From the IMG/VR virus record IMGVR_UViG_3300014204_006651, positions 16,416-80,415 of that record: 64,000 bases of DNA; one strand, given 5' to 3'. The notes beneath the pieces are model-generated. The model had not been told where the DNA came from and searched no databases. It worked only from the letters and a program-made list of their open reading frames with translations. This stretch comes from a virus (lineage: Duplodnaviria; Heunggongvirae; Uroviricota; Caudoviricetes). Both the position numbers and the translations under genes were made by a program. Shown here piece after piece: positions 1 through 64,000 of the stretch. The stretch's first letter is position 1; the number at the start of each line of letters is the position of its first letter.

Positions 1-230
1 TTATTTAATTGATTTTAGAAATAAAAATATTTTTCCTAAAAATGCTATAATTGGTGATTTAGCAAAATTATATAATGATATAGTTAAAACTACACCAGAA
101 TCAAATACTGATCAATTTTTTAGAAATACTTTAGAAAAAAGTAAAAGGGAAAGAAAATTAAATCCGGGAACAACAAAACAAGAAAATCCAACAATTCCTT
201 ATAATAGAAAACCTTTTTTCAAAACTTAAA

Positions 231-239
231 GTATTTATA
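231..239 (+). promoter_or_regulatory. GTATTTATA promoter-like motif, 22 nt upstream of the ATG at 262
   Basis: One of about 15 instances of (G/C)TATTTAT(A/T/G) found 14-31 nt upstream of + strand start codons. Confidence 0.4.
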
Positions 240-261
240 AAAAAATATAAAATATTATAAA

Positions 262-936
262 ATGGCAAAAAATATTGATTTAAATAAAATTAAGGGTGAA
301 ATTGAAAGTCGTAAAAGAGAAAGAAATATGACACAATCATCATTTGGTGAGCAAGTTAATGCAGCTCCAAAAGATGTATTTTTAAATGGATTACTTGAAT
401 CTTTACAAACTGGTAGAGAAACTGCTGCATTAAATTTATTAAAAACTGTTGATAATAAAGCATCTATAAAAATTGGTGAAATACCTAAACACACAATAAA
501 TGAAACTTCTGTTCAACGAAGACCAATTCAAATGGAAGAAAAACAACATTCAGTTGAAATGTCACCGGAAAGGGATGAACAATTATTTCATGATATTGAA
601 AAAAAGAGAAAAAGTACTTTAGCTGAATCAATGGAAGGTTATATTAATCCTGCAGGACATAGACCCACACAAGTTCCTTTAAATGAGGGAACGTATCAAC
701 AACCAATGTTGAATGAAGTATATTTAGCTGAAAGTGTAAAACGAATGGTGAATAATCATTTGATTGAAAATTTAGGTCCTGTTCTTGAAGAATCAATTAA
801 AAGTACAATTATTGAAATGTATGCTGTTGAACGAATAAATGAAGTTCTTCGTGAAAATAAGGAATTTATTAAAACAGTCGTCATAGATACAATTAAAGAG
901 ATACAAGCAAGAAGCAAAGCAAAAGCGCAACAATAA
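262..936 (+). CDS. hypothetical protein
   Basis: 224-aa ORF with an ATG start after the motif and a terminator hairpin overlapping its stop. No recognisable motifs. Confidence 0.55.
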   Translation: MAKNIDLNKIKGEIESRKRERNMTQSSFGEQVNAAPKDVFLNGLLESLQTGRETAALNLLKTVDNKASIKIGEIPKHTINETSVQRRPIQMEEKQHSVEMSPERDEQLFHDIEKKRKSTLAESMEGYINPAGHRPTQVPLNEGTYQQPMLNEVYLAESVKRMVNNHLIENLGPVLEESIKSTIIEMYAVERINEVLRENKEFIKTVVIDTIKEIQARSKAKAQQ

Positions 937-950
937 ATTGCGTTTTTTTT
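924..950 (+). terminator. rho-independent terminator
   Basis: CGCAA-CAATAAA-TTGCG hairpin (stems 926-930 and 938-942) followed by a T8 run at 943-950. Confidence 0.5.
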
Positions 951-1005
951 ATTAATATTTCATTATTAAGTTTGTATTTATGTGTATACTATAAAAATTC
1001 CAAGT

Positions 1006-2868
1006 ATGACATATAATGATTTTTTAAAATTTTTAAATGAATTTAATAAAATTAATACTTTTATTGGTAAGATTGATTATGCAAATAGAAATCTAAATAG
1101 GATTGCTTCAGGTACTGGAAGAATTGTATATGATATTGATGGTAATAAAGTATTTAAATTAGCTAAAAACACAAAAGGTATTTCACAAAATGATGCAGAA
1201 TCATCTGCTGCAGTATATAAAAGTTATGACGATATATTAACCGATGTTATTGAATATGCTGATGATGATTCTTGGTTAATAGCTGAAAAAGCAAAAAAAA
1301 TCACATCATTAAGATTTAAAGAATTAATTGGTTATGATATTAATCAGTTTTATGCTTATTTAGCAAATGATGATTTAGAAATAAATGGATATCCTAAACG
1401 ATATAAAATCGATCCTACTATTGAGGCACAAATGCATGATGATGAACAAATACAAAGATTTAGAAATTTTATAATTGATTATGATATTAATGTTGGTGAT
1501 TTTGGACGAATAAGTTCATATGGTGAAATTGTACGTGAAGGTATACCTACTTTAGTATTAACTGATTATGGATTAACTAAAGATAATTATAATACTCATT
1601 ATACTTCAACAAAAAATAAAAGTTATGTGTTACATGAATTATTTTTTGGTGATGGTAATGATGATATTCTTTCTGATATAGGGGGTAGTGAAGAAATTAG
1701 AATGGGAAATGCAACAATACCATTAAATTATGTTAGTGAAGACGGTAGTTCGAATTTTTCAACTGATAATACTTTAGGTCGAGATAATTTTCCAATATAT
1801 AATCAGATTGATACTTCACCATCAATCAATAATGATTCCGAGGCAAATAGTGAAATTGATGAAGATTTAGAATATAATCATGCCAGTGATGCAACAAAAG
1901 ATCAATATAGTATTACAGAACGTATAGTGTCAGCAATGCCGGGAAGTAGTAGTGTTGAAGTTAAAAAGAAATGTAGATTAGCAGGTAATGGTAATACAAG
2001 TACTGCATGTAATCAAGGAGATATAAAAAATTTAAATATTAAATCACTTAAAGAAACTGTTAATATTAATTTACCCAATGGTGAAATTGATGGGTTTCAA
2101 TCATTTGATATTATTAATAATAATCAAGTTATTGGTGAAATTGATATAATTAATCGTGATAATGGTTATATAATTCTTGATAAAATTTTTATTCATAAAA
2201 ATTATAGGGGTAAGGGTTATGCCAATGAAGTAATACAAATTTTATTTAAATATGCCGATAAATTTAATAAAATTATTACCTTAACCCCGGATAATATTTG
2301 GGGAGCAAATATGAATAAATTAAAAAGATGGTATCAATCTTTAGGTTTCACGATGAACAAAGGTAGAAATAAAGATTTTACAACAATGCAACTAATGTAT
2401 AGATTACCAAAAACATTAAATGAGGGATTTAATGGGAATTCTTTTGATAGTTGGTTTAGTGGTTCACAAGTAGTAGATAATGATGATAAACCTTTGGTTG
2501 TTTATCATGGCACAAATAAGAAATTTGATAGATTTAATTTAAAAAATGCAGCACAACCAATAATATGGTTTTCTTCGGATAAAAATAAAATAGAACGAGG
2601 TGAAGCAGGTGCTGCCGGAACAAGCAGAATTGTTCCAGCTTATTTATCAATAAAGAAAATGGCTGGCTGGAATGAATATGAAAAATATGGGTTGGGTCAA
2701 CTTTATGAAATGGGATATGATGGGGCAAAACTTGATGATGATTATTTTGTATTTAGTTCAAAACAAATAAAAATATTGAAAAATAAGAATAGTATTAATG
2801 TTACAAACTTAATGGATGAAATTAATAAAAATATAAATGAGGCAAGAAAATTAATGAATGTTAAATAA
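1006..2868 (+). CDS. multidomain enzyme with a protein-kinase-like N-domain, a central GNAT acetyltransferase and a C-terminal Tpt1/KptA-like ART-fold domain
   Basis: Kinase-like: GTGRIVYDIDGNKVFKLAK (Gly loop plus Lys) and IIDYDINVGDFGRIS (catalytic loop plus DFG). GNAT-like: IHKNYRGKGYANEV. Tpt1-like: VVYHGTNKKF ... IWFSSD, comparable to KptA LYHGT ... VHLSAD. The start is taken at the internal ATG because the track start at 982 overlaps the promoter motif. Confidence 0.5.
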   Translation: MTYNDFLKFLNEFNKINTFIGKIDYANRNLNRIASGTGRIVYDIDGNKVFKLAKNTKGISQNDAESSAAVYKSYDDILTDVIEYADDDSWLIAEKAKKITSLRFKELIGYDINQFYAYLANDDLEINGYPKRYKIDPTIEAQMHDDEQIQRFRNFIIDYDINVGDFGRISSYGEIVREGIPTLVLTDYGLTKDNYNTHYTSTKNKSYVLHELFFGDGNDDILSDIGGSEEIRMGNATIPLNYVSEDGSSNFSTDNTLGRDNFPIYNQIDTSPSINNDSEANSEIDEDLEYNHASDATKDQYSITERIVSAMPGSSSVEVKKKCRLAGNGNTSTACNQGDIKNLNIKSLKETVNINLPNGEIDGFQSFDIINNNQVIGEIDIINRDNGYIILDKIFIHKNYRGKGYANEVIQILFKYADKFNKIITLTPDNIWGANMNKLKRWYQSLGFTMNKGRNKDFTTMQLMYRLPKTLNEGFNGNSFDSWFSGSQVVDNDDKPLVVYHGTNKKFDRFNLKNAAQPIIWFSSDKNKIERGEAGAAGTSRIVPAYLSIKKMAGWNEYEKYGLGQLYEMGYDGAKLDDDYFVFSSKQIKILKNKNSINVTNLMDEINKNINEARKLMNVK

Positions 2869-2917
2869 TTAATGACCCTTTCCGTATCTTTTGTGGGTTT
2901 CCATACTATTTATTGTT

Positions 2918-3748
2918 ATGAGAAATAATTGGAGTGATATTGAAATTAATATACTTAAAATATATTATCCAAATACTAATGATATTAACATTGTTAAATA
3001 TTTTAATGGAAGAACGTTAACATCAATTAAAATTAAAGCAAAAAGATTGAAAATTTATCGTAATGATAAAATTAAAAAATGTAATCGTAGTAATGGTAGC
3101 GTTGGTATTAAAAATGGTATGTATGGAAAATCTTCTAAATTAAAAGGTAAAACATATGATGAATATTATGGTAATGAAAAATCCAAAATAATTAAAGATA
3201 AATTATCTAATAATAATATTGGTAAAATTGGTTCATTTGGTAGTAAAAATGGTATGTATAAAAAAATACCGTATAATAAAGGTATTTCACCAAGTAATGA
3301 AATTAAAAATAAAATAAAAAGTGGTATTAATAATTATTGGAATAATTTAAATAAATTTGAATTAAAAAAAAGAAAAGATAAATTAAGGGAAGATTGGATC
3401 ATAAAAAGAAAGAAATATTCTGAGATTGATACAATACCTGAAATAATAACTGAAAATATTTTATTAAAATTAAAAATTAAATATCAAAAAAAAATAAATA
3501 TTGGATATTATAATTGTGATTTTGTAGTCAATAATATTATTATTGAAGTACAAGGAGATTATTGGCATGGTAATCCAAAATTTTATAATTCATTTGATAA
3601 AATACAAGAAAAAAATATTAATAGAGATAAAAGAAAATTAAAATTCTTACAATCAAAGGGATATTTGACATTATATTTATGGGAAAATGATTTAAAACAT
3701 AATGTTGATTATTGTGAAAACCAACTAATAAAACATTTTTATGAGTAA
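2918..3748 (+). CDS. freestanding homing-endonuclease-like protein with a Vsr/DUF559-type PD-(D/E)XK C-domain and NUMOD-like repeats
   Basis: C-terminal NCDFVVNNIIIEVQGDYWHGN resembles the Vsr core FVDGCFWHG. Two KNGMYGK/KNGMYKK repeats resemble NUMOD3. The track start at 2891 is a TTG; the ATG at 2918 is preferred. Confidence 0.5.
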   Translation: MRNNWSDIEINILKIYYPNTNDINIVKYFNGRTLTSIKIKAKRLKIYRNDKIKKCNRSNGSVGIKNGMYGKSSKLKGKTYDEYYGNEKSKIIKDKLSNNNIGKIGSFGSKNGMYKKIPYNKGISPSNEIKNKIKSGINNYWNNLNKFELKKRKDKLREDWIIKRKKYSEIDTIPEIITENILLKLKIKYQKKINIGYYNCDFVVNNIIIEVQGDYWHGNPKFYNSFDKIQEKNINRDKRKLKFLQSKGYLTLYLWENDLKHNVDYCENQLIKHFYE

Positions 3749-5897
3749 AATAGAAAATTTTAGAAATGTGTTAATAAATAAACCATTTATTAAATCAATA
3801 ATTAATGATTTGAGAGGTGAATGTTATGCTGTAGGGGGGGTTGTTCGTGATTTAATACTAAATAAACCAAATAAAGATATTGATTTAGTTATTAGAAATG
3901 TTCCGATTGATAAACTAATTTTACAATTACAAAAATTTGGTAAGGTTGATGTCGTTGGTAAATCATTTGGTGTTATTAAATTTATTGATTCTGATGGTAT
4001 TGAATATGATTTAGCACTTCCAAGAACAGAAAAAAAAAATAATTTGGGGGGATATAGGGGATTTAATGTTCAAAGTGATCCAAATTTATCTGTTGATGAC
4101 GAACTTTTCAGAAGAGATGCAAAATTAAATGCTATGGCAATTAATTTAAATACTGGTAAATTTATTGATCCTTTGGGTGGATTAGAAGATATTGAAAAAA
4201 AACAAATATCTGCTGCAAATCCGGAAGCATTTAGTGATGATCCATTACGTATGTTAAGAATGGTTGGTTTTGCATCACGTTTTGGTTTTACAATTGAACC
4301 AAAAACAATGCAATTAATACAACAGAATGCTCAAAGAATAAAAGAAATTCCCCCGGAAAGGATTTTAACTGAATTTGAGAAAATAGTTAAAAAAGGAAAT
4401 AAAAGAGTTGGTGCACAATTACTTAAAAATACGGGATTATATAATCAAATTTTTGGTTCTGATTTAAAGCAATCTGTAATAGATAGGAGTCCATTTGAAG
4501 ATATTAAAACAATGGGTGAATTTATTTATTTATTAATACGGTTAAAATCAGACCCTGCAACATTTTATAAAAATAATTTAAAGGGTGATATTGACACATT
4601 TAAAGAAATTAAAGCAATTGATATTGCATATAATAGTAGTGAAAATTCCAATTCAATTAAAGCAAAAGCGGTTGCACACAATATGTATGCGTTATCTCCG
4701 CAATCACTTCAAAGTAAAATATTACCAAATATTATTGAAATTGCAGCACAGGAATTGCTTACTGGTAAATATCCTAAAATACTTGGTGATTTAGCAATAA
4801 ATGGTAATGATTTAACTGAAATAGGTTTTAAAAGTAAAGAAATTGGAAATATGCTTAAATCATTATTATTAAATATATATGCCGATAAAATTAAAAATAA
4901 TAAAGAAGAACTTTTAAATTTTGCTGAACAAAATAAATCAAGAAGTGGTGAAGTATTTGATGGAATAGCTGTTTATAGTGGTGTAATACTTGATGAAGAA
5001 TCAAGACAAAAATTAATTAAGGTTTTTAGTAGAATGATACCTAAAGATTGGGAAATAATTACACACCATATGACAATTAAAACTGGTAGACTTGATCCAG
5101 ATTCTAATGAAAAAAAGGATATTGAAAACAATAAAACAGTTGAATTAAGTGTTCTTGATTATGCAATGGATGATAAAGTAATGGCGGTTGGGGTTAAAGG
5201 TTATCCAAGTCAAAATACGAAACCACACATAACTTTGGGAGTTAATAGAAATGATGATGGTAAACCAGCAATGTCAAATAATTTAACTAATTGGAAACCA
5301 CTTGGTTTTCCATTAAAATTAACTGGAAAAGTTCGAGAAATTGAAGAAGAAATTAAAAATGTAAATGTTATTAACGAAAACGATAACATAAAAATTGAAT
5401 ATGGCTCATTAATGTTAAATTTAAATATTCCTAATTGGATTAGAATAACTTCAATTATTAATAAAAATGATATTTATAATGAAGAAGGTTTTGGAATTGA
5501 AAACGAACCACATTTAACAATTTTATATGGTTTTCATAATAATGTTACTGCGAATGATGTTTTTGATTTATATAAATCAGTAACTAAACTAAAACCAATT
5601 AAAATAATAACAACAGGTATTTCAAGTTTTGAAAATAATGAGTTTGATGTTGTAAAATTAGATGTTGAAGTTACTAATTTTTTAAAATTATTAAATAAAA
5701 ATATGAGGGAATTTCCAAACACTAATGAATTTAATGAATATAATCCACATGTTACAATTAGTTATGTAAAAAAGGGTTGTGGGAAAAAATATAATAAAGT
5801 ATTTAAAAATAAAATAAATTTAATTGGTGATGAATTAGTTTTTTCAACAAAAAAAAATAAACAAAAAAAAATAAAATTGAATAAAGAAAAGGAATAA
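3741..5897 (+). CDS. class II nucleotidyltransferase (CCA-adding enzyme/poly(A) polymerase head domain) fused to a C-terminal 2H phosphoesterase (LigT/CPDase-like)
   Basis: The head-domain motifs are all present: GGVVRD, DIDLV, FRRDAKLNAMA (RRD motif), IDPLGGLEDI and DPLRMLRMVGFASRFGF. The C-terminus has three H-x-T-x motifs (PHITLG, PHLTILYG, PHVTISY), typical of 2H phosphoesterases. The start overlaps the upstream stop (ATGAGTAA). Confidence 0.8.
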   Translation: MSKIENFRNVLINKPFIKSIINDLRGECYAVGGVVRDLILNKPNKDIDLVIRNVPIDKLILQLQKFGKVDVVGKSFGVIKFIDSDGIEYDLALPRTEKKNNLGGYRGFNVQSDPNLSVDDELFRRDAKLNAMAINLNTGKFIDPLGGLEDIEKKQISAANPEAFSDDPLRMLRMVGFASRFGFTIEPKTMQLIQQNAQRIKEIPPERILTEFEKIVKKGNKRVGAQLLKNTGLYNQIFGSDLKQSVIDRSPFEDIKTMGEFIYLLIRLKSDPATFYKNNLKGDIDTFKEIKAIDIAYNSSENSNSIKAKAVAHNMYALSPQSLQSKILPNIIEIAAQELLTGKYPKILGDLAINGNDLTEIGFKSKEIGNMLKSLLLNIYADKIKNNKEELLNFAEQNKSRSGEVFDGIAVYSGVILDEESRQKLIKVFSRMIPKDWEIITHHMTIKTGRLDPDSNEKKDIENNKTVELSVLDYAMDDKVMAVGVKGYPSQNTKPHITLGVNRNDDGKPAMSNNLTNWKPLGFPLKLTGKVREIEEEIKNVNVINENDNIKIEYGSLMLNLNIPNWIRITSIINKNDIYNEEGFGIENEPHLTILYGFHNNVTANDVFDLYKSVTKLKPIKIITTGISSFENNEFDVVKLDVEVTNFLKLLNKNMREFPNTNEFNEYNPHVTISYVKKGCGKKYNKVFKNKINLIGDELVFSTKKNKQKKIKLNKEKE

Positions 5898-5909
5898 AAA
5901 ATTATAATA

Positions 5910-6806
5910 ATGAGATTAGTTGCTTTCGACTTTGATAAAACATTAATTAATTCTCCTTTGGAAGATGAAGGTAAAGAAATATGGCTTGAAAAAACCGGAA
6001 ATTCATATCCATATAAAGGATGGTGGGGAAGACCTGAAAGTTTAGACATTAATGTTTTTAATATTAAACCATTTCCAAGCATATATAAACAATATAAAAA
6101 GGAAATTTCTACACCAGATACTTATGTAATCATTCTTACATCAAGAATAGAAAAATTACGACCACAAATTGAAGCAATTTTAAATAAAAATGATATACAT
6201 GTCAATGAAATTGATATGTTTAATGATAAATTAACAAAAGGTCAAAGAATTCTTGAATATCTTAAAAAATTTCCAGATTTAATTGAGATTAATGTATATG
6301 AAGATCGTCAAAGTGATATAGTTGCTTTAAAAAGTATTAGAAATCAAATTCCAGAAAATATTACATATAATATTTATTATGCAAGTAATGGTAATTTAGT
6401 ATTATTAGAATCAACTTCTAAAATAAATAATATTGTTAAAGAAGAAATTGAAAAATTTATAAATAACGATAATTATATATATCATGGTACACATATCGGT
6501 GCAGGTTTTCATATACAACGTGATGGTAAAATGAAATTATTTAATGAACCATATATTTCGTTTACCAGTGATCCAAATGTTGCAAAATATTATGCTAATA
6601 TGAAAGGCGGTTCTTCTGGAAGAAATATTATTTTAAGAACAAACTTAACTAAGGATTTTCAAGAATCTCCAAAATATGAAAAAAATAATGGACATGAATG
6701 GATAACTACAAAAGAAATACCTGTTGATGAATTGGAAATAAATAGTAAATATGGTTGGATTCCATTAAATAATTGGGATTTTATTGACAATAATATTAAA
6801 AAATAA
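5910..6806 (+). CDS. HAD-family phosphatase fused to a Tpt1/KptA-like (ART-fold) domain
   Basis: HAD motif I is FDFDKTL, motif II is ILTSR and motif IV is EDRQSD. The C-terminal YIYHGTH ... ISFTSDPNVAKYYANMKGG aligns with KptA LYHGT ... [18 protein letters not shown]. Confidence 0.55.
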   Translation: MRLVAFDFDKTLINSPLEDEGKEIWLEKTGNSYPYKGWWGRPESLDINVFNIKPFPSIYKQYKKEISTPDTYVIILTSRIEKLRPQIEAILNKNDIHVNEIDMFNDKLTKGQRILEYLKKFPDLIEINVYEDRQSDIVALKSIRNQIPENITYNIYYASNGNLVLLESTSKINNIVKEEIEKFINNDNYIYHGTHIGAGFHIQRDGKMKLFNEPYISFTSDPNVAKYYANMKGGSSGRNIILRTNLTKDFQESPKYEKNNGHEWITTKEIPVDELEINSKYGWIPLNNWDFIDNNIKK

Positions 6807-6835
6807 AATATTAGTATTTATAGAAAAATATTCCA

Positions 6836-7666
6836 ATGATAGATATGAGATATAAACCACGTTTTTTGCCACAAGTTAGTGCACCATATACAATCATGTT
6901 GCAAAAACTTGATGATGATGGTGTGGATTATGATATCGTTGAAATTGATCCAAACGAATTAGAACCATTACAAGGAATTACTTTTTCGGATGAAGTTGAA
7001 AATGTAAATCTTAATGATATGAATCCAATTTGGATGTCAAACAATAATAAAGTTCTTGATGGTCATCATAGAATGGTTCGTGGATTACTTGATAATAAAA
7101 AATTAAAAGCAATTCGAATTAATTTAAACGAAAAAGATGCTGCCAGAGTTTTAAATAAAATCCATGATATTTATGAGTATGAACAAGCACATGGGATGGA
7201 AGAAACTACTAATGATGAAGTAATTAATGATGAAAATCAGGCAAGTGCGGGTGTAAGTCAAAGCGAATTTCTTGCTTCACTTGAAGAAGATAATATGACA
7301 ATTCAACAAGAAAAATCTGAAGGAAATGAAAAAACAATTATAGCCTATCGAAAAGAACCGATAAAGAAAAATTCAGTTGTTGGTAATTTTTTTACATTAA
7401 ATCCAATTGATGGTTTTACTAAATATCAAATAGATTTTGATAATTTATTAGATACAAATGAATTGGGTGTAACATATAAAGATGGTCAACAACCAGTAGA
7501 TATTTTAGCTAAAATATGGTTTCCACACATAAATTTTGAAAAAATAAGTAGTCAATATAATACCGATTCAAATAATATTAAAAGTAAAGCTATTGCTGAA
7601 AAAGCAATGAAACTTGGTTATGATGGTGTTAAATATGGCGATAAAATAATACAAGGATTAAAATAA
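6836..7666 (+). CDS. ParB/Srx-like nuclease domain protein
   Basis: N-terminal VLDGHHRMVRGL matches the ParBc DGHHR signature. The C-terminal LGYDGVKYGD motif is shared with the C-terminus of ORF 1006 (MGYDGAKLDDD). A promoter motif lies at 6814-6822. Confidence 0.5.
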   Translation: MIDMRYKPRFLPQVSAPYTIMLQKLDDDGVDYDIVEIDPNELEPLQGITFSDEVENVNLNDMNPIWMSNNNKVLDGHHRMVRGLLDNKKLKAIRINLNEKDAARVLNKIHDIYEYEQAHGMEETTNDEVINDENQASAGVSQSEFLASLEEDNMTIQQEKSEGNEKTIIAYRKEPIKKNSVVGNFFTLNPIDGFTKYQIDFDNLLDTNELGVTYKDGQQPVDILAKIWFPHINFEKISSQYNTDSNNIKSKAIAEKAMKLGYDGVKYGDKIIQGLK

Positions 7667-7674
7667 TTAAAGAT

Positions 7675-8007
7675 ATGAGTACATATAGAATTACAAATAT
7701 AACTAATCTTGCCGGAAAACGTGATTTTAAATATAATTCAGTTTTGGATATTAATTATGTTGATGGTATGATGAAAAAAATTAAGAAAGTTAAACCGGGA
7801 GATACAATGTTTTTAACCGTTTCAACGCTACCACTTTCAATTCATAGATTAAGGGTTAAAGGTTTAATTACTGTAATTGAAGTGGGATCGAAAGAATTGG
7901 ATAATGAATTGATTGGAAAAAATTTTTCAATTCCAACAAAAAATGAAGAAGTTCTTGAACAAAAATCCGAAACAAAAAAACATATTAAAAAAAAGGTAAT
8001 TAAATAA
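7675..8007 (+). CDS. hypothetical protein
   Basis: 110-aa ORF followed by a strong terminator. Confidence 0.45.
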   Translation: MSTYRITNITNLAGKRDFKYNSVLDINYVDGMMKKIKKVKPGDTMFLTVSTLPLSIHRLRVKGLITVIEVGSKELDNELIGKNFSIPTKNEEVLEQKSETKKHIKKKVIK

Positions 8008-8026
8008 GAGTAACATAATTTTTTAT

Positions 8027-8060
8027 AAAAAATGTCAACTAAATGTTGACATTTTTTATT
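8027..8060 (+). terminator. rho-independent terminator
   Basis: AAAAAATGTCAAC-TAAA-TGTTGACATTTTTT: a perfect 9-bp stem followed by a T-run. Confidence 0.6.
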
Positions 8061-8129
8061 TTCAATAGATAAAAATAATATAATTTTTTAAAAAACCTTT
8101 TATCTTTTGTGTTTTTCATTTACTTTTAT

Positions 8130-8138
8130 GTATTTATA
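8130..8138 (+). promoter_or_regulatory. GTATTTATA promoter-like motif upstream of the LAGLIDADG gene
   Basis: One instance of the recurrent motif, 31 nt before the ATG at 8170. Confidence 0.4.
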
Positions 8139-8169
8139 ATTAATTACAAAAAAATATAATATTTTATAA

Positions 8170-9156
8170 ATGGTAAATGAATTAGATATTATTGATGATT
8201 TTAAAAATGGATTTAACATTTCTGCATTGGAATCAAAATATGGTGGAAGAAGAAAAACATTACGTAAGATATTATTTAAAAATAATTTAATTGATTCGAT
8301 TGAACCAGTTAGAAAATGTTATTTTAATGGTGGCAATAAAGACGATATTAAAAATAAAGTATTAATAAAATATAAAAATGAAAAAAATCTAAAAATTTTA
8401 AGTGATGAATTTAAAATACCCATAATGTCAATATACAATTTTTTAAGAAAAGAGGATGTTTTTAATTCTGAATATGGAAAACAATTACATCATAATAAAG
8501 TAAGAAAATATTCATTAAATGAACAATATTTTGACAATATTGATTGTGAAGAAAAAGCATATTTTTGGGGAATTTTATATGCTGATGGCAATAATTCAAT
8601 AAAAAAAACTGAAATAAAATTAAATCTACAAGAAGATGATCATGAAATATTAATTAAATTAAATAATTTATTACAACCAACAAAACCAATCTTATATAAA
8701 CCAACAAATAGAATCAATTGCAAATCACAATATGCGTTAATTATTAATTCTAAGATTATATCATATAGATTAAATGAATTAGGTATCGTACCAAATAAAA
8801 CATTTAAAGTAGAATATCCTACATGGTTAAATAATGATTTAAATAGACATTTTATTAGAGGATATTTTGATGGTGATGGTTGCGTTACATTTAATAAAAT
8901 TAATAAACAATTATGTATTAGTTTTACTGGAACTGAAAATATGATGTTAGGTATACAAAGAATCTTGATGGATCAATTAGATTTTTATAAAACAAAATTA
9001 AGTAATAGATATCCAGAAAGAAATAACAACATTAGGTCATTAATGTATTTTGGTAATGGAAATTCCAGAAAATTTTATAATTATTTATATAATAATTCTA
9101 AAATATATATGGCAAGAAAGAAAAATAAATTTAATAAACATTTAAAATTAAATTAA
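8170..9156 (+). CDS. freestanding LAGLIDADG homing endonuclease
   Basis: Two LAGLIDADG-type motifs: AYFWGILYADGNN and IRGYFDGDGCVTF. It sits immediately upstream of the intein-containing gene. Confidence 0.7.
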   Translation: MVNELDIIDDFKNGFNISALESKYGGRRKTLRKILFKNNLIDSIEPVRKCYFNGGNKDDIKNKVLIKYKNEKNLKILSDEFKIPIMSIYNFLRKEDVFNSEYGKQLHHNKVRKYSLNEQYFDNIDCEEKAYFWGILYADGNNSIKKTEIKLNLQEDDHEILIKLNNLLQPTKPILYKPTNRINCKSQYALIINSKIISYRLNELGIVPNKTFKVEYPTWLNNDLNRHFIRGYFDGDGCVTFNKINKQLCISFTGTENMMLGIQRILMDQLDFYKTKLSNRYPERNNNIRSLMYFGNGNSRKFYNYLYNNSKIYMARKKNKFNKHLKLN

Positions 9157-9158
9157 AT

Positions 9159-11663
9159 ATGGATGGAAAAATAAAGATACTTTTTTATACGTTAGATTCT
9201 GCCGGGGTAGCGTATTTTCGTACACTTACTCCAGCAATGGAAATAGAAAGAAATCATAGTGATGAATTTTATGTTGAAATTAACCCACAAATTAATTTTA
9301 ATGATCCTAAATTTGTTGACTACTTAAAATCATTTCATATTATACATTATCATCGTCAATTTTTGAGTGATAGTAAACAAATGTTAAATTTAGCTAATGA
9401 GTTAAGAAAATCTGGAACAATTTTGATCTGTGATATTGATGATTATTGGCAATTACATAAAAAACATCCATTTTATAGTATGAGCCTCGAAAAAAAACTT
9501 TATATACCTATTTTGGAAAACTTAAAAATTGCTGATTATGTTACAACCACTACAGATTTATTTGCAAATGAAATTCGTAAAGTAACTGGTAGAGATAATG
9601 TTGGAGTATTTTATAATTCAGTTGATCCAACATGGATGAAACAATTTCAGAATAACTGGAAACCAGACCCGGATGGTAGAGTTAGGATAAGTTATATGGC
9701 AGGGTCGAGCCATATGGTTGATATTGAACAACTTGAAGGAGTTATGAATGTATTATCAAATGATACTTCATTAAGAGATAAATTTAAAGTAATTATAGCA
9801 GGTTGGGATACTGAAGGTAATACTACTGATATTACATTTAATCAGGAGTTTGGAACTGAACTCCAAAAAAGAGGTTTATGGGTATATGAAGTAGTTAAAG
9901 CAATTAATAATTCAAGAGGTGATGTGGATAAAATACCTAAATTACCCGCAGATTTAAAAGAAAAATATAGGGGAAAGATTTTTGATTCACAACAGAGAGA
10001 TATTAAATCAACTGAAAGTGTTTATTATTTATATGAAAATATTTTAACGGATAAACATAGAATGATAAATAATCCTGATTATTACCAATGGTTACATAAT
10101 TTTGAAAGAAATGTTGATTATCCCAATGAAGGAAATTTTGCACGTAGATGGACACAAAAAGCAAATACTTATGCACAAGTTTTAAATGAAACTGATATTG
10201 TACTTGCACCATTGGCTGATAATTCATTTAATAGAATGAAATGTGTTACTGAAGATACTTTAATATCAACCAATAAGGGGATATATAAAATTGGTGATAT
10301 TGTCAATAATTCTTGTAAGGACATTAAAATAATGCATGAAAATGTTATTAATTTATTTAAATATCCAAATGAAAGGGTAATTAAATTAACAACACATATT
10401 GGTGTTGAAATTGAGGGTACTGAGACACATAGAATAATGGTAGGGGGTGAGTGGAAAATGTTAAAAGATTTTGAAATTGGTGATCTTATTAATATTTCTC
10501 CTTTTGAAATTGAAACAAAAGAATACCAAAGAATTCATTATCCATTATTATTAAGTAAGAGGATAACTGAAACAACATTAAATAATTCAACTAAACTAAT
10601 GATGCCGTCAATTGAAATTAATGAGAATTACGGTAGATTTTTTGGATACATGGTTGGTGATGGTCATTTTTCAAAGGGTTATTTAAATATAAGTTGTGAT
10701 AAAAGACATATAAATGTGGTTCAAGATATTAAAGAACTTGTTGAAAGCATGGGATTAATGCCCATTATATATGAGAAAAAACCGGATAGTCGTTGTATAA
10801 ATTCATATATTAAAGAGGGTTTTGGTATTGAAGTTAGAATACCATCGAAGCATTTAGCAAATATATGTTATCAAGAGAATTTGAGAGATGAAAAGGGAAA
10901 GATTTTTGAAGTACCTCATTTTATATTAAAATCTCCAAAGTCTGTAATACGAGAATTTTTACGTGGATTATTCGAAGCAGACGGAACTGTTAATGCGGAA
11001 TCATCAAACATGAGTTTATGTACAAAAAGCTTTATTTTAGCCAAACAAGTACAATATTTATTACTTGGGTTTGGGATTGTATCAATCATAGACAAAGCAT
11101 TGAATAAGAAATATAAAAGATATTACTATTATGTTAAATTGAACCGTGATGCTTCGGATATTTTCTACAGTGAAATTGGGTTTATATCCGAAATTAAGTG
11201 TGAAAAATTAAAGAGAATTACCGAAAAATTACATAGTAATAGATTTATGAAACAAAGTTTTAATACTACCATTCTAAATGTTGAATATTCGGTAAAGGAT
11301 GTTTATGATGTTGAGGTTGAAAATATTCATCAATATAATGGTAATGGTATAATTAATCATAATTCAAATCTTAAGCAAGTTGAATGTTGGACAAGAAAAC
11401 TTCCTATTGTGTGTTCAGATATTCCACCTTATAATGTACATGGTAGGCATATGGAAAATTGTGTGTTAATCCCTGCTGTAAAAAATGCACATAAATATTG
11501 GCAAAAATATTTAAAAAGACTAATTTTAAATCCTGATTTAAGAAAACAAATTGGTGAACAACTTTATGAGGATTTTAAAGAAGACTATAATCTTGCAAAT
11601 GTTACTAAAAAACGTATAGAGTTTTATAAAGCAGCGGTTGCAAAAACATTGGCAGTAATTTAA
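9159..11663 (+). CDS. GT-B (GT4-like) glycosyltransferase precursor interrupted by an intein
   Basis: The N-extein ends ...LAPLADNSFNRMK and the C-extein begins SNLKQVECWTRKLPIVCSDIPPY. This is the GT4 E-x7-E region, a typical conserved-site location for intein insertion. Confidence 0.7.
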   Translation: MDGKIKILFYTLDSAGVAYFRTLTPAMEIERNHSDEFYVEINPQINFNDPKFVDYLKSFHIIHYHRQFLSDSKQMLNLANELRKSGTILICDIDDYWQLHKKHPFYSMSLEKKLYIPILENLKIADYVTTTTDLFANEIRKVTGRDNVGVFYNSVDPTWMKQFQNNWKPDPDGRVRISYMAGSSHMVDIEQLEGVMNVLSNDTSLRDKFKVIIAGWDTEGNTTDITFNQEFGTELQKRGLWVYEVVKAINNSRGDVDKIPKLPADLKEKYRGKIFDSQQRDIKSTESVYYLYENILTDKHRMINNPDYYQWLHNFERNVDYPNEGNFARRWTQKANTYAQVLNETDIVLAPLADNSFNRMKCVTEDTLISTNKGIYKIGDIVNNSCKDIKIMHENVINLFKYPNERVIKLTTHIGVEIEGTETHRIMVGGEWKMLKDFEIGDLINISPFEIETKEYQRIHYPLLLSKRITETTLNNSTKLMMPSIEINENYGRFFGYMVGDGHFSKGYLNISCDKRHINVVQDIKELVESMGLMPIIYEKKPDSRCINSYIKEGFGIEVRIPSKHLANICYQENLRDEKGKIFEVPHFILKSPKSVIREFLRGLFEADGTVNAESSNMSLCTKSFILAKQVQYLLLGFGIVSIIDKALNKKYKRYYYYVKLNRDASDIFYSEIGFISEIKCEKLKRITEKLHSNRFMKQSFNTTILNVEYSVKDVYDVEVENIHQYNGNGIINHNSNLKQVECWTRKLPIVCSDIPPYNVHGRHMENCVLIPAVKNAHKYWQKYLKRLILNPDLRKQIGEQLYEDFKEDYNLANVTKKRIEFYKAAVAKTLAVI
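10242..11363 (+). mobile_element. intein (374 aa) with a LAGLIDADG homing-endonuclease domain
   Basis: It begins with Cys (CVTEDTLIS) and ends with HN followed by a +1 Ser. The internal motifs FFGYMVGDGHF and EFLRGLFEADGTVNA are LAGLIDADG-like. The splice junctions restore a contiguous GT motif. Confidence 0.75.
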
Positions 11664-11930
11664 AATTAATTTTATGAAAAAAAAAGAAAAAAAGAAACTG
11701 AAGAAAGAAAAAAAACAGAAAAAATTTCAAGCTTCTAAAGAAAAAGAATTAAAAAATTTCGTAAGAAAAAAGAAAAAAAAGAAAAAAAAATTCACAAAAA
11801 GGTAGAAGAAGCATTTAAAGTTAGAATTGCTACCCAAAATTTTACCGGATTAAAATCTGTTGATCAACCTAAAACGGACAAAATTATTAATAATCTAACT
11901 AAATCGGTTATCCTTAATGATAAATTATTG
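11664..11930. repeat. purine-rich (A/G) low-complexity intergenic tract
   Basis: Long A-runs interrupted by G (aaaaaaagaaaaaaagaaactgaagaaagaaaaaaaacagaaaaaa...). Every frame yields a short Lys-rich peptide and there is no canonical start. The zero frame stays open from 11670 into ORF 11928. Confidence 0.5.
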
Positions 11931-12143
11931 AAAGAAGATGGAAATCGATTGAAAGAACAGCAAGAAAACCATATCAATCAATTATTTGCTGAATTTAGAA
12001 ATTTAGTTAATAAATATTATGAAGCATTAAATGTTGACATTAATAAACTTAAAAATGAAATTGTTCGTAAAAAATATGAATTAGAAACACTTAATGAACA
12101 AATAAAAGTAAAAGAAAAAAAAGCTGAGTTAGTAACTGAATGA
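11928..12143 (+). CDS. hypothetical coiled-coil protein (start uncertain)
   Basis: The frame is open from 11670 with no ATG or GTG; the first possible start is the TTG at 11928. Its stop overlaps the next ATG (ATGA). Confidence 0.3.
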   Translation: MKEDGNRLKEQQENHINQLFAEFRNLVNKYYEALNVDINKLKNEIVRKKYELETLNEQIKVKEKKAELVTE

Positions 12144-13057
12144 AAAAAATCTTAGGAAAAATAATTTTGTGGATTTATATTAAAATTCATAGTTTAATGA
12201 TTAATCTAAGTATTGCACTTTATAATACTGAAGAAGAAATACTTAAAGCTAATCCAAATGATTTACAAGAAAAGGATAAGAAGACTACAAGAAAACTTCA
12301 TCGAAATCCATTACTTGAAAAATTTTATGCGGGGCAACGTGATGAGAAGTATGTTCAAGATTATTATGAATTATTAAAAAAAACTGATAATTTTATACGT
12401 AAAGCAACTCCATATAAAATGGGAGTTGCTGCAGATAAATACCATATGAATTATGGTCAAAAAGATCAATACGGTAGAAGATATGAACATATGGGTTTTT
12501 TTGATGATAAACATAAAAATGCCGGGAAAACATTGGGTGAAGTATTGGTAGCAGAATATAAAGAAAGACGCACAAAAGATGATGAATATGAACTTCTCTA
12601 TATTTTCAATAATAAACCTGTTGAAACTGGATTAGCTAATATTATAGATGTTGTTGAAAAAACAAAAAAAGAAAAGATTAATTTTGAATATGAAGTACAA
12701 GATATTTTTAAAAAATCTAAACAATTCACGTTTCCATTGAAAGTTTTTCATGAAAATATTAACACAATTAATAAAATTGAACAATTAACCGAATTTTTAC
12801 ATATAAAAAAAATTGGTTTTGAATATAGACAGTTAGAATTTTTTATACCATTAAATTTTAAAACTAATGAAGTTCCTGATGATTCAGAAGTGTTTAGAGA
12901 ACTTATTGATATTAAAAATGTATATATTATAAATGATTATGGTGAATTAATTGGTTTTGGTATAATTAATTTTATTAAAAGAATAAAACATAATAACACC
13001 CATGAAGTCTGGAAATTTAAAGGGATTGAAATGGAGACAGTAAAAGTGGGAAGATAA
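12140..13057 (+). CDS. hypothetical protein
   Basis: 305-aa ORF with tight operon spacing. Confidence 0.5.
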   Translation: MKKILGKIILWIYIKIHSLMINLSIALYNTEEEILKANPNDLQEKDKKTTRKLHRNPLLEKFYAGQRDEKYVQDYYELLKKTDNFIRKATPYKMGVAADKYHMNYGQKDQYGRRYEHMGFFDDKHKNAGKTLGEVLVAEYKERRTKDDEYELLYIFNNKPVETGLANIIDVVEKTKKEKINFEYEVQDIFKKSKQFTFPLKVFHENINTINKIEQLTEFLHIKKIGFEYRQLEFFIPLNFKTNEVPDDSEVFRELIDIKNVYIINDYGELIGFGIINFIKRIKHNNTHEVWKFKGIEMETVKVGR

Positions 13058-13068
13058 AATTTTATAAT

Positions 13069-13497
13069 ATGGGAAATTTTTTAGACGATCTTAAAAAGGC
13101 TGTTGAAAAAGGTGAATTTAATTCTGATGCAGCAAAAAAAATAAATGATATTAATGAACTTGCTAATCAAAAAGGTAATGCTGGTGCGTTATTAGAAAAA
13201 CGCTTAGAAACTGCTGGTATTAAAACTGCTTCTGAAGAAGAAGCTACGTTAGCAAATACTGAGTATGAAAATCAAATGATTATGTTAAAAAAACAAGATG
13301 ATTATAATAAATTAGTTGTAACACTTATTGAAATTGAAGATATGGTGAAAATGAGTATCAATGATATGTTTTCACACATCATTGAACTTGAAAGTAAATT
13401 CGAAAAAGAATTTGAAAATAAAGACCCAATGTTTGTTGATTTATATCAAAAAATTAATGAAATTAAATCTAAATATGATAAATTAAATAACATTTAA
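13069..13497 (+). CDS. hypothetical protein
   Basis: 142-aa ORF that is acidic and predicted helical. Confidence 0.5.
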   Translation: MGNFLDDLKKAVEKGEFNSDAAKKINDINELANQKGNAGALLEKRLETAGIKTASEEEATLANTEYENQMIMLKKQDDYNKLVVTLIEIEDMVKMSINDMFSHIIELESKFEKEFENKDPMFVDLYQKINEIKSKYDKLNNI

Positions 13498-13507
13498 ATT
13501 AAAATTT

Positions 13508-13972
13508 ATGGCAAAATTTGAAAAAGCATCTGATGATGTCGTCAATTTATTTGACGAAATAAAAGAAAAAACCACAATTCCACATTGGATTTCATTTGAA
13601 ATTCTTTGTAATGTCAAACAAAAAGAACTCTATAAAATTGTTAAAATGAATGATCTTATTGAAACAATTACCGATGGAGTTAATTTTGCTGTTGTTTTTA
13701 ATGAAGACATTCTTGATCAAATGCCTGATGAACAAAAAGAAATGGCAATTATTGAATGTCTTGCTGGTGTTTCATTTAATGAAAATGATACTGTTTCATT
13801 AGAAAAACCAAATTTCAGTACATATCGGGGAGTTCTTGAAAAATATGGACATGATCCGATTATAGTATTACATGAATCAATTAAAAGTCTTTTTGATGCT
13901 AAGAAACAAAAAGAAGATGAATTGAAAGCAACAAATAAAGGTAAAAGAGGTAGAAATAGAATTACCAAATAG
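13508..13972 (+). CDS. hypothetical protein with a basic C-terminal tail
   Basis: 154-aa ORF ending KGKRGRNRITK, with a terminator downstream. Confidence 0.5.
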   Translation: MAKFEKASDDVVNLFDEIKEKTTIPHWISFEILCNVKQKELYKIVKMNDLIETITDGVNFAVVFNEDILDQMPDEQKEMAIIECLAGVSFNENDTVSLEKPNFSTYRGVLEKYGHDPIIVLHESIKSLFDAKKQKEDELKATNKGKRGRNRITK

Positions 13973-13994
13973 TATTTAATATTATATAAATATA

Positions 13995-14028
13995 AATCCC
14001 GGCAATTAGTTGTCGGGATTTTTTTGTT
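13995..14028 (+). terminator. rho-independent terminator
   Basis: AATCCCG-loop-CGGGATT hairpin (13995-14020) followed by TTTTTGTTT. Confidence 0.6.
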
Positions 14029-14033
14029 TATAA

Positions 14034-14042
14034 GTATTTATA
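14034..14042 (+). promoter_or_regulatory. GTATTTATAGAAAAA promoter-like motif for the baseplate operon
   Basis: The same extended motif as at 6814 and 49674, 15 nt before the ATG at 14058. Confidence 0.45.
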
Positions 14043-14057
14043 GAAAAATCTTTTATA

Positions 14058-14453
14058 ATGACATATAATATTAAATTTCCAATTAACGATGATGTTAACG
14101 TAAATACTTATTTTGCTTTAAGTAAAATAACTAAAGATGCTTTAACTTCAGATTTATTATTGTTGTTATTAACCCAAAAAGGTGAAAGATATTATGAACC
14201 AGATTATGGTACAGATTTATTAAGATTTATTTTTGAACCAAACGATAATTTAGTTGAACCAGATGTTGAACAGGAAATTAAAAGAATAGTTTCATTATAT
14301 ATTCCTGCATTAAGAATCGATAAAATAACTTTCACTACCCTATCGAATGATGATGGTTTACCAATATCTGAAACACAATTAAATGTCAATATTAAATTTA
14401 CATATTCAGAAGATACATTTACTGAACAAGGAAGTCTTGATTTAAAATTTTAA
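14058..14453 (+). CDS. baseplate wedge protein, gp25/GPW-like
   Basis: 131 aa, the size of gp25/W. The central YYEPDYGTDLLRFIFEP resembles the GPW_gp25 signature (Y-G-x-x-L). Confidence 0.65.
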   Translation: MTYNIKFPINDDVNVNTYFALSKITKDALTSDLLLLLLTQKGERYYEPDYGTDLLRFIFEPNDNLVEPDVEQEIKRIVSLYIPALRIDKITFTTLSNDDGLPISETQLNVNIKFTYSEDTFTEQGSLDLKF

Positions 14454-14456
14454 AAT

Positions 14457-14744
14457 ATGTCAAAAAATTTAACAACTGAAGAATTTATAAATAAAGCAAA
14501 ATTAAAACATAGTAATAAATATAATTTTGATTTTTATCTTCCTAAAAATAATCTATTGATAGAATTTGATGGTCAACAACATTTTAATATAATTAATTAT
14601 TGGGGAGGTATTGATAGATTTAAAAAACAGGAAATGATTAATGAAATTAAAAATAAATTTGCTAAAAAAAATAAGATAAATTTATTAAGAATTAAGTATA
14701 ATGAAATTAATAATATCGAAAATATTTTAAATAATAAACTATAA
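14457..14744 (+). CDS. small Vsr/DUF559-like endonuclease (homing-endonuclease-like) inserted between baseplate genes
   Basis: LLIEFDGQQHF ... LLRI resembles the DUF559/Vsr core. It sits between the gp25-like and J-like genes, and its stop overlaps the next ATG. Confidence 0.4.
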   Translation: MSKNLTTEEFINKAKLKHSNKYNFDFYLPKNNLLIEFDGQQHFNIINYWGGIDRFKKQEMINEIKNKFAKKNKINLLRIKYNEINNIENILNNKL

Positions 14745-16576
14745 TGGGAAATAATATAATTCAATATGGTTCAAGAACATTCGGGGAAATTAGAAATGAT
14801 TTAATAACATACATTAGACAGACATATCCCGAAGTACTTAGCGATTTTACTGATTCAAGTGTTGGTGCTATACTTATCGATCTCAATGCTGGTATTGGTA
14901 ACAATTTAGCAATTAATACTGATAGGGCATTTCAAGAAACACAATTAGAATATGCTCAACAAAGAGCATCAATATTAGATATAGCAAAAAATATGGGATT
15001 TAATATTCCAGCACGAAGACCATCAGTAACTATTATTGATTTTACTATAAATGTTCCGGTGCTTGGAGATAGACCCGATCCATCATATTTTCCAAAATTA
15101 GCTGTTGGAGCACAAGTTGTTGGAGGCGGTAAAACTTTTGAAACTCAAGAAATTATTGATTGGAGTTCTTCAGTTAGTAATCTTGGTGATCCTAATCGTT
15201 CAATTATACCTAATTTAGATTCAGATGGTGTTATTCAAAACTATAGTATTACTAAAAGAGAAGTTGTTATAAATGGTGTAACAAGTATCTATAAAAGAAT
15301 TATTACAGCAAATGATGTAATACCTTTTCTTTCAATTATTTTACCTGATCCTAATGTTATTGAAATTGAAAGTGTAATATTATTAGAAGGTACAAATTGG
15401 TCATCAAATCCAGATTCAAGTTATTTTAATAATGATGATTATAGATTTTATGAAGTAGATTATTTAGCACAACAAAGAGTTTTTATTGAAAACACCAATA
15501 GTTCAGCAATTAATGAATCAGGAGTTAAAGCAGCTAAATGGATTGATGTTACAAAAAAATTTATAAAAGAATTTACACCTAATGGATTTTGTAAACTAAT
15601 ATTTGGTTCTGGTGATGCAGATGTTAATGCATTTCAGAATGGATTATTAAAAGAAGGTGTTAGTAATCGTGGATTTCTTGATAATTTTTTAAATAATACT
15701 GCCTTGGGAGAAAGACTTAAAGCAGGATACACATTGTTTATAAAATATAGAACTGGTGGTGGAAGTAGTTCCAATATTGGTGCAAGAGTATTAACTCAAC
15801 TTGGTAGTTATAATTTAATTGTTATTGGTTCACGTTCAGAATTTAATCAAGCAGTACAAAGAAGTATTAAAGTAAATAATCCAATTCCAGCAATTGGTGG
15901 AAATGATGGATTAAGTATTGAACAAATAAGACAATTAACAAAATATAATTTTGGAAGTCAAAATAGAGATGTTACACTTACAGATTATTTATTGCAACTT
16001 TATAAAATGCCCGGAAAATTTGGTTCACCATTTCGTGCAAATGCATTTAGAGAAAATAATAAAATTATAATTTCATTACTTGGTTTAGGATCAGATGGTA
16101 AATTATCAAATATGAGCAATACATTATTGAAAGAAAATATTGCAGAATATCTTAGTCAATTTCGAATGGTTAATGATTTTATTGAAATTAAAGACGGTAA
16201 AATTTTTAATCTTGCTTTTGATGTTGATGTTTATGTTGATAATATTACTGATAATCAAATTGCTAATAATATAATTATACTTATTAAAGATTATTTTAAT
16301 ATTAATAATTATGAAATGAATCAGGATGTTTTTCTTGGTAAACTTCAAAGACAGATTTTAGAAGCTAATGGTGTTATAAATGTTATTAGTATTAAGTCTT
16401 ATAATAAAGTTGGGGGTCAATATTCAAATAATGTTATATCTCAAACAATTGCAAATGCTTCAACTGGTGAAATTAGTCTTATAAATAATACTATTTATTC
16501 TGTTAAAGATTCAATGTTTGAAATTAGATATCCTGAAAAAGATATTAAAGTATATTTAAGAAAGAATATTGGATAA
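14744..16576 (+). CDS. baseplate J-like (gp6-like) protein, putative
   Basis: 610 aa, placed directly after the gp25/W-like gene as in P2 (W-J) and T4 (25-6). There is no decisive motif, so this is a call by synteny. Confidence 0.45.
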   Translation: MGNNIIQYGSRTFGEIRNDLITYIRQTYPEVLSDFTDSSVGAILIDLNAGIGNNLAINTDRAFQETQLEYAQQRASILDIAKNMGFNIPARRPSVTIIDFTINVPVLGDRPDPSYFPKLAVGAQVVGGGKTFETQEIIDWSSSVSNLGDPNRSIIPNLDSDGVIQNYSITKREVVINGVTSIYKRIITANDVIPFLSIILPDPNVIEIESVILLEGTNWSSNPDSSYFNNDDYRFYEVDYLAQQRVFIENTNSSAINESGVKAAKWIDVTKKFIKEFTPNGFCKLIFGSGDADVNAFQNGLLKEGVSNRGFLDNFLNNTALGERLKAGYTLFIKYRTGGGSSSNIGARVLTQLGSYNLIVIGSRSEFNQAVQRSIKVNNPIPAIGGNDGLSIEQIRQLTKYNFGSQNRDVTLTDYLLQLYKMPGKFGSPFRANAFRENNKIIISLLGLGSDGKLSNMSNTLLKENIAEYLSQFRMVNDFIEIKDGKIFNLAFDVDVYVDNITDNQIANNIIILIKDYFNINNYEMNQDVFLGKLQRQILEANGVINVISIKSYNKVGGQYSNNVISQTIANASTGEISLINNTIYSVKDSMFEIRYPEKDIKVYLRKNIG

Positions 16577-16794
16577 TGGAAGTATTAAAAAAAAACATAA
16601 AATTATTAATGACAACTGGTATAACAACCAATTGTAATAAAGATTGTTTTATATTTATACCTGATCTAACTGTTAATTATAACATTAAATTTGGTTTAAC
16701 TCAAGAAGCTCATGATTTTGGGTTTTTTGATGCATATATTCCTGAAACCGGAATTACTTCACAATTAGGGGTGGAAATTGGAAATGAAGAATAG
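16576..16794 (+). CDS. hypothetical small protein
   Basis: 72 aa, start overlapping the upstream stop (ATAATGG). Confidence 0.35.
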   Translation: MEVLKKNIKLLMTTGITTNCNKDCFIFIPDLTVNYNIKFGLTQEAHDFGFFDAYIPETGITSQLGVEIGNEE

Positions 16795-16855
16795 TGTATT
16801 TTATTAATATCTGGTGGAATAAGAGCACCATTATAATTAACATTAAAATAAAAAA

Positions 16856-17302
16856 ATGATAGTAAGTGGAACATCATATAGTAGATTGAGCGAATTGGAA
16901 ACATATAAAGTAAATCCTACATATTTAACAAAATATATTTCTGGTGGATCAATAAGTAAAGATGGTTTAGATTATACTAAATCTATTGAAAATGCTTATT
17001 ATATATATTATATTGGTGGAATAAGATATGTTGATACCATTATTAATCAAAATACTACAACTACTATATATAGTTTTACAACATATGGTACAAATAGTCC
17101 CAATTTTATTAATGTACCAATGTTTAAAAATCCAAATAAGGAAAGAATAATTAGCAATCCAAAAATTGATGATGATGTATTTATAATTAGACAAGAAATA
17201 TCGGCATTTGATAAAAATTATAAATTAGAATTTATTAGAAGTCTTGTAGATTTAGAAACATATGCTGGTGGAAATTTTTTTAATATCATAAAAAATAGTT
17301 AA
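16856..17302 (+). CDS. hypothetical baseplate/tail-associated protein
   Basis: 148 aa in the structural operon. Its position is analogous to P2 gpI. Confidence 0.4.
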   Translation: MIVSGTSYSRLSELETYKVNPTYLTKYISGGSISKDGLDYTKSIENAYYIYYIGGIRYVDTIINQNTTTTIYSFTTYGTNSPNFINVPMFKNPNKERIISNPKIDDDVFIIRQEISAFDKNYKLEFIRSLVDLETYAGGNFFNIIKNS

Positions 17303-17441
17303 ATATGGCAAACCAATATAATAGAAAAGAATATAAAAAATCAGAAATTAATGAAATAATTTCATTATATCAATCTGGTGTTTCATTTTCTAAAAGAACA
17401 AAATGTTCAATAAATAAAGAAGAATTAATAAATATATAAAA

Positions 17442-18347
17442 ATGGCTATTTCTACTTATGGTGTTGTTCGTCCCGCAGATGTAAATATTAATGATATTGA
17501 TATTTATTATAATTATACCCCTGATAGACAAACATCTAATGATAATATATTTAAAATTGAATCACCAAGTGATTTATTATCTTATTGTTATTTACCTGAT
17601 ACTGAACAAGTATTGGGTTTTGAAAATTTATTAGAGGGTCTATATAATTTAAGATTACCTGCATCAACATTCAATCAATTAGGTATTTATACAATTTATA
17701 TAAAACCTAAAGTATTTTCTATTGAAATTATTGATTGTAGTGTTTTATCCGCATTACCGTCAGTAAAGGGAATTGTGGTTAATGTTAATGATTTACCCGA
17801 AACAGCAAAAGCAAATAATGCATTACAGGGTTATCGTATTGAATATATAAATTCTGATGGAACTAAACTTCGAAATGTTGTTCGATATATAGTAACATCA
17901 AATAAAGTAATTGCAGTTAGTGAAAATATTGGTAATACAAGTCAAAAATCACAAAGATATCGTTTTGATGATTCTGGTTCGTTAATGTTTTTACAATTAA
18001 CACCAAGTAGTTCATCAGATGTTAAACCAAATACTTTTCCATTTATTGGAACTCCGGGGCAAGTAATGTTATTATCAAACACCTTTTTTACTCCATTAAC
18101 ATTGGAAATTGAATTAGTTGAAAATACTATTGATACTTTGACAGAAATTATTGCAGGTGAAGAAATTAAAGACGTTCAAAAAGGTATTTTAACACATTAT
18201 GATAAAAATAGAGTAATAACAAAACAGTTTAACTTATATGAAGTAAAAGAAGATACTATTGATGTACCGCTTTACGAAGTTAAAGAAAAGAGAATAAATA
18301 TAGACGATACACAAAACTTTGACGACATTACAAGTGAAGTACAATAA
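17442..18347 (+). CDS. hypothetical structural protein
   Basis: 301-aa ORF in the late operon. Confidence 0.45.
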   Translation: MAISTYGVVRPADVNINDIDIYYNYTPDRQTSNDNIFKIESPSDLLSYCYLPDTEQVLGFENLLEGLYNLRLPASTFNQLGIYTIYIKPKVFSIEIIDCSVLSALPSVKGIVVNVNDLPETAKANNALQGYRIEYINSDGTKLRNVVRYIVTSNKVIAVSENIGNTSQKSQRYRFDDSGSLMFLQLTPSSSSDVKPNTFPFIGTPGQVMLLSNTFFTPLTLEIELVENTIDTLTEIIAGEEIKDVQKGILTHYDKNRVITKQFNLYEVKEDTIDVPLYEVKEKRINIDDTQNFDDITSEVQ

Positions 18348-18356
18348 ATTAAAATA

Positions 18357-19079
18357 ATGGATGAAATATTTCCTTTAGTTAGTTGTCTGATGGTTACCAG
18401 AGCAGCTAATATGAAAATTATAGATAATGCATTATATTCATATATTAATCAAACGTATAAAAATAAGGAACTTATAATCATCACTGATTGTGAATCTAAA
18501 AATTTGGATGATCTGAAAATACTTTTAAATGATTATTCAGATGAAAATATCAAACTTATTTATTTAAAAGAAAAATTAAAAATGGGTGCATTAAGAAACG
18601 TATCTATTGATAATGCTTCTGGTGAATATTGTATTCAATGGGATGATGATGATTTATATCATGAAGAAAGAATTGAAAGACAATATTTAGAATTAATTAG
18701 TGGTGATTATGATTATTGCTTACTTAAAGAATTTACGATGTATTTTTATAATACACATTTATTGTCAACAAACAGATGGTATGATGATTTCATATCAGGA
18801 TTGCCACCATCAATTATGTTTCGAAAAAATATGAAATATAGATATCCTGATAATATTCAGTTTAGTGAGGATATTGTAATAGGTAATCAACTAAATTTAA
18901 AATATTCAATACTTTCTGATTTACCATATTTATATGTTTATACATATCATGGTTATAATTCATTTGAATATCAACATTATTTAAAATTATATAGAGAAAC
19001 AAAAATAAATTTTAATGAAGAAATTATTGAAAAAATAATATCTTTACTTAACTATAAAAATCTTGATTATAGGTTTTAA
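18357..19079 (+). CDS. GT2-like (GT-A fold) glycosyltransferase, tandem paralog 1
   Basis: N-terminal PLVSCLMVTRAAN ... YINQTYKNKELIIITD resembles the GT2 opening (SVIIPTYN ... QTY ... EIIVVDD). There is a DxD-like QWDDDDLYHE. Confidence 0.45.
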   Translation: MDEIFPLVSCLMVTRAANMKIIDNALYSYINQTYKNKELIIITDCESKNLDDLKILLNDYSDENIKLIYLKEKLKMGALRNVSIDNASGEYCIQWDDDDLYHEERIERQYLELISGDYDYCLLKEFTMYFYNTHLLSTNRWYDDFISGLPPSIMFRKNMKYRYPDNIQFSEDIVIGNQLNLKYSILSDLPYLYVYTYHGYNSFEYQHYLKLYRETKINFNEEIIEKIISLLNYKNLDYRF

Positions 19080-19090
19080 ATTTTAAAATA

Positions 19091-19810
19091 ATGGATGAAA
19101 TATTTCCTTTAGTTAGTTGTCTGATGGTTACCAGAGCAGCTAATATGAAAATTATTGATGGTGCATTATATTCATATATTAATCAAACATATAAAAATAA
19201 GGAACTTATAATTGTACCTGATTGTGATGTAAAAAATTTAGATAATTTGAAACGTCATTTAGATAATTATAAAGACGAAAACATTAAATTAGTAGAATTA
19301 AAAGAAAAATTAATGTTGGGTTCATTAAGAAACGTATCTATTGATAATGCTTCTGGTGAATATTGTATTCAATGGGATGATGATGATTTATACCATGAAA
19401 GAAGAATTGAAATGCAATATCAAGAAATTATTAGTGGTGATTATGATTATTGCTTACTTAAAAATTTTATGATGTATTTTTATAATACATATTTATTATC
19501 AATAAACAGATGGTATGATGATAAGTTAGGTGGTCAACCACCATCAATTTTATTTAAAAAAGATATTAATTTTCGATATCCAAAAATTCCACTTCATGAA
19601 GATATTGCAATAGTAGAACGTACTGATTTGAAAAGATGTATACTTGACGATAAACCATATTTATATATTTATACATATCATGGAAATAATTGTTATGATT
19701 ATCAACACTATCTTAGTTTATATTCTGCAACAAAAATGACATTTGATATTGAAATTCTTGATCAGATTACTCCCTTACTTGATTATATATGTCTTAATTA
19801 CAGATTTTAA
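19091..19810 (+). CDS. GT2-like glycosyltransferase, tandem paralog 2
   Basis: The first 66 nt are essentially identical to gene 18357 (ATGGATGAAATATTTCCTTTAGTTAGTTGTCTGATGGTTACCAGAGCAGCTAATATGAAAATTAT). The rest is about 60-65% identical at the protein level. Confidence 0.45.
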   Translation: MDEIFPLVSCLMVTRAANMKIIDGALYSYINQTYKNKELIIVPDCDVKNLDNLKRHLDNYKDENIKLVELKEKLMLGSLRNVSIDNASGEYCIQWDDDDLYHERRIEMQYQEIISGDYDYCLLKNFMMYFYNTYLLSINRWYDDKLGGQPPSILFKKDINFRYPKIPLHEDIAIVERTDLKRCILDDKPYLYIYTYHGNNCYDYQHYLSLYSATKMTFDIEILDQITPLLDYICLNYRF

Positions 19811-19864
19811 TTATAACACACCAATCTTTTTTGTTTTATTGTATTTATATGAAACATTAAAATT

Positions 19865-22800
19865 GTGGGAAAAGTAAAAGTTGTAAATAACAATCTTAAT
19901 TCGAATTTAAACGGTACAAATTTTAATAATACTCCTTCTGAAACAATATTTTCATTTGGTAGGTTTTCGGTTACTTCGAATTTTGATAAAAGAGAACATG
20001 TTGATTATTCCACACAGTTAAGCACATTTGTTAATCCTGTTACTTTAGAAACTATGGGTATTTCAGATATACAATCTGAAATTTTATACAACTATTCAAC
20101 TAATGCTGTTTTAAACCTTGATAAATCTGATTTAAAAACTTTTGTTAAATTTGGTTCAGCATATGAATTTTTAAGAGTATCGATTGAAAACATTATTTTA
20201 AAATATCCCGGAAGTTTATTTTTAAGTTCAAAAGTTGCACAATTTGGAAATTATACAATTAGTGATTTTTCGTATGATTTAGTAACAAATACATCAATAT
20301 TTAAAATTCCAATTAATAGTATTATTAATAAATTCAATTTAATTTATAATTATGTTAATTTAACTGGTACTACCAACGAATCAAAAGATTTAAATATTTC
20401 ATATAATAATTATATAGTATGGTCATCAATTGATTCAGAAAATAATAATCATACAGTAATTGGTTATACTGGAAATACTTCTGGACAACAATATTTAACT
20501 GTTAAAGTAATTGGAAATCCATTTCCAACCATTACTGGCACAACTGGTTATATTGATTTTCATATTAAACCAAATAGTAATATTTTTGAAGAATTTAGAG
20601 CACAATTAAATGAATATGAAAAATATTTAATTTCTCAAAGGAATGGTGTAACTGGTTTTAAATGTACAATGAAAGACCCAACGTTGCTTGATGATGGAAA
20701 CGTTGTATATGTTGATACTACCATTTTATGGACAACTGCTGATCAATATAATATTGATATAGATACACCAAATTATAGAAAATTTTTAGAAATTATTCTA
20801 ACTATTGGTAGTAAATATGATTCGATTAAAACTGATTTAATTGCCAGATTTTTAACACCTCAATCAATTAAAACATATGATCTTACTGATCGTGGAAAAG
20901 TAACTAAATTATTAAGAATATATGGTAGAGAATTTGATGAATTAAGACAATTTATTGATTCTCTTGTTTATATTAATAAAGTTACATATAATAAAATTAA
21001 TAATGCTCCAGATCAAATTATAAAAAATCTTGCAAAAACATTTGGGTGGGATCATTTTTCATTGGTTAATGAAACTGAATTAGTTGATAGTATTTTATCT
21101 ATTGATGATCAAGAAAGAAATTTAAATACTGATTTAATTCCAGTAGAAATTGATATTGAACTTTGGCGAAGAATTATAATTAATACGAGTTATTTTTGGA
21201 AAAGTAAAGGTACTCGTGAAGCAATAAAATCAATATTTTTAATAATAGGTATACCCGAACCGTTTATTAATATTACAGAATATATTTATACTGTTGAAGG
21301 TAAAATAAATCCAAATACTGTTCCTTTAACTACAACCGATTTTCCTTCAAATTCATTACCTTATGATACTGAAGGATATCCAATTGCACCAATAGAAACG
21401 AATAATTTTTATTTTCAAATGTCCGGGAATACCGATAGTGGTCAAGCATATCTTGATGTATTTCGTTTAGCTGGTTTTAATTTACTTCAGACTATTGATA
21501 ATAAAAAATCATGGATACAAACTGGTGCAACAATAAGACAACACTATTTAACTCCACAGTATTATCAAGAAGATAGTAAATTAGTTATTAATACTAAAGA
21601 GATTGATGTTTCTTTAGATGTTGCACGTGGTATTGAATATGATGTATATCAATACATAAAAAATGTTGATTTTCCAGCAAATTCTGCAGGATATGTACTT
21701 TCATATAATTATGTTAATATTTCTTTGGGTGTAGGTACACAACAAAATACGTTCACAATTCCTTTTAAATCTGAAGGAGATATTGAAGTTCGTTTTAATG
21801 GAATATTATTAAATGCTCCTAAAACCGGAACGACCACAGGAATAACTTATCAAGCCGATTATATGATTTCTGGTAATTCAATTGTTTTAGCGAATGGTAT
21901 ATATGCCAGAAATGTTGGAAATCGTAGGGATGTTGTGCAAATAACCCAATTATATACTGGTTCAACAGCAACTCCATTGTCTGGAATTACTGTACAGTAT
22001 ATGGTCACAAGAATTAATGCAAGTATGTCAGGTACTGTTATTCCATTACCAACATATGCAAGTGGTGATGTACAACTAACTGTTAATGGTATTTCACTTA
22101 CAAAAGGAACTGGTCAATTTAATGCAGATTATATTGTTGATCCAAATAATACTAATCAACTTATTATTCAAAATCCGGAAGTTATTTCGTACTTAGCTGT
22201 TAATCCAATGATTCAAGTCGCTTATGTGACTGTTAGTGGTAATACAACCATTGCTGCAAGAAGTGAAGTTTTAAGAATTGATAGTTTTAATAGTGGAAAA
22301 ATATATTATAATAATTCTGCAAATAAATATGTTTATAAATTAAATTATAAACTTAATAATGCCAACGAAGTTAAGATTTTAATTGATGGTATTGGATTAG
22401 AACCAAATACTGACTATACTTTAAATACAGGGAATCCATATGAAATTTATTTACCAAGAGGATTAAAATACGGGAGTGTAATTAGTGCATATTATCTTAT
22501 TGGTGGTACAGATTACTTTGCTCCGGTAATTGGAGAAAGTTTTGGTATTGGCGATATTAGTCAATTATCATTTCTTGAATTTCTTATATTAATGGAACAG
22601 AGAATGATAAATGCAACAAATAGGAAAACTGTTACCGATAGTAAAGGTGGTTGGTATCCAACATTATTAAGAGTATATATTGATTATCTTAATAGATCAA
22701 AACTTCCATTAAGTGATTCATTACATTCAAATGGTTATACTTTTGAAAATTTATATCCATTTTTAAGTAAATATAATGCGTTCTTTCAAAGATTTATTGA

Positions 22801-23596
22801 TCAATTATTATCAGCAACTATCATTCTAAGAAAATCTGGTTTGCTGGTTAGAAATAGTATATTTACTAAACAAAAATTTACATACAAACGTGGTGTTAAT
22901 ATGGGTGCTATTGTTAGTCGCACTTCAGATGGATATACTGTTTTTGAAGAAGATTCAAATTTATTTTATTTTGGTGACGATGGTAGCATATTTTTAAAAA
23001 GACCATTATCTAAAAATATTGAATGGACTGAAGATAATGTTAAAATTGTTAATTTATGTACAAATTTTATTGTAAGTGGAATTACAATTACATATCCTGT
23101 AACAACAACCACAACAACTGCTACACCGTTTAGTTCAACAATTATGTTGTATCAAACGAATTTTATACAAAACTCAATTAATTCAAATAAAGGAATATAT
23201 AGATTGGTGGAATATAATCTAAGATTTAATCCAGACATACCGCCTTCATATGCAGTTACATTTAATCTTAATTTTGAAATTATATTAAGTGGATTAACAA
23301 ATCCAACATATGGTGAACATACTGCAAAAATAACAATTCGTAAAAATTCAACTCAAATTGGTAATGTAATTTTATATCAAAATGATGGAACTTATTATTT
23401 AACTGGTACTACAGTTACAGTAATTAATAGTGAATCATTATTTATTGTTTTAGAAAATACTGCAACAGCAAATGGAATAAATCCAATTAGTTCAAAAACA
23501 ATATTAACCCCAATGGTTTCAAACGTTGCACCAAGTATGGGCGAATTTACGATTATTCCACCTTATGTTGAAACAATTCCAATTAATGTACCATAA
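19865..23596 (+). CDS. large tail-fibre/baseplate-distal structural protein
   Basis: 1243 aa, rich in Asn/Thr/Ser, with a VTTTTTTATPFSS linker. It is preceded by the promoter motif at 19841. The GTG start is uncertain. Confidence 0.5.
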   Translation: MGKVKVVNNNLNSNLNGTNFNNTPSETIFSFGRFSVTSNFDKREHVDYSTQLSTFVNPVTLETMGISDIQSEILYNYSTNAVLNLDKSDLKTFVKFGSAYEFLRVSIENIILKYPGSLFLSSKVAQFGNYTISDFSYDLVTNTSIFKIPINSIINKFNLIYNYVNLTGTTNESKDLNISYNNYIVWSSIDSENNNHTVIGYTGNTSGQQYLTVKVIGNPFPTITGTTGYIDFHIKPNSNIFEEFRAQLNEYEKYLISQRNGVTGFKCTMKDPTLLDDGNVVYVDTTILWTTADQYNIDIDTPNYRKFLEIILTIGSKYDSIKTDLIARFLTPQSIKTYDLTDRGKVTKLLRIYGREFDELRQFIDSLVYINKVTYNKINNAPDQIIKNLAKTFGWDHFSLVNETELVDSILSIDDQERNLNTDLIPVEIDIELWRRIIINTSYFWKSKGTREAIKSIFLIIGIPEPFINITEYIYTVEGKINPNTVPLTTTDFPSNSLPYDTEGYPIAPIETNNFYFQMSGNTDSGQAYLDVFRLAGFNLLQTIDNKKSWIQTGATIRQHYLTPQYYQEDSKLVINTKEIDVSLDVARGIEYDVYQYIKNVDFPANSAGYVLSYNYVNISLGVGTQQNTFTIPFKSEGDIEVRFNGILLNAPKTGTTTGITYQADYMISGNSIVLANGIYARNVGNRRDVVQITQLYTGSTATPLSGITVQYMVTRINASMSGTVIPLPTYASGDVQLTVNGISLTKGTGQFNADYIVDPNNTNQLIIQNPEVISYLAVNPMIQVAYVTVSGNTTIAARSEVLRIDSFNSGKIYYNNSANKYVYKLNYKLNNANEVKILIDGIGLEPNTDYTLNTGNPYEIYLPRGLKYGSVISAYYLIGGTDYFAPVIGESFGIGDISQLSFLEFLILMEQRMINATNRKTVTDSKGGWYPTLLRVYIDYLNRSKLPLSDSLHSNGYTFENLYPFLSKYNAFFQRFIDQLLSATIILRKSGLLVRNSIFTKQKFTYKRGVNMGAIVSRTSDGYTVFEEDSNLFYFGDDGSIFLKRPLSKNIEWTEDNVKIVNLCTNFIVSGITITYPVTTTTTTATPFSSTIMLYQTNFIQNSINSNKGIYRLVEYNLRFNPDIPPSYAVTFNLNFEIILSGLTNPTYGEHTAKITIRKNSTQIGNVILYQNDGTYYLTGTTVTVINSESLFIVLENTATANGINPISSKTILTPMVSNVAPSMGEFTIIPPYVETIPINVP

Positions 23597-23607
23597 AAAA
23601 ATTAAAA

Positions 23608-24522
23608 ATGAAAATATTAGTAGTATTACCGGATCATAGTTACTTCTTATGGCAAATGCTTGTTCAAATTAATAATTTTAGAAAATTTGATATGGAAAAT
23701 GATGCCATTTTTTTAATTGGAAAAAGATCAATTGAATTAAGTAAAACTCTTATGAAAATTTTAAATGGAAACATAAAAAGTGAATTTCATGTTATAAACG
23801 ATACCAGAGAAAATCCACAATATTCTTCTTCAATGAGACCTCATATATTAGCCAAATTTTTCGATGAACATCCAGAAATGGAACATCAAACATTTTTATA
23901 TATTGATCCCGATGTATTATTTACTAAAAAATTTAAAACTGGTAATTTAGAAAAAACAAATACTTGGTATTTAAGTGATACACGTTCATATATTGATAGT
24001 CGATACATTAAAAGTAAAAGCGAAACATTGTTTTATGAAATGTGTAATATTGTAAATATTGATCCAAAAATTGTAGAAGATAATGATGAAAATGCAGGTG
24101 GTGCTCAATATGTTATGAAAAATGTTAGTACTGATTTTTGGAAAAAAGTTGAATGGGATAGTGAAAATTTATTTATTCATATGATAAATACATCACATAA
24201 ATATTCACCGGAACATCCAATACAAGCATGGACTGCTGATATGTGGGCAGTTTTATGGAATGCGTGGCTTTTTAAACATGAAACTAAAATAATGAAAAAT
24301 TTAAATTTTTCATGGGCAACTGACCCAATAGAAAGATGGAATGAAACAACTATTTTTCATAATGCAGGTGCAGTTATAAATAATGGTATTCATTTTTTAA
24401 AAACTAAATATCAGGTTTCACCATTTAATAAGGAAATTAAATGTAGTGATGAATATTGTGGATATAATTACCTTAAAGAAATAAAAGAAACTGAAAAAAC
24501 ATTTTCAAAAATATTATTTTAA
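23608..24522 (+). CDS. putative nucleotide-sugar transferase (DxD motif)
   Basis: FLYIDPDVLF has a DxD within a hydrophobic context typical of GT-A transferases. The assignment is weak. Confidence 0.35.
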   Translation: MKILVVLPDHSYFLWQMLVQINNFRKFDMENDAIFLIGKRSIELSKTLMKILNGNIKSEFHVINDTRENPQYSSSMRPHILAKFFDEHPEMEHQTFLYIDPDVLFTKKFKTGNLEKTNTWYLSDTRSYIDSRYIKSKSETLFYEMCNIVNIDPKIVEDNDENAGGAQYVMKNVSTDFWKKVEWDSENLFIHMINTSHKYSPEHPIQAWTADMWAVLWNAWLFKHETKIMKNLNFSWATDPIERWNETTIFHNAGAVINNGIHFLKTKYQVSPFNKEIKCSDEYCGYNYLKEIKETEKTFSKILF

Positions 24523-24524
24523 TC

Positions 24525-26855
24525 ATGAAAGATAATGCAAGAAAATACATATTAAAAACAAGTGAAATAATTAGTTGTGGAATTGGAACTAATTATACAA
24601 ATGTTACTTGTAATAGTTTATTGAATTCATTTACGTTAGATGATGTTAATACATGCTGTATTTGTTGTATCAATACTTCCACATGTGGTTGTGAAGTAAT
24701 AAATTCATATCCTGCAATTACTACAGAACAATTATCATCATTATCAGTAATTGATTATGATAGAAGAGTTATTGATTTTTTAGATAATTTTCAAATCGAA
24801 AGTGAAATAACAAAAGAAAATTTATTTAATAATGCAAGTTATTATAATCCAACATATTATGCTGAACTTAATTTATTAAATTCAGATTTTATTGTTTATA
24901 AAATTTTTGATAATGGAATTCGAATAATTAATGCTGGTCAAGCAAATGGTATATTGGAATATAGAGTATCTGGTGTAACGTATAATTCAGGATGGCAAAC
25001 CAATCCTTCATTTTTTGGTTTAGATTATAATAAAATATATAATTTTGAAATTCGTGATTTTTATAATAATATTGAAATATATAAATATTCAAAATTAGTT
25101 TCACTAAATTATATATTGGCAAGTACAACAACAACATTACCAATTAAAACAATTAAACTTACACAAACTGGCACATATAAGAATAATGCTTATTGTAGTA
25201 AATATGGTGTGATAACAGTAACACCACCATTAATTGTTGGTGAAACAATAACATTAAATATTCTTGCAAATGCATTAACTATTGGTAATGGTGGATCATC
25301 TTCAATATTTTTCAATTGTGATACAACAACTACACCATTTTGTAAAATTAATTCATATGAAGTTGAAAAAGTTGGTGAATTAACTTATTCATATGGTACA
25401 ACTTTAAAATATACTATTCAAGCTAATTGTGGTACTTATGGTTCACAATCAACAGCTAATTTTTGTTTAAAAACAATTAATGGTTATGGAACATTTACAC
25501 CAACAATAGATTCTACAAGTTGTTCTGTTAATATAACTGTTAATGTACAACCTTTAAATATTACAATGAGTTTTGGTACTCCAACATCAAAAATTTCAAC
25601 AACTACTGATTGTGTTATTTGTGGTTCATTTATCATGTCACCAGTAATACCTGCAGGTGAATGTATTAATATTCATTTAACGGGTATTAATCCAGTACAG
25701 GGCGGTACATCAACAACTTATATTATTTGTAAACCTTCGGGTGGCATTGAAACACCTATTGTTACATTAAATAGTTCATCATTACAATTTCCAATTGTTA
25801 ATATGAAATACGGTGATATTATGAAATATTGTATGTTGTTAAATGTTCCAAGTGCAGGATATTGTGCTTCTGGAATATTGAATTTAATTTGTGGTGATGG
25901 TTCTATTGGTGTTAATCCTTCAGTAACAATCGCAACAAGTAGTACTTGTTGTTATTGTTCTTGTAGTGATGTAGGTAGTTGTTGTATTAATAAAACGATT
26001 AATATTCCCAATGTTCCAATATCCATTGCTCTTTGTGCACTTGCTGGTGGTAATAATAGTGAAAATGGAAATATTACAATTACTCCTGCAATGACATATG
26101 CAACACAATATGCAACAGTAATTTATAATCTTACTCAGGCTTCTGTTTGGGGTGGATCAAGTACTTTCACATTAAATTGTAAACCAAAAGGCAGTGCAAA
26201 TTATGTTCAAAAAATATTACATACGACTACTTCAGTAAATGGTGAAAATAATACAAATACATTTACTGGATCATTTACAATAAATCAGGGTGATGCGTTC
26301 ACATATTGTACATTAGTTTATGGTAATAATTGTTCATGTAGTGATTTTTGTATGACTTCAGTACTTGGTAGTATTGGAATAATTCCTTCAATTAATTCTA
26401 CAAAATATAGAAGTTGTCGTAGTCTTTATACTGCTCCGGTTTCGAAAGTAGTTTCACTTTGTAGTATAAATGGTTGTATTGGTTGGGAAGCTGGTTGTTT
26501 TTGTATAACACCTGTCATGAGTAATAATTGTCAAAGTATTGATATTTATTATAAACTTACTGAATTTGTTAATAATGGTACAAATACTGTTAATATTTGT
26601 TGTGCTTCAAGTAGCTCTGGTTGTTCTATACCTGTTATTAAATGTACACATACTTTAACAAATTCAAACACTTATGGAAATAATTATACTGGTTGTATTA
26701 GAGTTTGTTGTGGTGATATATTAACTTATTTTATGTGTACAACTGGACAAGCTGGTTCATGTAATGATTTATGTATTTGTAAATTAACAAGTAGTCCTGA
26801 TATTACTGCAACAATTTCATCAACATGTTGGAGAAAATGTTACGTAAAATCATAA
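24525..26855 (+). CDS. Cys-rich, Thr-rich fibre-like structural protein
   Basis: 776 aa with more than 60 Cys, including a CCICCINTSTCGCEV cluster, plus a TTTTLPIKT linker. Its start overlaps the upstream stop. Confidence 0.5.
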   Translation: MKDNARKYILKTSEIISCGIGTNYTNVTCNSLLNSFTLDDVNTCCICCINTSTCGCEVINSYPAITTEQLSSLSVIDYDRRVIDFLDNFQIESEITKENLFNNASYYNPTYYAELNLLNSDFIVYKIFDNGIRIINAGQANGILEYRVSGVTYNSGWQTNPSFFGLDYNKIYNFEIRDFYNNIEIYKYSKLVSLNYILASTTTTLPIKTIKLTQTGTYKNNAYCSKYGVITVTPPLIVGETITLNILANALTIGNGGSSSIFFNCDTTTTPFCKINSYEVEKVGELTYSYGTTLKYTIQANCGTYGSQSTANFCLKTINGYGTFTPTIDSTSCSVNITVNVQPLNITMSFGTPTSKISTTTDCVICGSFIMSPVIPAGECINIHLTGINPVQGGTSTTYIICKPSGGIETPIVTLNSSSLQFPIVNMKYGDIMKYCMLLNVPSAGYCASGILNLICGDGSIGVNPSVTIATSSTCCYCSCSDVGSCCINKTINIPNVPISIALCALAGGNNSENGNITITPAMTYATQYATVIYNLTQASVWGGSSTFTLNCKPKGSANYVQKILHTTTSVNGENNTNTFTGSFTINQGDAFTYCTLVYGNNCSCSDFCMTSVLGSIGIIPSINSTKYRSCRSLYTAPVSKVVSLCSINGCIGWEAGCFCITPVMSNNCQSIDIYYKLTEFVNNGTNTVNICCASSSSGCSIPVIKCTHTLTNSNTYGNNYTGCIRVCCGDILTYFMCTTGQAGSCNDLCICKLTSSPDITATISSTCWRKCYVKS

Positions 26856-26893
26856 ATTAAAATTAATTGTATTTATGTTAAAGTCTAAATAAA

Positions 26894-29182
26894 ATGGCAT
26901 TTATTGATAAAAAAGACCCTGTAGTACTTAATATTAAATTAACTTCAAAAGGTAGGGAGTTATTAGCTAAAGGATTATTAAATTTTAAATATTTTATTAT
27001 TGGTGATAGTGAAATTGATTATGAATTTAATGGTTCAAAAAATGATGATGATTATATTAATCCATTTTATTCAAATATTTTAAGACCTGCAGATAAAAAC
27101 CCAAATATTATTTCTTTTATAACTAAAAATTTATCTGGTGATAAATACAACACAATTTCAAGTATTCCAGTAACACCAACGAAAATTAGTAACACAATAC
27201 AACCTCTTGGATTTTTTAATATATCAAATAATAGTACAAATTTTCTTACAGATACTGATCATGTTAAACAACCGGATGTTATGATTGAAATTTCTGGAGT
27301 TACTGGTGGAACAATAATTTCTGGTATAACATATAATTTTTTAAAATTAAAAAAATCGCCAACATATGTGGCAAATGTTAATGAACCAACAATTGGTGAT
27401 TTAATTTTAGTTAAATGGACAAATCCTTATGGAATTAATACTACGGGATATACTGTTAATATAAATAGTCCAACACCATATATAATTTATAAAATTCAGG
27501 AAATTGTTTCAGGAAAATTATCTACCGATAATTTAAAAATAATTGTGGATAGAGAATTACCTAATTTTACCGGAATAACTGGTGGTTCAAATACTATTGT
27601 TGCAGGTGCATTGATTTATTATAATTATCTTAATTTTACTGGTGAAACAGCGTATACAAATTATTCTACTGATTTTGTTGATGAAAGTGTTTTATCATTT
27701 TTACAAAATTGTCAATGTCCAACAATTACTTTTCCATTTTGGAATATGTCAATAATTTATACTGATGAAATTATTGGTGTTCAAAACGACAATAAAACAT
27801 TTAAAAGTTTTAATTCAAATGCTTATGGTGGTTTTGTGTCTTATATTCAAAATCAAGCAAAAAATGATGTAAATTATAAAAAGAAATTAGGAGTAATTCA
27901 TTATTCAAATTCTTCACCATCTAATACATATGCTGAAGAATTTTCAATGGTAAATGCAACTAAATTACCAACATTATATTTACCGACAATAATGTGGCAT
28001 AAATCAACGGGCAGTACAATGGGTTTAATTTTAAAACCAACTGGTTCTGTAAAATTAGTGACAGGTGCTACAACATCATTAAATACACCCTATTACGATT
28101 TAGTTGATGAAAGTGGTAATGTTGTCGGTAAAATATTTAACGATCTTAAAATATTTGTTATTGAAGATCAGGAATTATTATTTGCAATGTCATATAAATC
28201 AAATAGATCGTGGACATTACCTGATTATACTGTTGGTGTAAATGATAATATTTTAGTTGGTTGTCTTGATTGTACTATTGATTATTTAACTGGTGTTACA
28301 ATACCTACAAAAATTAGTTATGCTGATGCTAAATTATATATTTCAGGTATTACTGGTACTATTCCTGTAGATGAAGGTGATTCAATATTGATTCTTTCTG
28401 TTAGTGGAACAAGTGGATATGTTTATTTCCATCCAATTACTGGAGATACTATAGTAACTGGTTTAACTTCTGGAAATTATGAAATAATGCTTTATGATAC
28501 GGCTGCTGCTAATTGTCCAGTAAAACTAATTACAATTTTAAATCCAACAAGTTATTTAAATTTTACATCAGTTTTACGTAATCCAATTGATTTAAATCCG
28601 GATTTTGGAATTAATTATGTAACTACACCTACAAATATTCGTGTATTATATAATGATATTGGTAAAATTTATGGTAAAGCATTAATAGCTGTTGCACCAT
28701 ATAGTGAAATTTCTGCTGCACCAGTTTCAAGTAGTTCGAGTTGGAAAACATTTCCAACAATTGGTTATGCATCATGGACAACTGAACTTGTTTATAAAAA
28801 TTCATATTCATTTTATTTACGAGATAGTGGTACTACTGCGGGTACTTTTACTATAAAAAAAGATTATGTTCTAATTCCTAATCCATTTAATTCCGCATTT
28901 ACGGTATCTGGTCAATTAGTAGATGCTGGTGGTAAATATGTAAGGGTTACCAATTATAAAAATACTGATTATTTAACAATAATTCCATCGGTGGTTATTG
29001 CAGAAATTAGTATATATAAATCAAATTCAGTTCCTGTTGTATGGGAAACAGTTGTATCAAGCAATTCTCAAAAAATATATCCTAAAGATGGTGCTGGTAT
29101 ATATAAAATAGCATTGAGAGTAAGAAAAAATAAAATAACACAATTTGTAACTACTTATAGTAATACAATAATAATTACTTAA
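26894..29182 (+). CDS. fibre-like structural protein
   Basis: 762 aa, preceded by the promoter motif at 26869. Confidence 0.5.
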   Translation: MAFIDKKDPVVLNIKLTSKGRELLAKGLLNFKYFIIGDSEIDYEFNGSKNDDDYINPFYSNILRPADKNPNIISFITKNLSGDKYNTISSIPVTPTKISNTIQPLGFFNISNNSTNFLTDTDHVKQPDVMIEISGVTGGTIISGITYNFLKLKKSPTYVANVNEPTIGDLILVKWTNPYGINTTGYTVNINSPTPYIIYKIQEIVSGKLSTDNLKIIVDRELPNFTGITGGSNTIVAGALIYYNYLNFTGETAYTNYSTDFVDESVLSFLQNCQCPTITFPFWNMSIIYTDEIIGVQNDNKTFKSFNSNAYGGFVSYIQNQAKNDVNYKKKLGVIHYSNSSPSNTYAEEFSMVNATKLPTLYLPTIMWHKSTGSTMGLILKPTGSVKLVTGATTSLNTPYYDLVDESGNVVGKIFNDLKIFVIEDQELLFAMSYKSNRSWTLPDYTVGVNDNILVGCLDCTIDYLTGVTIPTKISYADAKLYISGITGTIPVDEGDSILILSVSGTSGYVYFHPITGDTIVTGLTSGNYEIMLYDTAAANCPVKLITILNPTSYLNFTSVLRNPIDLNPDFGINYVTTPTNIRVLYNDIGKIYGKALIAVAPYSEISAAPVSSSSSWKTFPTIGYASWTTELVYKNSYSFYLRDSGTTAGTFTIKKDYVLIPNPFNSAFTVSGQLVDAGGKYVRVTNYKNTDYLTIIPSVVIAEISIYKSNSVPVVWETVVSSNSQKIYPKDGAGIYKIALRVRKNKITQFVTTYSNTIIIT

Positions 29183-29184
29183 TT

Positions 29185-30408
29185 ATGTCAAGTATTCAAT
29201 ATAAAATTTGTGGTAATAAACCACCATTTCTTGCACAAGTTTGGAACTGTACAGAAACAACAATTATTCAACAAAAAGGTGTTGATTTTTCTGGTACTTG
29301 TGTAGTATTTAATGGATTATCTCCAAGTACATGGCATTGTGTAAAAACAATTGATAATATTGGTAAAGTAATTGGTTTTAGTTGCTGTACTTGTGCAGCA
29401 ATCATTCCTAAAGTTTTAGTTTCAAAAACATTATCATTATATGGTACAGTTTCCAATATTTCAACATCAAGTACTATTGTTGGAACAAGAACACTTAATA
29501 TAAATCCTGTGTTGGTTGCAAGTGATGATTATTCAGTTAAATTTAATATTATAACTTGTGATAAAGGAAACACTTCAAATCTTGTTAGGTTATATTGTAA
29601 TGGTACTGCTTTAAGTCCATATTATTTAAACACGAATAATACTTGTTCTCGTACTCTTTCTTTAAATTATGGTGATACTTTAACGTATGATATGGCTACA
29701 ACATTAACCAATACTTCAACAACTGTTGGTTGTGGTTGTGCAATACTTCAAATTGTTAGTGGTGCAAGTAGTGCATTTCAACCAGTGGTTTCTACAACCG
29801 CTTATTGTAAAAAAACATCTCTAACCTTGGCTTCAACAACTACTACTACTACTACTACTACAACTGCTGCCCCATCATTAATATATGTTGGATTTACAAT
29901 ACCACATATTAATATTAATAGTAGTATTGAAAAATCATATTATACAACATTAAAAACATCAAGACCATTAATTGAAGGACAATCATTTAAATTAAAAATA
30001 AATTCATTTGCACTTGTTGATGCACATGATGCATTATTTCATAAATCAAGCGCATGTGTAGCATATTATTTAAATACTGTAAAACAAGTATGTGGTGAAG
30101 TAGTTAAGATAGTTAATAATTCCGGATATGCCCATTCACCTTTAAATGCAATTTCATATATTACGATAAATAATTGTAATATTAATAATTTTATTTTTTG
30201 TGTTAATGCTTGTGGCAATGTTGGAAATACTCAAACTTGTAGTAGTGGAATAATTCAAATTCAAGGAATTTCAGAAATGGTCGGTGGTTGTTTCACATAT
30301 AATTCAAATTCTCAAGATTATCGTACATTTGTAAAAGCAGAATATAAGAGTGATCCTTTTAATCTTGATGATCCATATCCATCAGGTGCAATACCAACAC
30401 CAGAATAA
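29185..30408 (+). CDS. Cys-rich fibre-like protein with a poly-Thr linker
   Basis: 407 aa with ASTTTTTTTTTTAAPS and many Cys. Confidence 0.5.
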   Translation: MSSIQYKICGNKPPFLAQVWNCTETTIIQQKGVDFSGTCVVFNGLSPSTWHCVKTIDNIGKVIGFSCCTCAAIIPKVLVSKTLSLYGTVSNISTSSTIVGTRTLNINPVLVASDDYSVKFNIITCDKGNTSNLVRLYCNGTALSPYYLNTNNTCSRTLSLNYGDTLTYDMATTLTNTSTTVGCGCAILQIVSGASSAFQPVVSTTAYCKKTSLTLASTTTTTTTTTTAAPSLIYVGFTIPHININSSIEKSYYTTLKTSRPLIEGQSFKLKINSFALVDAHDALFHKSSACVAYYLNTVKQVCGEVVKIVNNSGYAHSPLNAISYITINNCNINNFIFCVNACGNVGNTQTCSSGIIQIQGISEMVGGCFTYNSNSQDYRTFVKAEYKSDPFNLDDPYPSGAIPTPE

Positions 30409-30419
30409 AATTAAAATAA

Positions 30420-31379
30420 ATGGCAACAGTAATATATACAATAGCTGGTGGAGTAGCACCCTTTACTGTGGAATTAACACCAAGTTTAATTCCAATTAAT
30501 ACTCATCTTTCAATTGGTACTTTTTCATTTACTAATGTGGAAAATGGGGATTATACACTTGTTATTACAGATTCAAATGAATGTGTGTATGAATATCAAC
30601 TTACTGTTGATCCTTTTGTTACTACGACCACAACAACAGTAATCCCCGGTAATAATATTATTGTTGGTCAAATACAAGACCCTATATTAATTTTTAATCC
30701 TAATTCAACAAATCGAAGTAATCATTATTTTGGTGATACTTTAACAGATACTAATATAACACTTTATTTGTGGTTTAAAACATTAGATGGCAAACCATTA
30801 ACATCGTCAAAAACCATTAATTATTCAATTAATGCTATTGGTGAAATTCTTAATACTTCAACTACTGGTGCTACAATTGGTTCAGGATATACCGATAATT
30901 TTATTGATAATTCTTATTTGGGAGTAACTTTATTGACAACTGGAATTACAGGTGTTTCATTTAATGGTTTGATAAAAATTAGTAGTACTGAATATGAGGG
31001 AATTTCATATGCATTTACTGCTATGACTATAACAGGCACAAGTGGTACAGTTTATGTAATTCCTACACAATATACTGGATTATCATATAATGCTAATAGT
31101 AAATTTACATATCTTGGAGTTAGTGATGAAATACATACTGAAGTCACTGAATTAATAAGTGGTGCTGCAACTACTATTTATGGTAACATTAAATTTAAAA
31201 AAGATTTCATTGAAACATATTTTAAATATAAATATCAAAAAGATTTATTTTTACCAGATTTTCAAATTGATTTGAATGCATCTACTTTATGGCTTTCACC
31301 AAATATTCCAATTGTGGATGGAACAAAAATTTATGGTGTAAATTATATTGATAGAGATAATGTAATAATGAAATTTTAA
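30420..31379 (+). CDS. fibre-like structural protein
   Basis: 319 aa with a VTTTTTTVIPG linker. Confidence 0.5.
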   Translation: MATVIYTIAGGVAPFTVELTPSLIPINTHLSIGTFSFTNVENGDYTLVITDSNECVYEYQLTVDPFVTTTTTTVIPGNNIIVGQIQDPILIFNPNSTNRSNHYFGDTLTDTNITLYLWFKTLDGKPLTSSKTINYSINAIGEILNTSTTGATIGSGYTDNFIDNSYLGVTLLTTGITGVSFNGLIKISSTEYEGISYAFTAMTITGTSGTVYVIPTQYTGLSYNANSKFTYLGVSDEIHTEVTELISGAATTIYGNIKFKKDFIETYFKYKYQKDLFLPDFQIDLNASTLWLSPNIPIVDGTKIYGVNYIDRDNVIMKF

Positions 31380-31394
31380 CTATTTATAAATAGT

Positions 31395-32150
31395 ATGATA
31401 AAAGGATATACAGTATTTTTTAGTTATGTTTTAGAAACGAATTCAGGTTATGGATATAGCACAGCAATTCACTGTAATTACATCAACAGTCTTTATTTGG
31501 ATTCTATTACAAATAAAGAAGTGAATATTTATTTTAATAATGTTGATGATTTTAAATATTTGTCAAATAATATTAATGGTGGAACTGGATATACCGTAAA
31601 TAAAATTTATTTATTAATTCAACTTATTAATAATTCAACATATACTAATTTAAATACAATAAAACCAGTTGCTAATGAGTGGAGAAAATACGAAGTAACT
31701 GATCAAATTATAGATTATTTTAGTGGTTATACTACAGGAGAATCATTAACACCAACATATTTATGTGGTAGTATTTTTAAAGTTCCAATTTATAAATATA
31801 ATACAATGTCAATTTATAATTTGGATTATTTAAATTACCCTTCAATTACTCAAGCAGAATTGAAGGGTGTAGATGCTCCACTTTGTTTTGGTGATGAACA
31901 ATATTTTATTGGAAATGTTTCTGCAGATGCAGAAGCAATAGCATATACAACTGATCTTGCCATTAGTTTACCACTTAATCAATATAATTCCACAACAAAT
32001 CCAACTTGGGATCATCTTTCTGAGGTATATATAACTGAAATTGGGTTATATGACAGTACTAAAAAATTAGTGGCTATTGGTAAATTAAATGATCCTGTCC
32101 CTAAAAATTCAACCATTTCCAGAACAATAGTATTTGGTCTTGATTTTTAA
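31395..32150 (+). CDS. structural protein (fibre distal or assembly)
   Basis: 251 aa, preceded by the motif at 31380-31388. It is the last gene of the structural run. Confidence 0.45.
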   Translation: MIKGYTVFFSYVLETNSGYGYSTAIHCNYINSLYLDSITNKEVNIYFNNVDDFKYLSNNINGGTGYTVNKIYLLIQLINNSTYTNLNTIKPVANEWRKYEVTDQIIDYFSGYTTGESLTPTYLCGSIFKVPIYKYNTMSIYNLDYLNYPSITQAELKGVDAPLCFGDEQYFIGNVSADAEAIAYTTDLAISLPLNQYNSTTNPTWDHLSEVYITEIGLYDSTKKLVAIGKLNDPVPKNSTISRTIVFGLDF

Positions 32151-32234
32151 TTTAAAATAATCATAAAAATTTATATTTTTTTATAAAAACTTAGTATTTA
32201 TTATAAATGAAAAATAAAAAAATTTATAATATAT

Positions 32235-32438
32235 ATGAAAGATTTACTTATACTTAATGTTGCAAAGCCTAAATCTATTATAATTAATGGTGATTTACAC
32301 AAAAGATTTAAGGTATTATGTAAAAACAAAAGTTTAAAAATTGGTGGTGTGATTGAAGATTTAATTAGATTATATCTTGAAAACCCCAAAAAAATTCAAT
32401 TAATGATCGAAGATTCAAAAGAAGTAAAAATAAATTAA
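32235..32438 (+). CDS. small putative DNA-binding protein
   Basis: 67 aa, preceded by the promoter motif at 32194. Its C-terminal helix IGGVIEDLIRLYLE is compatible with a ribbon-helix-helix-like fold. Confidence 0.3.
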   Translation: MKDLLILNVAKPKSIIINGDLHKRFKVLCKNKSLKIGGVIEDLIRLYLENPKKIQLMIEDSKEVKIN

Positions 32439-32458
32439 AAAAATTACATAAATATTTT

Positions 32459-33070
32459 ATGGAAAAATATATTTGGTCATTAGATATAAGTACAACTAAT
32501 ATTGGTAGTTCATTATGGAATAATAAAGGAAAACTTATTGAATTAAAACATCTTGAATTAAAAACAGATAAAAAAATTACCATTCTAAATCGTGATATTT
32601 ATAAAGCAGAAATTTTTAGGAAATATGTGTTAGAATATAAAGAACGCATATTGAATGAATTGAATGGTGAAATAATTAATATTATTGTTGAAGAACCATT
32701 GGGTGGAAGTAATAATCCATCGACAGCATCATTATTGTTTGGTTTTAATGGTATATGTAGATATATTTTATTTTCAATTTTTGAGATTTATCCATTAAAA
32801 ATTAGTGTGTATGATTCAAGAAAAACATTTTGTCCTGAATTAATAATTATTACATATAGAAAAGGATTAAAAAAAGAAACATTAACATTTCCACCTAAAT
32901 ATAAAGATAAAAAGAAGTTGTATATATGGGAAAAAGTATGTAAATTAGAACCACAAATTGAATGGTTTTATAAAAAAGATACAAATGAACCCAAAGATAT
33001 GTGTTTTGATATGAGTGATTCATATTGTGTTGGTTATGCGGGATTAAAACAATTAGAAATTATTAAATGA
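32459..33070 (+). CDS. RuvC-like Holliday junction resolvase
   Basis: WSLDISTTNIGSSLW supplies the N-terminal catalytic Asp in a G-rich loop, and IIVEEPLGG the catalytic Glu. C-terminal DMSDSYCVGYAG. This resembles phage and poxvirus A22-type resolvases. Confidence 0.55.
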   Translation: MEKYIWSLDISTTNIGSSLWNNKGKLIELKHLELKTDKKITILNRDIYKAEIFRKYVLEYKERILNELNGEIINIIVEEPLGGSNNPSTASLLFGFNGICRYILFSIFEIYPLKISVYDSRKTFCPELIIITYRKGLKKETLTFPPKYKDKKKLYIWEKVCKLEPQIEWFYKKDTNEPKDMCFDMSDSYCVGYAGLKQLEIIK

Positions 33071-33375
33071 AATATGTATATTTAATTCAATCATTAGAAA
33101 ATAGTTATTATAAAATTGGTTTATCTAAACATCCAAACAAAAGAATTAAAGAATTACAAACCGGGAATTCTTCCGAATTAAAATTAATTGAAACATATGA
33201 ATCTGAATTTGCACACATAATTGAAAAAACATTACAAAGAAGGTATTCACATCTACGTAAGGAAGGTGAGTGGTTTGAAATGTCCATAAGTAATGAAATT
33301 TCATTTAAAAATGAATGTAAAAAAATAGAAGAAAATTTAAAATTTTTAAAAAAAAACAATTATGTATTTATATAA
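33067..33375 (+). CDS. T5orf172 (GIY-YIG-related) domain protein
   Basis: YVYLIQS ... YKIGLSKHPNKRIKELQTGN ... EWFEM matches the T5orf172/MUG113 consensus (YVY ... KIG.T ... R..ELQTG ... EWF). Confidence 0.65.
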   Translation: MKYVYLIQSLENSYYKIGLSKHPNKRIKELQTGNSSELKLIETYESEFAHIIEKTLQRRYSHLRKEGEWFEMSISNEISFKNECKKIEENLKFLKKNNYVFI

Positions 33376-33446
33376 AGTCTTGCTTTATTTCGATATATGT
33401 TATAAGTTTGATATAAAAATAAAGCATTTAAATTAATTTTATTTAT

Positions 33447-34913
33447 ATGACAAAAGAACGAATAGAAAAAGCAGTAGAAATAATAAAATATGCAATCAAA
33501 AATAAAATATCAGTTAAAGAAGCGTCAGTTAAATGTGGATATTCTGACACTTATGTAAAAAATGTTAAAAGAAAAATTTATGAAGCACACAATAATGGTG
33601 TTCTTAAAGAAGGACTTTTAAATATTTTTAATGAAGCATATAAAGAATATAAAAAGGGTAATGAACCTAACACATTTTTAACTAAAAAAAATTATTCTGA
33701 AAATACTAAAACACACAAACCAGAAGACCTTCCTAAAATAATAAAAGGAGAACAAACAACATTTAAAGTTAATGGTAATTCTGCAGATATAGAATGGAAA
33801 TCTGGTGGAAATTATCCTTCTGATCACGTAAGAACACTTGATCAATTATTAAAAATTTGTGAAGTTGATTTAAATCTTTGGCAAGTAAAAGATTATTTGG
33901 TTAATAAATGGGATGTAACAAGTTGGAAAAGTAAATATCCGGAAACACTTCAAAATTTTCAAGTTAAAGCACGTTTAGAAAAAAATATTAAAGTAGCTGA
34001 AGCAATAGACGTAATTGGAATGTTCAGGGAAATGGTTGAAAATTACGAACCCCCAATATATGATTGGATGCCTGAAACACCAAAAAGAACTGAAGAAAAT
34101 AATTTATTAGAAATATCAATATTTGATTTACATATTGGTAAACTTGCTTGGTGTGGGGAAACATACGAAAATTATGACACAAAAATTGCTCGTGAAAGAT
34201 TTTTAATTGCAATTGGAAATTTATTACATCGATCAAGCGGTTTTGAATTTTCAAGAATTTTATTTCCGGTAGGTAATGATTTTTTTAATTCTGATACAAT
34301 AACTAATACCACTACAAATGGTACTCCACAGGATGAAGACCTTCGTTGGCAAAAAACATTTAAAATCGGTTGTAAATTACTTGTTGATGCAATTTATCTA
34401 TTAAAAGAAACGGGTGTTCCTGTTGATGTAGTTGTTATTCCCGGTAATCATGATTTTGAACGTAGTTATTATTTAGGTGAATATTTGGATGCTTGGTTTA
34501 GGAATGATCCTGTTATTAACATAGATAATGGTGCATCACCAAGAAAATTCTATCGTTTTGGTGAAGTATTACTTGGATTTACGCATGGTAGTGAAGAAAA
34601 AGAAGGATCGTTGCCACTAATAATGGCAAGTGATATTATATCTAAACCTATGTGGAGTGAAACAAAATATCATGAATGGCATCTTGGTCACATTCATAGA
34701 AAAAGAAATGTAAACTATAGTGTTACAGATAAAAAAAGAACCTTAAATGAAGATTTAGGGGTTACAGTGAGATATCTTTCAAGTCTTACAGGAACAGAAG
34801 AATGGCATCATAAAAAAGGTTTTATTGGAGCAATAAAAGCAGCAGATGCGTTTGTTTGGAATGATAAACTTGGATTAGTAGCACATTTAAATTCAAATTT
34901 AATTATAGAGTAA
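33447..34913 (+). CDS. calcineurin-like metallophosphoesterase with an N-terminal HTH-like domain
   Basis: Motifs IFDLHIG (DxH), VGNDFFNSD, VIPGNHDF (GNHD/E) and EWHLGHIHR (GHxH). A promoter motif lies at 33364. Confidence 0.55.
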   Translation: MTKERIEKAVEIIKYAIKNKISVKEASVKCGYSDTYVKNVKRKIYEAHNNGVLKEGLLNIFNEAYKEYKKGNEPNTFLTKKNYSENTKTHKPEDLPKIIKGEQTTFKVNGNSADIEWKSGGNYPSDHVRTLDQLLKICEVDLNLWQVKDYLVNKWDVTSWKSKYPETLQNFQVKARLEKNIKVAEAIDVIGMFREMVENYEPPIYDWMPETPKRTEENNLLEISIFDLHIGKLAWCGETYENYDTKIARERFLIAIGNLLHRSSGFEFSRILFPVGNDFFNSDTITNTTTNGTPQDEDLRWQKTFKIGCKLLVDAIYLLKETGVPVDVVVIPGNHDFERSYYLGEYLDAWFRNDPVINIDNGASPRKFYRFGEVLLGFTHGSEEKEGSLPLIMASDIISKPMWSETKYHEWHLGHIHRKRNVNYSVTDKKRTLNEDLGVTVRYLSSLTGTEEWHHKKGFIGAIKAADAFVWNDKLGLVAHLNSNLIIE

Positions 34914-34914
34914 A

Positions 34915-35445
34915 ATGGGACAAAAAAATTTAATTAATTTGGGAAAGGGTAAAAATAAAAATATTGAAAAAAAATTACCCGAAGAAAAAAAAGAATTATC
35001 ACCTGAAGAAGAGAGAGATTTGAAAGCCAAACAAACCGTTAACGAACTTTTACAGGATGTTAAATTAACACCATCAAAAAAAGATGATGATTTTTTTGAA
35101 ATGGTAGATGAATCAAATAATAAAGGAAGTGAATGGCTTTCTGAGCAAGTAACAATTTTAACCAAAGAAAATGAAATTCTTCGTCAGAAAATCGAAATTT
35201 CGAAAGAAGATTATAAAAGAATTTTTGCGGAATCTCAAGAAATCAAAACTAATTTAGGTATAGTTGATGATAATGTAGTAAAAGCAAAGGTAATTGAATT
35301 ATTCAACGAATTACAAAATAATTACATTTCGATGGGTATTAATGTAATGGGTGTTGAAAATTTTAGGGTTAGATTTCCAGCCTTTTTAGAAAGAATGATA
35401 ATGTTCTTTCCATTTTTAAAGGAAAAGAAAAAATATAAAATTTAA
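34915..35445 (+). CDS. hypothetical coiled-coil protein
   Basis: 176 aa with a Lys/Glu-rich N-terminus. Confidence 0.45.
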   Translation: MGQKNLINLGKGKNKNIEKKLPEEKKELSPEEERDLKAKQTVNELLQDVKLTPSKKDDDFFEMVDESNNKGSEWLSEQVTILTKENEILRQKIEISKEDYKRIFAESQEIKTNLGIVDDNVVKAKVIELFNELQNNYISMGINVMGVENFRVRFPAFLERMIMFFPFLKEKKKYKI

Positions 35446-35465
35446 CTAATGTGAAATAGAATTAA

Positions 35466-35497
35466 AATTGCTTCAATTGAGTTGGAGCAATTTTTGT
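35466..35497 (+). terminator. hairpin terminator
   Basis: TTGCTTCAA-TTGAG-TTGGAGCAA (one G-U pair) followed by TTTTT. It overlaps the track start at 35482, which argues for the internal ATG at 35512. Confidence 0.45.
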
Positions 35498-35511
35498 TTA
35501 CATTGATAATT

Positions 35512-36105
35512 ATGGTTGAAGATATAAATTTAATTAAAGAAGTTTTAAATAAAAATTATAAAGCTGAAAAATTATTTTTTGATAAATATAGAAAAATAAT
35601 TAAAAATTTTTTAAAAAATAAATTTTCAAAAATAGTTATTGATGACATAGATGATTATGTTTCAGATATTTTAATTAAAGTTTATGAAAATCTTAATAAA
35701 TATAATATTAAATTTAATTTTAAAACATGGGTATTAACCATAGCCAAACATCATATGATTGATGTTTGGAGAAATAATGCTATTACTATACCAATTAATA
35801 ATATTATTTTAGATGAAAATGATGATGAAAATAATTATTGTACAACAACAGGATGTTTAACCTTTAATGAAAATAGTAGTTTTAGTACATCATGTATTGT
35901 AGATTTTGAAAACAATAGTTCAATTTCATATATATCTTCACAATTATCCCCTGAAGATTATACTTTATTAACAATGAAGTATATTCAAGGATATGATTAT
36001 AATGAAATTGCTCAAGAATTTAATCTTACAAGTAGTACAATTAGCAATAAAGTAAATTATATTAAAACTAAACTAAAAAAAATTAACTTGGAGAGAGATT
36101 CATAA
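35512..36105 (+). CDS. sigma-70 family (ECF-like) RNA polymerase sigma factor
   Basis: Region 2 is WVLTIAKHHMIDVWRN. Region 4 HTH is YIQGYDYNEIAQEFNLTSSTISNKVNYIKTKLKK. Confidence 0.6.
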   Translation: MVEDINLIKEVLNKNYKAEKLFFDKYRKIIKNFLKNKFSKIVIDDIDDYVSDILIKVYENLNKYNIKFNFKTWVLTIAKHHMIDVWRNNAITIPINNIILDENDDENNYCTTTGCLTFNENSSFSTSCIVDFENNSSISYISSQLSPEDYTLLTMKYIQGYDYNEIAQEFNLTSSTISNKVNYIKTKLKKINLERDS

Positions 36106-36138
36106 TTAAATAAGTATTTATAAAAAATATTTATTAAT

Positions 36139-37497
36139 ATGAAACAAGGTATTTTAGAATATATTAATCTAAAAAAAGAAATTGCTAAAAGTAAAGAAGG
36201 TAGAGATTATATAAAATATATTGTAGTTTCTAATATTAAAAATGAAACGTATAACGTAAAAGATAAACTAAAAGCTCTTGGTTTTAATTGGGATAGAAGA
36301 AATTTTAATTGGTATATATTTGGAAATAAATTAACCCATGATATTCTCGATGGGTTAAAACAAATCAATAATGAGTTGAAAACTGATGGTGGACAAACCG
36401 AAAATATAGATGAATTTATTTATTCATTAGAATCATTTAGAGAACAAATTAATACTTCATCAGCTACTCCAGAAGTTAAAGTTAATTTAACATCACTTCT
36501 TGATCAATATATTGAAGATATAGCAAATGCTACTGATTCAAGAGCAGCAGATGCTGAAATACAAAAATATATTGAATTTTCACATAAATTTCATAATTAT
36601 AGTTTTTTAAATTCAATATTAATTTATATTCAAGATAATAATGCAACAAAAGTTGCTGGTCGAAAAAAATGGGAAAGTTTAGGTAGACAAGTTATTAATT
36701 TAGATAAAAGAATTGTAATTAATTGTTTTAATGAATATTATGTTGATCCTAAAACTGGAAAAAGAATGTCGTATTCATTAGATCAAAAAAAATCAGATAG
36801 AGATTATGTTGCAAAAGTAAAGGGAGGTACTGAACCATTTGATAAGAAAAAAATGGATGATATTGAATCAAGAACTAAAATCATAAAAACTGGTTTTAGT
36901 GATTGTAGTGTTTATGATGTTGCCAATACAACAGGAGAAGCATTACCAGAAGAACCTACATGGAAAGGCACGTCTGATGATAGTGCAGATTCAATTGCAT
37001 TATTTAATATTGCTAAAAAAAGTTTAGAAAATTCGGGTATAAAAGTAACTCAAGACCCATCAAAACAAGGTGAAGGAGGTTTGAGTGGAATTGGTTATAT
37101 AAATATTAGTGCTGGTGAAAAAGGTAGTGGTGCTGCTTCGATAATTTTTCATGAATGGGGACATGAATTACTTCATCATCCTAATAGTAAGTTTCATAGT
37201 AGGTCATTAGAATATTTTGAAAAAAAAGGTGAATTAACATATACACAAATTAAACAAATAAAAGAAGTACAGGCAGAAACAATCTCTGCGGTATTATGTA
37301 AACATTATGCAATACCTACGAATCAACATCCTACATATATGGCTTTATGGCAAGGACAAGGTGGACTTAAAAGTAAAGAATTGATTAAAGAAAATATTGA
37401 AACTATTAGAGAAGTAAGTAATTTTATAATTAAACAAATTGAACTTAATAAAATAGAATTTGATAAGGCTAAAGAACTGGTACAACAACAAAAATAA
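36139..37497 (+). CDS. ArdC-like antirestriction protein (ssDNA-binding N-domain plus HExxH zincin) with an extra N-terminal extension
   Basis: FHNYSFLNSILIYIQDNNATKVAGRKKWESLGRQV matches the ArdC-N/DUF1738 consensus (YS.N ... AT.V.G...W..LGR.V). The C-terminal IIFHEWGHELLHH is an HExxH metalloprotease motif. A promoter motif lies at 36114. Confidence 0.6.
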   Translation: MKQGILEYINLKKEIAKSKEGRDYIKYIVVSNIKNETYNVKDKLKALGFNWDRRNFNWYIFGNKLTHDILDGLKQINNELKTDGGQTENIDEFIYSLESFREQINTSSATPEVKVNLTSLLDQYIEDIANATDSRAADAEIQKYIEFSHKFHNYSFLNSILIYIQDNNATKVAGRKKWESLGRQVINLDKRIVINCFNEYYVDPKTGKRMSYSLDQKKSDRDYVAKVKGGTEPFDKKKMDDIESRTKIIKTGFSDCSVYDVANTTGEALPEEPTWKGTSDDSADSIALFNIAKKSLENSGIKVTQDPSKQGEGGLSGIGYINISAGEKGSGAASIIFHEWGHELLHHPNSKFHSRSLEYFEKKGELTYTQIKQIKEVQAETISAVLCKHYAIPTNQHPTYMALWQGQGGLKSKELIKENIETIREVSNFIIKQIELNKIEFDKAKELVQQQK

Positions 37498-37530
37498 TTA
37501 AGACATTTATAAAAATGTCTTAATTATTTG
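37495..37530. terminator. bidirectional terminator between convergent genes
   Basis: TAATTAAGACATTT-ATAAAA-AAATGTCTTAATTA: a roughly 13-bp perfect inverted repeat. Confidence 0.5.
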
Positions 37531-37546
37531 GGACTTTTATTGTACG

Positions 37547-37930
37547 TTACATAATTTCAATTGTCTTTTTTATAGTTTTAACATCTTTTGATTTAGGAAT
37601 GTTAATATTTAACACACCATCTTCCATTGTTGCACTAATATTATCAGAATCGGCATTATCAGGTAAAACAAATAATCTTTCATATTTACCAAAATAAGTT
37701 TGTTTACGATTATATTTTAAATCTTTTGTTTCTTTACGTTCTGCTTTAATAATTAATTTATCTTTTTCAACATCAATTGATATGTTTTCTTTTTTTACTC
37801 CGGCAAGCAACATATTAATTAAATATTCATTATCATTTTCGATAACATCATGTACGGGTGTCTTTGTAGTACTATTGCAACATCTTGATGATGGATTATG
37901 AGTAAATAATTTGTCAAAAATATCTGAAAT
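37547..37930 (-). CDS. Hsp20/alpha-crystallin small heat-shock protein (no canonical start codon)
   Basis: The track ORF from ATG 37813 gives only the C-terminal ACD (LLAGVKKENISIDVE ... GVLNINIP). The frame continues upstream with the conserved N-region ISDIFDKLF ... PVHDVIENDNEYLINM up to a TAA at 37934-36, with no ATG, GTG or TTG. The first sense codons are AAT ATT. Confidence 0.55.
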   Translation of the reverse strand: MSDIFDKLFTHNPSSRCCNSTTKTPVHDVIENDNEYLINMLLAGVKKENISIDVEKDKLIIKAERKETKDLKYNRKQTYFGKYERLFVLPDNADSDNISATMEDGVLNINIPKSKDVKTIKKTIEIM

Positions 37931-38225
37931 ATTTTAATTAATCGCATATATCATTATATGTATGATAATTCTAATGTTTATTTAATGCGTAAAAGAAAAA
38001 TTTTCCTTTCAATTTTGGAAAATAAAGATTATTTTTACGATATTAATAAATATAGAGTTCAAAAAAAACATAATATTGAATATAAAAACACATATTATAA
38101 TCAATCATAATTATCTAAAACATTAAGTAATGAGATTGGAATAAAAGAAACAACAATAAGAAGAATGTTGCAAAGAGGATATTCAATATCAAAAATAATT
38201 GAAAAACAAAAAATTATTTAAATTA

Positions 38226-41200
38226 ATGAGTATTAAAAAGATATGTCATTTGGGAGATATACATATTCGCAAAACACCCACACGAAATTCAGAATATGAG
38301 TTTGTTTTTAAAAATTTAATTAAATCACTTACTGAAAAAAAACCAGATAGAATAGTAATTGTTGGTGATTTAGTGCATGATTACCTTGATTTACAAGGTG
38401 AACAATTAATTATGGCAAATAGATTACTTAATGATTTAAGTAAAATTGCCCCTGTAAGAGTTACAAGAGGAAATCATGATTGCCGTAAAAAAAATTTAAA
38501 AAGAGTTGATTCAATAAAAGCAATTGTTGAAACACTAAATAATCCTGAAGTTATTTATTATGATAAAACAGGATTTTATGAAGATAAAAATATTAATTGG
38601 GCAGTTTGGCATCATGGTGAAATAAAAAATAATCCTTGGAAAAATAAAGAAGGTAAACATATTCTGGAAAATCCGAATCATTTTTTAAATATTGATTTAT
38701 TTCACGATCCAATCAATGGTTGTAAAGCAGTGAACGGTTTTGATATGAAAAGTAAATCATATTATAAACTTTCAGATTTTAAGGGAGATTTATCATTTTT
38801 TGGGGATATTCATAGAATGCAATTTTTAGATGAAACACATACAAAAGCATATTGTGGTTCATTAATCGCACAGGATATTGGAGAAGGTGATGATAATTTT
38901 CATGGATATTTATTATGGGACGTAGAAACTAAAACTTCTGAATTAATATCAGTTAAAAATTATCATTCATATAATAATATTAAAATTTCACCATTTACGG
39001 ACTTTGACGATTTGGATTTTGAAATTCCTAACCCAACACGGGAAATGCATGTTAGATTCATTTGGAACACTCTTCCACAAACGAGAACTAAAGAAAATGA
39101 AAGAAAATTAATAAGTTATATAAAATCTAAATATTCTAATTTAATTATTTTACATAAAAATAACTTTATTGAAAGTGAAAATATTGAAATAAATGAAAAC
39201 GTAACACTTCAAAATATTTCAAGTAAAACTGTTCAGCATGAAATTTTTACGGAATTTTTAGAAAAAATAGGAACAGATGCTAATATTATTAATGATGTAA
39301 TTACTTTGGATGAAGAAATCCTCAATGAAATTAATATTGATGAAGATGTTAGTATTGAATGGAATATTATTAAATTCGGTGGTATTAATTTTGCGTCTTA
39401 TGGTCAATTGGATATTGATTGGCGAGATATGGACGGGTTATTTCAAATTACAGGTATTAATACTGCAGGAAAAACAACAATATTAAAATTAATAACATAT
39501 ATTCTTTTTAATAAATCATTAGAAACTGAATCTCGATTAAAATATGGTGATAAACGATTTGTTAATGATAGGAATGGTGCTACATATTGTGAAACATATC
39601 TTGTTTTAGAAGCTAATGGTGAATATTTTGGTATTAAAAGAAGAACTGATATTATAAGAAATAAAGAAGGTGAAATTACTGGTGCACCAACAAAATTAAA
39701 CCATTATATACTTTCTAATCCTGATGAAGAAATGAATGAAAATACTTCATTAGAAAAACTGGATGCAGATAAAAGGATTATTACACAAAATAAACTCGAA
39801 TCAATTATTGGTGCATATGATGATTTTATGCGTATTGTGATGACAACATCTGATACTCTTAATAAAATATTGTCTAATGATATGGCAATTTTTATTGATT
39901 CTTTATTGTCTGATAGTGGTTTAGATATTTTTGATAAAAAATTAGAAGGTTGGAAAATTATAAATAAAAGAATTAATGAAAAATCACGCATTTCTTGTAA
40001 TATTGAAATTAAAGAAATGGAAATTGCTACTTTTACTGAAGAAATTAATTTATTTGAAAGTAATATATATGATATTGAAATAATAAAATTACCAACTATT
40101 CAAAATAAAATTTCTACGGGACGTACATATGTCGAAACATTAACTAAGAAATTATTTAAAATAGACCCCGAAATTTACGATTTAAACGTAGATACGGTTA
40201 GAAAGGATATAAGAGTTCATCAAATGAACATAAATGATTACAATGCACGTAAAATAATATTAAATGATATTATTATTCAACTTAAAGAATCTTATAATGA
40301 AAAACAACTAATTAAACTAATTGAAAAAAAAGAAGCTCACAAAACCATCGAATATAATAAAAAATTTGAAATTAAAACTATTGAGCAAATTATTCGAGAT
40401 GAAGAACATGCTATTGAAATAATTAATGGGGAAATTTTTAGATTAAAACAGGATGGGACAAAATTAAAAACTGAAAGACAAAATTTAAAAAATAGTAAAA
40501 TTTGTAGTCAATGTGGACAAATTATTGATAAAAAAGAACATCAAGATCATATTGCTAATAATATTAAAATAAAAGAAATTGAAATGTTTTCAATTGCTGA
40601 AAAAATTAATGAAAAAGAAAAAATTGATAAACAAAATCATTTAAATAAAATCGAAATTAAAAAGGGTGAAATAATTCCAATTCAAAAAAGTATTGAAAAT
40701 TCGGCACTTGAAATGGAAAATGTATTAAGAGAAATAGGTGAACTTCTGAACGATAAAAATGATGTTGATAAACGTAAAGAATTATCAACAGAATTAAATC
40801 AAATACCAATATTGATTCAAAATGAAGAATTGAAAATTAATATACTTCAACAAAAAATAAATAATTACGAAAATAGTTTAAAGCAAATAGAAGAAAATCA
40901 TAATACTGAAAAAGTTATTACTGCTGCAAAACAAAAATTATTAGTGCTTGAATCTGAAGAATTTAATGAAAAGGAAAATATTTTCATTATGAAAACCAGT
41001 GTTGCTGAAAAACAAAAAAAGATTAAAGAAAATGATCAATTAATTATCGATTTTAAAGCACAAGAATATAGAGATTCAGTTATGAATTTATATAAAATGT
41101 GTGTTCACCGGGATGGCATTCCAAGACAAATGTTAAGTAATTATATTATCCCAAAAATTAATCTAACACTTGAAAATATATTATCAGTTGCACCATTTAA

Positions 41201-41555
41201 AGTATGGCTTGATCAAGATGATTTACGACCTAAATTAGTCTATAATAATAGACCAACCTCAATTATTGATTGTATTGGTGGAAGTGGTAAAGAAAGAACA
41301 TTTTCCAGTGTGGTGTTAAAATTTGCATTAAATCAAATTAATGTGAAAGCCAAGCCAACAATATTTTTACTTGATGAGGTGATGGGTAAATTGGATTTGG
41401 AAGGAAGTGTTGAGGAATTTATTGAAATATTACAACTAATTAAATTAAATATGAAAAAGGTATTAATCATTGAACAAGTTCATAATATAGAACCAGACTA
41501 TTTAATTACTGCACAATTGGATGAAAATGGTATATCATCAATTACTATTGAATAA
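38226..41555 (+). CDS. single-chain Mre11(SbcD)-Rad50(SbcC) fusion nuclease/ATPase
   Basis: N-terminal metallophosphatase motifs HLGDIHI, VGDLVHD and TRGNHDC. Then the Walker A P-loop GINTAGKTTILKL, a long coiled coil containing a CSQCGQ zinc hook (CxxC), a signature-like GGSGKER and Walker B/D-loop IFLLDEVMGKLD. The ATG at 38226 is preferred over the TTG at 38199. Confidence 0.75.
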   Translation: MSIKKICHLGDIHIRKTPTRNSEYEFVFKNLIKSLTEKKPDRIVIVGDLVHDYLDLQGEQLIMANRLLNDLSKIAPVRVTRGNHDCRKKNLKRVDSIKAIVETLNNPEVIYYDKTGFYEDKNINWAVWHHGEIKNNPWKNKEGKHILENPNHFLNIDLFHDPINGCKAVNGFDMKSKSYYKLSDFKGDLSFFGDIHRMQFLDETHTKAYCGSLIAQDIGEGDDNFHGYLLWDVETKTSELISVKNYHSYNNIKISPFTDFDDLDFEIPNPTREMHVRFIWNTLPQTRTKENERKLISYIKSKYSNLIILHKNNFIESENIEINENVTLQNISSKTVQHEIFTEFLEKIGTDANIINDVITLDEEILNEINIDEDVSIEWNIIKFGGINFASYGQLDIDWRDMDGLFQITGINTAGKTTILKLITYILFNKSLETESRLKYGDKRFVNDRNGATYCETYLVLEANGEYFGIKRRTDIIRNKEGEITGAPTKLNHYILSNPDEEMNENTSLEKLDADKRIITQNKLESIIGAYDDFMRIVMTTSDTLNKILSNDMAIFIDSLLSDSGLDIFDKKLEGWKIINKRINEKSRISCNIEIKEMEIATFTEEINLFESNIYDIEIIKLPTIQNKISTGRTYVETLTKKLFKIDPEIYDLNVDTVRKDIRVHQMNINDYNARKIILNDIIIQLKESYNEKQLIKLIEKKEAHKTIEYNKKFEIKTIEQIIRDEEHAIEIINGEIFRLKQDGTKLKTERQNLKNSKICSQCGQIIDKKEHQDHIANNIKIKEIEMFSIAEKINEKEKIDKQNHLNKIEIKKGEIIPIQKSIENSALEMENVLREIGELLNDKNDVDKRKELSTELNQIPILIQNEELKINILQQKINNYENSLKQIEENHNTEKVITAAKQKLLVLESEEFNEKENIFIMKTSVAEKQKKIKENDQLIIDFKAQEYRDSVMNLYKMCVHRDGIPRQMLSNYIIPKINLTLENILSVAPFKVWLDQDDLRPKLVYNNRPTSIIDCIGGSGKERTFSSVVLKFALNQINVKAKPTIFLLDEVMGKLDLEGSVEEFIEILQLIKLNMKKVLIIEQVHNIEPDYLITAQLDENGISSITIE

Positions 41556-41597
41556 TAATGGTTTTTTTACTATTTATTGTAAAGAAATTAAATACAT

Positions 41598-42749
41598 ATG
41601 GACATAAAAAAATATGATGAGTTAAGAAAAAAAATAAACACTAAAGATTTTGAAAGTAGAAATAATGGACTTGATAAATGGTTATGGCGTTTTTCTTTTC
41701 TTGGTAATATAAGTGCAGTTTTCTTCGCTTATTTTTTGGTATATCCGGCATTATCAAAAACAATTACAATAAATTTTATTTCAGGATTCGGTGGTTTATT
41801 AATAGCATTTATTATATCGGTAGCATTTCTTGGGACATTTGAAATAATTAAAAGATATTTTATTAGAAATTTTTCTGATGATTATTTCAGTAATAATAAA
41901 AAGATTAATTTTCAGATTGGTGGATGGTTTACATTAGCAGTAGTAATTATTTCAATAAGTTTTTATCTTTCAATTGCTGGATCAAAAAATTTGGCAACAA
42001 CAAGTATAATAAAAAACGATATAATTGAAACAGAAACCACAACAAACAATAATAAACTTATTACAACATATGAATATAAAAAGCAAACATATGTTAATGA
42101 TAATGAATTACTTCGAAAAATAAATAATGATTTAAGACAAAAATTAACCGAAACCCCAATAAATTATGTTTCTATACGTAAGGATTATCAAGTAAACATA
42201 GACAAAAATATTAAAATTATTGAAGATAATGAACGACAGATTGATAAACTTGATGGGGAATTAATTTCAAAACAAAATGAATTAAATAAAAAATTTTTAA
42301 ATGCTAAATCAAACCATCAATCTGAAGACATAAAAAATATTTTTTTATTTATAATTATTGTTGTAGTTAATGAAGTTCTTATAATTGGTGGAATCTATTT
42401 TAGAGAATATTACGAACATAGATTGTTTGAAATAAATCATCAGAGATTTGAAAAATTATATCAAAAAAAAGATAGATATCTTGCATTATTATCATTTGTT
42501 TATGGTGGTGGTAAATTAACCACCGGAGATAGGGTGATAAGTGGTTTAGAATTAAAAAACATTGTTGCAGAAAAAGCAAACATTTCGAATTCAAACAAAT
42601 TAGTTGAAGAGTTCTTGCAAGATATGGATAGATTAGGTATATTTGTTACTGTTGGAAAAAGAAGAAACATTTCAGCAACATATAGTGAAGCATCAAATAT
42701 TATTGAGAAATTTGATGATGCTTTTAGGATAATTGAAAATATGAAATAA
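41598..42749 (+). CDS. membrane protein with a coiled-coil region
   Basis: 383 aa. Hydrophobic segments lie near residues 35-55, 60-80, 105-125 and 245-265. The motif precedes it at 41570. Confidence 0.45.
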   Translation: MDIKKYDELRKKINTKDFESRNNGLDKWLWRFSFLGNISAVFFAYFLVYPALSKTITINFISGFGGLLIAFIISVAFLGTFEIIKRYFIRNFSDDYFSNNKKINFQIGGWFTLAVVIISISFYLSIAGSKNLATTSIIKNDIIETETTTNNNKLITTYEYKKQTYVNDNELLRKINNDLRQKLTETPINYVSIRKDYQVNIDKNIKIIEDNERQIDKLDGELISKQNELNKKFLNAKSNHQSEDIKNIFLFIIIVVVNEVLIIGGIYFREYYEHRLFEINHQRFEKLYQKKDRYLALLSFVYGGGKLTTGDRVISGLELKNIVAEKANISNSNKLVEEFLQDMDRLGIFVTVGKRRNISATYSEASNIIEKFDDAFRIIENMK

Positions 42750-42899
42750 AATGAGTGACGAAAAAGAAATTGCTGAATTAATTAAAAAAGCATTACTAAT
42801 AGTAGATGAATTATCGTTTTACGATTTTGATGAAATTGATGATCAAGAAAAATTGGAAAAGTTAATTAAGAAAGCAAAAAATTTAACAAGAAATAAATT

Positions 42900-43247
42900 A
42901 TGGAAACTAAAATAAAAGATAAATGGTGCACTTATGGTGCATGGGGTAAAAAATCACCAACATTTATCGGAAAATTACTTGAACAACTTGATAAATCTGG
43001 AACAATTTTATATTCAGAATCACAAATGTATCCACCTGAATTATGGGATATGGGTTATGTTGAACTATTTGATACAGTAGAAGAAGCCATAATTTATATG
43101 ATGAAAAATGATTTTTATAATAGAAGCTTAAATCGTATAAGAGAAAATTTAAGTTTTCCTTCTGATACAAATAATATTGATTGGAACAATTTAAGTAAAA
43201 TTGAAGAGGAAATAAATGAAAAAAAGATACATGGAATCAAATACTAA
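42900..43247 (+). CDS. hypothetical protein
   Basis: 115-aa ORF. A 54-codon ORF at 42751-42915 (MSDEKEIAELIKK...) overlaps its start and may also be real. Confidence 0.4.
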   Translation: METKIKDKWCTYGAWGKKSPTFIGKLLEQLDKSGTILYSESQMYPPELWDMGYVELFDTVEEAIIYMMKNDFYNRSLNRIRENLSFPSDTNNIDWNNLSKIEEEINEKKIHGIKY

Positions 43248-43351
43248 ATGAGAAAATATAATAAAGAATTTAATGCTGCATATCGTAATCAATGGCTTAA
43301 TGATATTAGTAATCATATGATTAATGGTAAATTAAAATAAAATAGGATGTT

Positions 43352-43795
43352 ATGAATAAATGGGATGGAAGATTTATTAAATTAGCCGAAGAAGTTAGTT
43401 TTTGGAGTAAAGATTTAAGAACTAAAGTTGGTTCAATAATTGTAGATAATGATAATAATCCAATATCTATGGGTTATAACGGGTTTGCCCGAAAAATTAA
43501 TGATGAAATTAATGAAAGATATTTACCTGAAAATAAATTAAAATGGGTTATTCATAGCGAAGCAAATGCAATAATTAATTGTGCTCGACATAATCAATGT
43601 ACTGTTAATACAACAATATATGTTACATTATTTCCATGTAGTAATTGTGCTGGTATGATTGTTAATGCTGGTATTAAAAGAGTTGTTTGTAAAAATAAAC
43701 CAGATTTTGATAATGAAAGATGGGGTGAAAATTGGAAAATATCATTAATGATATTAAATGAAGGTGGAGTAACTATTGATTATTTTAATACATAA
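43352..43795 (+). CDS. dCMP deaminase
   Basis: Zinc-binding motifs HSEANAI and PCSNCAGMI. A 147-aa size is typical. Confidence 0.8.
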   Translation: MNKWDGRFIKLAEEVSFWSKDLRTKVGSIIVDNDNNPISMGYNGFARKINDEINERYLPENKLKWVIHSEANAIINCARHNQCTVNTTIYVTLFPCSNCAGMIVNAGIKRVVCKNKPDFDNERWGENWKISLMILNEGGVTIDYFNT

Positions 43796-43802
43796 ATAGA
43801 AA

Positions 43803-44414
43803 ATGATAATTGATACTACAACATATGAAGTAAAAGGGGTTAATCTACATAAAACACATTGCATTAAGACACAAATTATAATAGCAATGAGTTTAAGAAA
43901 AAATAGTTATCACATAATTAGATTAAAAAACAAAGAATTTGGTAATTCAAAAAAATGGAATACTTACACTATTTCCAGAGACGGAACAATATATCAACAT
44001 TATGATCCAAAATTCCATACCGATTTTCTTGGTATTAAAGAAGCTGATAAACAATCAATATCAATAGTACTGGAAAATATGGGTTGTTTATTTCGTACTT
44101 CAACTAATAAATATATTAATTGGTTGAATGAAGAATGTGATAAAAAAAATGTTGTAGCGTTTGATTATATGGGATATAATTTTTGGGAACAATATTCAAA
44201 TGAACAAATAGAAAGTACTGTTCAATTATGTAAAAAATTATGTGAAGATTTTAATATTCCTAATACAAGTATGGAATTTTTTCCATATCATAAAGATACA
44301 ATTAAATTTAAAGGTATTGTTTTCAGAAGTAATCATATTGAAGATAGTAGTGACATAAATCCGCTCTTTAATATTGATAAATTTAATGAAATGTTACATA
44401 ATGAATTTGTTTAA
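43803..44414 (+). CDS. amidase_2/PGRP-like paralog with degenerate active site
   Basis: It aligns along its length with amidase 49700 (RDGTIYQHY vs WDGKIYQCF; YSNEQIESTV vs YTDAQIESVR). The HHT zinc ligands are replaced by AMS, and the Cys by Asp. Confidence 0.4.
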   Translation: MIIDTTTYEVKGVNLHKTHCIKTQIIIAMSLRKNSYHIIRLKNKEFGNSKKWNTYTISRDGTIYQHYDPKFHTDFLGIKEADKQSISIVLENMGCLFRTSTNKYINWLNEECDKKNVVAFDYMGYNFWEQYSNEQIESTVQLCKKLCEDFNIPNTSMEFFPYHKDTIKFKGIVFRSNHIEDSSDINPLFNIDKFNEMLHNEFV

Positions 44415-44438
44415 AGTATTTATAATAAAATTAAGAAA

Positions 44439-44936
44439 ATGTCTAATAATATAAATACTAAAACAACCCCCGATCAAATGAGAGTTTTCATGGGAAGAAT
44501 GCGTAATGGTAAGTATGAAATTGTTGAATCTGAAGAAAAATCTAAAGATTTAGATATTAGAAGTATGCTTAAAATTACTCGTAATTTAAATGAAGAATTT
44601 GATGATCAACATAAAAAATCTTTAAATAAAAAAAATGTTTACGATCAAACAGAAGAAGAAAATAAATTAAAAACATATTTTGATAATATGAGTGTGAGTA
44701 TTAAATTTATTGAATTGGAAGTTTATGATGATTTAGTTTTTTGGGGAGGTACAATTAATGGTGTAATTCAATTTATATTTAAAGTAACTCCAGATGAGAC
44801 CACAAGTGGTGTAGAATTTAATTATACTGATGATTTTTCGCCCGATAATCCTGAAAATAATGAAATTATAAAAAAAATTGAAACATATTATGATTCATTT
44901 TATAAATATTGGAGAGATAATATAGTACAACAATAA
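44439..44936 (+). CDS. hypothetical protein
   Basis: 165 aa with the motif at 44416 upstream and a terminator downstream. Confidence 0.5.
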   Translation: MSNNINTKTTPDQMRVFMGRMRNGKYEIVESEEKSKDLDIRSMLKITRNLNEEFDDQHKKSLNKKNVYDQTEEENKLKTYFDNMSVSIKFIELEVYDDLVFWGGTINGVIQFIFKVTPDETTSGVEFNYTDDFSPDNPENNEIIKKIETYYDSFYKYWRDNIVQQ

Positions 44937-44943
44937 AAATAAA

Positions 44944-44968
44944 ACCCGATTATACATCGGGTTTTTTC
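44944..44968 (+). terminator. rho-independent terminator
   Basis: ACCCGAT-TATAC-ATCGGGT followed by TTTTTT. Confidence 0.6.
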
Positions 44969-45005
44969 ATAATTATTAAACTATTTATTATAAAAATTTA
45001 TAATT

Positions 45006-45803
45006 ATGAAAAATCTATCTGAAATAATTAGTGCTTTTTTTAAGAATATAAAAAGTTATATCATTATTATTATAATTGCAATAATTGTAATACTGATCAC
45101 AGTTGTTTATTTTCAACACAATAAAATCATTAAATTAAAAAATAATTATGAGACTGAAATTAAATTAAAGGATGCATTAATTGATTCTGTTCACACATAT
45201 CAAAATAAACAGAATGAATGGGTAACAGAAAAACTTACAATACAGGAAGATATTAAAAATCTTGAAAAAATAAATAATCAATTAACTGCCTCACAAAAAG
45301 AATTAATTAAAAGAATTAAAGAAGTAGAAAAAGAAAATTCAATTATTGCTGCAGCACTTATTGAAACAAACGTTATAATTGATTCATTAGAAAAATATAA
45401 AATTTATGTTGATACTACAAATAAAAATATTGCATTTAGTGATTCAACAAAAAATCTAAAATATAATATTTGGGTTGGAAAAGTACTTCCGGCATACAGA
45501 GATAGTTCACCCACACTAACTTTTAAAGAATTTATATTACCCAATAAACAATTTATTGATTTTCATTGGAAAGATGATAAGAAAAAAGGATATCCAATTG
45601 CATTTAGTGTTACAAATACTAATGATTATTTTAAAACCGTAAATATTGATAGTTATGCAATTAAACCAATAAATAAAGAAGTACTTGATCCAAATGGTTG
45701 GCAAAAAATTGGAAATTTCTTTATAAAAAATGGTAAAACAGTTGTAGTATTTTCTGTAGGTGCAGTTGGTGGAGCAACAGCATTTTGGATATTAACTAAA
45801 TAA
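45006..45803 (+). CDS. N-terminally membrane-anchored protein
   Basis: 265 aa with the TM segment IIIIIIAIIVILITVVYF at the N-terminus. The motif CTATTTATTA lies at 44981. Confidence 0.45.
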   Translation: MKNLSEIISAFFKNIKSYIIIIIIAIIVILITVVYFQHNKIIKLKNNYETEIKLKDALIDSVHTYQNKQNEWVTEKLTIQEDIKNLEKINNQLTASQKELIKRIKEVEKENSIIAAALIETNVIIDSLEKYKIYVDTTNKNIAFSDSTKNLKYNIWVGKVLPAYRDSSPTLTFKEFILPNKQFIDFHWKDDKKKGYPIAFSVTNTNDYFKTVNIDSYAIKPINKEVLDPNGWQKIGNFFIKNGKTVVVFSVGAVGGATAFWILTK

Positions 45804-45953
45804 ATATACCCACTAATATGTGAACATATTTTATATTAAGAAAAGTAAATAAATAAAATTATGTATTTTTTATGTATAATTTTAAGTATGTGTTCTTTTA
45901 ATTAATATCGTTTTTTTGTTTTCAGTAAGTATTTATTATCAAGTAGACATAAT

Positions 45954-46160
45954 ATGGATAATAGTGATATTAAGAAAATAGTCAAAGATGAAATTACGAA
46001 TTTTGTTAGAAATTCTTTGGATATTGAATTAAAAAAAATTCTTAGTAATCTAAATAGTAAATCAAGACATGAATTAGCAGATGCAATGAAAAGAGCAATG
46101 GAAAGTGTTGTTAAAACACTGTGGATCAAGAGAGATTTTTGGAAGACAGATATAAAATAA
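45954..46160 (+). CDS. small hypothetical protein
   Basis: 68 aa. The promoter motif at 45929 supports the + strand ORF over the overlapping - strand ORF. Confidence 0.4.
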   Translation: MDNSDIKKIVKDEITNFVRNSLDIELKKILSNLNSKSRHELADAMKRAMESVVKTLWIKRDFWKTDIK

Positions 46161-49100
46161 TGAACGAAGATATTAAATTTAAGTCAACACTTAAAGAACC
46201 AGTAAGTGATCAGTCAAAGAAATTTGAAAAAGATTTTAAAAAAACTATGACACAATATAACCCAACAACGAAATTGAATGAAACTGATACTTTATTAAGT
46301 GAAGTAGAGCAATCATTAAAGAAAAAGATTTTTAGTTTGGGTAAAATGGAATCATTAGTTTTTGCTGATCCTAAATTAACTGCGGTTTATAATCAAATGG
46401 CTGAAAATGGTGAAGAAAAATATGGATATCATTATAATGAAACTATTCAAAATATGATATTTAATGATTATGTATTAAATAGTCCGAAATATTTACAAAA
46501 ATATAAAATGGCTATACCGAAAGAAAAGAAAAGAAGAGATAAAAGCGGTATTAATCAATTAAAAAAAGCAGGAGAAATAACTATGGCAAAAACAAATCCA
46601 ACTCCTAAACCAATTGTTACTGAAAATGATGAATTACCTACTAAAGTAATGTTTTTGGTTAACGATAGAGATCAAAAAAATGCAGATGTTTTTGCATATT
46701 TTCCAGAAGAAAATTATGATAATGCTGGTAAATATAAAACTGCTTATTCACATATTGGTCAACACTCTTCTGCAAGTCCAGAATATGCTGCAGAAAGTAG
46801 ACCAGCATCACCAGAAGAATACGCTGATCTTAAAGCTGAACTTGAAAGTATTGGTTATAATCTTGATGTAGTTAATGGTATTGAAGAAACTACAGGTGCT
46901 GGAAGTGCTGGTGCATTTGCTCCTGCAATGGGAATACAAAAAAGATCATTTGCAGAAGAAGAAATTGAAGAATCCACATCAGCAAGTAGTGCTGGTGGTG
47001 CTGCTGGATATGTTGGTTATGCAGGTCCTGCTGCTTGGGGTAGTGGTGATTTATTAAAAAAAGGTGAAACAAGTCCAACATTAAAAAAACCAATATGGAA
47101 AGGTGGAACAGTTATACAAGAAAGTAATTATTTAATTGATCCATCTGGATTTGAAAAATATATTCATTTATTAAATGAAGTTGATATATCCTATCAAACA
47201 AAATTGGAAAAAAAATCCCCAAATAGACAAGAAAAAGATAATACTATTATTAATAAAACTTCTGCATTTACAAGTGATGTGGTAAAAAATTGGAACGATG
47301 ATGATACTAATCTTGAAATGAATCAATTAAAAACTGGTAATCCGGATAAACCAAATTTTAATACAATGGAAGAAGAAAAGAATCTTAATGAAAAATCTAA
47401 ATCGAAAACACAACAACGTTTTATGGGTATGGTTCATGCAGTACAAAAAGGTAAATTAAGTCCTGATAAAGTTGGTAATAGTGTTGAAAAAGCTGCTGTA
47501 AATATGAGTGATAAAGATGCTGAAGATTTTGCAAGCACTAAACATAAAGGATTACCTGAAAAAATTGATGAAAATTTAGATGCAAAATATTCTCCTGATG
47601 AAAATTATAAATTTGTTGTTGAATCAAAATATATTATTGGTTTTCAAGGAAGGGAAGATATTTTATATTTTAAAACTGAAAGCGTTGCATTAAAATTTGT
47701 TAATGAAAAACCTAAAACACGAAAATATTTAGGTATTTATAATATTAAAGATGATACATTAACTATGATACAAAATAATGGTAATCCAGACAAATCAAAT
47801 TTAAGAACAATGGATGAAATTTTAAGTGTACATGATACTGTAGAATATATATCAGATAGAAATGGTGAAAATCCTTTTGAATTACAGGGTTCAAAATGGC
47901 AATTTGTAAATGCTAAATATCCCGATGGTAAGATAGATATTGGAGTATACAAGTTTGGTCAGGATTTGGTGTTTGATTATACAAGATGGCGAGAAGAAAT
48001 GGGATTAGATAAAAATAACAATATTAAAGAAGATACACAAACTATGATACAAAATAATGGAACTTCGATGTCAAACAAAGCACAACCAACTGGTGAACAA
48101 CCAAGTGGTATGGGTATGGGCATGCAAACAAGTGGTGGATTACAAGAATCCGATCAAATATCAAATCCTGTTAAATGGGTTCAAGCACAAAAAGATGCTG
48201 AAGGAATGAATGAACACTACAAAAAATTATTAAAAGAAATAAATAGTGAGTTGGAAGCATTTTCAATTCATCAAAATAAATTAATGAAAATGAGTGAAGA
48301 TAGAAAACCATCGTCATTGGTACTTAAAGATCGACTTGGTGATGATAATAAGAAAAATTTTAAATCAGATTTACAACAAAGCGGTACTAAAGAAGTAATT
48401 GATGTTGAAAAAGAATTACAATATAATGACCAACAAACCGATGTAGGTGATAATCCACAAAAATTGGGTCAAGATATTGAAAATAAACTTTTATTAAACA
48501 CAAAAGGTGATGCATTATTAAATGTAGGTGATTCTGATAATGATAAGGGTGATGAAATACCAAAACGTAATTTCACTACTGAAGAACAACATGAAGTTGA
48601 TATGATGCGTCAGGGTCAACAAGATTTGATTTTTGATAATAAACCAAGTAAAAGGTTTGAAGATCGTATGAAAGCTGATATGGGTGATGCAATGTATAAA
48701 ATCAGACAAGAAAAAATGAAATACAAAGCAAAAGCACCAATGTATAATAAAGAAGAACAACCTATAGCTGATACTGCAGTTAATAAAGTACAATTTGATA
48801 AAGAAAAATCTGGCTGGAATGAAAGAGAAGGTTTAGCTGAAACTATGATCACTGGTAGATTTATTGATTTATTGGGTAAAAAATATGTGAAGGATTTTAG
48901 GTTAAATGAAGCTAAAGAACTAAAAACTTCAACTGGAACTGCTAATCAAACAGGATTATTTGAATTAGATTTTACTGGATTTGGTAATAAATATAAAGGT
49001 AAAACAGAAAATAAAAAAGTTCTTATTAATGAAGGTATTGAAGCAGTATTATCCGAAAATAAATTTTATACTGATGGTATTAATGTTTTTGTTTTAAAGA

Positions 49101-49246
49101 ATCCTGTTCAAAAATTAAACGAAAATGAACATAAATTTGAAAAACAACCAATAAATGAACAAGTAAATAAAATGAAACACTTACTTGGTTATAAACCAAA
49201 TGAGTTTGTGAATACAACTAATGTAAAGAAAAATCGTGGATTTTAA
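46160..49246 (+). CDS. large acidic hypothetical protein with internal repeats
   Basis: About 1028 aa, counted from the internal ATG that overlaps the upstream stop (TAATG). It has an internal repeat DDTLTMIQNNGNP / EDTQTMIQNNGTS and a low-complexity GAGSAGAFAPAMG ... SSAGGAAGYVGYAGPAAWGSG segment. Confidence 0.5.
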   Translation: MNEDIKFKSTLKEPVSDQSKKFEKDFKKTMTQYNPTTKLNETDTLLSEVEQSLKKKIFSLGKMESLVFADPKLTAVYNQMAENGEEKYGYHYNETIQNMIFNDYVLNSPKYLQKYKMAIPKEKKRRDKSGINQLKKAGEITMAKTNPTPKPIVTENDELPTKVMFLVNDRDQKNADVFAYFPEENYDNAGKYKTAYSHIGQHSSASPEYAAESRPASPEEYADLKAELESIGYNLDVVNGIEETTGAGSAGAFAPAMGIQKRSFAEEEIEESTSASSAGGAAGYVGYAGPAAWGSGDLLKKGETSPTLKKPIWKGGTVIQESNYLIDPSGFEKYIHLLNEVDISYQTKLEKKSPNRQEKDNTIINKTSAFTSDVVKNWNDDDTNLEMNQLKTGNPDKPNFNTMEEEKNLNEKSKSKTQQRFMGMVHAVQKGKLSPDKVGNSVEKAAVNMSDKDAEDFASTKHKGLPEKIDENLDAKYSPDENYKFVVESKYIIGFQGREDILYFKTESVALKFVNEKPKTRKYLGIYNIKDDTLTMIQNNGNPDKSNLRTMDEILSVHDTVEYISDRNGENPFELQGSKWQFVNAKYPDGKIDIGVYKFGQDLVFDYTRWREEMGLDKNNNIKEDTQTMIQNNGTSMSNKAQPTGEQPSGMGMGMQTSGGLQESDQISNPVKWVQAQKDAEGMNEHYKKLLKEINSELEAFSIHQNKLMKMSEDRKPSSLVLKDRLGDDNKKNFKSDLQQSGTKEVIDVEKELQYNDQQTDVGDNPQKLGQDIENKLLLNTKGDALLNVGDSDNDKGDEIPKRNFTTEEQHEVDMMRQGQQDLIFDNKPSKRFEDRMKADMGDAMYKIRQEKMKYKAKAPMYNKEEQPIADTAVNKVQFDKEKSGWNEREGLAETMITGRFIDLLGKKYVKDFRLNEAKELKTSTGTANQTGLFELDFTGFGNKYKGKTENKKVLINEGIEAVLSENKFYTDGINVFVLKNPVQKLNENEHKFEKQPINEQVNKMKHLLGYKPNEFVNTTNVKKNRGF

Positions 49247-49610
49247 AAAAAATATAATTACCAGTGATCAATTTTTGAAAGCATATAATAATCATTTACC
49301 AAGTGGTTGGATTAAATTTGCATATAAGTATTTTTCAACCGAAACAGTTAATAAAAATATGAAGTTAAAAAATAGTGTAGTATATATATTAATAAGTTTT
49401 TTTATAATTGGTTTTATTGGAACAATTTTGAAAGCACCAAGGATAGTAATTGGAATTGCAACAATATCTTATTCAATAATTTTAGCTGTTTTAGTATTAT
49501 ATTTATTTAGTGTAGTAAAATTAAATAATCTCAGAATAAAAAAAATTAGAAATGAACTTGGTGGAATTTCTGCTGAAGAATATAATAAGTTAGTTGAAAT
49601 GTATTCATAA
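49236..49610 (+). CDS. holin-like two-TM membrane protein
   Basis: Two hydrophobic helices, VVYILISFFIIGFIGTIL and IVIGIATISYSIILAVLVLYLF. It lies immediately upstream of the amidase gene. The GTG start overlaps the upstream stop. Confidence 0.4.
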   Translation: MDFKKNIITSDQFLKAYNNHLPSGWIKFAYKYFSTETVNKNMKLKNSVVYILISFFIIGFIGTILKAPRIVIGIATISYSIILAVLVLYLFSVVKLNNLRIKKIRNELGGISAEEYNKLVEMYS

Positions 49611-49630
49611 TAAAATTTTTAGTAAATATT

Positions 49631-49661
49631 AAAAGTATCAATTATTTGATACTTTTTTTTT
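49631..49661 (+). terminator. rho-independent terminator
   Basis: AAAAGTATCAA-TTAT-TTGATACTTTTTTTTT. Confidence 0.5.
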
Positions 49662-49699
49662 ATCTATTAGTCTGTATTTATAGAAAAAAGTTAAAAATT

Positions 49700-50467
49700 A
49701 TGTTATTCAGTATAAATAAATTTTCGTTGGGTTTGTTGAAAGATACTCTTTCATATGCATCCATCCAAAAAGATAATGACGCATTTGAATTAATTCAAAA
49801 CATTAAATTAAATATTAATGATATTATTCAGGTTGATTTTCCTGATAATCAATATTATAAAGAACAAACAAATAAAAACCAAATAGTTTTACATCATACT
49901 GTTTCTGGACAAGGTGTTGATGGGGATATTGCATATTGGAGAAGTACGGTAGAAAGAATCGGAACAGCAATTATTGTTGGTTGGGATGGTAAAATATATC
50001 AATGTTTCAGTACTAAATATTGGGCACATCATTTAGGAACACATGCCGTAAATAATGTTGCTTTAAATAAAGCGAGTATTGGAATTGAAATTGATGCTTG
50101 GGGTGGTTTAATAAAAAAAGATAATCTATGGTATCCGGCAAAATGGGATGTAATTAAAAAGAAAAATATTCCCAACACAAAAGTTAAACCAATTCAGAAT
50201 GTTCAGGAATATCCTAAAGGATTTATGGGATATTATGGTTTTGAAAAATATACTGATGCACAAATTGAATCGGTAAGAAAATTATTAGTGTTTTGGAATG
50301 AAAAATATAATATTCCTCTTGATTATCATCCTGAAATGTGGAATATTTCTATAAAAGCATTGGGAGGTGTTCCGGGTATTTGGACACATGTTAGTTACAG
50401 GGGAAATGGAAAATCTGATTGTCATCCCGATGAAGGATTGATCAAAATGTTAAAATCGTTAAAATAA
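49700..50467 (+). CDS. N-acetylmuramoyl-L-alanine amidase (Amidase_2/PGRP-type) endolysin
   Basis: IVLHHTVSGQG, later GIEIDAWGG, and HVSYRGNGKSDCHPDEG with His/Cys ligands. The promoter motif GTATTTATAGAAAAA lies at 49674. The track start at 49646 sits in the terminator, so the internal ATG is preferred. Confidence 0.6.
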   Translation: MLFSINKFSLGLLKDTLSYASIQKDNDAFELIQNIKLNINDIIQVDFPDNQYYKEQTNKNQIVLHHTVSGQGVDGDIAYWRSTVERIGTAIIVGWDGKIYQCFSTKYWAHHLGTHAVNNVALNKASIGIEIDAWGGLIKKDNLWYPAKWDVIKKKNIPNTKVKPIQNVQEYPKGFMGYYGFEKYTDAQIESVRKLLVFWNEKYNIPLDYHPEMWNISIKALGGVPGIWTHVSYRGNGKSDCHPDEGLIKMLKSLK

Positions 50468-50896
50468 ATGGGTAATAAAAAATATTTAATTGTGAAAGAT
50501 CGTGTTGAAATTTATAAAGATTTTGCATTAAATCTTTTATATTATATATATAATTATTATATTGATAAAGAAAGTCTTAGTGATGATCAGGATATTTATA
50601 ATCATTATATTTGGTGTTTTAATAAAGTGTGTGATGAATTTTTAAAAGAAAATTTAGATTTTTCAAAAAATGATGAATTAAAAATGTATTTTTATTCTTA
50701 TTATTATCATCAATTTTATAAAATTAATGGAAATGTAGTACATGATACTTCTTTAGCATATTACGAAAAATTTTGGAAAAATATTTTTGAAATAGACAAA
50801 CAAAAAAATAAAAACATTATTAACATATTAATTGAAATTTATACAATTTATGATAATTCAATAAATTTAGAAAAAAATATTTTAGAGATTGTTTAA
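50468..50896 (+). CDS. hypothetical protein
   Basis: 142-aa Tyr/Asn-rich ORF. Confidence 0.4.
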   Translation: MGNKKYLIVKDRVEIYKDFALNLLYYIYNYYIDKESLSDDQDIYNHYIWCFNKVCDEFLKENLDFSKNDELKMYFYSYYYHQFYKINGNVVHDTSLAYYEKFWKNIFEIDKQKNKNIINILIEIYTIYDNSINLEKNILEIV

Positions 50897-50971
50897 AAAC
50901 TCTTGCATTTTCACACATTAATAATTATTTTTACTAATCATAAATTATAAGAATAATAAAATACATAAATT

Positions 50972-51262
50972 ATGGCAGATTTAAAAAAAGACCTTTTAAA
51001 TGATTTAATGAACAGTAAATATTATGCTGAAATGGAACTTGTTCGTTTAGCGCAAGAACCAAACATGAATTATAAAAAAAAAATTAAGGAAATGAAATTT
51101 AAGCTTAAAAAACTTGGATTATTAAATGCAGAAATTGGTTTAGTTGGTCAATATTTTCAAGAACCACTTGCAGGAGCATCTTCTCCATCACAAGGAACAG
51201 CTAATACTGTCACAAATCCACCAGCCGGACAAGTTCATCCGGGACAAACACATGGTGAATAA
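50972..51262 (+). CDS. hypothetical protein
   Basis: 96-aa ORF. Confidence 0.4.
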   Translation: MADLKKDLLNDLMNSKYYAEMELVRLAQEPNMNYKKKIKEMKFKLKKLGLLNAEIGLVGQYFQEPLAGASSPSQGTANTVTNPPAGQVHPGQTHGE

Positions 51263-51268
51263 CATTAC

Positions 51269-51478
51269 ATGGAGTTATTAATAAAAATATTATCCGAAAC
51301 ATATCAGGCGTTATTTATTTCTTCCATAATTTTTATAATTAATATTATAATTAATTTGATTATAAAAATATATGGAAGATTTAAGTTCAATACTGAAACA
51401 CGATTTGTTTTAACAAATAGTGAAAAAATTTTACTTTGGATTTCATTAACAATATTTATTTCATATATAATTAAATGA
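51269..51478 (+). CDS. small membrane protein
   Basis: 69 aa with two hydrophobic segments. Confidence 0.35.
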   Translation: MELLIKILSETYQALFISSIIFIINIIINLIIKIYGRFKFNTETRFVLTNSEKILLWISLTIFISYIIK

Positions 51479-51954
51479 AAACTGTTGAATTAGCATTGAA
51501 ACCAATAACTGGTTATTTAATTTCAATAAATCGTAACACAAAAAGTGGTTGGTATGAATTCGAAATAGGTATTCATACTAATTGGGTTGTTGGTGAAAAT
51601 ACTAAAATTAGTTGTGATGTATTAAGTGAAAATTCTACGGGAAAATTAATTAAAGTATCACCAAAAAGTGAAAATGTTGGTATTGATGAATTAATATTAT
51701 TTGTCGAAGCAATAATTAATACAAATAAAAAAATTGCGGATAAAGAAAAACAATTTACAGACAAAATGGAACAAATGAAAGGAGTATTAGAAAAAGAAGC
51801 AAGAAAATTTTATGATGATCTTGCTATTCTTAAAGAAACATCATTTAATAATTTCACAAAATCTCTCGAATTGGAAAAAGTATCGAAAAAAAGAAAATCA
51901 ATAATTGATAAAAAATCAATTCCAATAACTGGAGTTACATCATTTGATAATTAA
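51475..51954 (+). CDS. hypothetical protein
   Basis: 159 aa. Its last 19 nt, atcaattccaataactgga, are repeated at 51958-51976. Confidence 0.45.
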   Translation: MKTVELALKPITGYLISINRNTKSGWYEFEIGIHTNWVVGENTKISCDVLSENSTGKLIKVSPKSENVGIDELILFVEAIINTNKKIADKEKQFTDKMEQMKGVLEKEARKFYDDLAILKETSFNNFTKSLELEKVSKKRKSIIDKKSIPITGVTSFDN

Positions 51955-51992
51955 ATAATCAATTCCAATAACTGGAATTATATTATTATAAT

Positions 51993-52424
51993 ATGTTATC
52001 TACTACAAAATACTTAAAAAATAAGACAGGTCAATCAGATGGGAGAAATTCTATAAAAAAAGAAACAAAATCACCATCATATCCTTCATTAGAAAAAATT
52101 AATATTGATGATGATAATAATGTAGATTATGATACATTTTCAGAGTATCTTGGAAAGGATACTGATCGTAATAAAAATAAAATTGCATCAGAAATTCAAG
52201 ATATGGGTGAAAAATTAATTCAAGAAATTGAAGATAAAAAATATCTGGAAACAATAAAAAAACATGAATATATTCCATATATATTAAAACATTCCAAAGG
52301 AATAATATCTGCTGAAGAATTGCTTTCATATAGTCTTAATGATGTTAAAAGAATTTATTTGGATGTCAAGGAAGAAAAAAAATCACGGTTTGTAAGATTT
52401 TTTAGATTTATATTCAATATATAG
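51993..52424 (+). CDS. hypothetical protein
   Basis: 143-aa ORF. Confidence 0.4.
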   Translation: MLSTTKYLKNKTGQSDGRNSIKKETKSPSYPSLEKINIDDDNNVDYDTFSEYLGKDTDRNKNKIASEIQDMGEKLIQEIEDKKYLETIKKHEYIPYILKHSKGIISAEELLSYSLNDVKRIYLDVKEEKKSRFVRFFRFIFNI

Positions 52425-52448
52425 TATTAACTATTAATTTAATTATCT

Positions 52449-53222
52449 ATGGCACAATTATTTGAAGGAGTTTTTAATAAATCCATCATTCATGAAACGT
52501 TATTTTTTAATATTAAAACAGTTTTAGAATATCCGACTCTTGAAAAATTAAAGGAAAAAAACGAATCATTATTTGAACGTTGGAAATTTATATCAAAAAA
52601 TAAATATAATGCAGATTCTATTGAATCAGAAAAGATATATAATGAAAATGCTTCGTATTATCCTGAATATTCTCGGATCGTAGCAATTACTTATGGTAAT
52701 GTGTATATGGAAAATGGTGAATTAAAAAGAACCATAAAAAGATATGTGAGTGAAAATGAACAAGAAATAGTTGGTAATTTTATTGATATGTTACAACAAT
52801 TATCAATTGAAAGTATTCAATCAAATCCACAATTTTTTCCAATACTTTGTGGTTATAATATCATTAATTATGATTTGCCTTTATTGATTAAAAGATTTCT
52901 ATTACATAAAAAAAATCTTACAACTAAAGAATTGCCTTTAATTATTAAAAATATATTAAATGTTAAACCTTGGGAATCTGGTATAATTGATGTAATTAAT
53001 ATATGGAAATTTAATGGTTATGATACTACTTCTTTAATGTTAATTAGTGATTTTCTTGGTCTAAAAAAAACCACGAATTTATTACCTGCTAATGAATTAT
53101 CTAAATATTATTGGTCTAACATTCAAGAAAAACCTAAAGAAACTCTTGATTTTGTGGGATTACAATCTGCAACACAAACAAACTTAATTATTCAACTTAT
53201 GAATGAACTAAGACAACTATAG
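52449..53222 (+). CDS. hypothetical protein (last + strand gene)
   Basis: 257 aa with no convincing catalytic motif. It is followed by a bidirectional terminator. Confidence 0.45.
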   Translation: MAQLFEGVFNKSIIHETLFFNIKTVLEYPTLEKLKEKNESLFERWKFISKNKYNADSIESEKIYNENASYYPEYSRIVAITYGNVYMENGELKRTIKRYVSENEQEIVGNFIDMLQQLSIESIQSNPQFFPILCGYNIINYDLPLLIKRFLLHKKNLTTKELPLIIKNILNVKPWESGIIDVINIWKFNGYDTTSLMLISDFLGLKKTTNLLPANELSKYYWSNIQEKPKETLDFVGLQSATQTNLIIQLMNELRQL

Positions 53223-53243
53223 AATAACATATTAAATTCTTAT

Positions 53244-53281
53244 AAAAAAGGAGTAAATTTTTAATATTTACTCCTTTTTTA
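53244..53281. terminator. bidirectional terminator at the strand switch
   Basis: AAAAAGGAGTAAAT-TTTTAAT-ATTTACTCCTTTTTT. Confidence 0.55.
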
Positions 53282-53304
53282 TGGTCTAAATTGAATAAAT
53301 ATAA

Positions 53305-53592
53305 TTATTGCCAAATTAATTGTTCAGTAAATGTACCTTCAATACTTTCAGAATCATAATATTTATCGAAATTTTCTTCAGTCATATATGCTCTTTTCAT
53401 TTTATTTTCACCGTATAGTAGATAATCGAACATATCAATCATAGTATTAAAGAAAATATATGTTCCTTCCCGATAAATATAGACAAAACTATCTTTCCAA
53501 TCACTAATGGGAGAATAATTAAGCAAGACACCTAATGTCCTGCTTTTATCTGAATATTCTTCTTCGTGAGCAGTTTTAATTTTTGTGATCAT
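53305..53592 (-). CDS. hypothetical protein
   Basis: 95-aa ORF that overlaps the end of the M23 gene by 17 nt. Confidence 0.4.
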   Translation of the reverse strand: MITKIKTAHEEEYSDKSRTLGVLLNYSPISDWKDSFVYIYREGTYIFFNTMIDMFDYLLYGENKMKRAYMTEENFDKYYDSESIEGTFTEQLIWQ

Positions 53593-54490
53593 TTTTTGCT
53601 AATAATATTGATTCTGTGGTTAAATAAGTATAAAAATAACTTAATGGGTCTTTTAATTCATTATTTTGATGTATTTCATAATGAAGATGATCACCAGTTG
53701 CTAAACCCGTATTTCCAACAGTTCCAATATAATCACCCTTTTGAACAATTTGTCCTTTTTTTATGATTATGGATGAAAGATGAGCATAAAGTGTTTCAAA
53801 ACCACTTGAATTTTTTATAACAATTTTGTTTCCGTAACCATATTTTGAATATGTTATTTTTTCAACTATACCTTTCATTGATGAATATACTTTAGTTCCT
53901 TTACTTGCATTAATATCAACACCATCATGAAATAGTTGTGTATGATAAATTGGATGCATTCTCCATCCAAATCCTGATGATATTTGAATTAAATCAATTG
54001 TTTTAATTGGTGAAATAGTAGGATAATTATTTAAAAGTTCTTTATTATTTTTTATTTCTTCTGATGTTGATAACATTTTTTCTAATTGATTAGCCATTAT
54101 ACAAGATAATGTTAACATTCTTTTATCTAAATAATTAAAAATTGAATCAACTGAAATTGTATCTAAATTTGTATATAAATTAAACGATTTAATATTAAGA
54201 CAATTAGTATCAATATCAATTCCTAAAGTTTGATAATAAATATAGTTATCATAATTATTGATTGAAATTAAATTGTTTTCAATATCAATTAATTTTTTTT
54301 CGAGTTCAACATATTTTTTTCTTAACATAAAATTTTCATACAATAAAATGCCATTTTTATTGTTGATAATTATATCATCATTGGTACTGGCACTAATTGG
54401 AGTTGAACTAAAAAAAATCATCACATTGACTGCAAGTAAAATTGAAAAGACAATTATTAACTTACGTAAAATTAAAATAGATTTTCTCAT
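53576..54490 (-). CDS. secreted/membrane-anchored M23 family metallopeptidase
   Basis: HDGVDINASKG (HxxxD), GNTGLATGDHLHYEIH (HxH), and an N-terminal signal anchor. Confidence 0.8.
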   Translation of the reverse strand: MRKSILILRKLIIVFSILLAVNVMIFFSSTPISASTNDDIIINNKNGILLYENFMLRKKYVELEKKLIDIENNLISINNYDNYIYYQTLGIDIDTNCLNIKSFNLYTNLDTISVDSIFNYLDKRMLTLSCIMANQLEKMLSTSEEIKNNKELLNNYPTISPIKTIDLIQISSGFGWRMHPIYHTQLFHDGVDINASKGTKVYSSMKGIVEKITYSKYGYGNKIVIKNSSGFETLYAHLSSIIIKKGQIVQKGDYIGTVGNTGLATGDHLHYEIHQNNELKDPLSYFYTYLTTESILLAKNDHKN

Positions 54491-54754
54491 AATAGTTTTT
54501 TTAAATAGTGTTATTTTTGGAAATTAAACAGTTAACCAACAAGTATTTTTAAAAAAATCTTATAATCTGGTGCTGTTTTTAAATGAAAATGCCCGAAAAT
54601 GTAAATTTTTTCGGGTATTGAGAAGTTTGGTACTTCATTTTTAACCAAATTTCTTATATTTGAAGGAATTTTTTGTCGAATTTTCCTTAATATTATGAAT
54701 ATGTTTATTATCATTTGGTATATATAAATACAAAAAAAACCTGCAAACACCATA

Positions 54755-55015
54755 TTATTGGGTATCAGCCGTTTTTTCTTTGTCAAATATTTTAAATTCC
54801 TTTCTACTAAGTTCTTGATAAATATCTGCAATAATTTTAAGTGCTTTTTTTATTTTTTTCTTTATTTTTTTATGTTTTTTGAACACAGGATGTCCATCAA
54901 TAAACATTTCACCAATATTACCCAATAAATAAATTCTTTCAATTGCTTCATGATAGTGAAATTGATCAAGAATTAAATTTTTATTTTTTTTCTTTGAATG
55001 TCCCATATTATTCAA
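54755..55015 (-). CDS. small basic protein (gene model uncertain)
   Basis: 86-aa Lys-rich ORF that overlaps the GNAT start by 8 nt. It also overlaps the - strand ORF 54532-54831 (99 aa, TM-containing) by 77 nt in another frame, and only one of them is likely to be real. Confidence 0.3.
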   Translation of the reverse strand: MNNMGHSKKKNKNLILDQFHYHEAIERIYLLGNIGEMFIDGHPVFKKHKKIKKKIKKALKIIADIYQELSRKEFKIFDKEKTADTQ

Positions 55016-55748
55016 TATTGATAATTTTTAAATTATCTTGTTTAAATTTCATTCTATTAATAGTTTTCTCCGGGGATAGAATAAATAAATGTGATTCACC
55101 AATTCTTTTAAAACCACAATTATTCGCTTTTGAAAATAATTTATATTCATTTAATTCTTCATCATTCTTTTTAGTTAATTGATTTAATTCAAAATATTTA
55201 ACTGCTGGAATAATATGAGTTTCAGTTGAATTATAATATTCTTTATATTTTACTGTTTTATATTTTAAATATGTGTCATAATCATTATTATTATTTTGAA
55301 GTGGTTTTACAAGCATAATTATGGCAGTATGATCATTATGATATTCTTTATAGATCATTTCCACAAATTCTTCAGTAACACCTTTTTTTCGAAATTCTTC
55401 CAATATAATATAACTATGTATGAAAATTATTTTTTTGTAATAATTAATGTGAAATTCATTATGGTTTATTAATTTAAGTAATTCGGAATATGCATCATCA
55501 AGACAATAATAATTAAATAATTTGCAAAAATCTGCCCCAAATGATATACCTAATCCAATATTCCAAATAGAGAAACGATATTCACCAATAATGCGGGGTA
55601 ATTTATGCTCATTAATTCTAATTTGAGAAATATTGCCTTCACATTCAGTAATAAAATTTTCATGTTCACATATGAGATCAAAATTTTTATGTAAAGTTCG
55701 AGTATCAAATGCGAGATTAATCCATATGTTCCAATCAGAAATATTCAT
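55008..55748 (-). CDS. GNAT-like N-acetyltransferase, putative
   Basis: IHSYIILEEFRKKGVTEEFVEMI resembles GNAT motif A (R/Q-x-x-G-x-G/A), and the C-terminus has NCGFKRIG. Confidence 0.4.
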   Translation of the reverse strand: MNISDWNIWINLAFDTRTLHKNFDLICEHENFITECEGNISQIRINEHKLPRIIGEYRFSIWNIGLGISFGADFCKLFNYYCLDDAYSELLKLINHNEFHINYYKKIIFIHSYIILEEFRKKGVTEEFVEMIYKEYHNDHTAIIMLVKPLQNNNNDYDTYLKYKTVKYKEYYNSTETHIIPAVKYFELNQLTKKNDEELNEYKLFSKANNCGFKRIGESHLFILSPEKTINRMKFKQDNLKIINIE

Positions 55749-55789
55749 ATAAACAAAGATAATAAAAATTTAGTAAATTACAAATTGAA

Positions 55790-56221
55790 TTAAGATAACT
55801 CATGAGACTTACCAATACTACCCAATAAGTTGGTATAGTAACCAGAAACCTCATTTTTATTCATAAAATCTTTTGGTTCAAGGATGTTAATAATCTGTTC
55901 ATACCAATAAAGCTGAATACCAAATCGATCCATATCGTTAATAAATTCATTGATTGTTTTGGGTAAACTCATTTGATATGTAATATTATCACCAATATTT
56001 TTTATTTTATAATTATCAAGGTAAAATTCAAGAATTATTTTATCATCATTGATAAATTTATACCAGTTAATCATATTCTTGCCTTTCCACCCATTAAAAA
56101 GCGTCTTACAAGAATTTTCATTGAATACTGGATATAACATATCAATTGAAAACAAAGTAGCAAGAAACGCTTTATATTTCTCGCTACAGTTAGTTTGAAT
56201 AAATGGGATTACATTTATCAT
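55790..56221 (-). CDS. hypothetical protein
   Basis: 143-aa ORF. Confidence 0.4.
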   Translation of the reverse strand: MINVIPFIQTNCSEKYKAFLATLFSIDMLYPVFNENSCKTLFNGWKGKNMINWYKFINDDKIILEFYLDNYKIKNIGDNITYQMSLPKTINEFINDMDRFGIQLYWYEQIINILEPKDFMNKNEVSGYYTNLLGSIGKSHELS

Positions 56222-56883
56222 AAATTTATTTTAAAATTTTCTTTTATTTTATACATTTCATTACCGATTGGTTCAAAAATGATAATATGAAAATATGATT
56301 TGTTTTTATCTTGTTTAGAATCTGTATATGAATGTTTTAAAATACCCATTTCAAATCTGCCTTCCGATAAAGGCTTGACATAGCTGCCCCAATTTTTATC
56401 TGTCGCACTAAAATAGATATCAAAATAATAATAGGCTTTAGCATTAGGCATTCTCCAATCTTCAGCAAAATAACTATAAAAATCGACATCAATAATATCA
56501 TCAGATGCAAGATTCCAAACCATATTAATGGTATCATCCAATCGATACAACCTGAGATTTCTTTTTATAATATCACCCGAATACATATTATTATATGGAT
56601 AATAATATTTACTGGTTGTATCTCTCATATATTCCCATTTATTGGCACAAAGTTCATTTACTTGATATGGCTCATATGAAAGCATATAATACTTATTATT
56701 GTCATAAAATCGATAAGTTGAAATAAAGGGATTGAAATTTGTAAAAATCCTAAAACCATTATCTTGTGATCGTTCACATAAACTAACTTTATGTAATGGA
56801 TCATAATCACCTCCAAATAAACCTTGTCCATAAGTACTCAAAGTAAGTAACATTATAATTGATAAAATCATTAATTTTTTCAT
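56218..56883 (-). CDS. secreted hypothetical protein
   Basis: N-terminal signal peptide MKKLMILSIIMLLTLSTYGQG. Confidence 0.5.
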   Translation of the reverse strand: MKKLMILSIIMLLTLSTYGQGLFGGDYDPLHKVSLCERSQDNGFRIFTNFNPFISTYRFYDNNKYYMLSYEPYQVNELCANKWEYMRDTTSKYYYPYNNMYSGDIIKRNLRLYRLDDTINMVWNLASDDIIDVDFYSYFAEDWRMPNAKAYYYFDIYFSATDKNWGSYVKPLSEGRFEMGILKHSYTDSKQDKNKSYFHIIIFEPIGNEMYKIKENFKINL

Positions 56884-56935
56884 AAATTTAACTTTTAATA
56901 TGATGGATTATACGGATCATAAGCATTATTGTTAC

Positions 56936-56967
56936 AAAAAAAGGTGTATTTTCATACACCTTTTTTA
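56936..56967. terminator. bidirectional hairpin terminator
   Basis: AAGGTGTAT-TTTC-ATACACCTT flanked by an A-run and a T-run. It lies downstream of the - strand gene 56987-57244. Confidence 0.5.
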
Positions 56968-56986
56968 TTTATAAAAATTTCTATAA

Positions 56987-57244
56987 TTATTCTTCAATTA
57001 ATTTAAATATTGCTACTGGTAATACCATAAGGGTTTTTGGTTTATTTTTTTTATTTCTTAATTCATATTCAATTAATGAAGTAACTGCACCATCAGATAA
57101 AATTTCACCAATATTTATCCAGCTTCTATCAGTTACTTCAAAAAGTACTTCTTCAGTATCACCATCAATAAATTTAACTGGAATTCTTGGAGTTTCTTTT
57201 ATGTATTTCATATTATTTAATATCAATTTTATTATATTTTTCAA
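56987..57244 (-). CDS. hypothetical protein
   Basis: 85-aa ORF. Confidence 0.4.
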   Translation of the reverse strand: MKNIIKLILNNMKYIKETPRIPVKFIDGDTEEVLFEVTDRSWINIGEILSDGAVTSLIEYELRNKKNKPKTLMVLPVAIFKLIEE

Positions 57245-57389
57245 ATTTTCTTTTCATATAAATTGTAGCATCTTTATATAACCAATTCATAAATTTTCTT
57301 ACTTGCCGACCACCAGTTAAACGTGTATTACCAATATCATTGTATCGAACACATGACTTCGATATTAGAAACAGACCAATTGATGATGT

Positions 57390-57911
57390 TTATGGTAATT
57401 TAATATTAAATTTGTTTGATAAATATAATAATGCTTCAGCATTTCCACGACAGTCATCTACCGGAAAATGGGAGTGGTTAGTTATTCTATGTTTTTTCCA
57501 TTTATAATACATATTATGTTCAGCACCGCAAAATAAATCACCAATTCTTCTGGATGACCAACCAAAAGGGTTTGAGCCATAAAATTTATGAAAATAATAA
57601 TTAAGACATACTCCGAAATCATATCCATTATTATCTGAAATTCCAATTGGTGATCCGATTATATTAATTTTTAACCAATCCGCAAATTCAGTCATAACTT
57701 TTTCTGGTTCATTAAAAGTAAGATGTTCTTCACGACTAAATCCACTAATGGCAAGTGCTTCTGGATTCCATTTATCTGAAATAGGTTTTATTTTACCGTA
57801 AAATATTTTAGATAATGATGGTTCAACAACGATTGCAGCAAAACAGACAATAGAATAATCTGGAATATAACTACCATCGCTTTCAACATCAACACATATT
57901 AATTTACTCAT
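57390..57911 (-). CDS. DnaQ-like DEDDh 3'-5' exonuclease
   Basis: Exo I is CVDVESDG (DxE) and Exo III is NHSHFPVDDCRGNAEAL (H-x4-D). Confidence 0.55.
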   Translation of the reverse strand: MSKLICVDVESDGSYIPDYSIVCFAAIVVEPSLSKIFYGKIKPISDKWNPEALAISGFSREEHLTFNEPEKVMTEFADWLKINIIGSPIGISDNNGYDFGVCLNYYFHKFYGSNPFGWSSRRIGDLFCGAEHNMYYKWKKHRITNHSHFPVDDCRGNAEALLYLSNKFNIKLP

Positions 57912-58183
57912 TTTTTATTTTTAGTATCAATTGGATTTACTGTAACAATATACATTTTTTGTAAATTGGATTTAAACATCTTATTTGCGAAAATAAATAA
58001 CATTAATTCAAATAATGTATGTGCTATTCCAAAAACATAATGACCTAAAGAAACAAGAACTGCAACAATTAAACCAAATGTTAATTTATTTAACCAAGGA
58101 TTAAATTTATTAAACATTTCTTTAATTCGATTCCAATGGATTTTTTCTTTTCTCCAAAGAATTTTTACCAAATTTATTTTCAT
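57908..58183 (-). CDS. small membrane protein
   Basis: 91 aa with two hydrophobic segments. Its stop overlaps the next start. Confidence 0.4.
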   Translation of the reverse strand: MKINLVKILWRKEKIHWNRIKEMFNKFNPWLNKLTFGLIVAVLVSLGHYVFGIAHTLFELMLFIFANKMFKSNLQKMYIVTVNPIDTKNKK

Positions 58184-58184
58184 A

Positions 58185-58724
58185 TTAAAAAGGTATTTTA
58201 CGAATTAGTGATTTAGGTATTTTATTATATTCTTTTGGGGGAATGTAAAGAACCTTTATTGTAGCAATGCGTGGTAAACTAAAACCAGTTATCCAATTAC
58301 TTGATTTAGTATCATAATAAAGTTTTTTCTTAATTATGTATCCTACAGTATCTGATTCGCTTGGTGCAATGTAAATTGTATTTAGTTTAATTTTTGTTGT
58401 ATTATCAGTTTTATTATTACCATACTTAATACAAGTATCTTTTTCATTTTTGGTTGTTATTACACAATACGATTTAAAATTAATAGTATCTTTTTTTACA
58501 GTATCAACATGAAAACTATTAAAACTATAAGTTGGTTTTTTCCAAGCAATCTCAGTTCTTGTTGAAAGATGTTTTCGTATTGAATAATTTGTGGCAAGAG
58601 TTGCAACTAATGCAACACCTGCACAAATTAATAGTACAAGATATCTATTTTCCCAAAATTTAGTTTTAAAAAAACATGAACAGATAAATGAAGTAATTAA
58701 TACAGAGTTTATAAATATTAACAT
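58185..58724 (-). CDS. membrane protein
   Basis: 179 aa with two N-terminal TM helices. Confidence 0.45.
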   Translation of the reverse strand: MLIFINSVLITSFICSCFFKTKFWENRYLVLLICAGVALVATLATNYSIRKHLSTRTEIAWKKPTYSFNSFHVDTVKKDTINFKSYCVITTKNEKDTCIKYGNNKTDNTTKIKLNTIYIAPSESDTVGYIIKKKLYYDTKSSNWITGFSLPRIATIKVLYIPPKEYNKIPKSLIRKIPF

Positions 58725-58744
58725 ATCTTTTAATTATTAAGTTT

Positions 58745-60220
58745 TTAAATTTCAACATTAGTTTCTTTAATTTCTTCTTCCACATCTACCCATTCAAGAC
58801 CCGGACAATAATCGGTATAACTTGAACTAAAATACTCACCAAAAATACCAGTGCTGTTAATAAGACCATTACTAAAACCACATAATCCTTTCCAAATATT
58901 AACTCCAATAAAAGTACCTACTGGTGCTAAAATTAAATTAAAAAGAAATGTATAAAAAATGAATTTTATTGGTGTCCAAAGAACATAAAATAAACCATAT
59001 GCAATTACAATTATAATATATTTTACTGGATAATAAATAATATATATTCCAATGAATCTAAGTGGTTCAGCATACCAAACTTTTTTTCCTCTTTTATATT
59101 TATTAATAACTCCTTGTAACCATCCGGTAATAAAAACATATAAAACATATATAATACCAACAACAATTGCTGATAAGCCAATAGCAGCAAAAAATATCCA
59201 ATTACTAATACACCAATCAGCAGCAATTGTTATTCCTAAAACTAAACCATTTACGATAAAATAAGCAACACCAAGTAAAAATATTGTAATAAATGCTCCT
59301 ACAATTTGTTTAGTTGTTTTAATAATATTTTTCCAGTTAGCTGGATTTGTTCTAAATTTATTACGAATTGATTTTAATACTTCACCAATTGATTCACCTA
59401 ATTTATTAAAACCTTCATTTATTGGTTTCATTCTGGCTTCCCATTTAGCTTTTCTAATGATTTCTTTTCTTCTACGTTCTATGTTTTTTTCTCTTTCTTT
59501 TTCTTCATAAATAGCTGCTTTTCTTCTACGTTCAATGTTTATCTCATTACGTTCTTTACGCCATTTGGCTTCCATTTCTTCTTTTTTCTTTTTATATTCT
59601 TCTTCACTTATTTTTTTATCAATATTATATTTTTCAAGAATAAAATATTCAATAAATTCTTCGTCAGCCCACTCAGTTTTGTTATTGAAAAACATTTTTA
59701 CCGTTAATGGCATTTTATTATGTTTATCTTGATAAGAACCCCTATACACATCATATGCTTCTTGATCATTCAAATCAGCTATATACCGATTAACTAATAT
59801 TTCAAGACAATTAAAGAAAAGAGTTGGGAAAAATAAAAATATTTTCAATAGAAGTTTTGCAATAAATATGAAAGAGCAAACAAATAAGGAAAATAATAAT
59901 AACCAAAAATACGGACATCCGTTTTGCATAGTTTTTGGTGTTGGTGCATTATCCCGGAGTACATATTTAATTAAACGATAATGCCATGATTTCATACTTA
60001 CTCGCATAAGTTTTGGCTTATCTGCTTGAATTACATATTGTTCATCCCCATCATTTAAACGAACTACACTATCAATAGGAAATGAACCTAAAATACTTTC
60101 AACTACCTTAATATAATAGCCATGTTTATCATTATAAAGAAAACCTTTAAAATGTGAAATATCATGTTGATAGAAATCAACGATTTTATTTACTAAGTAC
60201 TCAAATTTTTGATTTTTCAT
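58745..60220 (-). CDS. polytopic membrane protein with a charged ERRRK repeat region
   Basis: 491 aa. Multiple TM helices flank a Lys/Glu/Arg-rich segment (NIERRRKAAIYEEKEREKNIERRRKEIIRKAKWEARMK). Confidence 0.5.
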   Translation of the reverse strand: MKNQKFEYLVNKIVDFYQHDISHFKGFLYNDKHGYYIKVVESILGSFPIDSVVRLNDGDEQYVIQADKPKLMRVSMKSWHYRLIKYVLRDNAPTPKTMQNGCPYFWLLLFSLFVCSFIFIAKLLLKIFLFFPTLFFNCLEILVNRYIADLNDQEAYDVYRGSYQDKHNKMPLTVKMFFNNKTEWADEEFIEYFILEKYNIDKKISEEEYKKKKEEMEAKWRKERNEINIERRRKAAIYEEKEREKNIERRRKEIIRKAKWEARMKPINEGFNKLGESIGEVLKSIRNKFRTNPANWKNIIKTTKQIVGAFITIFLLGVAYFIVNGLVLGITIAADWCISNWIFFAAIGLSAIVVGIIYVLYVFITGWLQGVINKYKRGKKVWYAEPLRFIGIYIIYYPVKYIIIVIAYGLFYVLWTPIKFIFYTFLFNLILAPVGTFIGVNIWKGLCGFSNGLINSTGIFGEYFSSSYTDYCPGLEWVDVEEEIKETNVEI

Positions 60221-60229
60221 ATAATTAAT

Positions 60230-60520
60230 TTATTTAATAGTGTCATCTTCTAAAAAAAATTGTGCGAAATTTGGATCAATAATGATATCATCGTAGTTTC
60301 CCAAAGTATCTTTAATGTAAAATCGATATGTATTAATTGTACCTATAGAGTCTTGTTCAATTTTAAGAATAATACTTCCTTTATATTCGTTAACATTATC
60401 AAATTTAACGAATGTACAACTACTACAAGAACTTAACAACAAATATAATACTAATGCGCTAAGTCCAAATGTAAATATAAATGAAAATAAAAAAGCTAAA
60501 GTATTTTTTATTGTTTTCAT
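60230..60520 (-). CDS. small secreted/lipoprotein-like protein
   Basis: Signal peptide followed by LLSSCSSC. Confidence 0.4.
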   Translation of the reverse strand: MKTIKNTLAFLFSFIFTFGLSALVLYLLLSSCSSCTFVKFDNVNEYKGSIILKIEQDSIGTINTYRFYIKDTLGNYDDIIIDPNFAQFFLEDDTIK

Positions 60521-61011
60521 AAAAATTTAGTTAATATTTTGTGTTTAATACCACTTTGTTTAATACCTTCATTTGAACGTGGTGTTATAATAAAATTATC
60601 TGGAATCCAAGTAGATAAATCAAGATCGTCAATAGCAACATATTGACATATGTCAATATGTTCATTAATGTATTGTAATATCTCCATTGAACGACATTCT
60701 TCTAATTCTTGTAAACTAAAATATTTGATACCCCATAAATTAGGGGTCTTATCAAATATTTTAGTTTTAACACCATTTATTTCAAAGATACGGTTTAAAA
60801 TATCGAGAGTATAATCCTCTTTCCAATCACTGGATAAAACTATACGTAAATCACTAATTTTTTCAATAATTTGATTAAAAACATTTACGCATTTTTCATC
60901 AAACCTATAACGATTATATTCAGAATTCCATTTCTTTCTATTAGTGTAATATTGCATTGTTGTTGCTAATACACCGTCAATATCAAGAAATATATAATTA
61001 TATTGTTTCAT
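60517..61011 (-). CDS. HAD-superfamily hydrolase (nucleotidase/phosphatase-like)
   Basis: Motif I is IFLDIDGVLA (DxDGV). Confidence 0.5.
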   Translation of the reverse strand: MKQYNYIFLDIDGVLATTMQYYTNRKKWNSEYNRYRFDEKCVNVFNQIIEKISDLRIVLSSDWKEDYTLDILNRIFEINGVKTKIFDKTPNLWGIKYFSLQELEECRSMEILQYINEHIDICQYVAIDDLDLSTWIPDNFIITPRSNEGIKQSGIKHKILTKFL

Positions 61012-61364
61012 TCATGTTGAATATCAAATGTGTTTCTGATTGCTTCAATAAGTGCATTTTTTGGAACTGCACCGACACCCATTGCTGGTGTTCCTGTAAG
61101 TGGAATGAATAAAAGTGCAGGAATGCTTCTAATTTGAAACGCTGAACTAATTTCAATTTCACTATCAATATCCACTTTATAAAAATCCACATCTGGAAAT
61201 TCTTGACTAAGTTCTTCCAGTATTGGAGTAACCATTTTACAAGGAGAACACCAATCGGCATAAAAATCAATAATTGTTGGTTTAGTTCCTTCAAATTTCC
61301 AATCTTTGTTTTTTTCAAAATTAAAAATCTTAACTTTAAATGTTTCTGTTGTTAAGTTTTCCAT
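61008..61364 (-). CDS. trxA: thioredoxin
   Basis: WCSPCK active site at 118 aa. The start is taken at MENLTT. The longer track ORF runs into the upstream terminator hairpin. Confidence 0.8.
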   Translation of the reverse strand: MENLTTETFKVKIFNFEKNKDWKFEGTKPTIIDFYADWCSPCKMVTPILEELSQEFPDVDFYKVDIDSEIEISSAFQIRSIPALLFIPLTGTPAMGVGAVPKNALIEAIRNTFDIQHE

Positions 61365-61424
61365 ATATTTAAATAAAATTAATTGAATATTGTGACCAAA
61401 TGTAATATAATTTATTTTAATAAA

Positions 61425-61458
61425 CAAAAAAGGGGATGAAAAAATCATCCCCTTTTAT
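61425..61458 (-). terminator. hairpin terminator downstream of the band-7 gene (- strand)
   Basis: AGGGGATGA-AAAAA-TCATCCCCT followed by a T-run on the - strand. Confidence 0.5.
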
Positions 61459-61473
61459 ATAATTTATACATAT

Positions 61474-62509
61474 TTAATTGTTTGGTAAGCTTAAAATTAC
61501 CCCTTGACCGTTACCCATCATGTAAGTAGGAAGTTTACCATCCCATTTATTGATCCATTCAAGTTGTATAATCTTAGGATTTGCTGCAACTGAAGTACCT
61601 TTAATTTGTAAAGATTTTGCTTCACCCATTGCTTGTTCAATGGCAATATTTTTATTAATTTCTGCTTGTTTAAGTTTTTCTTCCTGTTGTCTTGTTACTT
61701 CAACAAGTCTTAAAACTTCTTGTTCGGCAAGTTTTTTAGCATCAATTGCTTTTTCAAAATCACTATTATAATAAACTTCTCGAACATCTACCTGATCAAT
61801 AATAAGTTTATATCCTTTAACTTCTACTTTCTTTAACTTCTACTTTCATTCTTTTAATGACTTCATCTTGAATTTCTTGACGTTTTGTGCTATAAACTTC
61901 AATAGGATTATAATTACTTACTGTTAATGCAAGTGCTGATTTTAATTTAGTTCGAATAATATTATCTTCTAACCAAATATATCTACCAGTATTTCCACCA
62001 TCATTTTCAGTAACATTTTGATAAATCCACGAAGCTTCATCCGGAATAATTTTCCAAGATACTGATACGTCTAATCCCATTTTAATACCATCTTTTGTTG
62101 GTGACCAAATAGCATCGGCATTAGGTTTTGCTCCTTCTTGCTGTGCATTTGCACAAGTGTAAACCCAAACTGTTTTATCCATCATATGAACATCACACCA
62201 AGGCATAACAATATGCCAACCAGTATGAAGTTCCATTTCGGATACTCCTTTTGGTGTAACAAGAACACCTACGTCTTGAGGACCTACTTTAGTAATCATA
62301 CTAAATAAAGCACCCATAATAAAACCCACAATCATTGCAGGTAATGCTAAAGGTAATTCTATTTTTACCTTTTCAGTTATCGTTTTTGCTCGACCCATAC
62401 CATCTTTTTCACCAGTTGGTACTTCTTTATCAATAAAGAATAATCGTAAAACTAAACCAACTAAACCATAAAGAAATAAAATCCAAAATAAAAAACTAAA
62501 AAACCACAT
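61474..62509 (-). pseudogene. band-7/SPFH (HflC/prohibitin-like) gene disrupted by a 16-bp tandem duplication
   Basis: The N-terminal part (62509-61817) ends KVEVKESRS-stop. Removing one copy of the 16-bp repeat joins it in frame to ...KVEVKGYKLIIDQVDVREVYYNSDFEKAIDAKKLAEQEVLRL ... IKGTSVAANPKIIQLEWINKWDGKLP ... LPNN, a typical SPFH C-terminus ending at 61474. Confidence 0.6.
61815..61846. repeat. perfect 16-bp tandem duplication (CTTTAACTTCTACTTT x2)
   Basis: Positions 61815-61830 equal 61831-61846. The length is not a multiple of three, so it frameshifts the band-7 gene. Confidence 0.85.
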
Positions 62510-62670
62510 ATTATTAGGTATTTAATGATGCTTACTCTAAAGGTTTTCAGCTTCCCCGTTTTATATTATTTATTAAATATTGTATCAAGTTCATCCCATA
62601 ATTCAATAAGTAAATATTGATCAATTTTATCTTTATACCACATCAATGCTTGTTGAAATATTGGTTTACG

Positions 62671-63114
62671 TTATAAGTATTCTTTTTTGTATTTACAATA
62701 CATTGAATCATTATGTTCATAACTATATGTCGCATTTGCAAGAATATCACACATTTTAAGAATAATTGCACGATAATCAGCAACAGTCTTAACCATAGTT
62801 AATAAATGTTTCATAAGACGATTTGATGATGGTACATCAGTGACAGCTAATACAATATCAGCAATATCTTTATTAGTATTTTCTAATATGTTATTATAGG
62901 ATTGTCGAGCATCTTCAATACTATCATGAAAAAGTGATGCAATTTTTGTGTTAATAAAATCATCATTATTATGTATAAAAACATTTTGATATCTATCTAT
63001 TATTGCAGATACTGCATCTATGTGATAGATATATTCTTTATTATCGTATTTAGAATTAACCTCGTTATATTGTTTACGAGCAATTTCATGTAATTTTTCA
63101 TAATTTAAAATCAT
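62671..63114 (-). CDS. HD-domain phosphohydrolase (YfbR-like 5'-nucleotidase family?)
   Basis: IYHIDAVSAI ... ASLFHDSIEDA gives the H ... HD ... D metal ligands. After the TAA at 62671-73 the frame stays open for 35 more protein-like codons down to 62566. Confidence 0.5.
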   Translation of the reverse strand: MILNYEKLHEIARKQYNEVNSKYDNKEYIYHIDAVSAIIDRYQNVFIHNNDDFINTKIASLFHDSIEDARQSYNNILENTNKDIADIVLAVTDVPSSNRLMKHLLTMVKTVADYRAIILKMCDILANATYSYEHNDSMYCKYKKEYL

Positions 63115-63286
63115 ATTCTTTTAGGATAAATTTTTCCAAGTAAAGTTATGTATAATTTTCCAAATACATGGTTTTTTAACTGCATATTTTTTTGCAAGAT
63201 TTATCAAATTTAATCCATTATTATATTCAATTCTAATATATCATGTAAAAAATTTATTAATTAATTTACAAATTTAGAAAATTATA

Positions 63287-63829
63287 TTACATAACCAAAA
63301 TTTTTGAATAAATTTTAATATTTTCAAATTTACCTGACCATTTTGAATCATCTTTAAATAAACTATTATCACCTTTTGTTTGTAAAAAGTCAATACTTTT
63401 AATATAACGTTTATTTTTTGCGTCATGAACAACCCACCAACCATTTATTTCAATATGTGGACTTACAATCCAAATGGTGTCACCATATTGTATTTTACCA
63501 TTAAAACGATTGGTATCGTATTTATATTTTTTTGATAATTCTGCCCGATACATATCGTTAATTAAATCCTGACTAATAGCTATCCAACGATAATTACTTG
63601 CCAGTTTCGGATTAATTATTGAACCATCACCAGTTATTGTTGGTGTTGAGTCACATTGTCTTTCTTCTGCATGATAAATACTACCCCACACATTGTCATA
63701 TAATAATATATGGTAAGTATCTTTCTTAATCAATTTTTTATTTATACCATTATTAATCATTGAAGTAGATAGAAAAAAAATTGACATTAAAATTACAATT
63801 TTATAAAATATTATTTTTTTCATTTTCAA
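63287..63829 (-). CDS. secreted 3D-domain (MltA/RlpA-like DPBB) protein
   Basis: Signal peptide, then ITGDGSIINPKLASNYRWIAISQDLI ... IQYGDTIWIV ... WVVHDAK ... IDFL resembling the 3D-domain consensus (T.tGd ... A.d...ip.GT.v.i ... v.DtG ... iDlf). Confidence 0.5.
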   Translation of the reverse strand: MKMKKIIFYKIVILMSIFFLSTSMINNGINKKLIKKDTYHILLYDNVWGSIYHAEERQCDSTPTITGDGSIINPKLASNYRWIAISQDLINDMYRAELSKKYKYDTNRFNGKIQYGDTIWIVSPHIEINGWWVVHDAKNKRYIKSIDFLQTKGDNSLFKDDSKWSGKFENIKIYSKILVM

Positions 63830-64000
63830 TAGTTTTTATTAATACTTACACAAAAATACGAATGTTTATACAAAGTTGTTACAATTTTTTTGACGAAAGA
63901 ATATAAATTAGATATGGATAATTGAAAATATTAGATATATTTGCCACAATTAATCATAAATTAATGAAAATAATAGAAGCAAATTGGATAGCATTTCATT

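Follow-up and report, generated by a model that had tools for sequence, protein, structure and literature searches.

A conserved polyvalent-protein-type locus of a jumbo myovirus as a candidate for ligase-independent tRNA 3'-end repair

Five tightly packed open reading frames (A to E) occupy positions 1006-7666 on the + strand of the window, the whole 64,000-nucleotide stretch of viral DNA that was analysed (Table 1). The inspected DNA covers ~80 kb, roughly one quarter, of a genome that is at least 327 kb long. An earlier note on this DNA had placed the locus and its strand correctly but had counted four consecutive genes, whereas a fifth, the homing-endonuclease-like gene B, sits between A and C. 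Gene B matches Pfam DUF559 (E=2.4e-4), a PHROG endonuclease (E=1.5e-5) and, under the cut-off, the NCBIfam vsr model (E=4.5e-7). In a related contig (L007) a single ORF, not split by gene B, corresponds to A and C; gene B is inserted between them and probably lies outside the functional module. An intein was also detected close to the locus and, together with gene B, indicates that mobile DNA has entered this region. The transcription unit may begin at the hairpin upstream of A. The small ORF behind gene E matched no family in a Pfam search; its counterparts by position in L007 and two further syntenic contigs (L008 and L009) are 109, 135 and 121 aa long, respectively.

Table 1. Features of the locus, in positions of the window
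Feature	Position	Strand	Basis or remark
Terminator-like hairpin and T-run	921..947	+	10-pair stem, T tail; between an upstream 224-aa gene and gene A
Gene A	1006-2868	+	620 residues: kinase-like, junction, GNAT, ART-PolyVal
A, residues 1-215, short protein-kinase-like domain	1006..1650	+	Family profile, motifs
A, residues 216-355, conserved junction module	1651..2070	+	Recurrence in relatives
A, residues 356-478, GNAT acetyltransferase domain	2071..2439	+	Acetyl-CoA motif YRGKGYA
A, residues 479-620 and stop codon, ART-PolyVal ADP-ribosyltransferase domain	2440..2868	+
Gene B, homing-endonuclease-like	2918..3748	+	Vsr/DUF559 PD-(D/E)xK nuclease C-terminus, free-standing
Gene C	3741-5897	+	CCA-adding enzyme, then two 2H domains
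C, residues 1-400, class II CCA-adding tRNA nucleotidyltransferase	3741..4940	+	Head, neck, body, tail
C, residues about 411-535, first 2H phosphoesterase domain	4971..5345	+	Trl1 (fungal tRNA ligase) cyclic-phosphodiesterase type
C, residues about 563-705, second 2H phosphoesterase domain	5427..5855	+	LigT/ThpR/Acb1 type
D, residues 1-172, HAD phosphatase, Swiss-army-knife (SAK) RNA-repair family	5910..6425	+	HAD_SAK_1
D, residues 185-298, ART-fold domain	6462..6806	+	YIYHGT; ISFTSD; invariant E263
Gene E	6836-7666	+	ParB/sulfiredoxin-fold domain, then conserved C-domain
E, residues 1-125, ParB/sulfiredoxin-fold domain	6836..7210	+	DGHHR motif, profile vs PDB
E, residues 165-276, conserved C-domain	7328..7666	+	YR...GNFF...EFDNLL...WFP...GYDGVKYG
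Small conserved ORF, 110 aa	7675..8007	+	Comes after gene E in all syntenic relatives

The N-terminal ~215 residues of A weakly resemble a protein kinase in sequence, with a Gly-rich loop (GTGRIV), a beta-3 Lys (FKLAK) and DYG instead of DFG; Glu65 and Asp165 are invariant in a family of 72 proteins. The profile of this family matched the SteC effector kinase (E=0.0011) and PKC-iota (E=0.13, in an alignment spanning the DYG motif) in the PDB, the domain itself matched phrog_4301 (E=5e-9), and JGI annotates one homologue as a serine/threonine kinase. The junction module that follows matched no Pfam family, and it recurs in 130 segments from related proteins; it ends in SSSVEVKKKCRLAGNGNTSTACNQGDIKNL NIKSLKE (about nt 1942-2055), after which variable domains come in the relatives. 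Its Cys-pair motif was found in 49 proteins, 45 of which carry [LIVMF]xE at most 12 residues further on. The GNAT domain is recognized by Acetyltransf_7 (E=1.6e-8) and Acetyltransf_1 (E=1.3e-5), and by a spermidine acetyltransferase in the PDB (E=5e-4). Finally, the C-terminus, with the motifs VVYHGT, IWFSSD and GYDGAKL, matches ART-PolyVal (PF18760, E=2.3e-11, 45 bits against a cut-off of 31.2) and aligns with repeated ART-PolyVal domains in relatives. Thus, of the Tpt1-like, protein-kinase-like and GNAT fusion proposed earlier, the GNAT stands and the kinase resemblance stands weakly, while the supposed Tpt1 part is ART-PolyVal.

Gene C opens with a CCA-adding enzyme whose motifs can be read from the translation: GGVVRD (32-37), DxD (46-48), RRD (124-126) and DDPLR (166-170). 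It matches PolyA_pol (E=1.5e-20), PolyA_pol_RNAbd (E=1.4e-16) and tRNA_NucTran2_2 (E=4.8e-5) in Pfam, and phrog_2244 (E=2e-56). Residues 26-399 align with positions 21-394 of the 396 of the NCBIfam Bacillus-type CCA tRNA nucleotidyltransferase (E=3e-44), a better match than that to PcnB (E=5e-26). The fusion of such an enzyme to a 2H phosphoesterase had been noticed before; it is real, but C carries two different 2H domains instead of one. The first (H443-M-T445, H496-I-T498) reaches 25.6 bits on tRNA_lig_CPD (cut-off 23), which is matched by 11/11 members of its family and is the only family they match; within the family searched, this domain occurs only as a fusion to CCA enzymes or to kinase-junction proteins. 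The second (H591-L-T593, H670-V-T672) scores 32.1 bits on 2_5_RNA_ligase2 (cut-off 27) and E=3e-8 on the NCBIfam RNA 2',3'-cyclic phosphodiesterase, and stays under the cut-off of 27 on Acb1 (23.6 and 26.2 bits); all 15 members of its family match 2_5_RNA_ligase2, Acb1 and LigT_PEase. In the PDB its profile finds the archaeal LigT-type protein PH0099 first (E=1.4e-5) and T4 Acb1 second (E=0.0057). Among phage records, 482 match the CCA-adding enzyme of C, and the best 36 of these each cover at most 54% of the protein, so the 2H extension looks specific to this group.

Gene D starts 12 nt past the end of C. The catalytic set of its HAD domain is intact (D7xD9, T77/S78, K110, D132) and invariant in the family. 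HAD_SAK_1 is matched by 33/33 homologues (best E=1.1e-7), the protein of the window itself scoring 23.7 bits, slightly under the Pfam cut-off of 25.6. The HAD domain had been assigned to the family of the T4 Pnkp 3'-phosphatase, an assignment that the searches do not support: HAD_PNKP is matched weakly by only 2 of the 33 homologues, the match to a PHROG polynucleotide kinase reaches only E=9e-4, and a P-loop polynucleotide kinase family was matched by none of the locus proteins. With the predicted model (pLDDT above 90), Foldseek retrieved generic HADs, among them Pnkp1 of the Pnkp1/Rnl/Hen1 complex, and by modelled fold the domain is indistinguishable from generic HAD phosphatases.

The second domain of D and the end of A, both bearing an HGT motif, had been taken for Tpt1/KptA. 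Judged from profiles and alignments they are ART folds outside Tpt1, as PF01885 was matched by none of the locus proteins nor by the D homologues. Tpt1 is the best solved-structure match of the domain in D, yet the Tpt1 N-terminal lobe, which holds most of the Arg-His-Arg-Arg tetrad, is absent: upstream of the ART folds lie the HAD domain in D and the GNAT domain in A, nothing Tpt1-like. Moreover, the alignment with E. coli KptA spans only KptA residues 100-175 and sets the invariant Glu263 of D against a Val. The nearest viral structures (BFVD) are ART domains of ParB-bearing polyvalent proteins.

Gene E had been described as a ParB-like nuclease, of which the ParB/sulfiredoxin fold is retained and the nuclease is not. 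Pfam ParBc has no match in E, and the only solved structure related to the domain in sequence belongs to a kinase, SerK, a free serine kinase of the ParB/Srx fold (family profile, E=0.0027, aligned over DGHHR). In a family of 116 representatives D75, G76 and H77 are invariant, and R79 is kept in at least 90%. The C-domain comes after the ParB domain in all 61 family members and has no sequence relative in the PDB; it may be a divergent ART-PolyVal, the hhalign alignment being reliable across the GYDG segment only (probability 35-40%).

Across L007, L008 and L009, whose proteins are only 40-60% identical, the genes keep one order: polB, NUDIX, ..., large multidomain ORFs, HAD-ART, ParB, ..., gp25 baseplate. 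In L007 a single 2370-aa protein bears kinase, GNAT, CCA and 2H domains. Other relatives encode HAD-ART-ParB (P0021), HAD-ParB-C-domain (P0339, P0386), 2H-ParB (P0416, P0420, P0421), ART-PolyVal-ParB (P0376) and ART-PolyVal-CCA (P0274) fusions, as well as kinase-junction-CCA, kinase-junction-2H, CCA-2H and 2H-GNAT ones. These fusions and the kept gene order link the genes of the locus; the component domains were already known, while their fusions here are new. The absence of a visible RNA ligase was confirmed: no RNA-ligase family was found among window ORFs of at least 100 aa, in the flanks, or in the three syntenic loci. Further, no tRNA genes were found in the ~80 kb of genome or in the three related loci, and no Rfam families within the window. 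Both RNA ligase and tRNA genes may lie elsewhere in the genome.

The reading that we prefer, at a probability of about 0.5 on the sequence evidence, is that of a conserved counter-defence locus of the polyvalent-protein type in a jumbo myovirus, with a ligase-independent tRNA 3'-end repair core. This RNA-directed core would consist of gene C and the HAD half of gene D. We infer that a 2H phosphoesterase would open the 2',3'-cyclic phosphate left on a clipped tRNA tail by metal-independent host RNases; the Swiss-army-knife-type HAD phosphatase would then strip the leftover 2' or 3' phosphate, possibly helped by the NAD+-using ART-fold domain fused to it; and the tail would be rebuilt by the CCA-adding enzyme, which shares a polypeptide with the 2H domains. 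A ligase would be unnecessary, since nothing needs rejoining in tail repair. What the earlier note saw as a gap would thus be none, 3'-end healing and CCA re-addition already completing the repair of tail-clipped tRNAs, and its general theme of RNA end-healing and CCA repair fits a locus in which Trl1-CPD-type 2H, LigT-type 2H and CCA enzyme form one polypeptide with a SAK-type HAD next to it. The short kinase, GNAT, ART-PolyVal and ParB/Srx domains would be host-modifying or NTP-dependent effectors from the same shuffled pool. If this is true, the phage would have in this locus a candidate means of countering bacterial defences that cut tRNA tails. The RuvC site of Cas12a3 should leave tRNA ends for which healing is unnecessary, and the 2H and HAD activities would then matter only against other nucleases. 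The Cas12a3 immune system clips tRNA CCA tails, and the viral counter-measure is stated to be unknown (PMC12851939); a HEPN-MNT toxin system that also clips them is cited in PMC12916289. The alternative offered earlier, ADP-ribosylation or acetylation of host targets in the manner of T4 Alt/Mod, is also well supported, since kinase, GNAT, ART and ParB belong to the polyvalent repertoire (PMC5512222).

Fusion is no proof of a shared pathway, since polyvalent proteins string unrelated activities together, and the second 2H domain, as close to Acb1 as to LigT, could act on signalling nucleotides and not on RNA ends. It is conceivable, if unlikely, that the 2H domains (at least the second) degrade the cyclic or 2'-5'-linked oligonucleotides through which CBASS, type III CRISPR and comparable systems signal, with HAD and NUDIX clearing the products, so that the locus would be an anti-signalling module. 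The Acb1 model (PF23474) matches the whole second-2H family with a best E=2e-9, the L007 homologue passes its cut-off (28.1 against 27), and T4 Acb1 ranks second in the PDB. This family consists mostly of free-standing ~177-aa proteins of huge phages and is also fused to RNase_T-type exonucleases and other nucleotidyltransferases; moreover, polyvalent 2H domains are described as never alongside RNA ligases, with RNase or oligonucleotide-degrading roles proposed (Iyer et al. 2017, PMC5512222). However, the window protein itself scores better on the RNA-directed models than on Acb1, its top PDB match is LigT-type, and anti-signalling explains neither the Trl1-CPD-type first 2H nor the placing of both 2H domains on a CCA enzyme beside an RNA-repair-type HAD.

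It is rather improbable that the locus combines housekeeping with unrelated host takeover, the CCA enzyme maturing phage tRNAs that lack an encoded CCA and the kinase, GNAT and ART reprogramming host transcription or translation like T4 Alt/Mod and the T7 kinase, outside any common RNA-repair pathway. CCA-adding enzymes are indeed common in large phages (the 482 records above), ART, kinase and GNAT are read as host-protein modifiers in the polyvalent-protein literature, and the baseplate genes beside the locus recall the setting described for packaged T4 Alt-type ARTs; but the 2H extension, which looks group-specific, the covalent CCA-2H-2H fusion and the recurrent HAD and 2H fusions to other domains stay unexplained, and the tRNA genes to be matured were not found in the DNA searched. 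Improbable too is the healing half of a Trl1/Tpt1- or T4 Pnkp/Rnl1-style healing-and-sealing system for anticodon-loop cuts, with the ligase elsewhere and the ART folds as 2'-phosphotransferases. The Trl1 type of the first 2H, a phage "putative RNA 2'-phosphotransferase" among the BFVD matches, the inspection of about 25% of the genome, and the conserved upstream NUDIX gene, whose product could dispose of ADP-ribose products, a role proposed in KptA systems (PMC9503650), speak for it. Against it stand the missing PF01885 match, the HAD and GNAT in place of a Tpt1-like lobe, the partial KptA alignment with Glu263 opposite Val, the polyvalent nearest structures, and the negative searches for P-loop polynucleotide kinase families and, in the window, its flanks and three syntenic loci, for RNA ligases; further, anticodon-loop repair has no use for a CCA-adding enzyme. 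Chance adjacency of unrelated neighbours is already disfavoured and very improbable: phage genomes are tightly packed and mosaic, and the homing-endonuclease gene and the intein are inserted mobile DNA, but the order persists in three contigs at such low protein identity and the single-polypeptide fusions recur.

The tRNA 3'-end repair reading can be set against known systems. With the polyvalent proteins (Iyer, Burroughs, Anand, de Souza, Aravind 2017, PMC5512222) the locus shares a repertoire (ART-PolyVal, short kinase-like, GNAT, ParB/Srx, 2H), extreme shuffling (the 2370-aa relative), virion structural neighbours and 2H without RNA ligase. It differs in that the set is spread over several ORFs and is joined by a Swiss-army-knife HAD phosphatase, a CCA-adding enzyme and a 2H domain of the Trl1-CPD type; neither "CCA" nor a HAD domain turned up when that paper was searched by term, and no MuF, portal or metallopeptidase domains were seen at the window locus. 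According to passages of Iyer et al. 2021 (PMC7824862), 2H, SAK-type HAD, KptA-type ARTs and CCA-adding enzymes are each jumbo-phage RNA-repair parts, which stand separate and usually track RNA ligases, the SAK-type HAD tending to stand alone; compared with the toolkit in those passages, the parts in the window are instead joined to one another and to domains that modify proteins, with no ligase nearby.

T4 Acb1, the anti-CBASS 2H phosphodiesterase, resembles the second 2H in family model and PDB match; the window copy is under the Acb1 cut-off, is fused to a CCA enzyme and another 2H, and does better on LigT/ThpR-type models. With T4 Pnkp/Rnl1 against PrrC the locus would share its role as a phage-encoded response to tRNA damage in the host, and it has a HAD-superfamily phosphatase to heal 3' ends, whereas the window locus has no P-loop kinase and no Rnl1/Rnl2, and its HAD is of the SAK family. 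Compared with fungal and plant Trl1 plus Tpt1 splicing, ligase domain, P-loop kinase, Tpt1 N-lobe and PF01885 are missing, and the presence of a CCA-adding enzyme as the partner directs attention to the 3' tail and not to an internal break. The E. coli multifunctional CCA addition/repair enzyme likewise joins a class II CCA head to a phosphoesterase that could free blocked 3' ends, and residues 28-238 of C match the corresponding NCBIfam model (E=1.6e-38). Where that enzyme has an HD domain, C has two 2H domains, with a separate HAD phosphatase in the next gene, and the body and tail of C are closer to the Bacillus-type enzyme. The HD domain of the E. coli enzyme has 2',3'-cyclic phosphodiesterase and phosphatase activity, and would be a functional precedent for the proposed repair.

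Five co-directional ORFs, spaced by -8 to +49 nt, make up the locus at positions 1006-7666. The earlier note had described a four-gene cluster here, resembling the healing half of the Trl1/Tpt1 pathway plus CCA repair; the cluster itself stands, but gene B had been overlooked. The window has a G+C content of 25%, and the proteins encoded in it are also found on metagenomic contigs (189 kb and up to 327 kb), which encode a family-B DNA polymerase, a NUDIX hydrolase and a gp25-type baseplate. When the phage collection was searched at nucleotide and protein level, the nearest deposited genomes were unannotated huge phages (~600-640 kb, 26-41% protein identity). Given this gene content and such distant matches, the source is a myovirus-like jumbo phage, of which no close relative has been characterised. 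One window ORF differs by a single codon from its counterpart on the 189-kb ENA contig, so that the two sequences may represent slightly different assemblies of one phage. With regard to promoters, the T4 late-promoter motif TATAAATA gave 45 matches against 32 expected, none of them upstream of gene A, and the sigma-70 scan remained at chance level.

Features of the locus, its surroundings and related contigs (window positions unless a contig is named; L001, L003 and L004 are contig stretches matching the window or its flanks, L008 and L009 syntenic loci of related phages)
Feature	Position	Strand	Description
Hairpin	921-947		terminator-like, ahead of gene A
Gene A	1006-2868	+	620 aa, four parts
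Junction module of A	1651-2070		140 residues; motif core ~1942-2055
Gene B	2918-3748	+	Vsr/DUF559-type endonuclease-like
Gene C	3741-5897	+	718 aa, class II CCA enzyme and two 2H domains
Gene D	5910-6806	+	298 aa, HAD and ART fold
Gene E	6836-7666	+	276 aa, ParB/Srx-like N-terminal domain and GYDG-containing C-terminal domain
NUDIX hydrolase	L001 4462-5262; L008 1140-1925; L009 7469-8287		in L001, ~1.8-1.0 kb before window start
LAGLIDADG gene	8170-9156		free-standing endonuclease
Intein-containing gene	9159-11663		834 aa
ORF differing by one codon	29185-30408; L003 14661-15881		407 aa in the window, 406 aa on the 189-kb ENA contig
T5orf172/MUG113 gene	33067-33375
Sigma factor	35512-36105		phage sigma-70 family
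ArdC-N-like protein	36139-37497
SbcCD-like fusion	38199-41555		1118 aa, calcineurin-like phosphoesterase and AAA_23
dCMP deaminase	43352-43795
Amidase_2 proteins	43803-44414; 49646-50467		two genes
DUF3008 protein	46121-49246		1041 aa
Second SAK-type HAD and neighbours	60517-61011; 62671-63114	-	thioredoxin and small HD_4 protein nearby
DNA-ligase-family gene	L004 2761-4658		381 aa, ~5-7 kb past window end

Gene C encodes a class II CCA-adding tRNA nucleotidyltransferase, as judged from the head and RNA-binding domain profiles, a full-length match and the motifs of its translation (GGxVRD at 32-37, DxD at 46-48, RRD at 124-126, (E/D)DxxR at 166-170). The full-length match is stronger to the Bacillus-type CCA model (E=3e-44) than to that of the poly(A) polymerase PcnB (5e-26), and the protein is predicted to add CCA to tRNA. 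The fusion of this enzyme to a 2H phosphoesterase had been recognised from the sequence, but there are two such domains, not one. Their paired motifs (HMT 443-445 and HIT 496-498 in domain 1; HLT 591-593 and HVT 670-672 in domain 2) consist of residues invariant or nearly so in each family. Domain 1 passes the gathering score of the Trl1 CPD family PF08302 (25.6 bits for the whole protein and 28.8 for the domain alone, cut-off 23), in a match confined to the C-terminal portion of this 250-position profile (138-218); all 11 of its 11 relatives match this fungal tRNA ligase CPD family and no other, and a PDB profile search returned only chance matches to Myb repeats. Domain 2 belongs elsewhere: 2_5_RNA_ligase2, LigT_PEase and Acb1 (at E<0.01) are matched by 15/15 relatives. 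The CCA-2H-2H arrangement was not found in other retrieved proteins; the query (C-terminal 319 residues of C) missed even its own recorded parent protein, and this absence is therefore weak evidence on rarity. Among the best 36 of 482 matching phage records, coverage of C nowhere exceeds 54%.

The HAD domain of D matches the Swiss-army-knife RNA-repair family HAD_SAK_1 (PF10307) in 33 of 33 homologues, the window protein lying just under the cut-off (23.7 vs 25.6), and the same label is precomputed on many database homologues. Its motifs I-IV are intact, with D7, D9, T77, K110 and D132 invariant. Gene D had been read as a T4 Pnkp-type phosphatase fused to a Tpt1-like ART domain. The HAD and the ART fold were both recovered, but the former is of the SAK family, D gave no match to a P-loop kinase family, and the HAD partner is an ART fold and not a polynucleotide kinase. 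A second SAK-type HAD (HAD_SAK_2, precomputed) is encoded towards the window end; a small protein nearby with an HD_4/RelA-SpoT-like hydrolase domain (matching NCBIfam spoT_relA at E=1e-7, well short of its cut-off) might, from its sequence, be an alarmone hydrolase.

The C-terminal 115 residues of D were modelled confidently as an ART fold (pLDDT 87, pTM 0.81) and, as far as the predicted structure goes, the resemblance of the fold to Tpt1 is real; toxin ARTs come almost as near (8.7-8.8). Tpt1 itself is built of two lobes: the N-terminal one binds RNA and bears most residues of the Arg-His-Arg-Arg catalytic tetrad, and the NAD+ lobe comes after it. The ART-fold NAD+-binding lobe with its HGT motif is present, and the position of the N-terminal lobe is taken by the HAD domain in D or the GNAT domain in A. 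Tpt1 membership was rejected after Pfam scans of all five proteins and 33 D homologues, from which PF01885 was absent, no match appearing in A, D, E or these homologues at E up to 0.1. Moreover, hhalign of the D-ART profile with E. coli KptA (E=0.029, probability 1.7%) covered only KptA residues 100-175, and set the invariant Glu263 of D against a Val. Thus, the assignment of the HGT domains to Tpt1/KptA had to be abandoned.

Different relatives were found for these domains. The best viral predicted-structure matches to the D ART (BFVD), at E ~5e-6, come from mycobacteriophages and uncultured phages and are "ParB-like" proteins with several domains. ART-PolyVal (PF18760) is weakly matched by 2/33 D homologues and aligned by hhalign with the D ART over 97 columns (probability 57%, E=1e-4); the C-terminus of A passes its gathering score (45 bits vs 31.2, E=2.3e-11). 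Since PF01885 and the N-terminal lobe are absent, and in view of the ParB-like viral matches and the hhalign result, the HGT domains of A and D are called ART folds of the polyvalent-protein type. Tpt1-like chemistry, that is, NAD+-dependent RNA 2'-phosphate removal, is possible for them. BLASTP among the three HGT/GYDG domains (A, D, E) gave E ~0.05, no evidence of kinship. In gene E, the reliable part of the alignment of the C-terminal domain with ART-PolyVal is the GYDG segment (probability 35-40%), and the PDB profile search gave nothing credible. The whole gene matches no Pfam family. A ParB-like nuclease had been proposed here: the N-terminal domain has a conserved DGHHR-type motif and its family profile matches a ParB/Srx-fold free serine kinase in the PDB (E=0.0027), but Pfam ParBc matched none of 78 E-family members.

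In gene A, the N-terminal 215 residues contain a Gly-rich loop, a beta-3 Lys, a helix-C Glu, a catalytic Asp and a DYG (DFG-type) Asp, all invariant in the family. These residues fit the protein-kinase-like domain suspected here; the profile matches in the PDB are marginal (SteC effector kinase, E=0.0011; PKC-iota, E=0.13), and Pfam found no kinase. The GNAT reported in the same gene is confirmed by Pfam, downstream of the junction module, and was the one useful result of single-sequence PDB searches with A and E. The junction module is conserved across relatives; its motif (...SSTVEVKKKCRLxGxGNTSxACNQGDIxNL...) occurs in 49 related proteins, has [LIVMF]xE no more than 12 residues after it in 45 of them, and precedes a GNAT, CCA enzyme, 2H, ART or unknown domain. 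It seems to vary less than the catalytic domains on either side. T4 prohead protease cleaves after L/I-x-E, and for this reason the motif could be a protease or packaging site; another possibility is a recombination joint, comparable to polymorphic-toxin demarcation motifs.

Gene B, which resembles a homing endonuclease and has a Vsr/DUF559 nuclease C-terminus preceded by short repeated GMYGK/NGMYKK motifs, occupies the exact place where relatives have a continuous fused ORF. Since the equivalents of A and C form a single ORF in one relative (L007), B looks like a mobile insertion and not part of the module, which suggests that a giant ancestral gene was split by it. Downstream, a free-standing gene for a LAGLIDADG endonuclease adjoins a gene interrupted by an intein with its own LAGLIDADG domain (Intein_splicing E=1e-12); together with gene B, three mobile endonuclease elements are thus found within 9 kb.

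The genes of the locus are linked. In three syntenic loci (L007, L008 and L009), with proteins 40-60% identical to those of the window, the order is kept: polB, NUDIX, 2-3 small genes, at least one large multidomain ORF, the ParB gene, a small ORF and the gp25 baseplate gene. The HAD-ART gene precedes the ParB gene in L007 and L008 and is missing from L009. Furthermore, fusions in relatives connect all four enzymes: HAD-ART-ParB, HAD-ParB, 2H-ParB and ART-PolyVal-ParB, as well as kinase-junction-CCA, kinase-junction-2H, CCA-2H, 2H-GNAT and ART-PolyVal-CCA. A single 2370-residue protein of L007 carries kinase, GNAT, CCA and 2H domains. The NUDIX hydrolase gene, a few genes upstream of the locus and conserved in all relatives, could process ADP-ribose derivatives from the ART domains.

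Two cyclic-phosphodiesterase-type domains fused to a CCA enzyme, beside a phosphomonoesterase, would point to the tRNA 3' end as target. A cyclic phosphate at this end would be opened, the phosphate removed and CCA added back, so that no ligase would be required. This ligase-free repair of the tRNA 3' tail is the reading we favour, with a probability of roughly one half; in the literature searched, no description of such a phage system was found. Defences that clip tRNA tails are on record: Cas12a3 cuts tRNA CCA tails and, according to its authors, phage-encoded tRNAs cannot evade it and the viral counter-measure is unknown (PMC12851939). CCA tails are also cut off by HEPN-MNT toxins, and acceptor stems are nicked by retron Eco2 (PMC12916289). 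A fuller proposal appears doubtful: that the two 2H domains, the HAD fused to an NAD+-using Tpt1-like ART and the CCA enzyme restore nuclease-clipped CCA ends as the viral answer to Cas12a3 or HEPN-MNT, the proteins perhaps being packaged, cut at the Cys-pair/[LIV]xE junction and arriving with the DNA, with the putative ParB/Srx domain perhaps acting as a phosphotransferase and not as a nuclease.

Among the other explanations, the second 2H domain may destroy signalling nucleotides in the manner of Acb1. T4 Acb1 is one of its best solved relatives (E=0.0057), behind an archaeal LigT-type protein (E=1.4e-5), and against the Acb1 (PF23474) gathering score of 27 the window domain reaches 23.6 and 26.2 bits and the L007 homologue 28.1; we consider this role unlikely. 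Plain phage tRNA maturation, next to unrelated host-takeover enzymes, would account for the CCA enzyme; no tRNA gene (ARAGORN) and no Rfam family was found in the window, tRNA genes were likewise absent from the flanks and three related loci, and this explanation seems quite improbable.

The healing-and-sealing model of the earlier note, with a ligase elsewhere in the genome, is in our view very doubtful. The note had seen no ligase in the window, and this was corroborated: all window ORFs of at least 100 aa were covered by direct Pfam scans or precomputed matches, and no Rnl1, Rnl2 or RtcB ligase was detected there, in the flanks (6 kb before, 10 kb after) or in the three syntenic loci, about one quarter of the genome (327 kb or more) being covered. 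An ATP-dependent DNA-ligase-family gene past the window end (PF01068 and OB domain) adjoins an R2K-type ATP-grasp protein, a nucleoside deoxyribosyltransferase and adenylosuccinate synthetase, and is read as a probable replication or nucleotide-metabolism ligase. The three rival explanations and tail repair can hold side by side, since a polyvalent locus brings several activities together.

Every domain family of the locus, as well as the idea of phage RNA repair, is already known. Several architectures look like new arrangements of known parts: the CCA enzyme with Trl1-type and LigT/Acb1-type 2H domains, the SAK-type HAD-ART, the ParB/Srx with a GYDG domain, and the junction motif. As recent work shows, bacteria can halt phages by cutting off the CCA tail common to all tRNAs, and a CCA enzyme with end-cleaning phosphoesterases is an obvious, directly testable candidate counter-measure. 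With this locus, the polyvalent-protein idea is widened to take in RNA-repair enzymes. In addition, the natural swaps of CCA, two kinds of 2H, HAD, ART, ParB/Srx, kinase and GNAT domains around a conserved junction motif could be mined for enzyme partnerships. Should signal degradation or plain tRNA maturation be true, the locus would be an ordinary addition to jumbo-phage toolkits.

A protein with an ArdC-N-like domain (E=3e-4, just below cut-off) is encoded elsewhere in the window; ArdC-N is listed among polyvalent-protein domains (Iyer et al. 2017, PMC5512222). [quoted passage not shown] They are defined by large size, combined conflict-related enzymatic domains, a phage late or structural gene context and delivery with the DNA; the repertoire, shuffling and baseplate-adjacent position of this locus fit, making it a candidate of this type. 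In the jumbo-phage survey, 2H domains, SAK-type HADs, KptA-type ARTs and CCA enzymes appear as separate repair parts usually beside ligases (PMC7824862), whereas here they are fused together with no ligase nearby, and the RNA-end set is the addition of this locus to the polyvalent repertoire.

Follow-up and report, generated by a model that had tools for sequence, protein, structure and literature searches.

An uncultured huge phage carries two genes that end in a predicted NAD+-binding ART domain, neither of which is a true Tpt1

In this work we analysed a 64-kb stretch of DNA (64,000 nucleotides, the window) from an uncultured huge phage, in which ORF A and ORF D both end in a predicted NAD+-binding ADP-ribosyltransferase (ART) domain. 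All genes described here lie on the plus strand. ORF A (982–2868) encodes a polyvalent-type protein in which an N-terminal region with kinase-like motifs is followed by a GNAT domain and then by an ART-PolyVal domain, while ORF D (5910–6806) encodes a HAD_SAK_1-type HAD followed by a C-terminal ART. Between them lie ORF B (2891–3748), a free-standing DUF559/Vsr-like endonuclease (PF04480, E = 2.4e-4; phrog_13076, 'endonuclease'), and ORF C (3741–5897), a CCA-adding nucleotidyltransferase with a PolyA_pol head fused to two 2H phosphoesterase domains. ORF C matches PF01743 (E = 1.5e-20), PF12627, PF08302 (tRNA_lig_CPD, E = 9.9e-6) and PF13563 (E = 1.4e-7) in Pfam and the CCA tRNA nucleotidyltransferase model of NCBIfam (E = 3e-44), and its HxT pairs are at residues 442–446/495–499 and 590–595/669–674. 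Downstream, ORF E (6836–7666) has a ParB-like N-terminus (DGHHR; phrog_2859, E = 1.5e-7) and a C-terminal half that ends in GYDG. ORF B is probably a homing endonuclease between ORF A and ORF C: its position corresponds to the interior of one continuous gene in relatives. The N-terminal half of ORF A is homologous to a section of a multidomain protein of 2370 residues in L001, which runs on into CCA-adding and 2H domains; identity at residues 307–358 is 69%.

A sequence-only reading of this DNA had proposed two Tpt1/KptA-like ART-fold domains in an interval that starts at 2452 (ORF A residue 491, just ahead of the domain) and ends at 6806 with the stop codon of ORF D. The strings that it quoted are all present, VVYHGTNKKF at residues 506–515 (nt 2497–2526) and IWFSSD at 528–533 (nt 2563–2580) of ORF A, and YIYHGTH at 189–195 (nt 6474–6494) and ISFTSDPNVAKYYANMKGG at 216–234 (nt 6555–6611) of ORF D. 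Its remark that the spacing matches that of KptA also holds: from the His to strand 2, Runella Tpt1 counts 26 residues (His99 to Ser125), ORF A 22 and ORF D 25. Across all six translated frames of the 64-kb window, the pattern [YFVIL][YF]HG[TS] has exactly two matches, at these two sites, and this uniqueness, together with the Pfam match of ORF A and the ART folds of both domains, indicates more than chance. As had been proposed, the predicted structures of both C-terminal domains adopt the ART fold, with the split beta-sheet core of the ART superfamily (ADP-ribosyl clan). Both ORFs also have the residues that go with it, a strand-1 His (Arg in other members), a polar or aromatic residue on strand 2 and a predicted catalytic residue on a later strand; residues were placed on strands from the secondary structure of the models and from sequence alignments, rather than by superposition. 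Taken alone, the assignment of fold and family is very probable for both domains. The two families are weakly linked to each other in sequence (hhalign probability 40–50%).

ORF A carries a bona fide ART-PolyVal (2419–2781, residues ~480–600). Residues 499–561 match PF18760 with an E value of 2.3e-11 and 45 bits, above the gathering cut-off of 31.2 bits, and the same model is present in 13/13 significant full-domain homologs. PF18760 is the ART of polyvalent proteins of phages and conjugative elements, in the Tox-ART-HYD2 clade, and its active site is given as H-Y-D (Iyer et al., 2017; PMC5512222). The predicted key residues of ORF A are H509 (YHGT), W529-F530-S531 (strand 2), D580 (GYDG) and Q595; in its family the H, the D of GYDG and the Q are invariant, and the strand-2 residues are invariant or nearly so. 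ORF A has in common with ART-PolyVal the strand-1 His, a strand-2 aromatic residue, the Asp of GYDG and a GNAT neighbour, although strand 2 provides Trp-Phe instead of the Tyr of H-Y-D. In its predicted structure this ART is PARP-like, and the NF002013 Tpt1 model does not match ORF A. The GNAT domain, already named as a fusion partner by the earlier reading, lies directly upstream (2116–2352, residues ~379–457; PF13508, E = 1.6e-8; PF00583, E = 1.3e-5), which places the ART in a polyvalent context. In polyvalent proteins ARTs are the commonest protein-modifying domains and GNAT is their typical neighbour, and the combination of adjoining GNAT and ART domains with kinases has been described for phages (PMC5512222). 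As the GNAT–ART pairing was described in 2017 for phage polyvalent proteins, this half of the locus is already known: as an ordinary module of ART-PolyVal and GNAT, it brings no novelty. The N-terminus of ORF A, a protein of 628 residues from the GTG at 982 (called as 620 residues from the ATG at 1006), had been described as kinase-like. It does contain suggestive motifs (GTGRIVY..KVFKLAK, DINVGDFG, LTDYG), but it matches nothing in the PDB and no family significantly in Pfam, Kinase-PolyVal included, and we do not retain it as a kinase. Its sole signal is a weak, local BLAST match of 50 residues (pairwise E = 0.001) to P0189, a protein of 735 residues that also unites ART-PolyVal, an ORF D-type ART and an ORF A-type ART-PolyVal.

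In ORF D, residues 1 to ~177 (5910–6440) form the HAD phosphatase domain. It scores 23.7 bits against PF10307 (E = 4.6e-5), just below the cut-off of 25.6 bits; PF10307 is precomputed for dozens of its close homologs, and HAD motifs I–IV (DxD, T/S, K, D) are invariant in the family as D7, D9, T77/S78, K110 and D132. The model match and the motifs place this domain in HAD_SAK_1, in agreement with the HAD partner proposed beforehand; the HAD profile found nothing significant in the PDB. It is like the 'Swiss Army Knife' (SAK) RNA-repair HADs of PF10307, which have been noted in jumbo phages (PMC7824862), but with a C-terminal ART, whereas in phages this HAD 'tends to occur as a standalone domain' according to the same paper. 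Novelty had been claimed for both fusion contexts; the GNAT/ART/kinase theme and the HAD type are already described, and the HAD_SAK–ART fusion appears to be the only context undescribed in the available literature.

The C-terminal ART of ORF D (6465–6803, residues ~186–298) is a minimal core of about 112 residues, without RNA-binding lobe or tetrad, which resembles the Tpt1 C-lobe. It represents a second, distinct ART family, most closely related to the Tpt1/KptA NAD+ lobe. The predicted key residues are H192 (YHGT), S217-F218-T219 (strand 2), R243, E263, E276 and W283. Within the window's own subfamily H192, S217/T219, E263 and E276 are each kept in 24–25/25 sequences (24/25 for the His, 25/25 for the Ser and for E263). 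In a broad set of the family the His is found in 24/27 and replaced by Tyr in 3/27, strand 2 has S or Y, and position 263 is E or D in 22/27 and not acidic in 5/27. R243 and W283 are invariant and specific to this family. From the sequence alignments, E263 appears to stand where H-Y-E and R-S-E ARTs have their catalytic Glu, and the weak alignment to Tpt1 combined with the strand order points to E263, not E276, as the predicted catalytic residue. The domain differs from ART-PolyVal by this Glu in place of Asp and by the lack of a GYDG motif, but the two types are found together in the same giant proteins. The C-terminus of ORF D has no match in Pfam, PF18760 included; weak ART-PolyVal and Arr matches appear in some homologs only, the best PF18760 E value among 18 homologs being 0.012. 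No model in Pfam, NCBIfam or PHROG captures the family, and comparison with deposited phages at the DNA and protein level gave weak matches only, to uncultured huge phages of 460–640 kb and in the HAD part of ORF D only.

A narrow profile of the ORF D family (A2) retrieved from the PDB only designed beta-propeller repeats, an artefact in which each repeat was individually insignificant, and the broader A5 profile was required to reach Tpt1. A5 matches Tpt1 C-lobes with E values of 9.4e-5 to 9e-3, and then, weakly, cholix toxin, exotoxin A and PARP15. In the PDB, the family thus has its top match in Tpt1 (Tpt1/KptA entries include C. thermocellum 6E3A, Runella 7KW9 and 9LD3), and Tpt1 NAD+ lobes are the nearest solved relatives of the ORF D ART by sequence and by fold. 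The homology covers the HGT ... VHLS core, and the equivalent stretch of C. thermocellum Tpt1, LYHGTARRF...QYVHLSADVETALQVGKRRD, aligns with the family profile. The NF002013 model ('RNA 2'-phosphotransferase') matches weakly and in the C-lobe only (profile positions 94–178/183), with an E value of 0.03 and 13.9 bits for ORF D, far under the equivalog cut-off of 231 bits, and an E value of 3.3e-4 for P0128; PHROG 5470 is matched by 10/27 family members at profile positions 93–149/183 only. The two-lobe architecture of Tpt1 is missing; what precedes the ART core is a HAD in ORF D and a GNAT in ORF A. Three of the four tetrad residues (Arg, His, Arg) belong to the N-terminal RNA lobe that neither ORF has, and the position of the C-lobe Arg aligns with E213, which is variable, in ORF D and with a Gln region in ORF A. 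The sequence-only reading was right to see divergent ARTs that do not keep the Arg-His-Arg-Arg tetrad, but the His that it assigned to the tetrad, in HGT, is actually the one through which the ART core contacts NAD+. Where ORF D has a conserved Glu/Asp, Tpt1 has Asn/Val, and the ORF D ART family forms a link between the NAD+ lobe of Tpt1 and transferases that bear Glu.

At E <= 1e-3 this family comprises 152 clusters, formed at 50% identity and all of metagenomic origin; ~40 of them are solo proteins and ~30 are longer than 1000 amino acids. The domain is found alone, fused to the RNA-repair-type HAD, or inside polyvalent proteins of 1,000–4,500 residues; it shares carriers with ART-PolyVal, Kinase-PolyVal, LPD23, LPD38 and SLT, and is fused to ParB-like domains in P0021 and P0161. 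The neighbourhoods of two solo members, P0128 and P0136, show no linkage to HAD, 2H or CCA genes. The HAD of ORF D has roughly 190 homologs that match PF10307, keep the HAD motifs and lie beside 2H and CCA-adding genes. A C-terminal ART is present on HAD_SAK_1 in ORF D and in about 40 related clusters, and is absent from about 80/120 HAD homologs among the matches listed; others (P0089/P0099) have a different C-terminal partner, likely an ART-PolyVal-like tail as judged by motif only.

The gene order around ORF D is conserved: a polyvalent-type protein, a CCA-adding enzyme with two 2H domains, a HAD with or without ART, a ParB-like protein and then baseplate genes. ORF E is the conserved downstream neighbour of ORF D (alignment A6), and the linkage to CCA/2H genes, to an ORF E homolog and to baseplate gp25 recurs in five independent contigs. 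In relatives the CCA/2H/HAD block is complete without the ART. A NUDIX gene lies ~3 kb upstream, and the window contains no RNA ligase and no tRNA gene. Small ORFs between the CCA and HAD genes of relatives were considered as solo ARTs and rejected, as they are a solo 2H domain in L011 and sequences with no ART motifs in L010 and L003. The C-terminus of ORF E (GYDGVKYGD), considered as a third ART-PolyVal, has no Pfam match, and hhalign recovers only the 15-residue GYDG stretch, with a probability of 9–14%.

The analysis shows the fold, family relationships, residue conservation, architectures and synteny of both predicted ARTs, while their catalytic activity, acceptor, timing and delivery are inferred. 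Their most likely role is NAD+-dependent ADP-ribosylation by phage effectors, ARTs being encoded by more than 40% of jumbo phages (PMC9503650). With modest confidence we favour the full statement, effector function included, that both are NAD+-utilising ARTs of large-phage polyvalent, probably virion-delivered effectors. In ORF D, H192-G-T194 and S217/T219 would hold NAD+, and E263 would promote the loss of nicotinamide, followed by attack by the acceptor; as T4 Alt does, the domain would transfer ADP-ribose to a macromolecule of the host at an early stage of infection. The conserved block (HAD, CCA-adding/2H/2H, ParB-like) would then join tRNA 3'-end repair with effector functions. Packaging into the virion is suggested by the polyvalent-protein literature and by the adjacency to baseplate genes. 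The virion-delivered T4 Alt is of the R-S-E clade, whereas ORF A and ORF D, for which packaging is proposed, have a strand-1 His; a further point of comparison is the ejection protein of cyanophage A4, which contains an ART (PDB 9K3A chain B).

A Tpt1-like part in RNA-end repair is possible for ORF D (5910–6806). The 2H domains of ORF C would act on the 2',3'-cyclic phosphates that host RNases leave behind and open them, the ART would move ADP-ribose from NAD+ to the RNA phosphate so formed, removing or capping it, the fused HAD would hydrolyse the leftover phosphate or ADP-ribose-phosphate product, and the CCA-adding domain would rebuild the tRNA 3' end. The kinship with Tpt1 NAD+ lobes, the fusion to a 'Swiss Army Knife' HAD and the NUDIX gene are all consistent with such a pathway; one 2H domain matches the CPD of fungal tRNA ligase, a 2'-phosphate producer, KptA, 2H and HAD have been described together in RNA repair of jumbo phages (PMC7824862), and the constant adjacency of the HAD gene to CCA-adding and 2H genes fits RNA repair no less well than an effector role. 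We nevertheless consider it unlikely, because the Tpt1 RNA lobe is missing with 0/4 tetrad residues conserved, the catalytic position has Glu/Asp where Tpt1 has Asn/Val, most listed HAD homologs have no ART and the block is complete without it, the ART also occurs solo in unrelated neighbourhoods or in polyvalent proteins devoid of RNA-repair domains, and neither RNA ligase nor tRNA gene is present in the window. A more novel reading, in which ORF D-type domains are a hitherto unrecognised family of pared-down 'Tpt1 C-lobe only' ARTs that act with the HAD and the CCA-adding/2H/2H protein in NAD+-dependent healing or capping of damaged tRNA ends, is slightly less probable still; if true, it would add a new, NAD+-dependent branch to the counter-defences of phages against host nucleases that target tRNA or toxins that modify tRNA ends.

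One or both domains might instead be NADases, or non-catalytic binders of NAD+ or ADP-ribose, that alter or sense NAD+-derived signals. NADases and NAD+ phosphorylases are known in the ART superfamily (PMC9503650), and the substitutions at position 263 and at the His in the broad ORF D family are in line with this reading. The near-complete conservation of H192, S217, E263 and E276 in the window's own subfamily and the invariant H, D and Q of the ORF A family argue against this proposal, and NAD+ depletion would hurt a phage that needs NAD+, which makes it quite improbable. That the domains are canonical RNA 2'-phosphotransferases, orthologs of Tpt1/KptA, is extremely improbable: the YHGT and strand-2 motifs, their Tpt1-like spacing and the top PDB match of the ORF D family speak for it, but every tetrad position is absent or unconserved, the NF002013 score is a small fraction of the cut-off, and the domain architecture, with HAD or GNAT in place of the RNA lobe, rules out this identity.

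ARTs are central weapons in phage–host conflict, and huge phages hold many fast-evolving ones. With its ORF D half, the locus brings to light a compact ART family of about 150 clusters, whose members recur as fusions to an RNA-repair phosphatase or lodged within polyvalent proteins. Should the acceptor be an RNA end, the domain would represent a new NAD+-dependent RNA-repair chemistry; should it be a host protein, the domain would be one further injected effector. At 112 residues, the ORF D ART is small, well folded in its predicted structure, readily expressed and fit for direct assay.

The two domains that the sequence-only reading had described as Tpt1/KptA-like ART folds in novel fusions lie in ORF A (982 to 2868, + strand, ATG at 1006) and ORF D (5910-6806, +). 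Every peptide string quoted in that reading was recovered from these proteins at the positions given, and the motif [YFVIL][YF]HG[TS] occurs twice in a six-frame translation of the 64-kb window, exactly at these two sites. We hold the fold and family assignments of both domains with high confidence. The C-terminal domain of ORF D is an ART of a distinct family, outside current domain libraries, whose nearest relative is the NAD+ lobe of Tpt1. It is also encoded alone, as proteins of 118-139 aa, and the window's own sequence has no significant match in Pfam, NCBIfam or PHROG. A broad family profile (27 members, mostly solo, with identity to the window's domain down to about 21%) finds Tpt1 NAD+ lobes as its only significant relatives among solved structures: the best match is C. 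thermocellum Tpt1 (6E3A, E 9.4e-5, chain residues 90-166), followed by the Tpt1 entries 9LD3/9LD4, 8TFI and Runella 7KW8, down to E 9e-3, with cholix toxin, exotoxin A and PARP15 ranking after them at E>0.01. The NCBIfam model 'RNA 2'-phosphotransferase' matches ORF D residues 186-275 (E 0.03) and a solo homolog, P0128 (E 3.3e-4), in both cases only within profile positions 94-178 of 183, and PHROG 5470, of the same name, is matched by 10 of the 27 family members (best E 2.9e-7) only at positions 93-149 of 183. The resemblance of ORF D to Tpt1 is thus real, but does not extend beyond the NAD+ lobe.

Three tetrad residues of Runella Tpt1 (R16, H17 and R64) belong to the N-terminal RNA lobe, which spans residues 5-78, and the fourth, R119, to the C-lobe, while the HGT His (H99) is distinct from the tetrad and contacts the NAD+ ribose (PMC8464070). 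Because H99 is separate from the tetrad and both window domains lack the N-lobe, the His that had been taken for the tetrad His is instead the ART-core His. The proposal that neither protein is a canonical Tpt1 is borne out by the missing N-lobe and by the position aligned with the C-lobe Arg: members of the ORF D family have E213 or a variable residue there, and ORF A has a residue other than Arg. Further departures from Tpt1 are seen in the ORF D family: the second His of Tpt1 is replaced by Ser or Tyr (Ser in 25/25 sequences of the window's own subfamily; Ser in 10 and Tyr in 9 of the 27 broad-set members), and the Asn/Val of the nicotinamide strand by an acidic residue, E263 (25/25 in the subfamily; Glu in 14 and Asp in 8 of the 27). 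The family is also set apart by another Glu that is nearly invariant (E276) and by an Arg and a Trp that never vary (R243 in strand 3, and W283). This gives an H-[S/Y]-[E/D] configuration, as is typical among transferases with a catalytic acid, and E263 is the predicted catalytic residue, on the basis of alignment and strand order rather than superposition.

The ORF A half belongs to a known family in a known context, and is an ordinary ART-PolyVal plus GNAT module. Pfam places the GNAT at residues 379-457 (PF13508, E 1.6e-8) and ART-PolyVal at residues 499-561 (PF18760, 45 bits against a cut-off of 31.2, E 2.3e-11). The C-terminal 149 residues retrieved 14 proteins, mostly stand-alone (120-160 aa), 13 of which carry PF18760; the His of (V/Y)HGT, W-F-[ST]-S, G-A-A-G, AGW.EYEK, G-Y-D-G and Q-[IL]-K are invariant in the alignment. 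Exactly this family, ART-PolyVal, was described by Iyer et al. (2017, PMC5512222), who place it in the Tox-ART-HYD2 clade, assign it an H-Y-D active site and report that no protein-modifying domain is more frequent in the polyvalent proteins of phages. The related contig L001 encodes a 2370-aa protein, one segment of which shares 69% identity with ORF A residues 307-358 and which runs on into CCA-adding and 2H domains; ORF A is therefore a single part of a variable gene of polyvalent type. ORF A and this giant L001 protein have a Cys-rich stretch in common that is conserved (KKKCRL.G.GNTS.ACNQGD, residues ~325-345). The ORF A N-terminus (982-1800, +) shows protein-kinase-like motifs, namely a Gly-rich loop plus Lys (GTGRIVY..KVFKLAK), DINVGDFG and LTDYG; it matches PHROG 4301, of function not known, and no Pfam model (including Kinase-PolyVal) or PDB entry.

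Profile-profile comparison relates the two ART families with a probability of only 40-50%; in the alignment the two His residues coincide, ISFTS lies opposite IWFSS, and E276 falls on the invariant Gln. When 1.84 billion representatives were searched exhaustively with an HMM, 152 ORF D-family clusters were found at E<=1e-3, 56 of which reach E<=1e-10; among the matches listed, about 40 are solo and about 30 exceed 1000 aa, the longest reaching 4553 aa. In nine carriers scanned, the ORF D-type region has no Pfam match of its own, and the larger carriers also contain ART-PolyVal, Kinase-PolyVal, PARP, LPD23, LPD38 and SLT domains, which are hallmarks of polyvalent proteins. One metagenomic protein of 735 aa (P0189) combines an ART-PolyVal, an ORF D-type ART and an ORF A-type ART-PolyVal, three ART-like domains in all, and its C-terminal segment has weak local similarity to the ORF A N-terminus (pairwise E 0.001); it is a compact 'Rosetta stone' for the two window modules. 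In two other homologs (P0161 and P0021) the ORF D-type ART is joined to a ParB-like domain resembling that of ORF E. Among viral structural matches, mycobacteriophage 'ParB-like nuclease domain' proteins rank first, followed by a phage DarT, a putative phage Tpt1 and many proteins of Bacillus phage G, which encodes at least 10 ARTs (PMC9503650); the diversity of phage ARTs as such is already well known.

ORF D residues 1 to ~177 form a HAD of the 'Swiss Army Knife' (SAK) RNA-repair type (PF10307, E 4.6e-5), a model carried by dozens of homologs, with invariant motif residues D7, D9, T77, K110 and D132. About 80 of the 120 homologs listed are HAD-only (about 185-190 aa), about 40 clusters among those found have the same C-terminal domain as ORF D, and a few have other partners. 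In two metagenomic homologs of 319 aa (P0089 and P0099) the HAD is followed instead by another HG[AT]-type domain (IIYHGAD...GLSTS...ENEIRIL), by its motif a putative further ART variant; ART modules thus seem to have been exchanged repeatedly downstream of this HAD. We found no description of a HAD_SAK-ART fusion in the literature consulted, where the phage SAK HAD tends to be stand-alone (PMC7824862).

The five genes are co-directional, ORFs A and D being accompanied by ORF B (2891-3748, +; DUF559/Vsr-like endonuclease), ORF C (3741-5897, +; CCA-adding nucleotidyltransferase with two tandem 2H phosphoesterase domains) and ORF E (6836-7666, +; ParB-like N-terminus with DGHHR). Five independent contigs share the order: a large polyvalent-type protein (with ART-PolyVal in some), a CCA-adding enzyme with 2H domains (fused to the former or separate), a HAD with or without ART, an ORF E homolog, an about 110-aa protein, an about 460-aa protein (interrupted by an intein in the window) and baseplate gp25. 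Because this order holds with or without the ART, and because contig L011 has a stand-alone 2H domain between the CCA-adding gene and the HAD, the CCA/2H/HAD linkage is kept irrespective of ART attachment. It agrees with the RNA-repair scheme of jumbo phages (PMC7824862): cyclic phosphates are opened by 2H enzymes, linear ones are taken off by HAD phosphatases, the SAK family among them, tRNA 3' ends are restored by the CCA-adding enzyme, and KptA has a part in a few phages. There are no tRNA genes in the window, and no RNA ligase was found among the window ORFs scanned.

One 2H domain of ORF C resembles the fungal tRNA-ligase CPD and the other LigT/Acb1, and in relatives these modules are part of a 1548-2370-aa protein or separate genes. 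ORF B lies between ORFs A and C where related contigs have a single continuous giant gene, and appears to be an inserted homing endonuclease gene, its arrival linked to gene fission. The conserved C-terminal half of ORF E (IIAYRK..GNFFT..GYDGVKYGD) echoes the GYDG strand of ART-PolyVal, with Arg replacing His; it has no significant similarity to ART profiles, and may be a highly diverged third ART or a domain of another kind.

The best-supported reading is that both ARTs would be catalytically competent members of a huge phage's polyvalent-effector repertoire; for the more specific prediction, that they ADP-ribosylate a host macromolecule as effectors, we see about an even chance. The main rival, in which the ORF D ART, working with the HAD and the 2H/CCA enzyme, has phosphate ends of RNA as its substrate, draws on the HAD-ART fusion, on the synteny of the HAD with the 2H/CCA genes and on the Tpt1 affinity of the domain. 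It is nevertheless unlikely: the RNA lobe and the tetrad are missing, an acid with a predicted catalytic role is conserved, the ART is dispensable in most HAD genes, and the domain is widely used in unrelated polyvalent contexts. Solo ORF D-type ARTs have neighbourhoods unrelated to the CCA/2H/HAD block. Both remaining alternatives rank below these two, NADase or sensor roles being improbable and a canonical Tpt1 activity hardly credible. Contig L005, which extends upstream of the window, carries a NUDIX gene (L005 2293-3093, 266-aa product) outside the window, some 3 kb upstream of ORF A, with the gene for DNA polymerase B on one side and the ORF A block on the other; its product could process ADP-ribose derivatives from the ARTs.

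The window (22-29% G+C) is a segment of a huge-phage genome: at the DNA level, the deposited phages related to it are all uncultured huge phages (460-640 kb), and its genes include those for a sigma factor, cell-wall amidases and a baseplate gp25-like protein, along with intein/homing-endonuclease insertions. A protein identical to ORF D is present on metagenomic contigs of up to 327 kb. Downstream of ORF E, a LAGLIDADG-type homing endonuclease gene (8170-9156, +) precedes an 834-aa ORF (9159-11663, +) that contains an intein with a LAGLIDADG domain; relatives have the uninterrupted about 460-aa protein at this position, and in contig L007 its gene has a solo ORF D-type ART immediately behind it. 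Two further candidate polyvalent-type modules lie at 36139-37497 (+) and 46121-49246 (+), one with a weak ArdC-N match (E 2.9e-4) and the other, in a 1041-aa protein, with DUF3008. Finally, in a single 1118-aa ORF (38199-41555, +) a calcineurin-like (Mre11/SbcD-type) phosphoesterase is joined to an AAA_23 (Rad50/SbcC-type) ATPase; the product looks like a fused SbcCD-like protein.

Follow-up and report, generated by a model that had tools for sequence, protein, structure and literature searches.

A huge-phage protein joins a predicted tRNA CCA-adding enzyme to two different 2H phosphoesterase domains

One gene of a huge phage raises the question of what an enzyme that rebuilds the CCA tail of tRNA does in a single polypeptide with phosphoesterase sequence of the 2H superfamily. 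The gene lies in a 64,000-nt stretch of a Caudoviricetes virus (IMG/VR record IMGVR_UViG_3300014204_006651; hereafter, "the window"), and the original prediction had read it as a class II nucleotidyltransferase carrying one 2H domain instead of the usual HD domain. We found that the 718-aa ORF is real: Its N-terminus agrees with those of its homologs, and the identical protein is present in independent JGI, ENA, and Logan assemblies, on contigs of up to 327 kb. Because the exact protein recurs in independent assemblies, the fusion is not an assembly artefact of the window, and a frameshift or misassembly as its source is excluded; this explanation is also contradicted by a further locus (L015), where one ORF has the same domain order. 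The protein joins a predicted CCA-tail-rebuilding enzyme to two different 2H phosphoesterase (phosphodiesterase) domains, to which we refer, from the N-terminal side, as 2HA and 2HB (Table 1). Previous publications cover the component families and what they are predicted to do in jumbo phages, and we found no description of the CCA-2HA-2HB architecture in the searchable literature.

Table 1. Positions of the fusion protein, its domains and motifs, and its neighbours within the window.
Feature	Residues	Nucleotides	Strand	Basis
Whole ORF: CCA-adding enzyme, 2HA, 2HB	1-718	3741..5897	+	Pfam, NCBIfam, homolog comparison
Class II tRNA nucleotidyltransferase, Bacillus type (head/neck/body/tail)	1-400	3741..4940	+	Pfam, NCBIfam PRK13299, PDB 1MIV
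Motif A, GGVVRD	32	3834-3851		
Motif A, DID	46-48	3876-3884		
Motif B, RRD	124	4110-4118		
Motif D, DDPLR	166-170	within 4236-4283		
DPLRMLRMVGFASRF	167	4239		
2HA, miniature CNPase / tRNA-ligase-CPD-like 2H domain	~410-535	4968..5345	+	
2HA, H443-M-T-I	443	5067-5078		
2HA, H496-I-T-L	496	5226-5237		
2HB, LigT/Acb1-like 2H domain	~555-712	5403..5876	+	
2HB, H591-L-T-I	591	5511-5522		
2HB, H670-V-T-I	670	5748-5759		
HAD phosphatase akin to the "Swiss Army Knife RNA repair" family (HAD_SAK_1-like), with FDFDKT as its DxDxT motif		5910..6806 (HAD ~5910-6473)	+	Pfam, synteny, fusions
C-terminal module of the HAD gene (110 aa)		6474..6806		
GNAT acetyltransferase + ART-PolyVal; upstream neighbour, syntenic companion of the cassette		982..2868	+	Pfam, synteny
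DUF559 (Vsr-like) endonuclease ORF, between the GNAT/ART-PolyVal gene and the CCA gene		2891..3748	+	Pfam DUF559, 21.4 bits

Judged by its sequence, the N-terminal part has everything expected of a Bacillus-type class II CCA-adding enzyme, including motifs A to E. The four head motifs that had been listed for it were all located (Table 1), and motifs A, B, and D together with both Pfam domains (PolyA_pol, residues 28-156, 74.3 bits with a cut-off of 23; PolyA_pol_RNAbd, residues 182-238, 60.4 bits with a cut-off of 22) place it in the class II tRNA nucleotidyltransferase superfamily. The best NCBIfam model was the CCA model PRK13299, which matched over positions 21-394 of 396 at 151.6 bits, below its equivalog cut-off of 290; the pcnB model reached 91.6 bits, and all these models stayed below their curated cut-offs. 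The closest solved structure was that of the 404-aa Geobacillus CCA enzyme (1MIV; E 2.2e-23), whose loop between motifs A and B is of similar length. The notion that a 2H domain had replaced the HD domain is ruled out by these matches, as the CCA part fits the HD-less Bacillus-type model almost end to end and has 1MIV as its nearest structure. No HD domain was matched by Pfam in the 718-aa protein, and the E. coli-type, HD-bearing model NF008137 matched only over positions 3-207 of 409. To our knowledge, Bacillus-type CCA-adding enzymes never carry an HD domain. Since the CCA part matches this type, the 2H domains are additions, not replacements.

The C-terminal region had been credited with three H-x-T-x motifs in a single 2H domain. 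The three (HITL, HLTI, and HVTI) are present, a fourth around H443 had been missed, and the four make up two distinct 2H domains with two HxT motifs each. The motifs contain 4 of the 6 histidines of the C-terminal 318 residues, where shuffled sequences gave a mean of 0.34 (P ~5e-5). Their conservation in homologs is nearly complete, for 2HA (H443, T445, and H496 in 51/51; T498 in 49/51) as for 2HB (H591, H670, and T672 in 26/26; T593 in 25/26), and two conserved H-x-T/S motifs per domain make both members of the 2H phosphoesterase superfamily. Both domains also model confidently as 2H folds, so that the original prediction passes on both points on which it had staked itself beforehand, the fold and the conservation of the histidines, and the fusion of a class II CCA-type nucleotidyltransferase to 2H phosphoesterase sequence is borne out by the Pfam matches and the 2H models alike.

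The two domains belong to different branches of the superfamily. 2HA passes the cut-off of Pfam tRNA_lig_CPD (PF08302; 25.6 bits, cut-off 23), and this threshold and the closest fold both place it in the CNPase/tRNA-ligase CPD family; a PDB sequence profile search with 2HA gave chance matches only, and the family assignment needed the structure model. CNPase and Trl1-CPD convert a 2′,3′-cyclic phosphate into a 2′-phosphate. At ~125 residues, 2HA would, if active, be among the smallest 2H enzymes. 2HB passes the cut-off of Pfam 2_5_RNA_ligase2 (PF13563; 32.1 bits, cut-off 27) and fails the equivalog cut-off of the LigT/ThpR model TIGR02258 (33.7 bits, cut-off 65.7).

Metagenomic contigs of huge phages contain the fusion repeatedly, with its modules in shuffled order. 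Among the best 120 homologs, we counted 29 proteins of the architecture CCA-2HA, 11 of 2HA-CCA, 9 of CCA-2HB, 7 of 2HB-CCA, 9 of CCA-2HB-2HA, and 1 of CCA-2HA-2HB, and there are three tri-domain 2HA-CCA-HAD_SAK_1 proteins (P0084, P0116, and P0118), a GNAT-CCA-2HA-HAD protein (P0026), and a NUDIX-CCA-2HA protein (P0053). Where the modules are unfused, 2HA (127 aa) has a gene of its own, next to that of the CCA enzyme. In the IMG/VR loci with enough downstream DNA, 2HA lay 3′ of CCA on the same strand in 23/23 and was followed on its 3′ side by the HAD in 22/23, typically tens to a few hundred nt away, while 2HB was present in 12/23; the cassette order is CCA, (2HB), 2HA, HAD. These 23 loci represent one phage lineage (CCA 48-74% identical) and include several near-duplicates, so the conservation of gene order is partly inheritance rather than independent selection.

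The HAD of the gene directly downstream scores just under the cut-off of Pfam HAD_SAK_1 (PF10307; 23.7 bits, cut-off 25.6), with its orthologs at 27.6 and 36.0 bits and the fused copies in homologs at 28.3-32.4 bits. The GNAT/ART-PolyVal gene is kept upstream of CCA in related loci, and GNAT or ART-PolyVal is fused to CCA in some homologs. The intervening DUF559 ORF is missing at the matching position of one related locus (L001), another (L003) has a NUMOD3 endonuclease in a comparable gap, and the ORF is probably a mobile homing endonuclease outside the system. A scan of 31 window ORFs against Pfam or PHROGs turned up no RNA ligase, polynucleotide kinase, or RtcB, and the lack of ligase and kinase fits the rebuilding of ends rather than the sealing of breaks. 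No Rfam family matched within the window.

Alongside the observed domain identities, intact catalytic motifs, recurrent fusion, and conserved gene order, we propose, at a probability of roughly 55%, that the phage uses this protein to heal and rebuild the 3′ ends of tRNAs, as part of a conserved cassette of a huge-phage lineage. Cleavage by a host RNase that needs no metal, or attack by some other tail-targeting effector, would leave a truncated tRNA 3′ end that is blocked by a 2′,3′-cyclic phosphate; the CNPase/CPD-like 2HA would open it to yield a 2′-phosphate and a free 3′-OH; the HAD_SAK phosphatase of the next gene would take off the monophosphate; and the N-terminal CCA-adding enzyme would re-synthesise the missing C, C, and A. 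2HA and the HAD would provide in trans what the HD domain does in E. coli-type CCA enzymes, with 2HB as an optional accessory that might deal with another class of blocked or extended 3′ ends or, independently, with signalling nucleotides. The substrate (tRNA or another RNA) and the regiochemistry are suggested by family resemblance at 10-18% identity. Overall, the original interpretation is partly supported: The coupling of 3′-cyclic-phosphate removal to CCA re-addition that it put forward is the best-supported proposal, given the fusion and the gene order, and what it lacked was the downstream phosphatase. Without that HAD, the proposed healing pathway would be incomplete.

Several observations weigh against this repair reading. 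A T4 Pnkp-type HAD can open cyclic phosphates unaided, which makes 2HA dispensable in strictly chemical terms, and two different 2H domains are redundant under a simple model. Cas12a3-type (RuvC) cleavage would leave a 3′-OH and would call for no 2H domain. The stand-alone relatives of 2HB adjoin gp32 in T4-like phage contigs, not RNA-repair genes, and the 64,000-nt window is without tRNA genes. Finally, further fusions of this CCA clade, to GNAT, ART-PolyVal, and NUDIX domains, recall "polyvalent" counter-defence proteins, whose joined domains may each act on a substrate of their own.

An alternative that we regard as possible yet doubtful is that the protein is itself a polyvalent counter-defence protein whose domains have different targets. 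The CCA domain would mature or repair tRNAs, and 2HB, possibly also 2HA, would degrade immune signalling nucleotides; as candidate signals, with the same reserve, we consider CBASS cyclic di- and trinucleotides, type III CRISPR cyclic oligoadenylates, or 2′,3′-cNMPs. 2HB could then, at no better odds, be a nuclease of the Acb1 kind that is tied to a second counter-defence enzyme, and it is only to this second 2H domain that the Acb1 alternative can apply. At the level of the family, the comparison with Acb1 that had been called for gave several matches: All 22 of 22 2HB-family members match Pfam Acb1 (best E 3.8e-9), with some relatives above the threshold of that model (e.g., P0014 at 31.5 bits), a PDB profile search returned the Acb1 structures 7T26 (E 5e-4) and 9Q2G (E 0.003), and hhalign of the 2HB family gave a probability of 89.5% (E 2e-6) for T4 Acb1 and only 8.5% for E. 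coli ThpR. The signatures H-x-T-I-x-Y and DY-x-P-H-I-T-x-S-Y are common to 2HB and Acb1. Acb1 stacks bases with the aromatics Y12, W74, F107, and W147 and has a C-terminal lid (PMC9117128), and by hhalign and inspection, residues Y554, F630, and F664 of 2HB, all aromatic, correspond to the first three, in an alignment whose first half is unreliable: Adding T4 Acb1 to the 2HB alignment with MAFFT misaligned the first HxT, and the first-half correspondences are by inspection only. The 2HB family consists mostly of stand-alone ~180-aa proteins in many phages, including T4-like contigs without RNA-repair neighbours, 2HB is optional in the cassette, and domains characteristic of polyvalent proteins (ART-PolyVal, GNAT, ParB-like) occur in the neighbourhood or in homologs. 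The comparison was less favourable for the window's own 2HB, which stays below the cut-off of Pfam Acb1 (PF23474; 23.6 bits in the whole protein and 25.6 alone, cut-off 27), matches only the C-terminal half of that model, and has no tryptophan equivalent to the lid residue W147 in its C-terminal tail. In a tblastn search of 50,697 phage records, no characterised T4-like Acb1 was among the matches. Moreover, independent architectures have 2HB in direct fusion with CCA, before it in some and after it in others, which suggests a functional tie to the CCA enzyme, and the tight pairing of a CNPase-like 2HA with a phosphatase gene follows a logic of end healing, not of signal degradation.

Housekeeping offers a more mundane account, in which the enzyme matures many phage tRNAs that lack a genomic CCA, and the 2H and HAD domains serve RNA turnover or nucleotide salvage, e.g., the hydrolysis of 2′,3′-cNMPs. 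We consider this improbable: Normal tRNA 3′ processing leaves a 3′-OH, which needs neither a cyclic phosphodiesterase nor a phosphatase, maturation alone leaves the persistent fusion or adjacency of CCA, 2HA, and HAD unexplained, and the absence of tRNA genes from the window, itself a part of a roughly 327-kb genome, counts against it, even though the CCA part is a complete, standard enzyme and tRNA-rich jumbo phages often encode CCA-adding enzymes (PMC7824862), with relatives in 482 phage records by tblastn. We give hardly any credence to an NAD-linked removal of the 2′-phosphate, where 2HA would make the 2′-phosphate, an ART-fold domain of the cassette (the upstream ART-PolyVal or the module that follows the HAD) would move it to NAD+ in the manner of Tpt1/KptA, and 2HB would hydrolyse the ADP-ribose 1″-2″ cyclic phosphate. 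ART-PolyVal does adjoin CCA or is fused to it in a conserved manner, NUDIX fusions exist, and KptA-type ARTs and NAD-dependent RNA repair occur in some jumbo phages, according to Iyer et al. 2021 (PMC7824862). However, the ART modules of the cassette would be no more than putative counterparts of Tpt1/KptA, the module behind the HAD found no match in the Pfam scan and resembles ART-PolyVal weakly (BLAST E 0.046), and the removal of the phosphate is already accounted for by the HAD phosphatase.

The repair reading would matter because bacterial immune and toxin systems disable translation through the universal CCA tail, and replacement tRNAs encoded by a phage offer no way out when the target is a feature that every tRNA shares. 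HEPN RNases cut tRNA acceptor ends. Cas12a3 cleaves tRNA 3′ tails (PMC12851939), CapRel/toxSAS pyrophosphorylates the CCA tail (PMC9712102, PMC11559606), and MenT extends the tRNA tail and is counteracted by the CCA-adding enzyme PcnA (PMC11541572). The authors of the Cas12a3 study described viral mechanisms of resistance to tRNA-tail attack as unknown (PMC12851939), and the present protein is a concrete candidate for one, in a widespread, conserved huge-phage cassette that joins a CCA-adding enzyme to end-healing phosphoesterases. A bolder version, which we hold to be unlikely, would make the two 2H domains a relay in a complete viral answer to tRNA-tail-targeting immunity and, if true, would be the "yet unknown means of resistance" anticipated in the Cas12a3 paper (PMC12851939). 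In this relay, the Acb1/Usb1-like 2HB would cut a 3′-5′ phosphodiester and so remove a blocked or illegitimately extended terminal nucleotide, for example, an A76 pyrophosphorylated by CapRel/toxSAS or an extension added by MenT, leaving a 2′,3′-cyclic phosphate. The CNPase-like 2HA would open this phosphate, the HAD phosphatase would remove it, and the CCA enzyme would rebuild the tail.

Among known systems, the same component families reportedly make up the "Swiss Army Knife" RNA repair proteins of Burroughs and Aravind (2016). For jumbo phages, Iyer et al. 2021 predicted that 2H clears 2′,3′-cyclic ends, a "Swiss-army-knife" HAD removes the linear phosphate, and a CCA-adding enzyme restores the CCA (PMC7824862), i.e., the same families as here (CCA-adding enzyme, 2H, and SAK-type HAD) with the same predicted division of labour. 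In the available text of that article, the components are treated as separate genes that support RNA ligases (PMC7824862), whereas here they are fused or adjacent, comprise two distinct 2H domains, and come with no ligase or kinase among the 31 scanned ORFs. Acb1 (T4 gp57B; PF23474; PDB 7T26/7T27) is likewise a compact phage 2H domain with like signatures around both HxT motifs, and 2HB has aromatics at three of its four base-stacking positions, subject to the unreliable first-half alignment; 2HB differs in its sub-threshold, half-model Pfam match, in lacking the lid tryptophan, and in its fusion to a CCA enzyme, Acb1 being a stand-alone protein. Compared with CNPase and the CPD of fungal and plant tRNA ligases (PF08302; PDB 2xmi), 2HA is far shorter (~125 versus ~210-250 residues), matches only profile positions 138-218 of 250 at 12-18% identity, and is not attached to a kinase or ligase. 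With the Geobacillus stearothermophilus CCA enzyme (1MIV; PRK13299), residues 1-400 share the head/neck/body/tail organization, motifs A to E, and a length of ~400 aa, but the phage protein scores far under the equivalog cut-off and has 318 extra C-terminal residues that form the two 2H domains; we know of no characterised CCA enzyme that carries two C-terminal 2H domains. In the E. coli CCA enzyme, the HD domain reportedly acts as a 2′,3′-cyclic phosphodiesterase, 2′-nucleotidase, and phosphatase (Yakunin et al. 2004). The concept is alike, with CCA addition and the clearing of cyclic and monoester phosphates from the 3′ end in one polypeptide, but the phage protein has no HD domain, and its healing would be carried out by metal-independent 2H chemistry and a separate HAD phosphatase. 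The E. coli-type enzyme is hence a non-homologous analogue for healing, of whose family the phage protein is not a member, and the cassette, if the repair reading is true, would be a natural case in which the HD repair function of that enzyme is supplied by the unrelated 2H and HAD folds.

The protein encoded by the fusion gene belongs to the class II nucleotidyltransferase superfamily and carries two bona fide 2H phosphoesterase domains, 2HA and 2HB, behind its CCA-adding part. To judge by its sequence, this part (residues 1-400) is a complete class II nucleotidyltransferase, with PolyA_pol head and RNA-binding domains matched in Pfam. Its top NCBIfam model was PRK13299, a Bacillus-type CCA enzyme, which aligned over positions 21-394 of 396, and the closest solved structure was the 404-residue Geobacillus CCA-adding enzyme (1MIV), whereas the E. 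coli-type, HD-bearing model aligned no further than its position 207 of 409. The original prediction had pictured a 2H domain in place of the usual HD domain; given these matches, that framing is wrong, and the 2H sequence is an addition to a scaffold that never had an HD domain. Identity as an HD-type multifunctional CCA enzyme was tested by its HD domain feature, found absent, and rejected. Every motif that the prediction had quoted was located in the protein (GGVVRD at 32, DID at 46, RRD at 124, DPLRMLRMVGFASRF at 167, HITL at 496, HLTI at 591, and HVTI at 670), and to its three HxT motifs we add a fourth that it had missed, H443-M-T-I. The C-terminal 318 residues contain six histidines, and four of these fall within HxT motifs, as against a mean of 0.34 in shuffled sequences (P ~5e-5). 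The identical 718-aa protein was found in JGI, ENA, and Logan assemblies, in contigs of up to 327 kb, and the JGI pipeline has already put a label on it.

Structural modeling divides the C-terminal 318 residues into what are predicted to be two independent domains with low-confidence linkers between them. 2HA (residues ~410-535; pLDDT 89.7) cleared the Pfam cut-off of the cyclic phosphodiesterase (CPD) domain of fungal tRNA ligases, as did 24 of 27 relatives, and is, at ~125 residues, a cut-down version of the fungal tRNA-ligase CPD branch. The model of 2HB (residues ~555-712; pLDDT 88.6) matched practically all solved 2H enzymes about equally well (Usb1, 12.1; poxvirus cGAMP PDE, 11.9; AKAP18, 11.9; YjcG, 11.7; LigT, 11.6; Acb1, 10.8), while its sequence passed PF13563 and narrowly missed PF23474, the Acb1 family. 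Between the two domains, hhalign found no more than a remote relationship (probability 32%). When the modules were delimited by phmmer among the best 120 homologs and then aligned, H443, T445, and H496 of 2HA were invariant (51/51) and T498 was kept in 49 of 51, and in 2HB, H591, H670, and T672 were invariant (26/26), with T593 kept in 25 of 26; nearly all other conserved positions of both modules are retained in the window copy. Because the region modeled as 2H domains and its HxT histidines proved invariant, the 2H assignment came through on both points on which the original prediction had staked it.

Among the same best 120 homologs, the order of the modules is shuffled: CCA-2HA occurs 29 times, 2HA-CCA 11, CCA-2HB 9, and 2HB-CCA 7, and there are nine CCA-2HB-2HA proteins and a single one with the window's own order, CCA-2HA-2HB. 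In three homologs (P0084, P0116, and P0118), 2HA, CCA, and a SAK-type HAD phosphatase form one protein; others bear GNAT, ART-PolyVal, or NUDIX domains. In the window, a HAD gene lies directly downstream of the fusion gene, and its product scored 23.7 bits against HAD_SAK_1, just short of the cut-off, with orthologs at 27.6 and 36.0 bits. The module profiles were run against 26 IMG/VR loci with CCA enzymes of 48-74% identity, a sample that comes from one lineage and includes some near-duplicates. The same-strand order GNAT/ART-PolyVal (missing in two) - CCA - 2HA was found in all 23 loci with downstream DNA, followed by HAD and a ParB-like gene in 22 of the 23, and 2HB was found in 12. 2HA shares the open frame of CCA in six loci and is elsewhere a separate 127-aa gene. 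The distance from 2HA to the HAD gene downstream of it is usually no more than some tens to a few hundred nucleotides (e.g., L012, L013, and L014), a proximity that persists even where homing endonucleases or other inserts part 2HA from CCA. None of the 31 window ORFs scanned encoded an RNA ligase or a polynucleotide kinase, and the window contained neither tRNA genes nor Rfam families.

Features of the window, with stand-alone 2HB relatives from other phage contigs
Feature	Coordinates	Strand	Remarks
GNAT acetyltransferase + ART-PolyVal protein	982-2868	+	upstream of CCA gene
DUF559/Vsr-like ORF	2891-3748	+	free-standing, homing-endonuclease-like
CCA-2HA-2HB fusion ORF	3741..5897	+	718 aa
HAD gene	5910..6806	+	starts with motif FDFDKT
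C-terminal module of HAD gene	6474-6806	+	110 aa, after HAD domain; present in only some orthologs
ParB-like ORF	6836-7666	+	276 aa; DGHHR motif
LAGLIDADG ORF	8170-9156	+	free-standing, homing-endonuclease-like
Intein-split ORF	9159-11663	+	834 aa; intein with LAGLIDADG endonuclease, residues ~363-735
SbcD-like, SbcC-like, sigma-70-like factor, weak ArdC N-terminal match, amidase, M23 peptidase	33447-34913, 35482-36105, 36139-37497, 38199-41555, 49646-50467; 53576-54490	+ (first five); - (last)
Stand-alone 2HB relatives	L034 6001-6537; L035 6001-6549; L036 6001-6771		family relatives in phage contigs

The window (G+C ~25%) derives from a tailed phage, as its baseplate wedge gene, its SbcC/SbcD-like genes, and the gp25 gene nearby in related contigs make clear; its coding strand and GC skew change over near 53 kb. 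In the cassette region, the DUF559/Vsr-like and LAGLIDADG ORFs are inserts in a row of conserved genes, and related loci have other endonucleases at these positions (NUMOD3 in L003) or none. In related locus L001, the ortholog of the intein-split product lacks the intein (459 aa, 79-81% identical to both exteins), and that of the GNAT/ART-PolyVal product has 1309 aa; in some homologs (P0026 and P0031), GNAT or ART-PolyVal is joined directly to CCA. Neither the C-terminal module of the HAD gene nor the ParB-like product had a Pfam match. The YHGT...SFTSD pattern of the former weakly resembles ART-PolyVal (BLAST E 0.046), and the gene for the latter keeps its place right behind the HAD gene in 22 related loci. 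Two more conserved modules, one containing WNVNGE..NFFVKEYDKWN..SVLEFLQNNYEDF and the other GGSTYHEGGHVHGL..GVSMGADKNGFYVYTHR, accompany the CCA cassette in relatives (P0004-P0017; L003 3526-4128); the window protein has neither.

Profile searches showed that both 2H modules mostly occur as stand-alone proteins, with 952 hits for 2HA (mainly ~127 aa, with many of the hits on large contigs from phages) and 709 for 2HB (mainly ~180 aa). The single 2HA hit among 50,697 GenBank phage records (L005 5001-5348) was a "hypothetical protein" of the 490-kb jumbo Agrobacterium phage Atu_ph07 (MF403008.1, 2144-2491), encoded beside Clp ATPase and IF3 genes; its annotation could be changed to CNPase-like 2H phosphoesterase. 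Stand-alone relatives of 2HB adjoin gp32, not repair genes, in T4-like marine phage contigs, and one, in a 327-kb contig, has NUDIX, WYL-like, and gp25 genes in its vicinity; these settings suggest that the 2HB family also works apart from CCA enzymes.

What 2HB does within the cassette can be read in two ways. Its optional presence there and its stand-alone life elsewhere speak for an independent, possibly anti-signalling, role. Compared with T4 Acb1 (gp57B), the 2HB family reached an hhalign probability of 89.5% along a 46-column stretch that takes in the second HxT motif (8.5% with E. coli ThpR), shares the signatures H-x-T-I-x-Y and DY-x-P-H-I-T-x-S-Y, and, by inspection, seems to have aromatic residues at the positions of Acb1 Y12, W74, and F107. 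However, the window copy falls under the Acb1 Pfam threshold and has no evident lid tryptophan, its fold is no nearer to Acb1 than to Usb1 or LigT, and no close relative was found among characterised Acb1 proteins. Since the thresholds were missed, we label 2HB neither Acb1 nor LigT/ThpR. Several architectures, in which 2HB is fused directly to CCA at one end or the other, argue for a role at the tRNA end. Speculatively, 2HB might trim a blocked terminal nucleotide and leave a cyclic phosphate for 2HA to open, an attractive relay that, if true, would account for the coexistence of two different 2H domains.

For the cassette as a whole, the best-supported reading is healing and then rebuilding of the 3' end. 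A metal-independent RNase would shorten the tRNA and leave a 2',3'-cyclic phosphate at its end; 2HA would open this phosphate, the HAD phosphatase would take off the resulting monoester, and the CCA enzyme would then restore the tail. The analysis shows which domains are present, that their catalytic residues are intact, how the modules are fused, and that their gene order is conserved; the substrates, the regiochemistry, and the order of these steps are inferred. In CNPase and Trl1-CPD, cyclic-phosphate opening yields a 2'-phosphate. The proposed scheme also parallels the HD domain of the E. coli CCA enzyme, reportedly described by Yakunin et al. in 2004.

Published work already covers the component families and the roles predicted for them in phage RNA repair; the fused CCA and dual-2H architecture, the miniature CNPase-like module, and the tightly conserved CCA/2HA/HAD cassette without a ligase appear undescribed in the searchable literature. 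Iyer et al. (2021, PMC7824862) predicted the same division of labour among 2H, SAK-type HAD, and CCA-adding enzymes for jumbo phages from separate genes. The biological rationale has recently become stronger: Cas12a3 cuts tRNA CCA tails as anti-phage immunity, with viral countermeasures unknown according to its authors (PMC12851939), CapRel/toxSAS enzymes add a pyrophosphate group to the CCA end (PMC9712102 and PMC11559606), and MenT toxins extend it, an action counteracted by a CCA-adding enzyme (PMC11541572). Against this background, the window protein, while no great surprise to a specialist, is a ready candidate for a means by which viruses could resist immunity aimed at tRNA tails.
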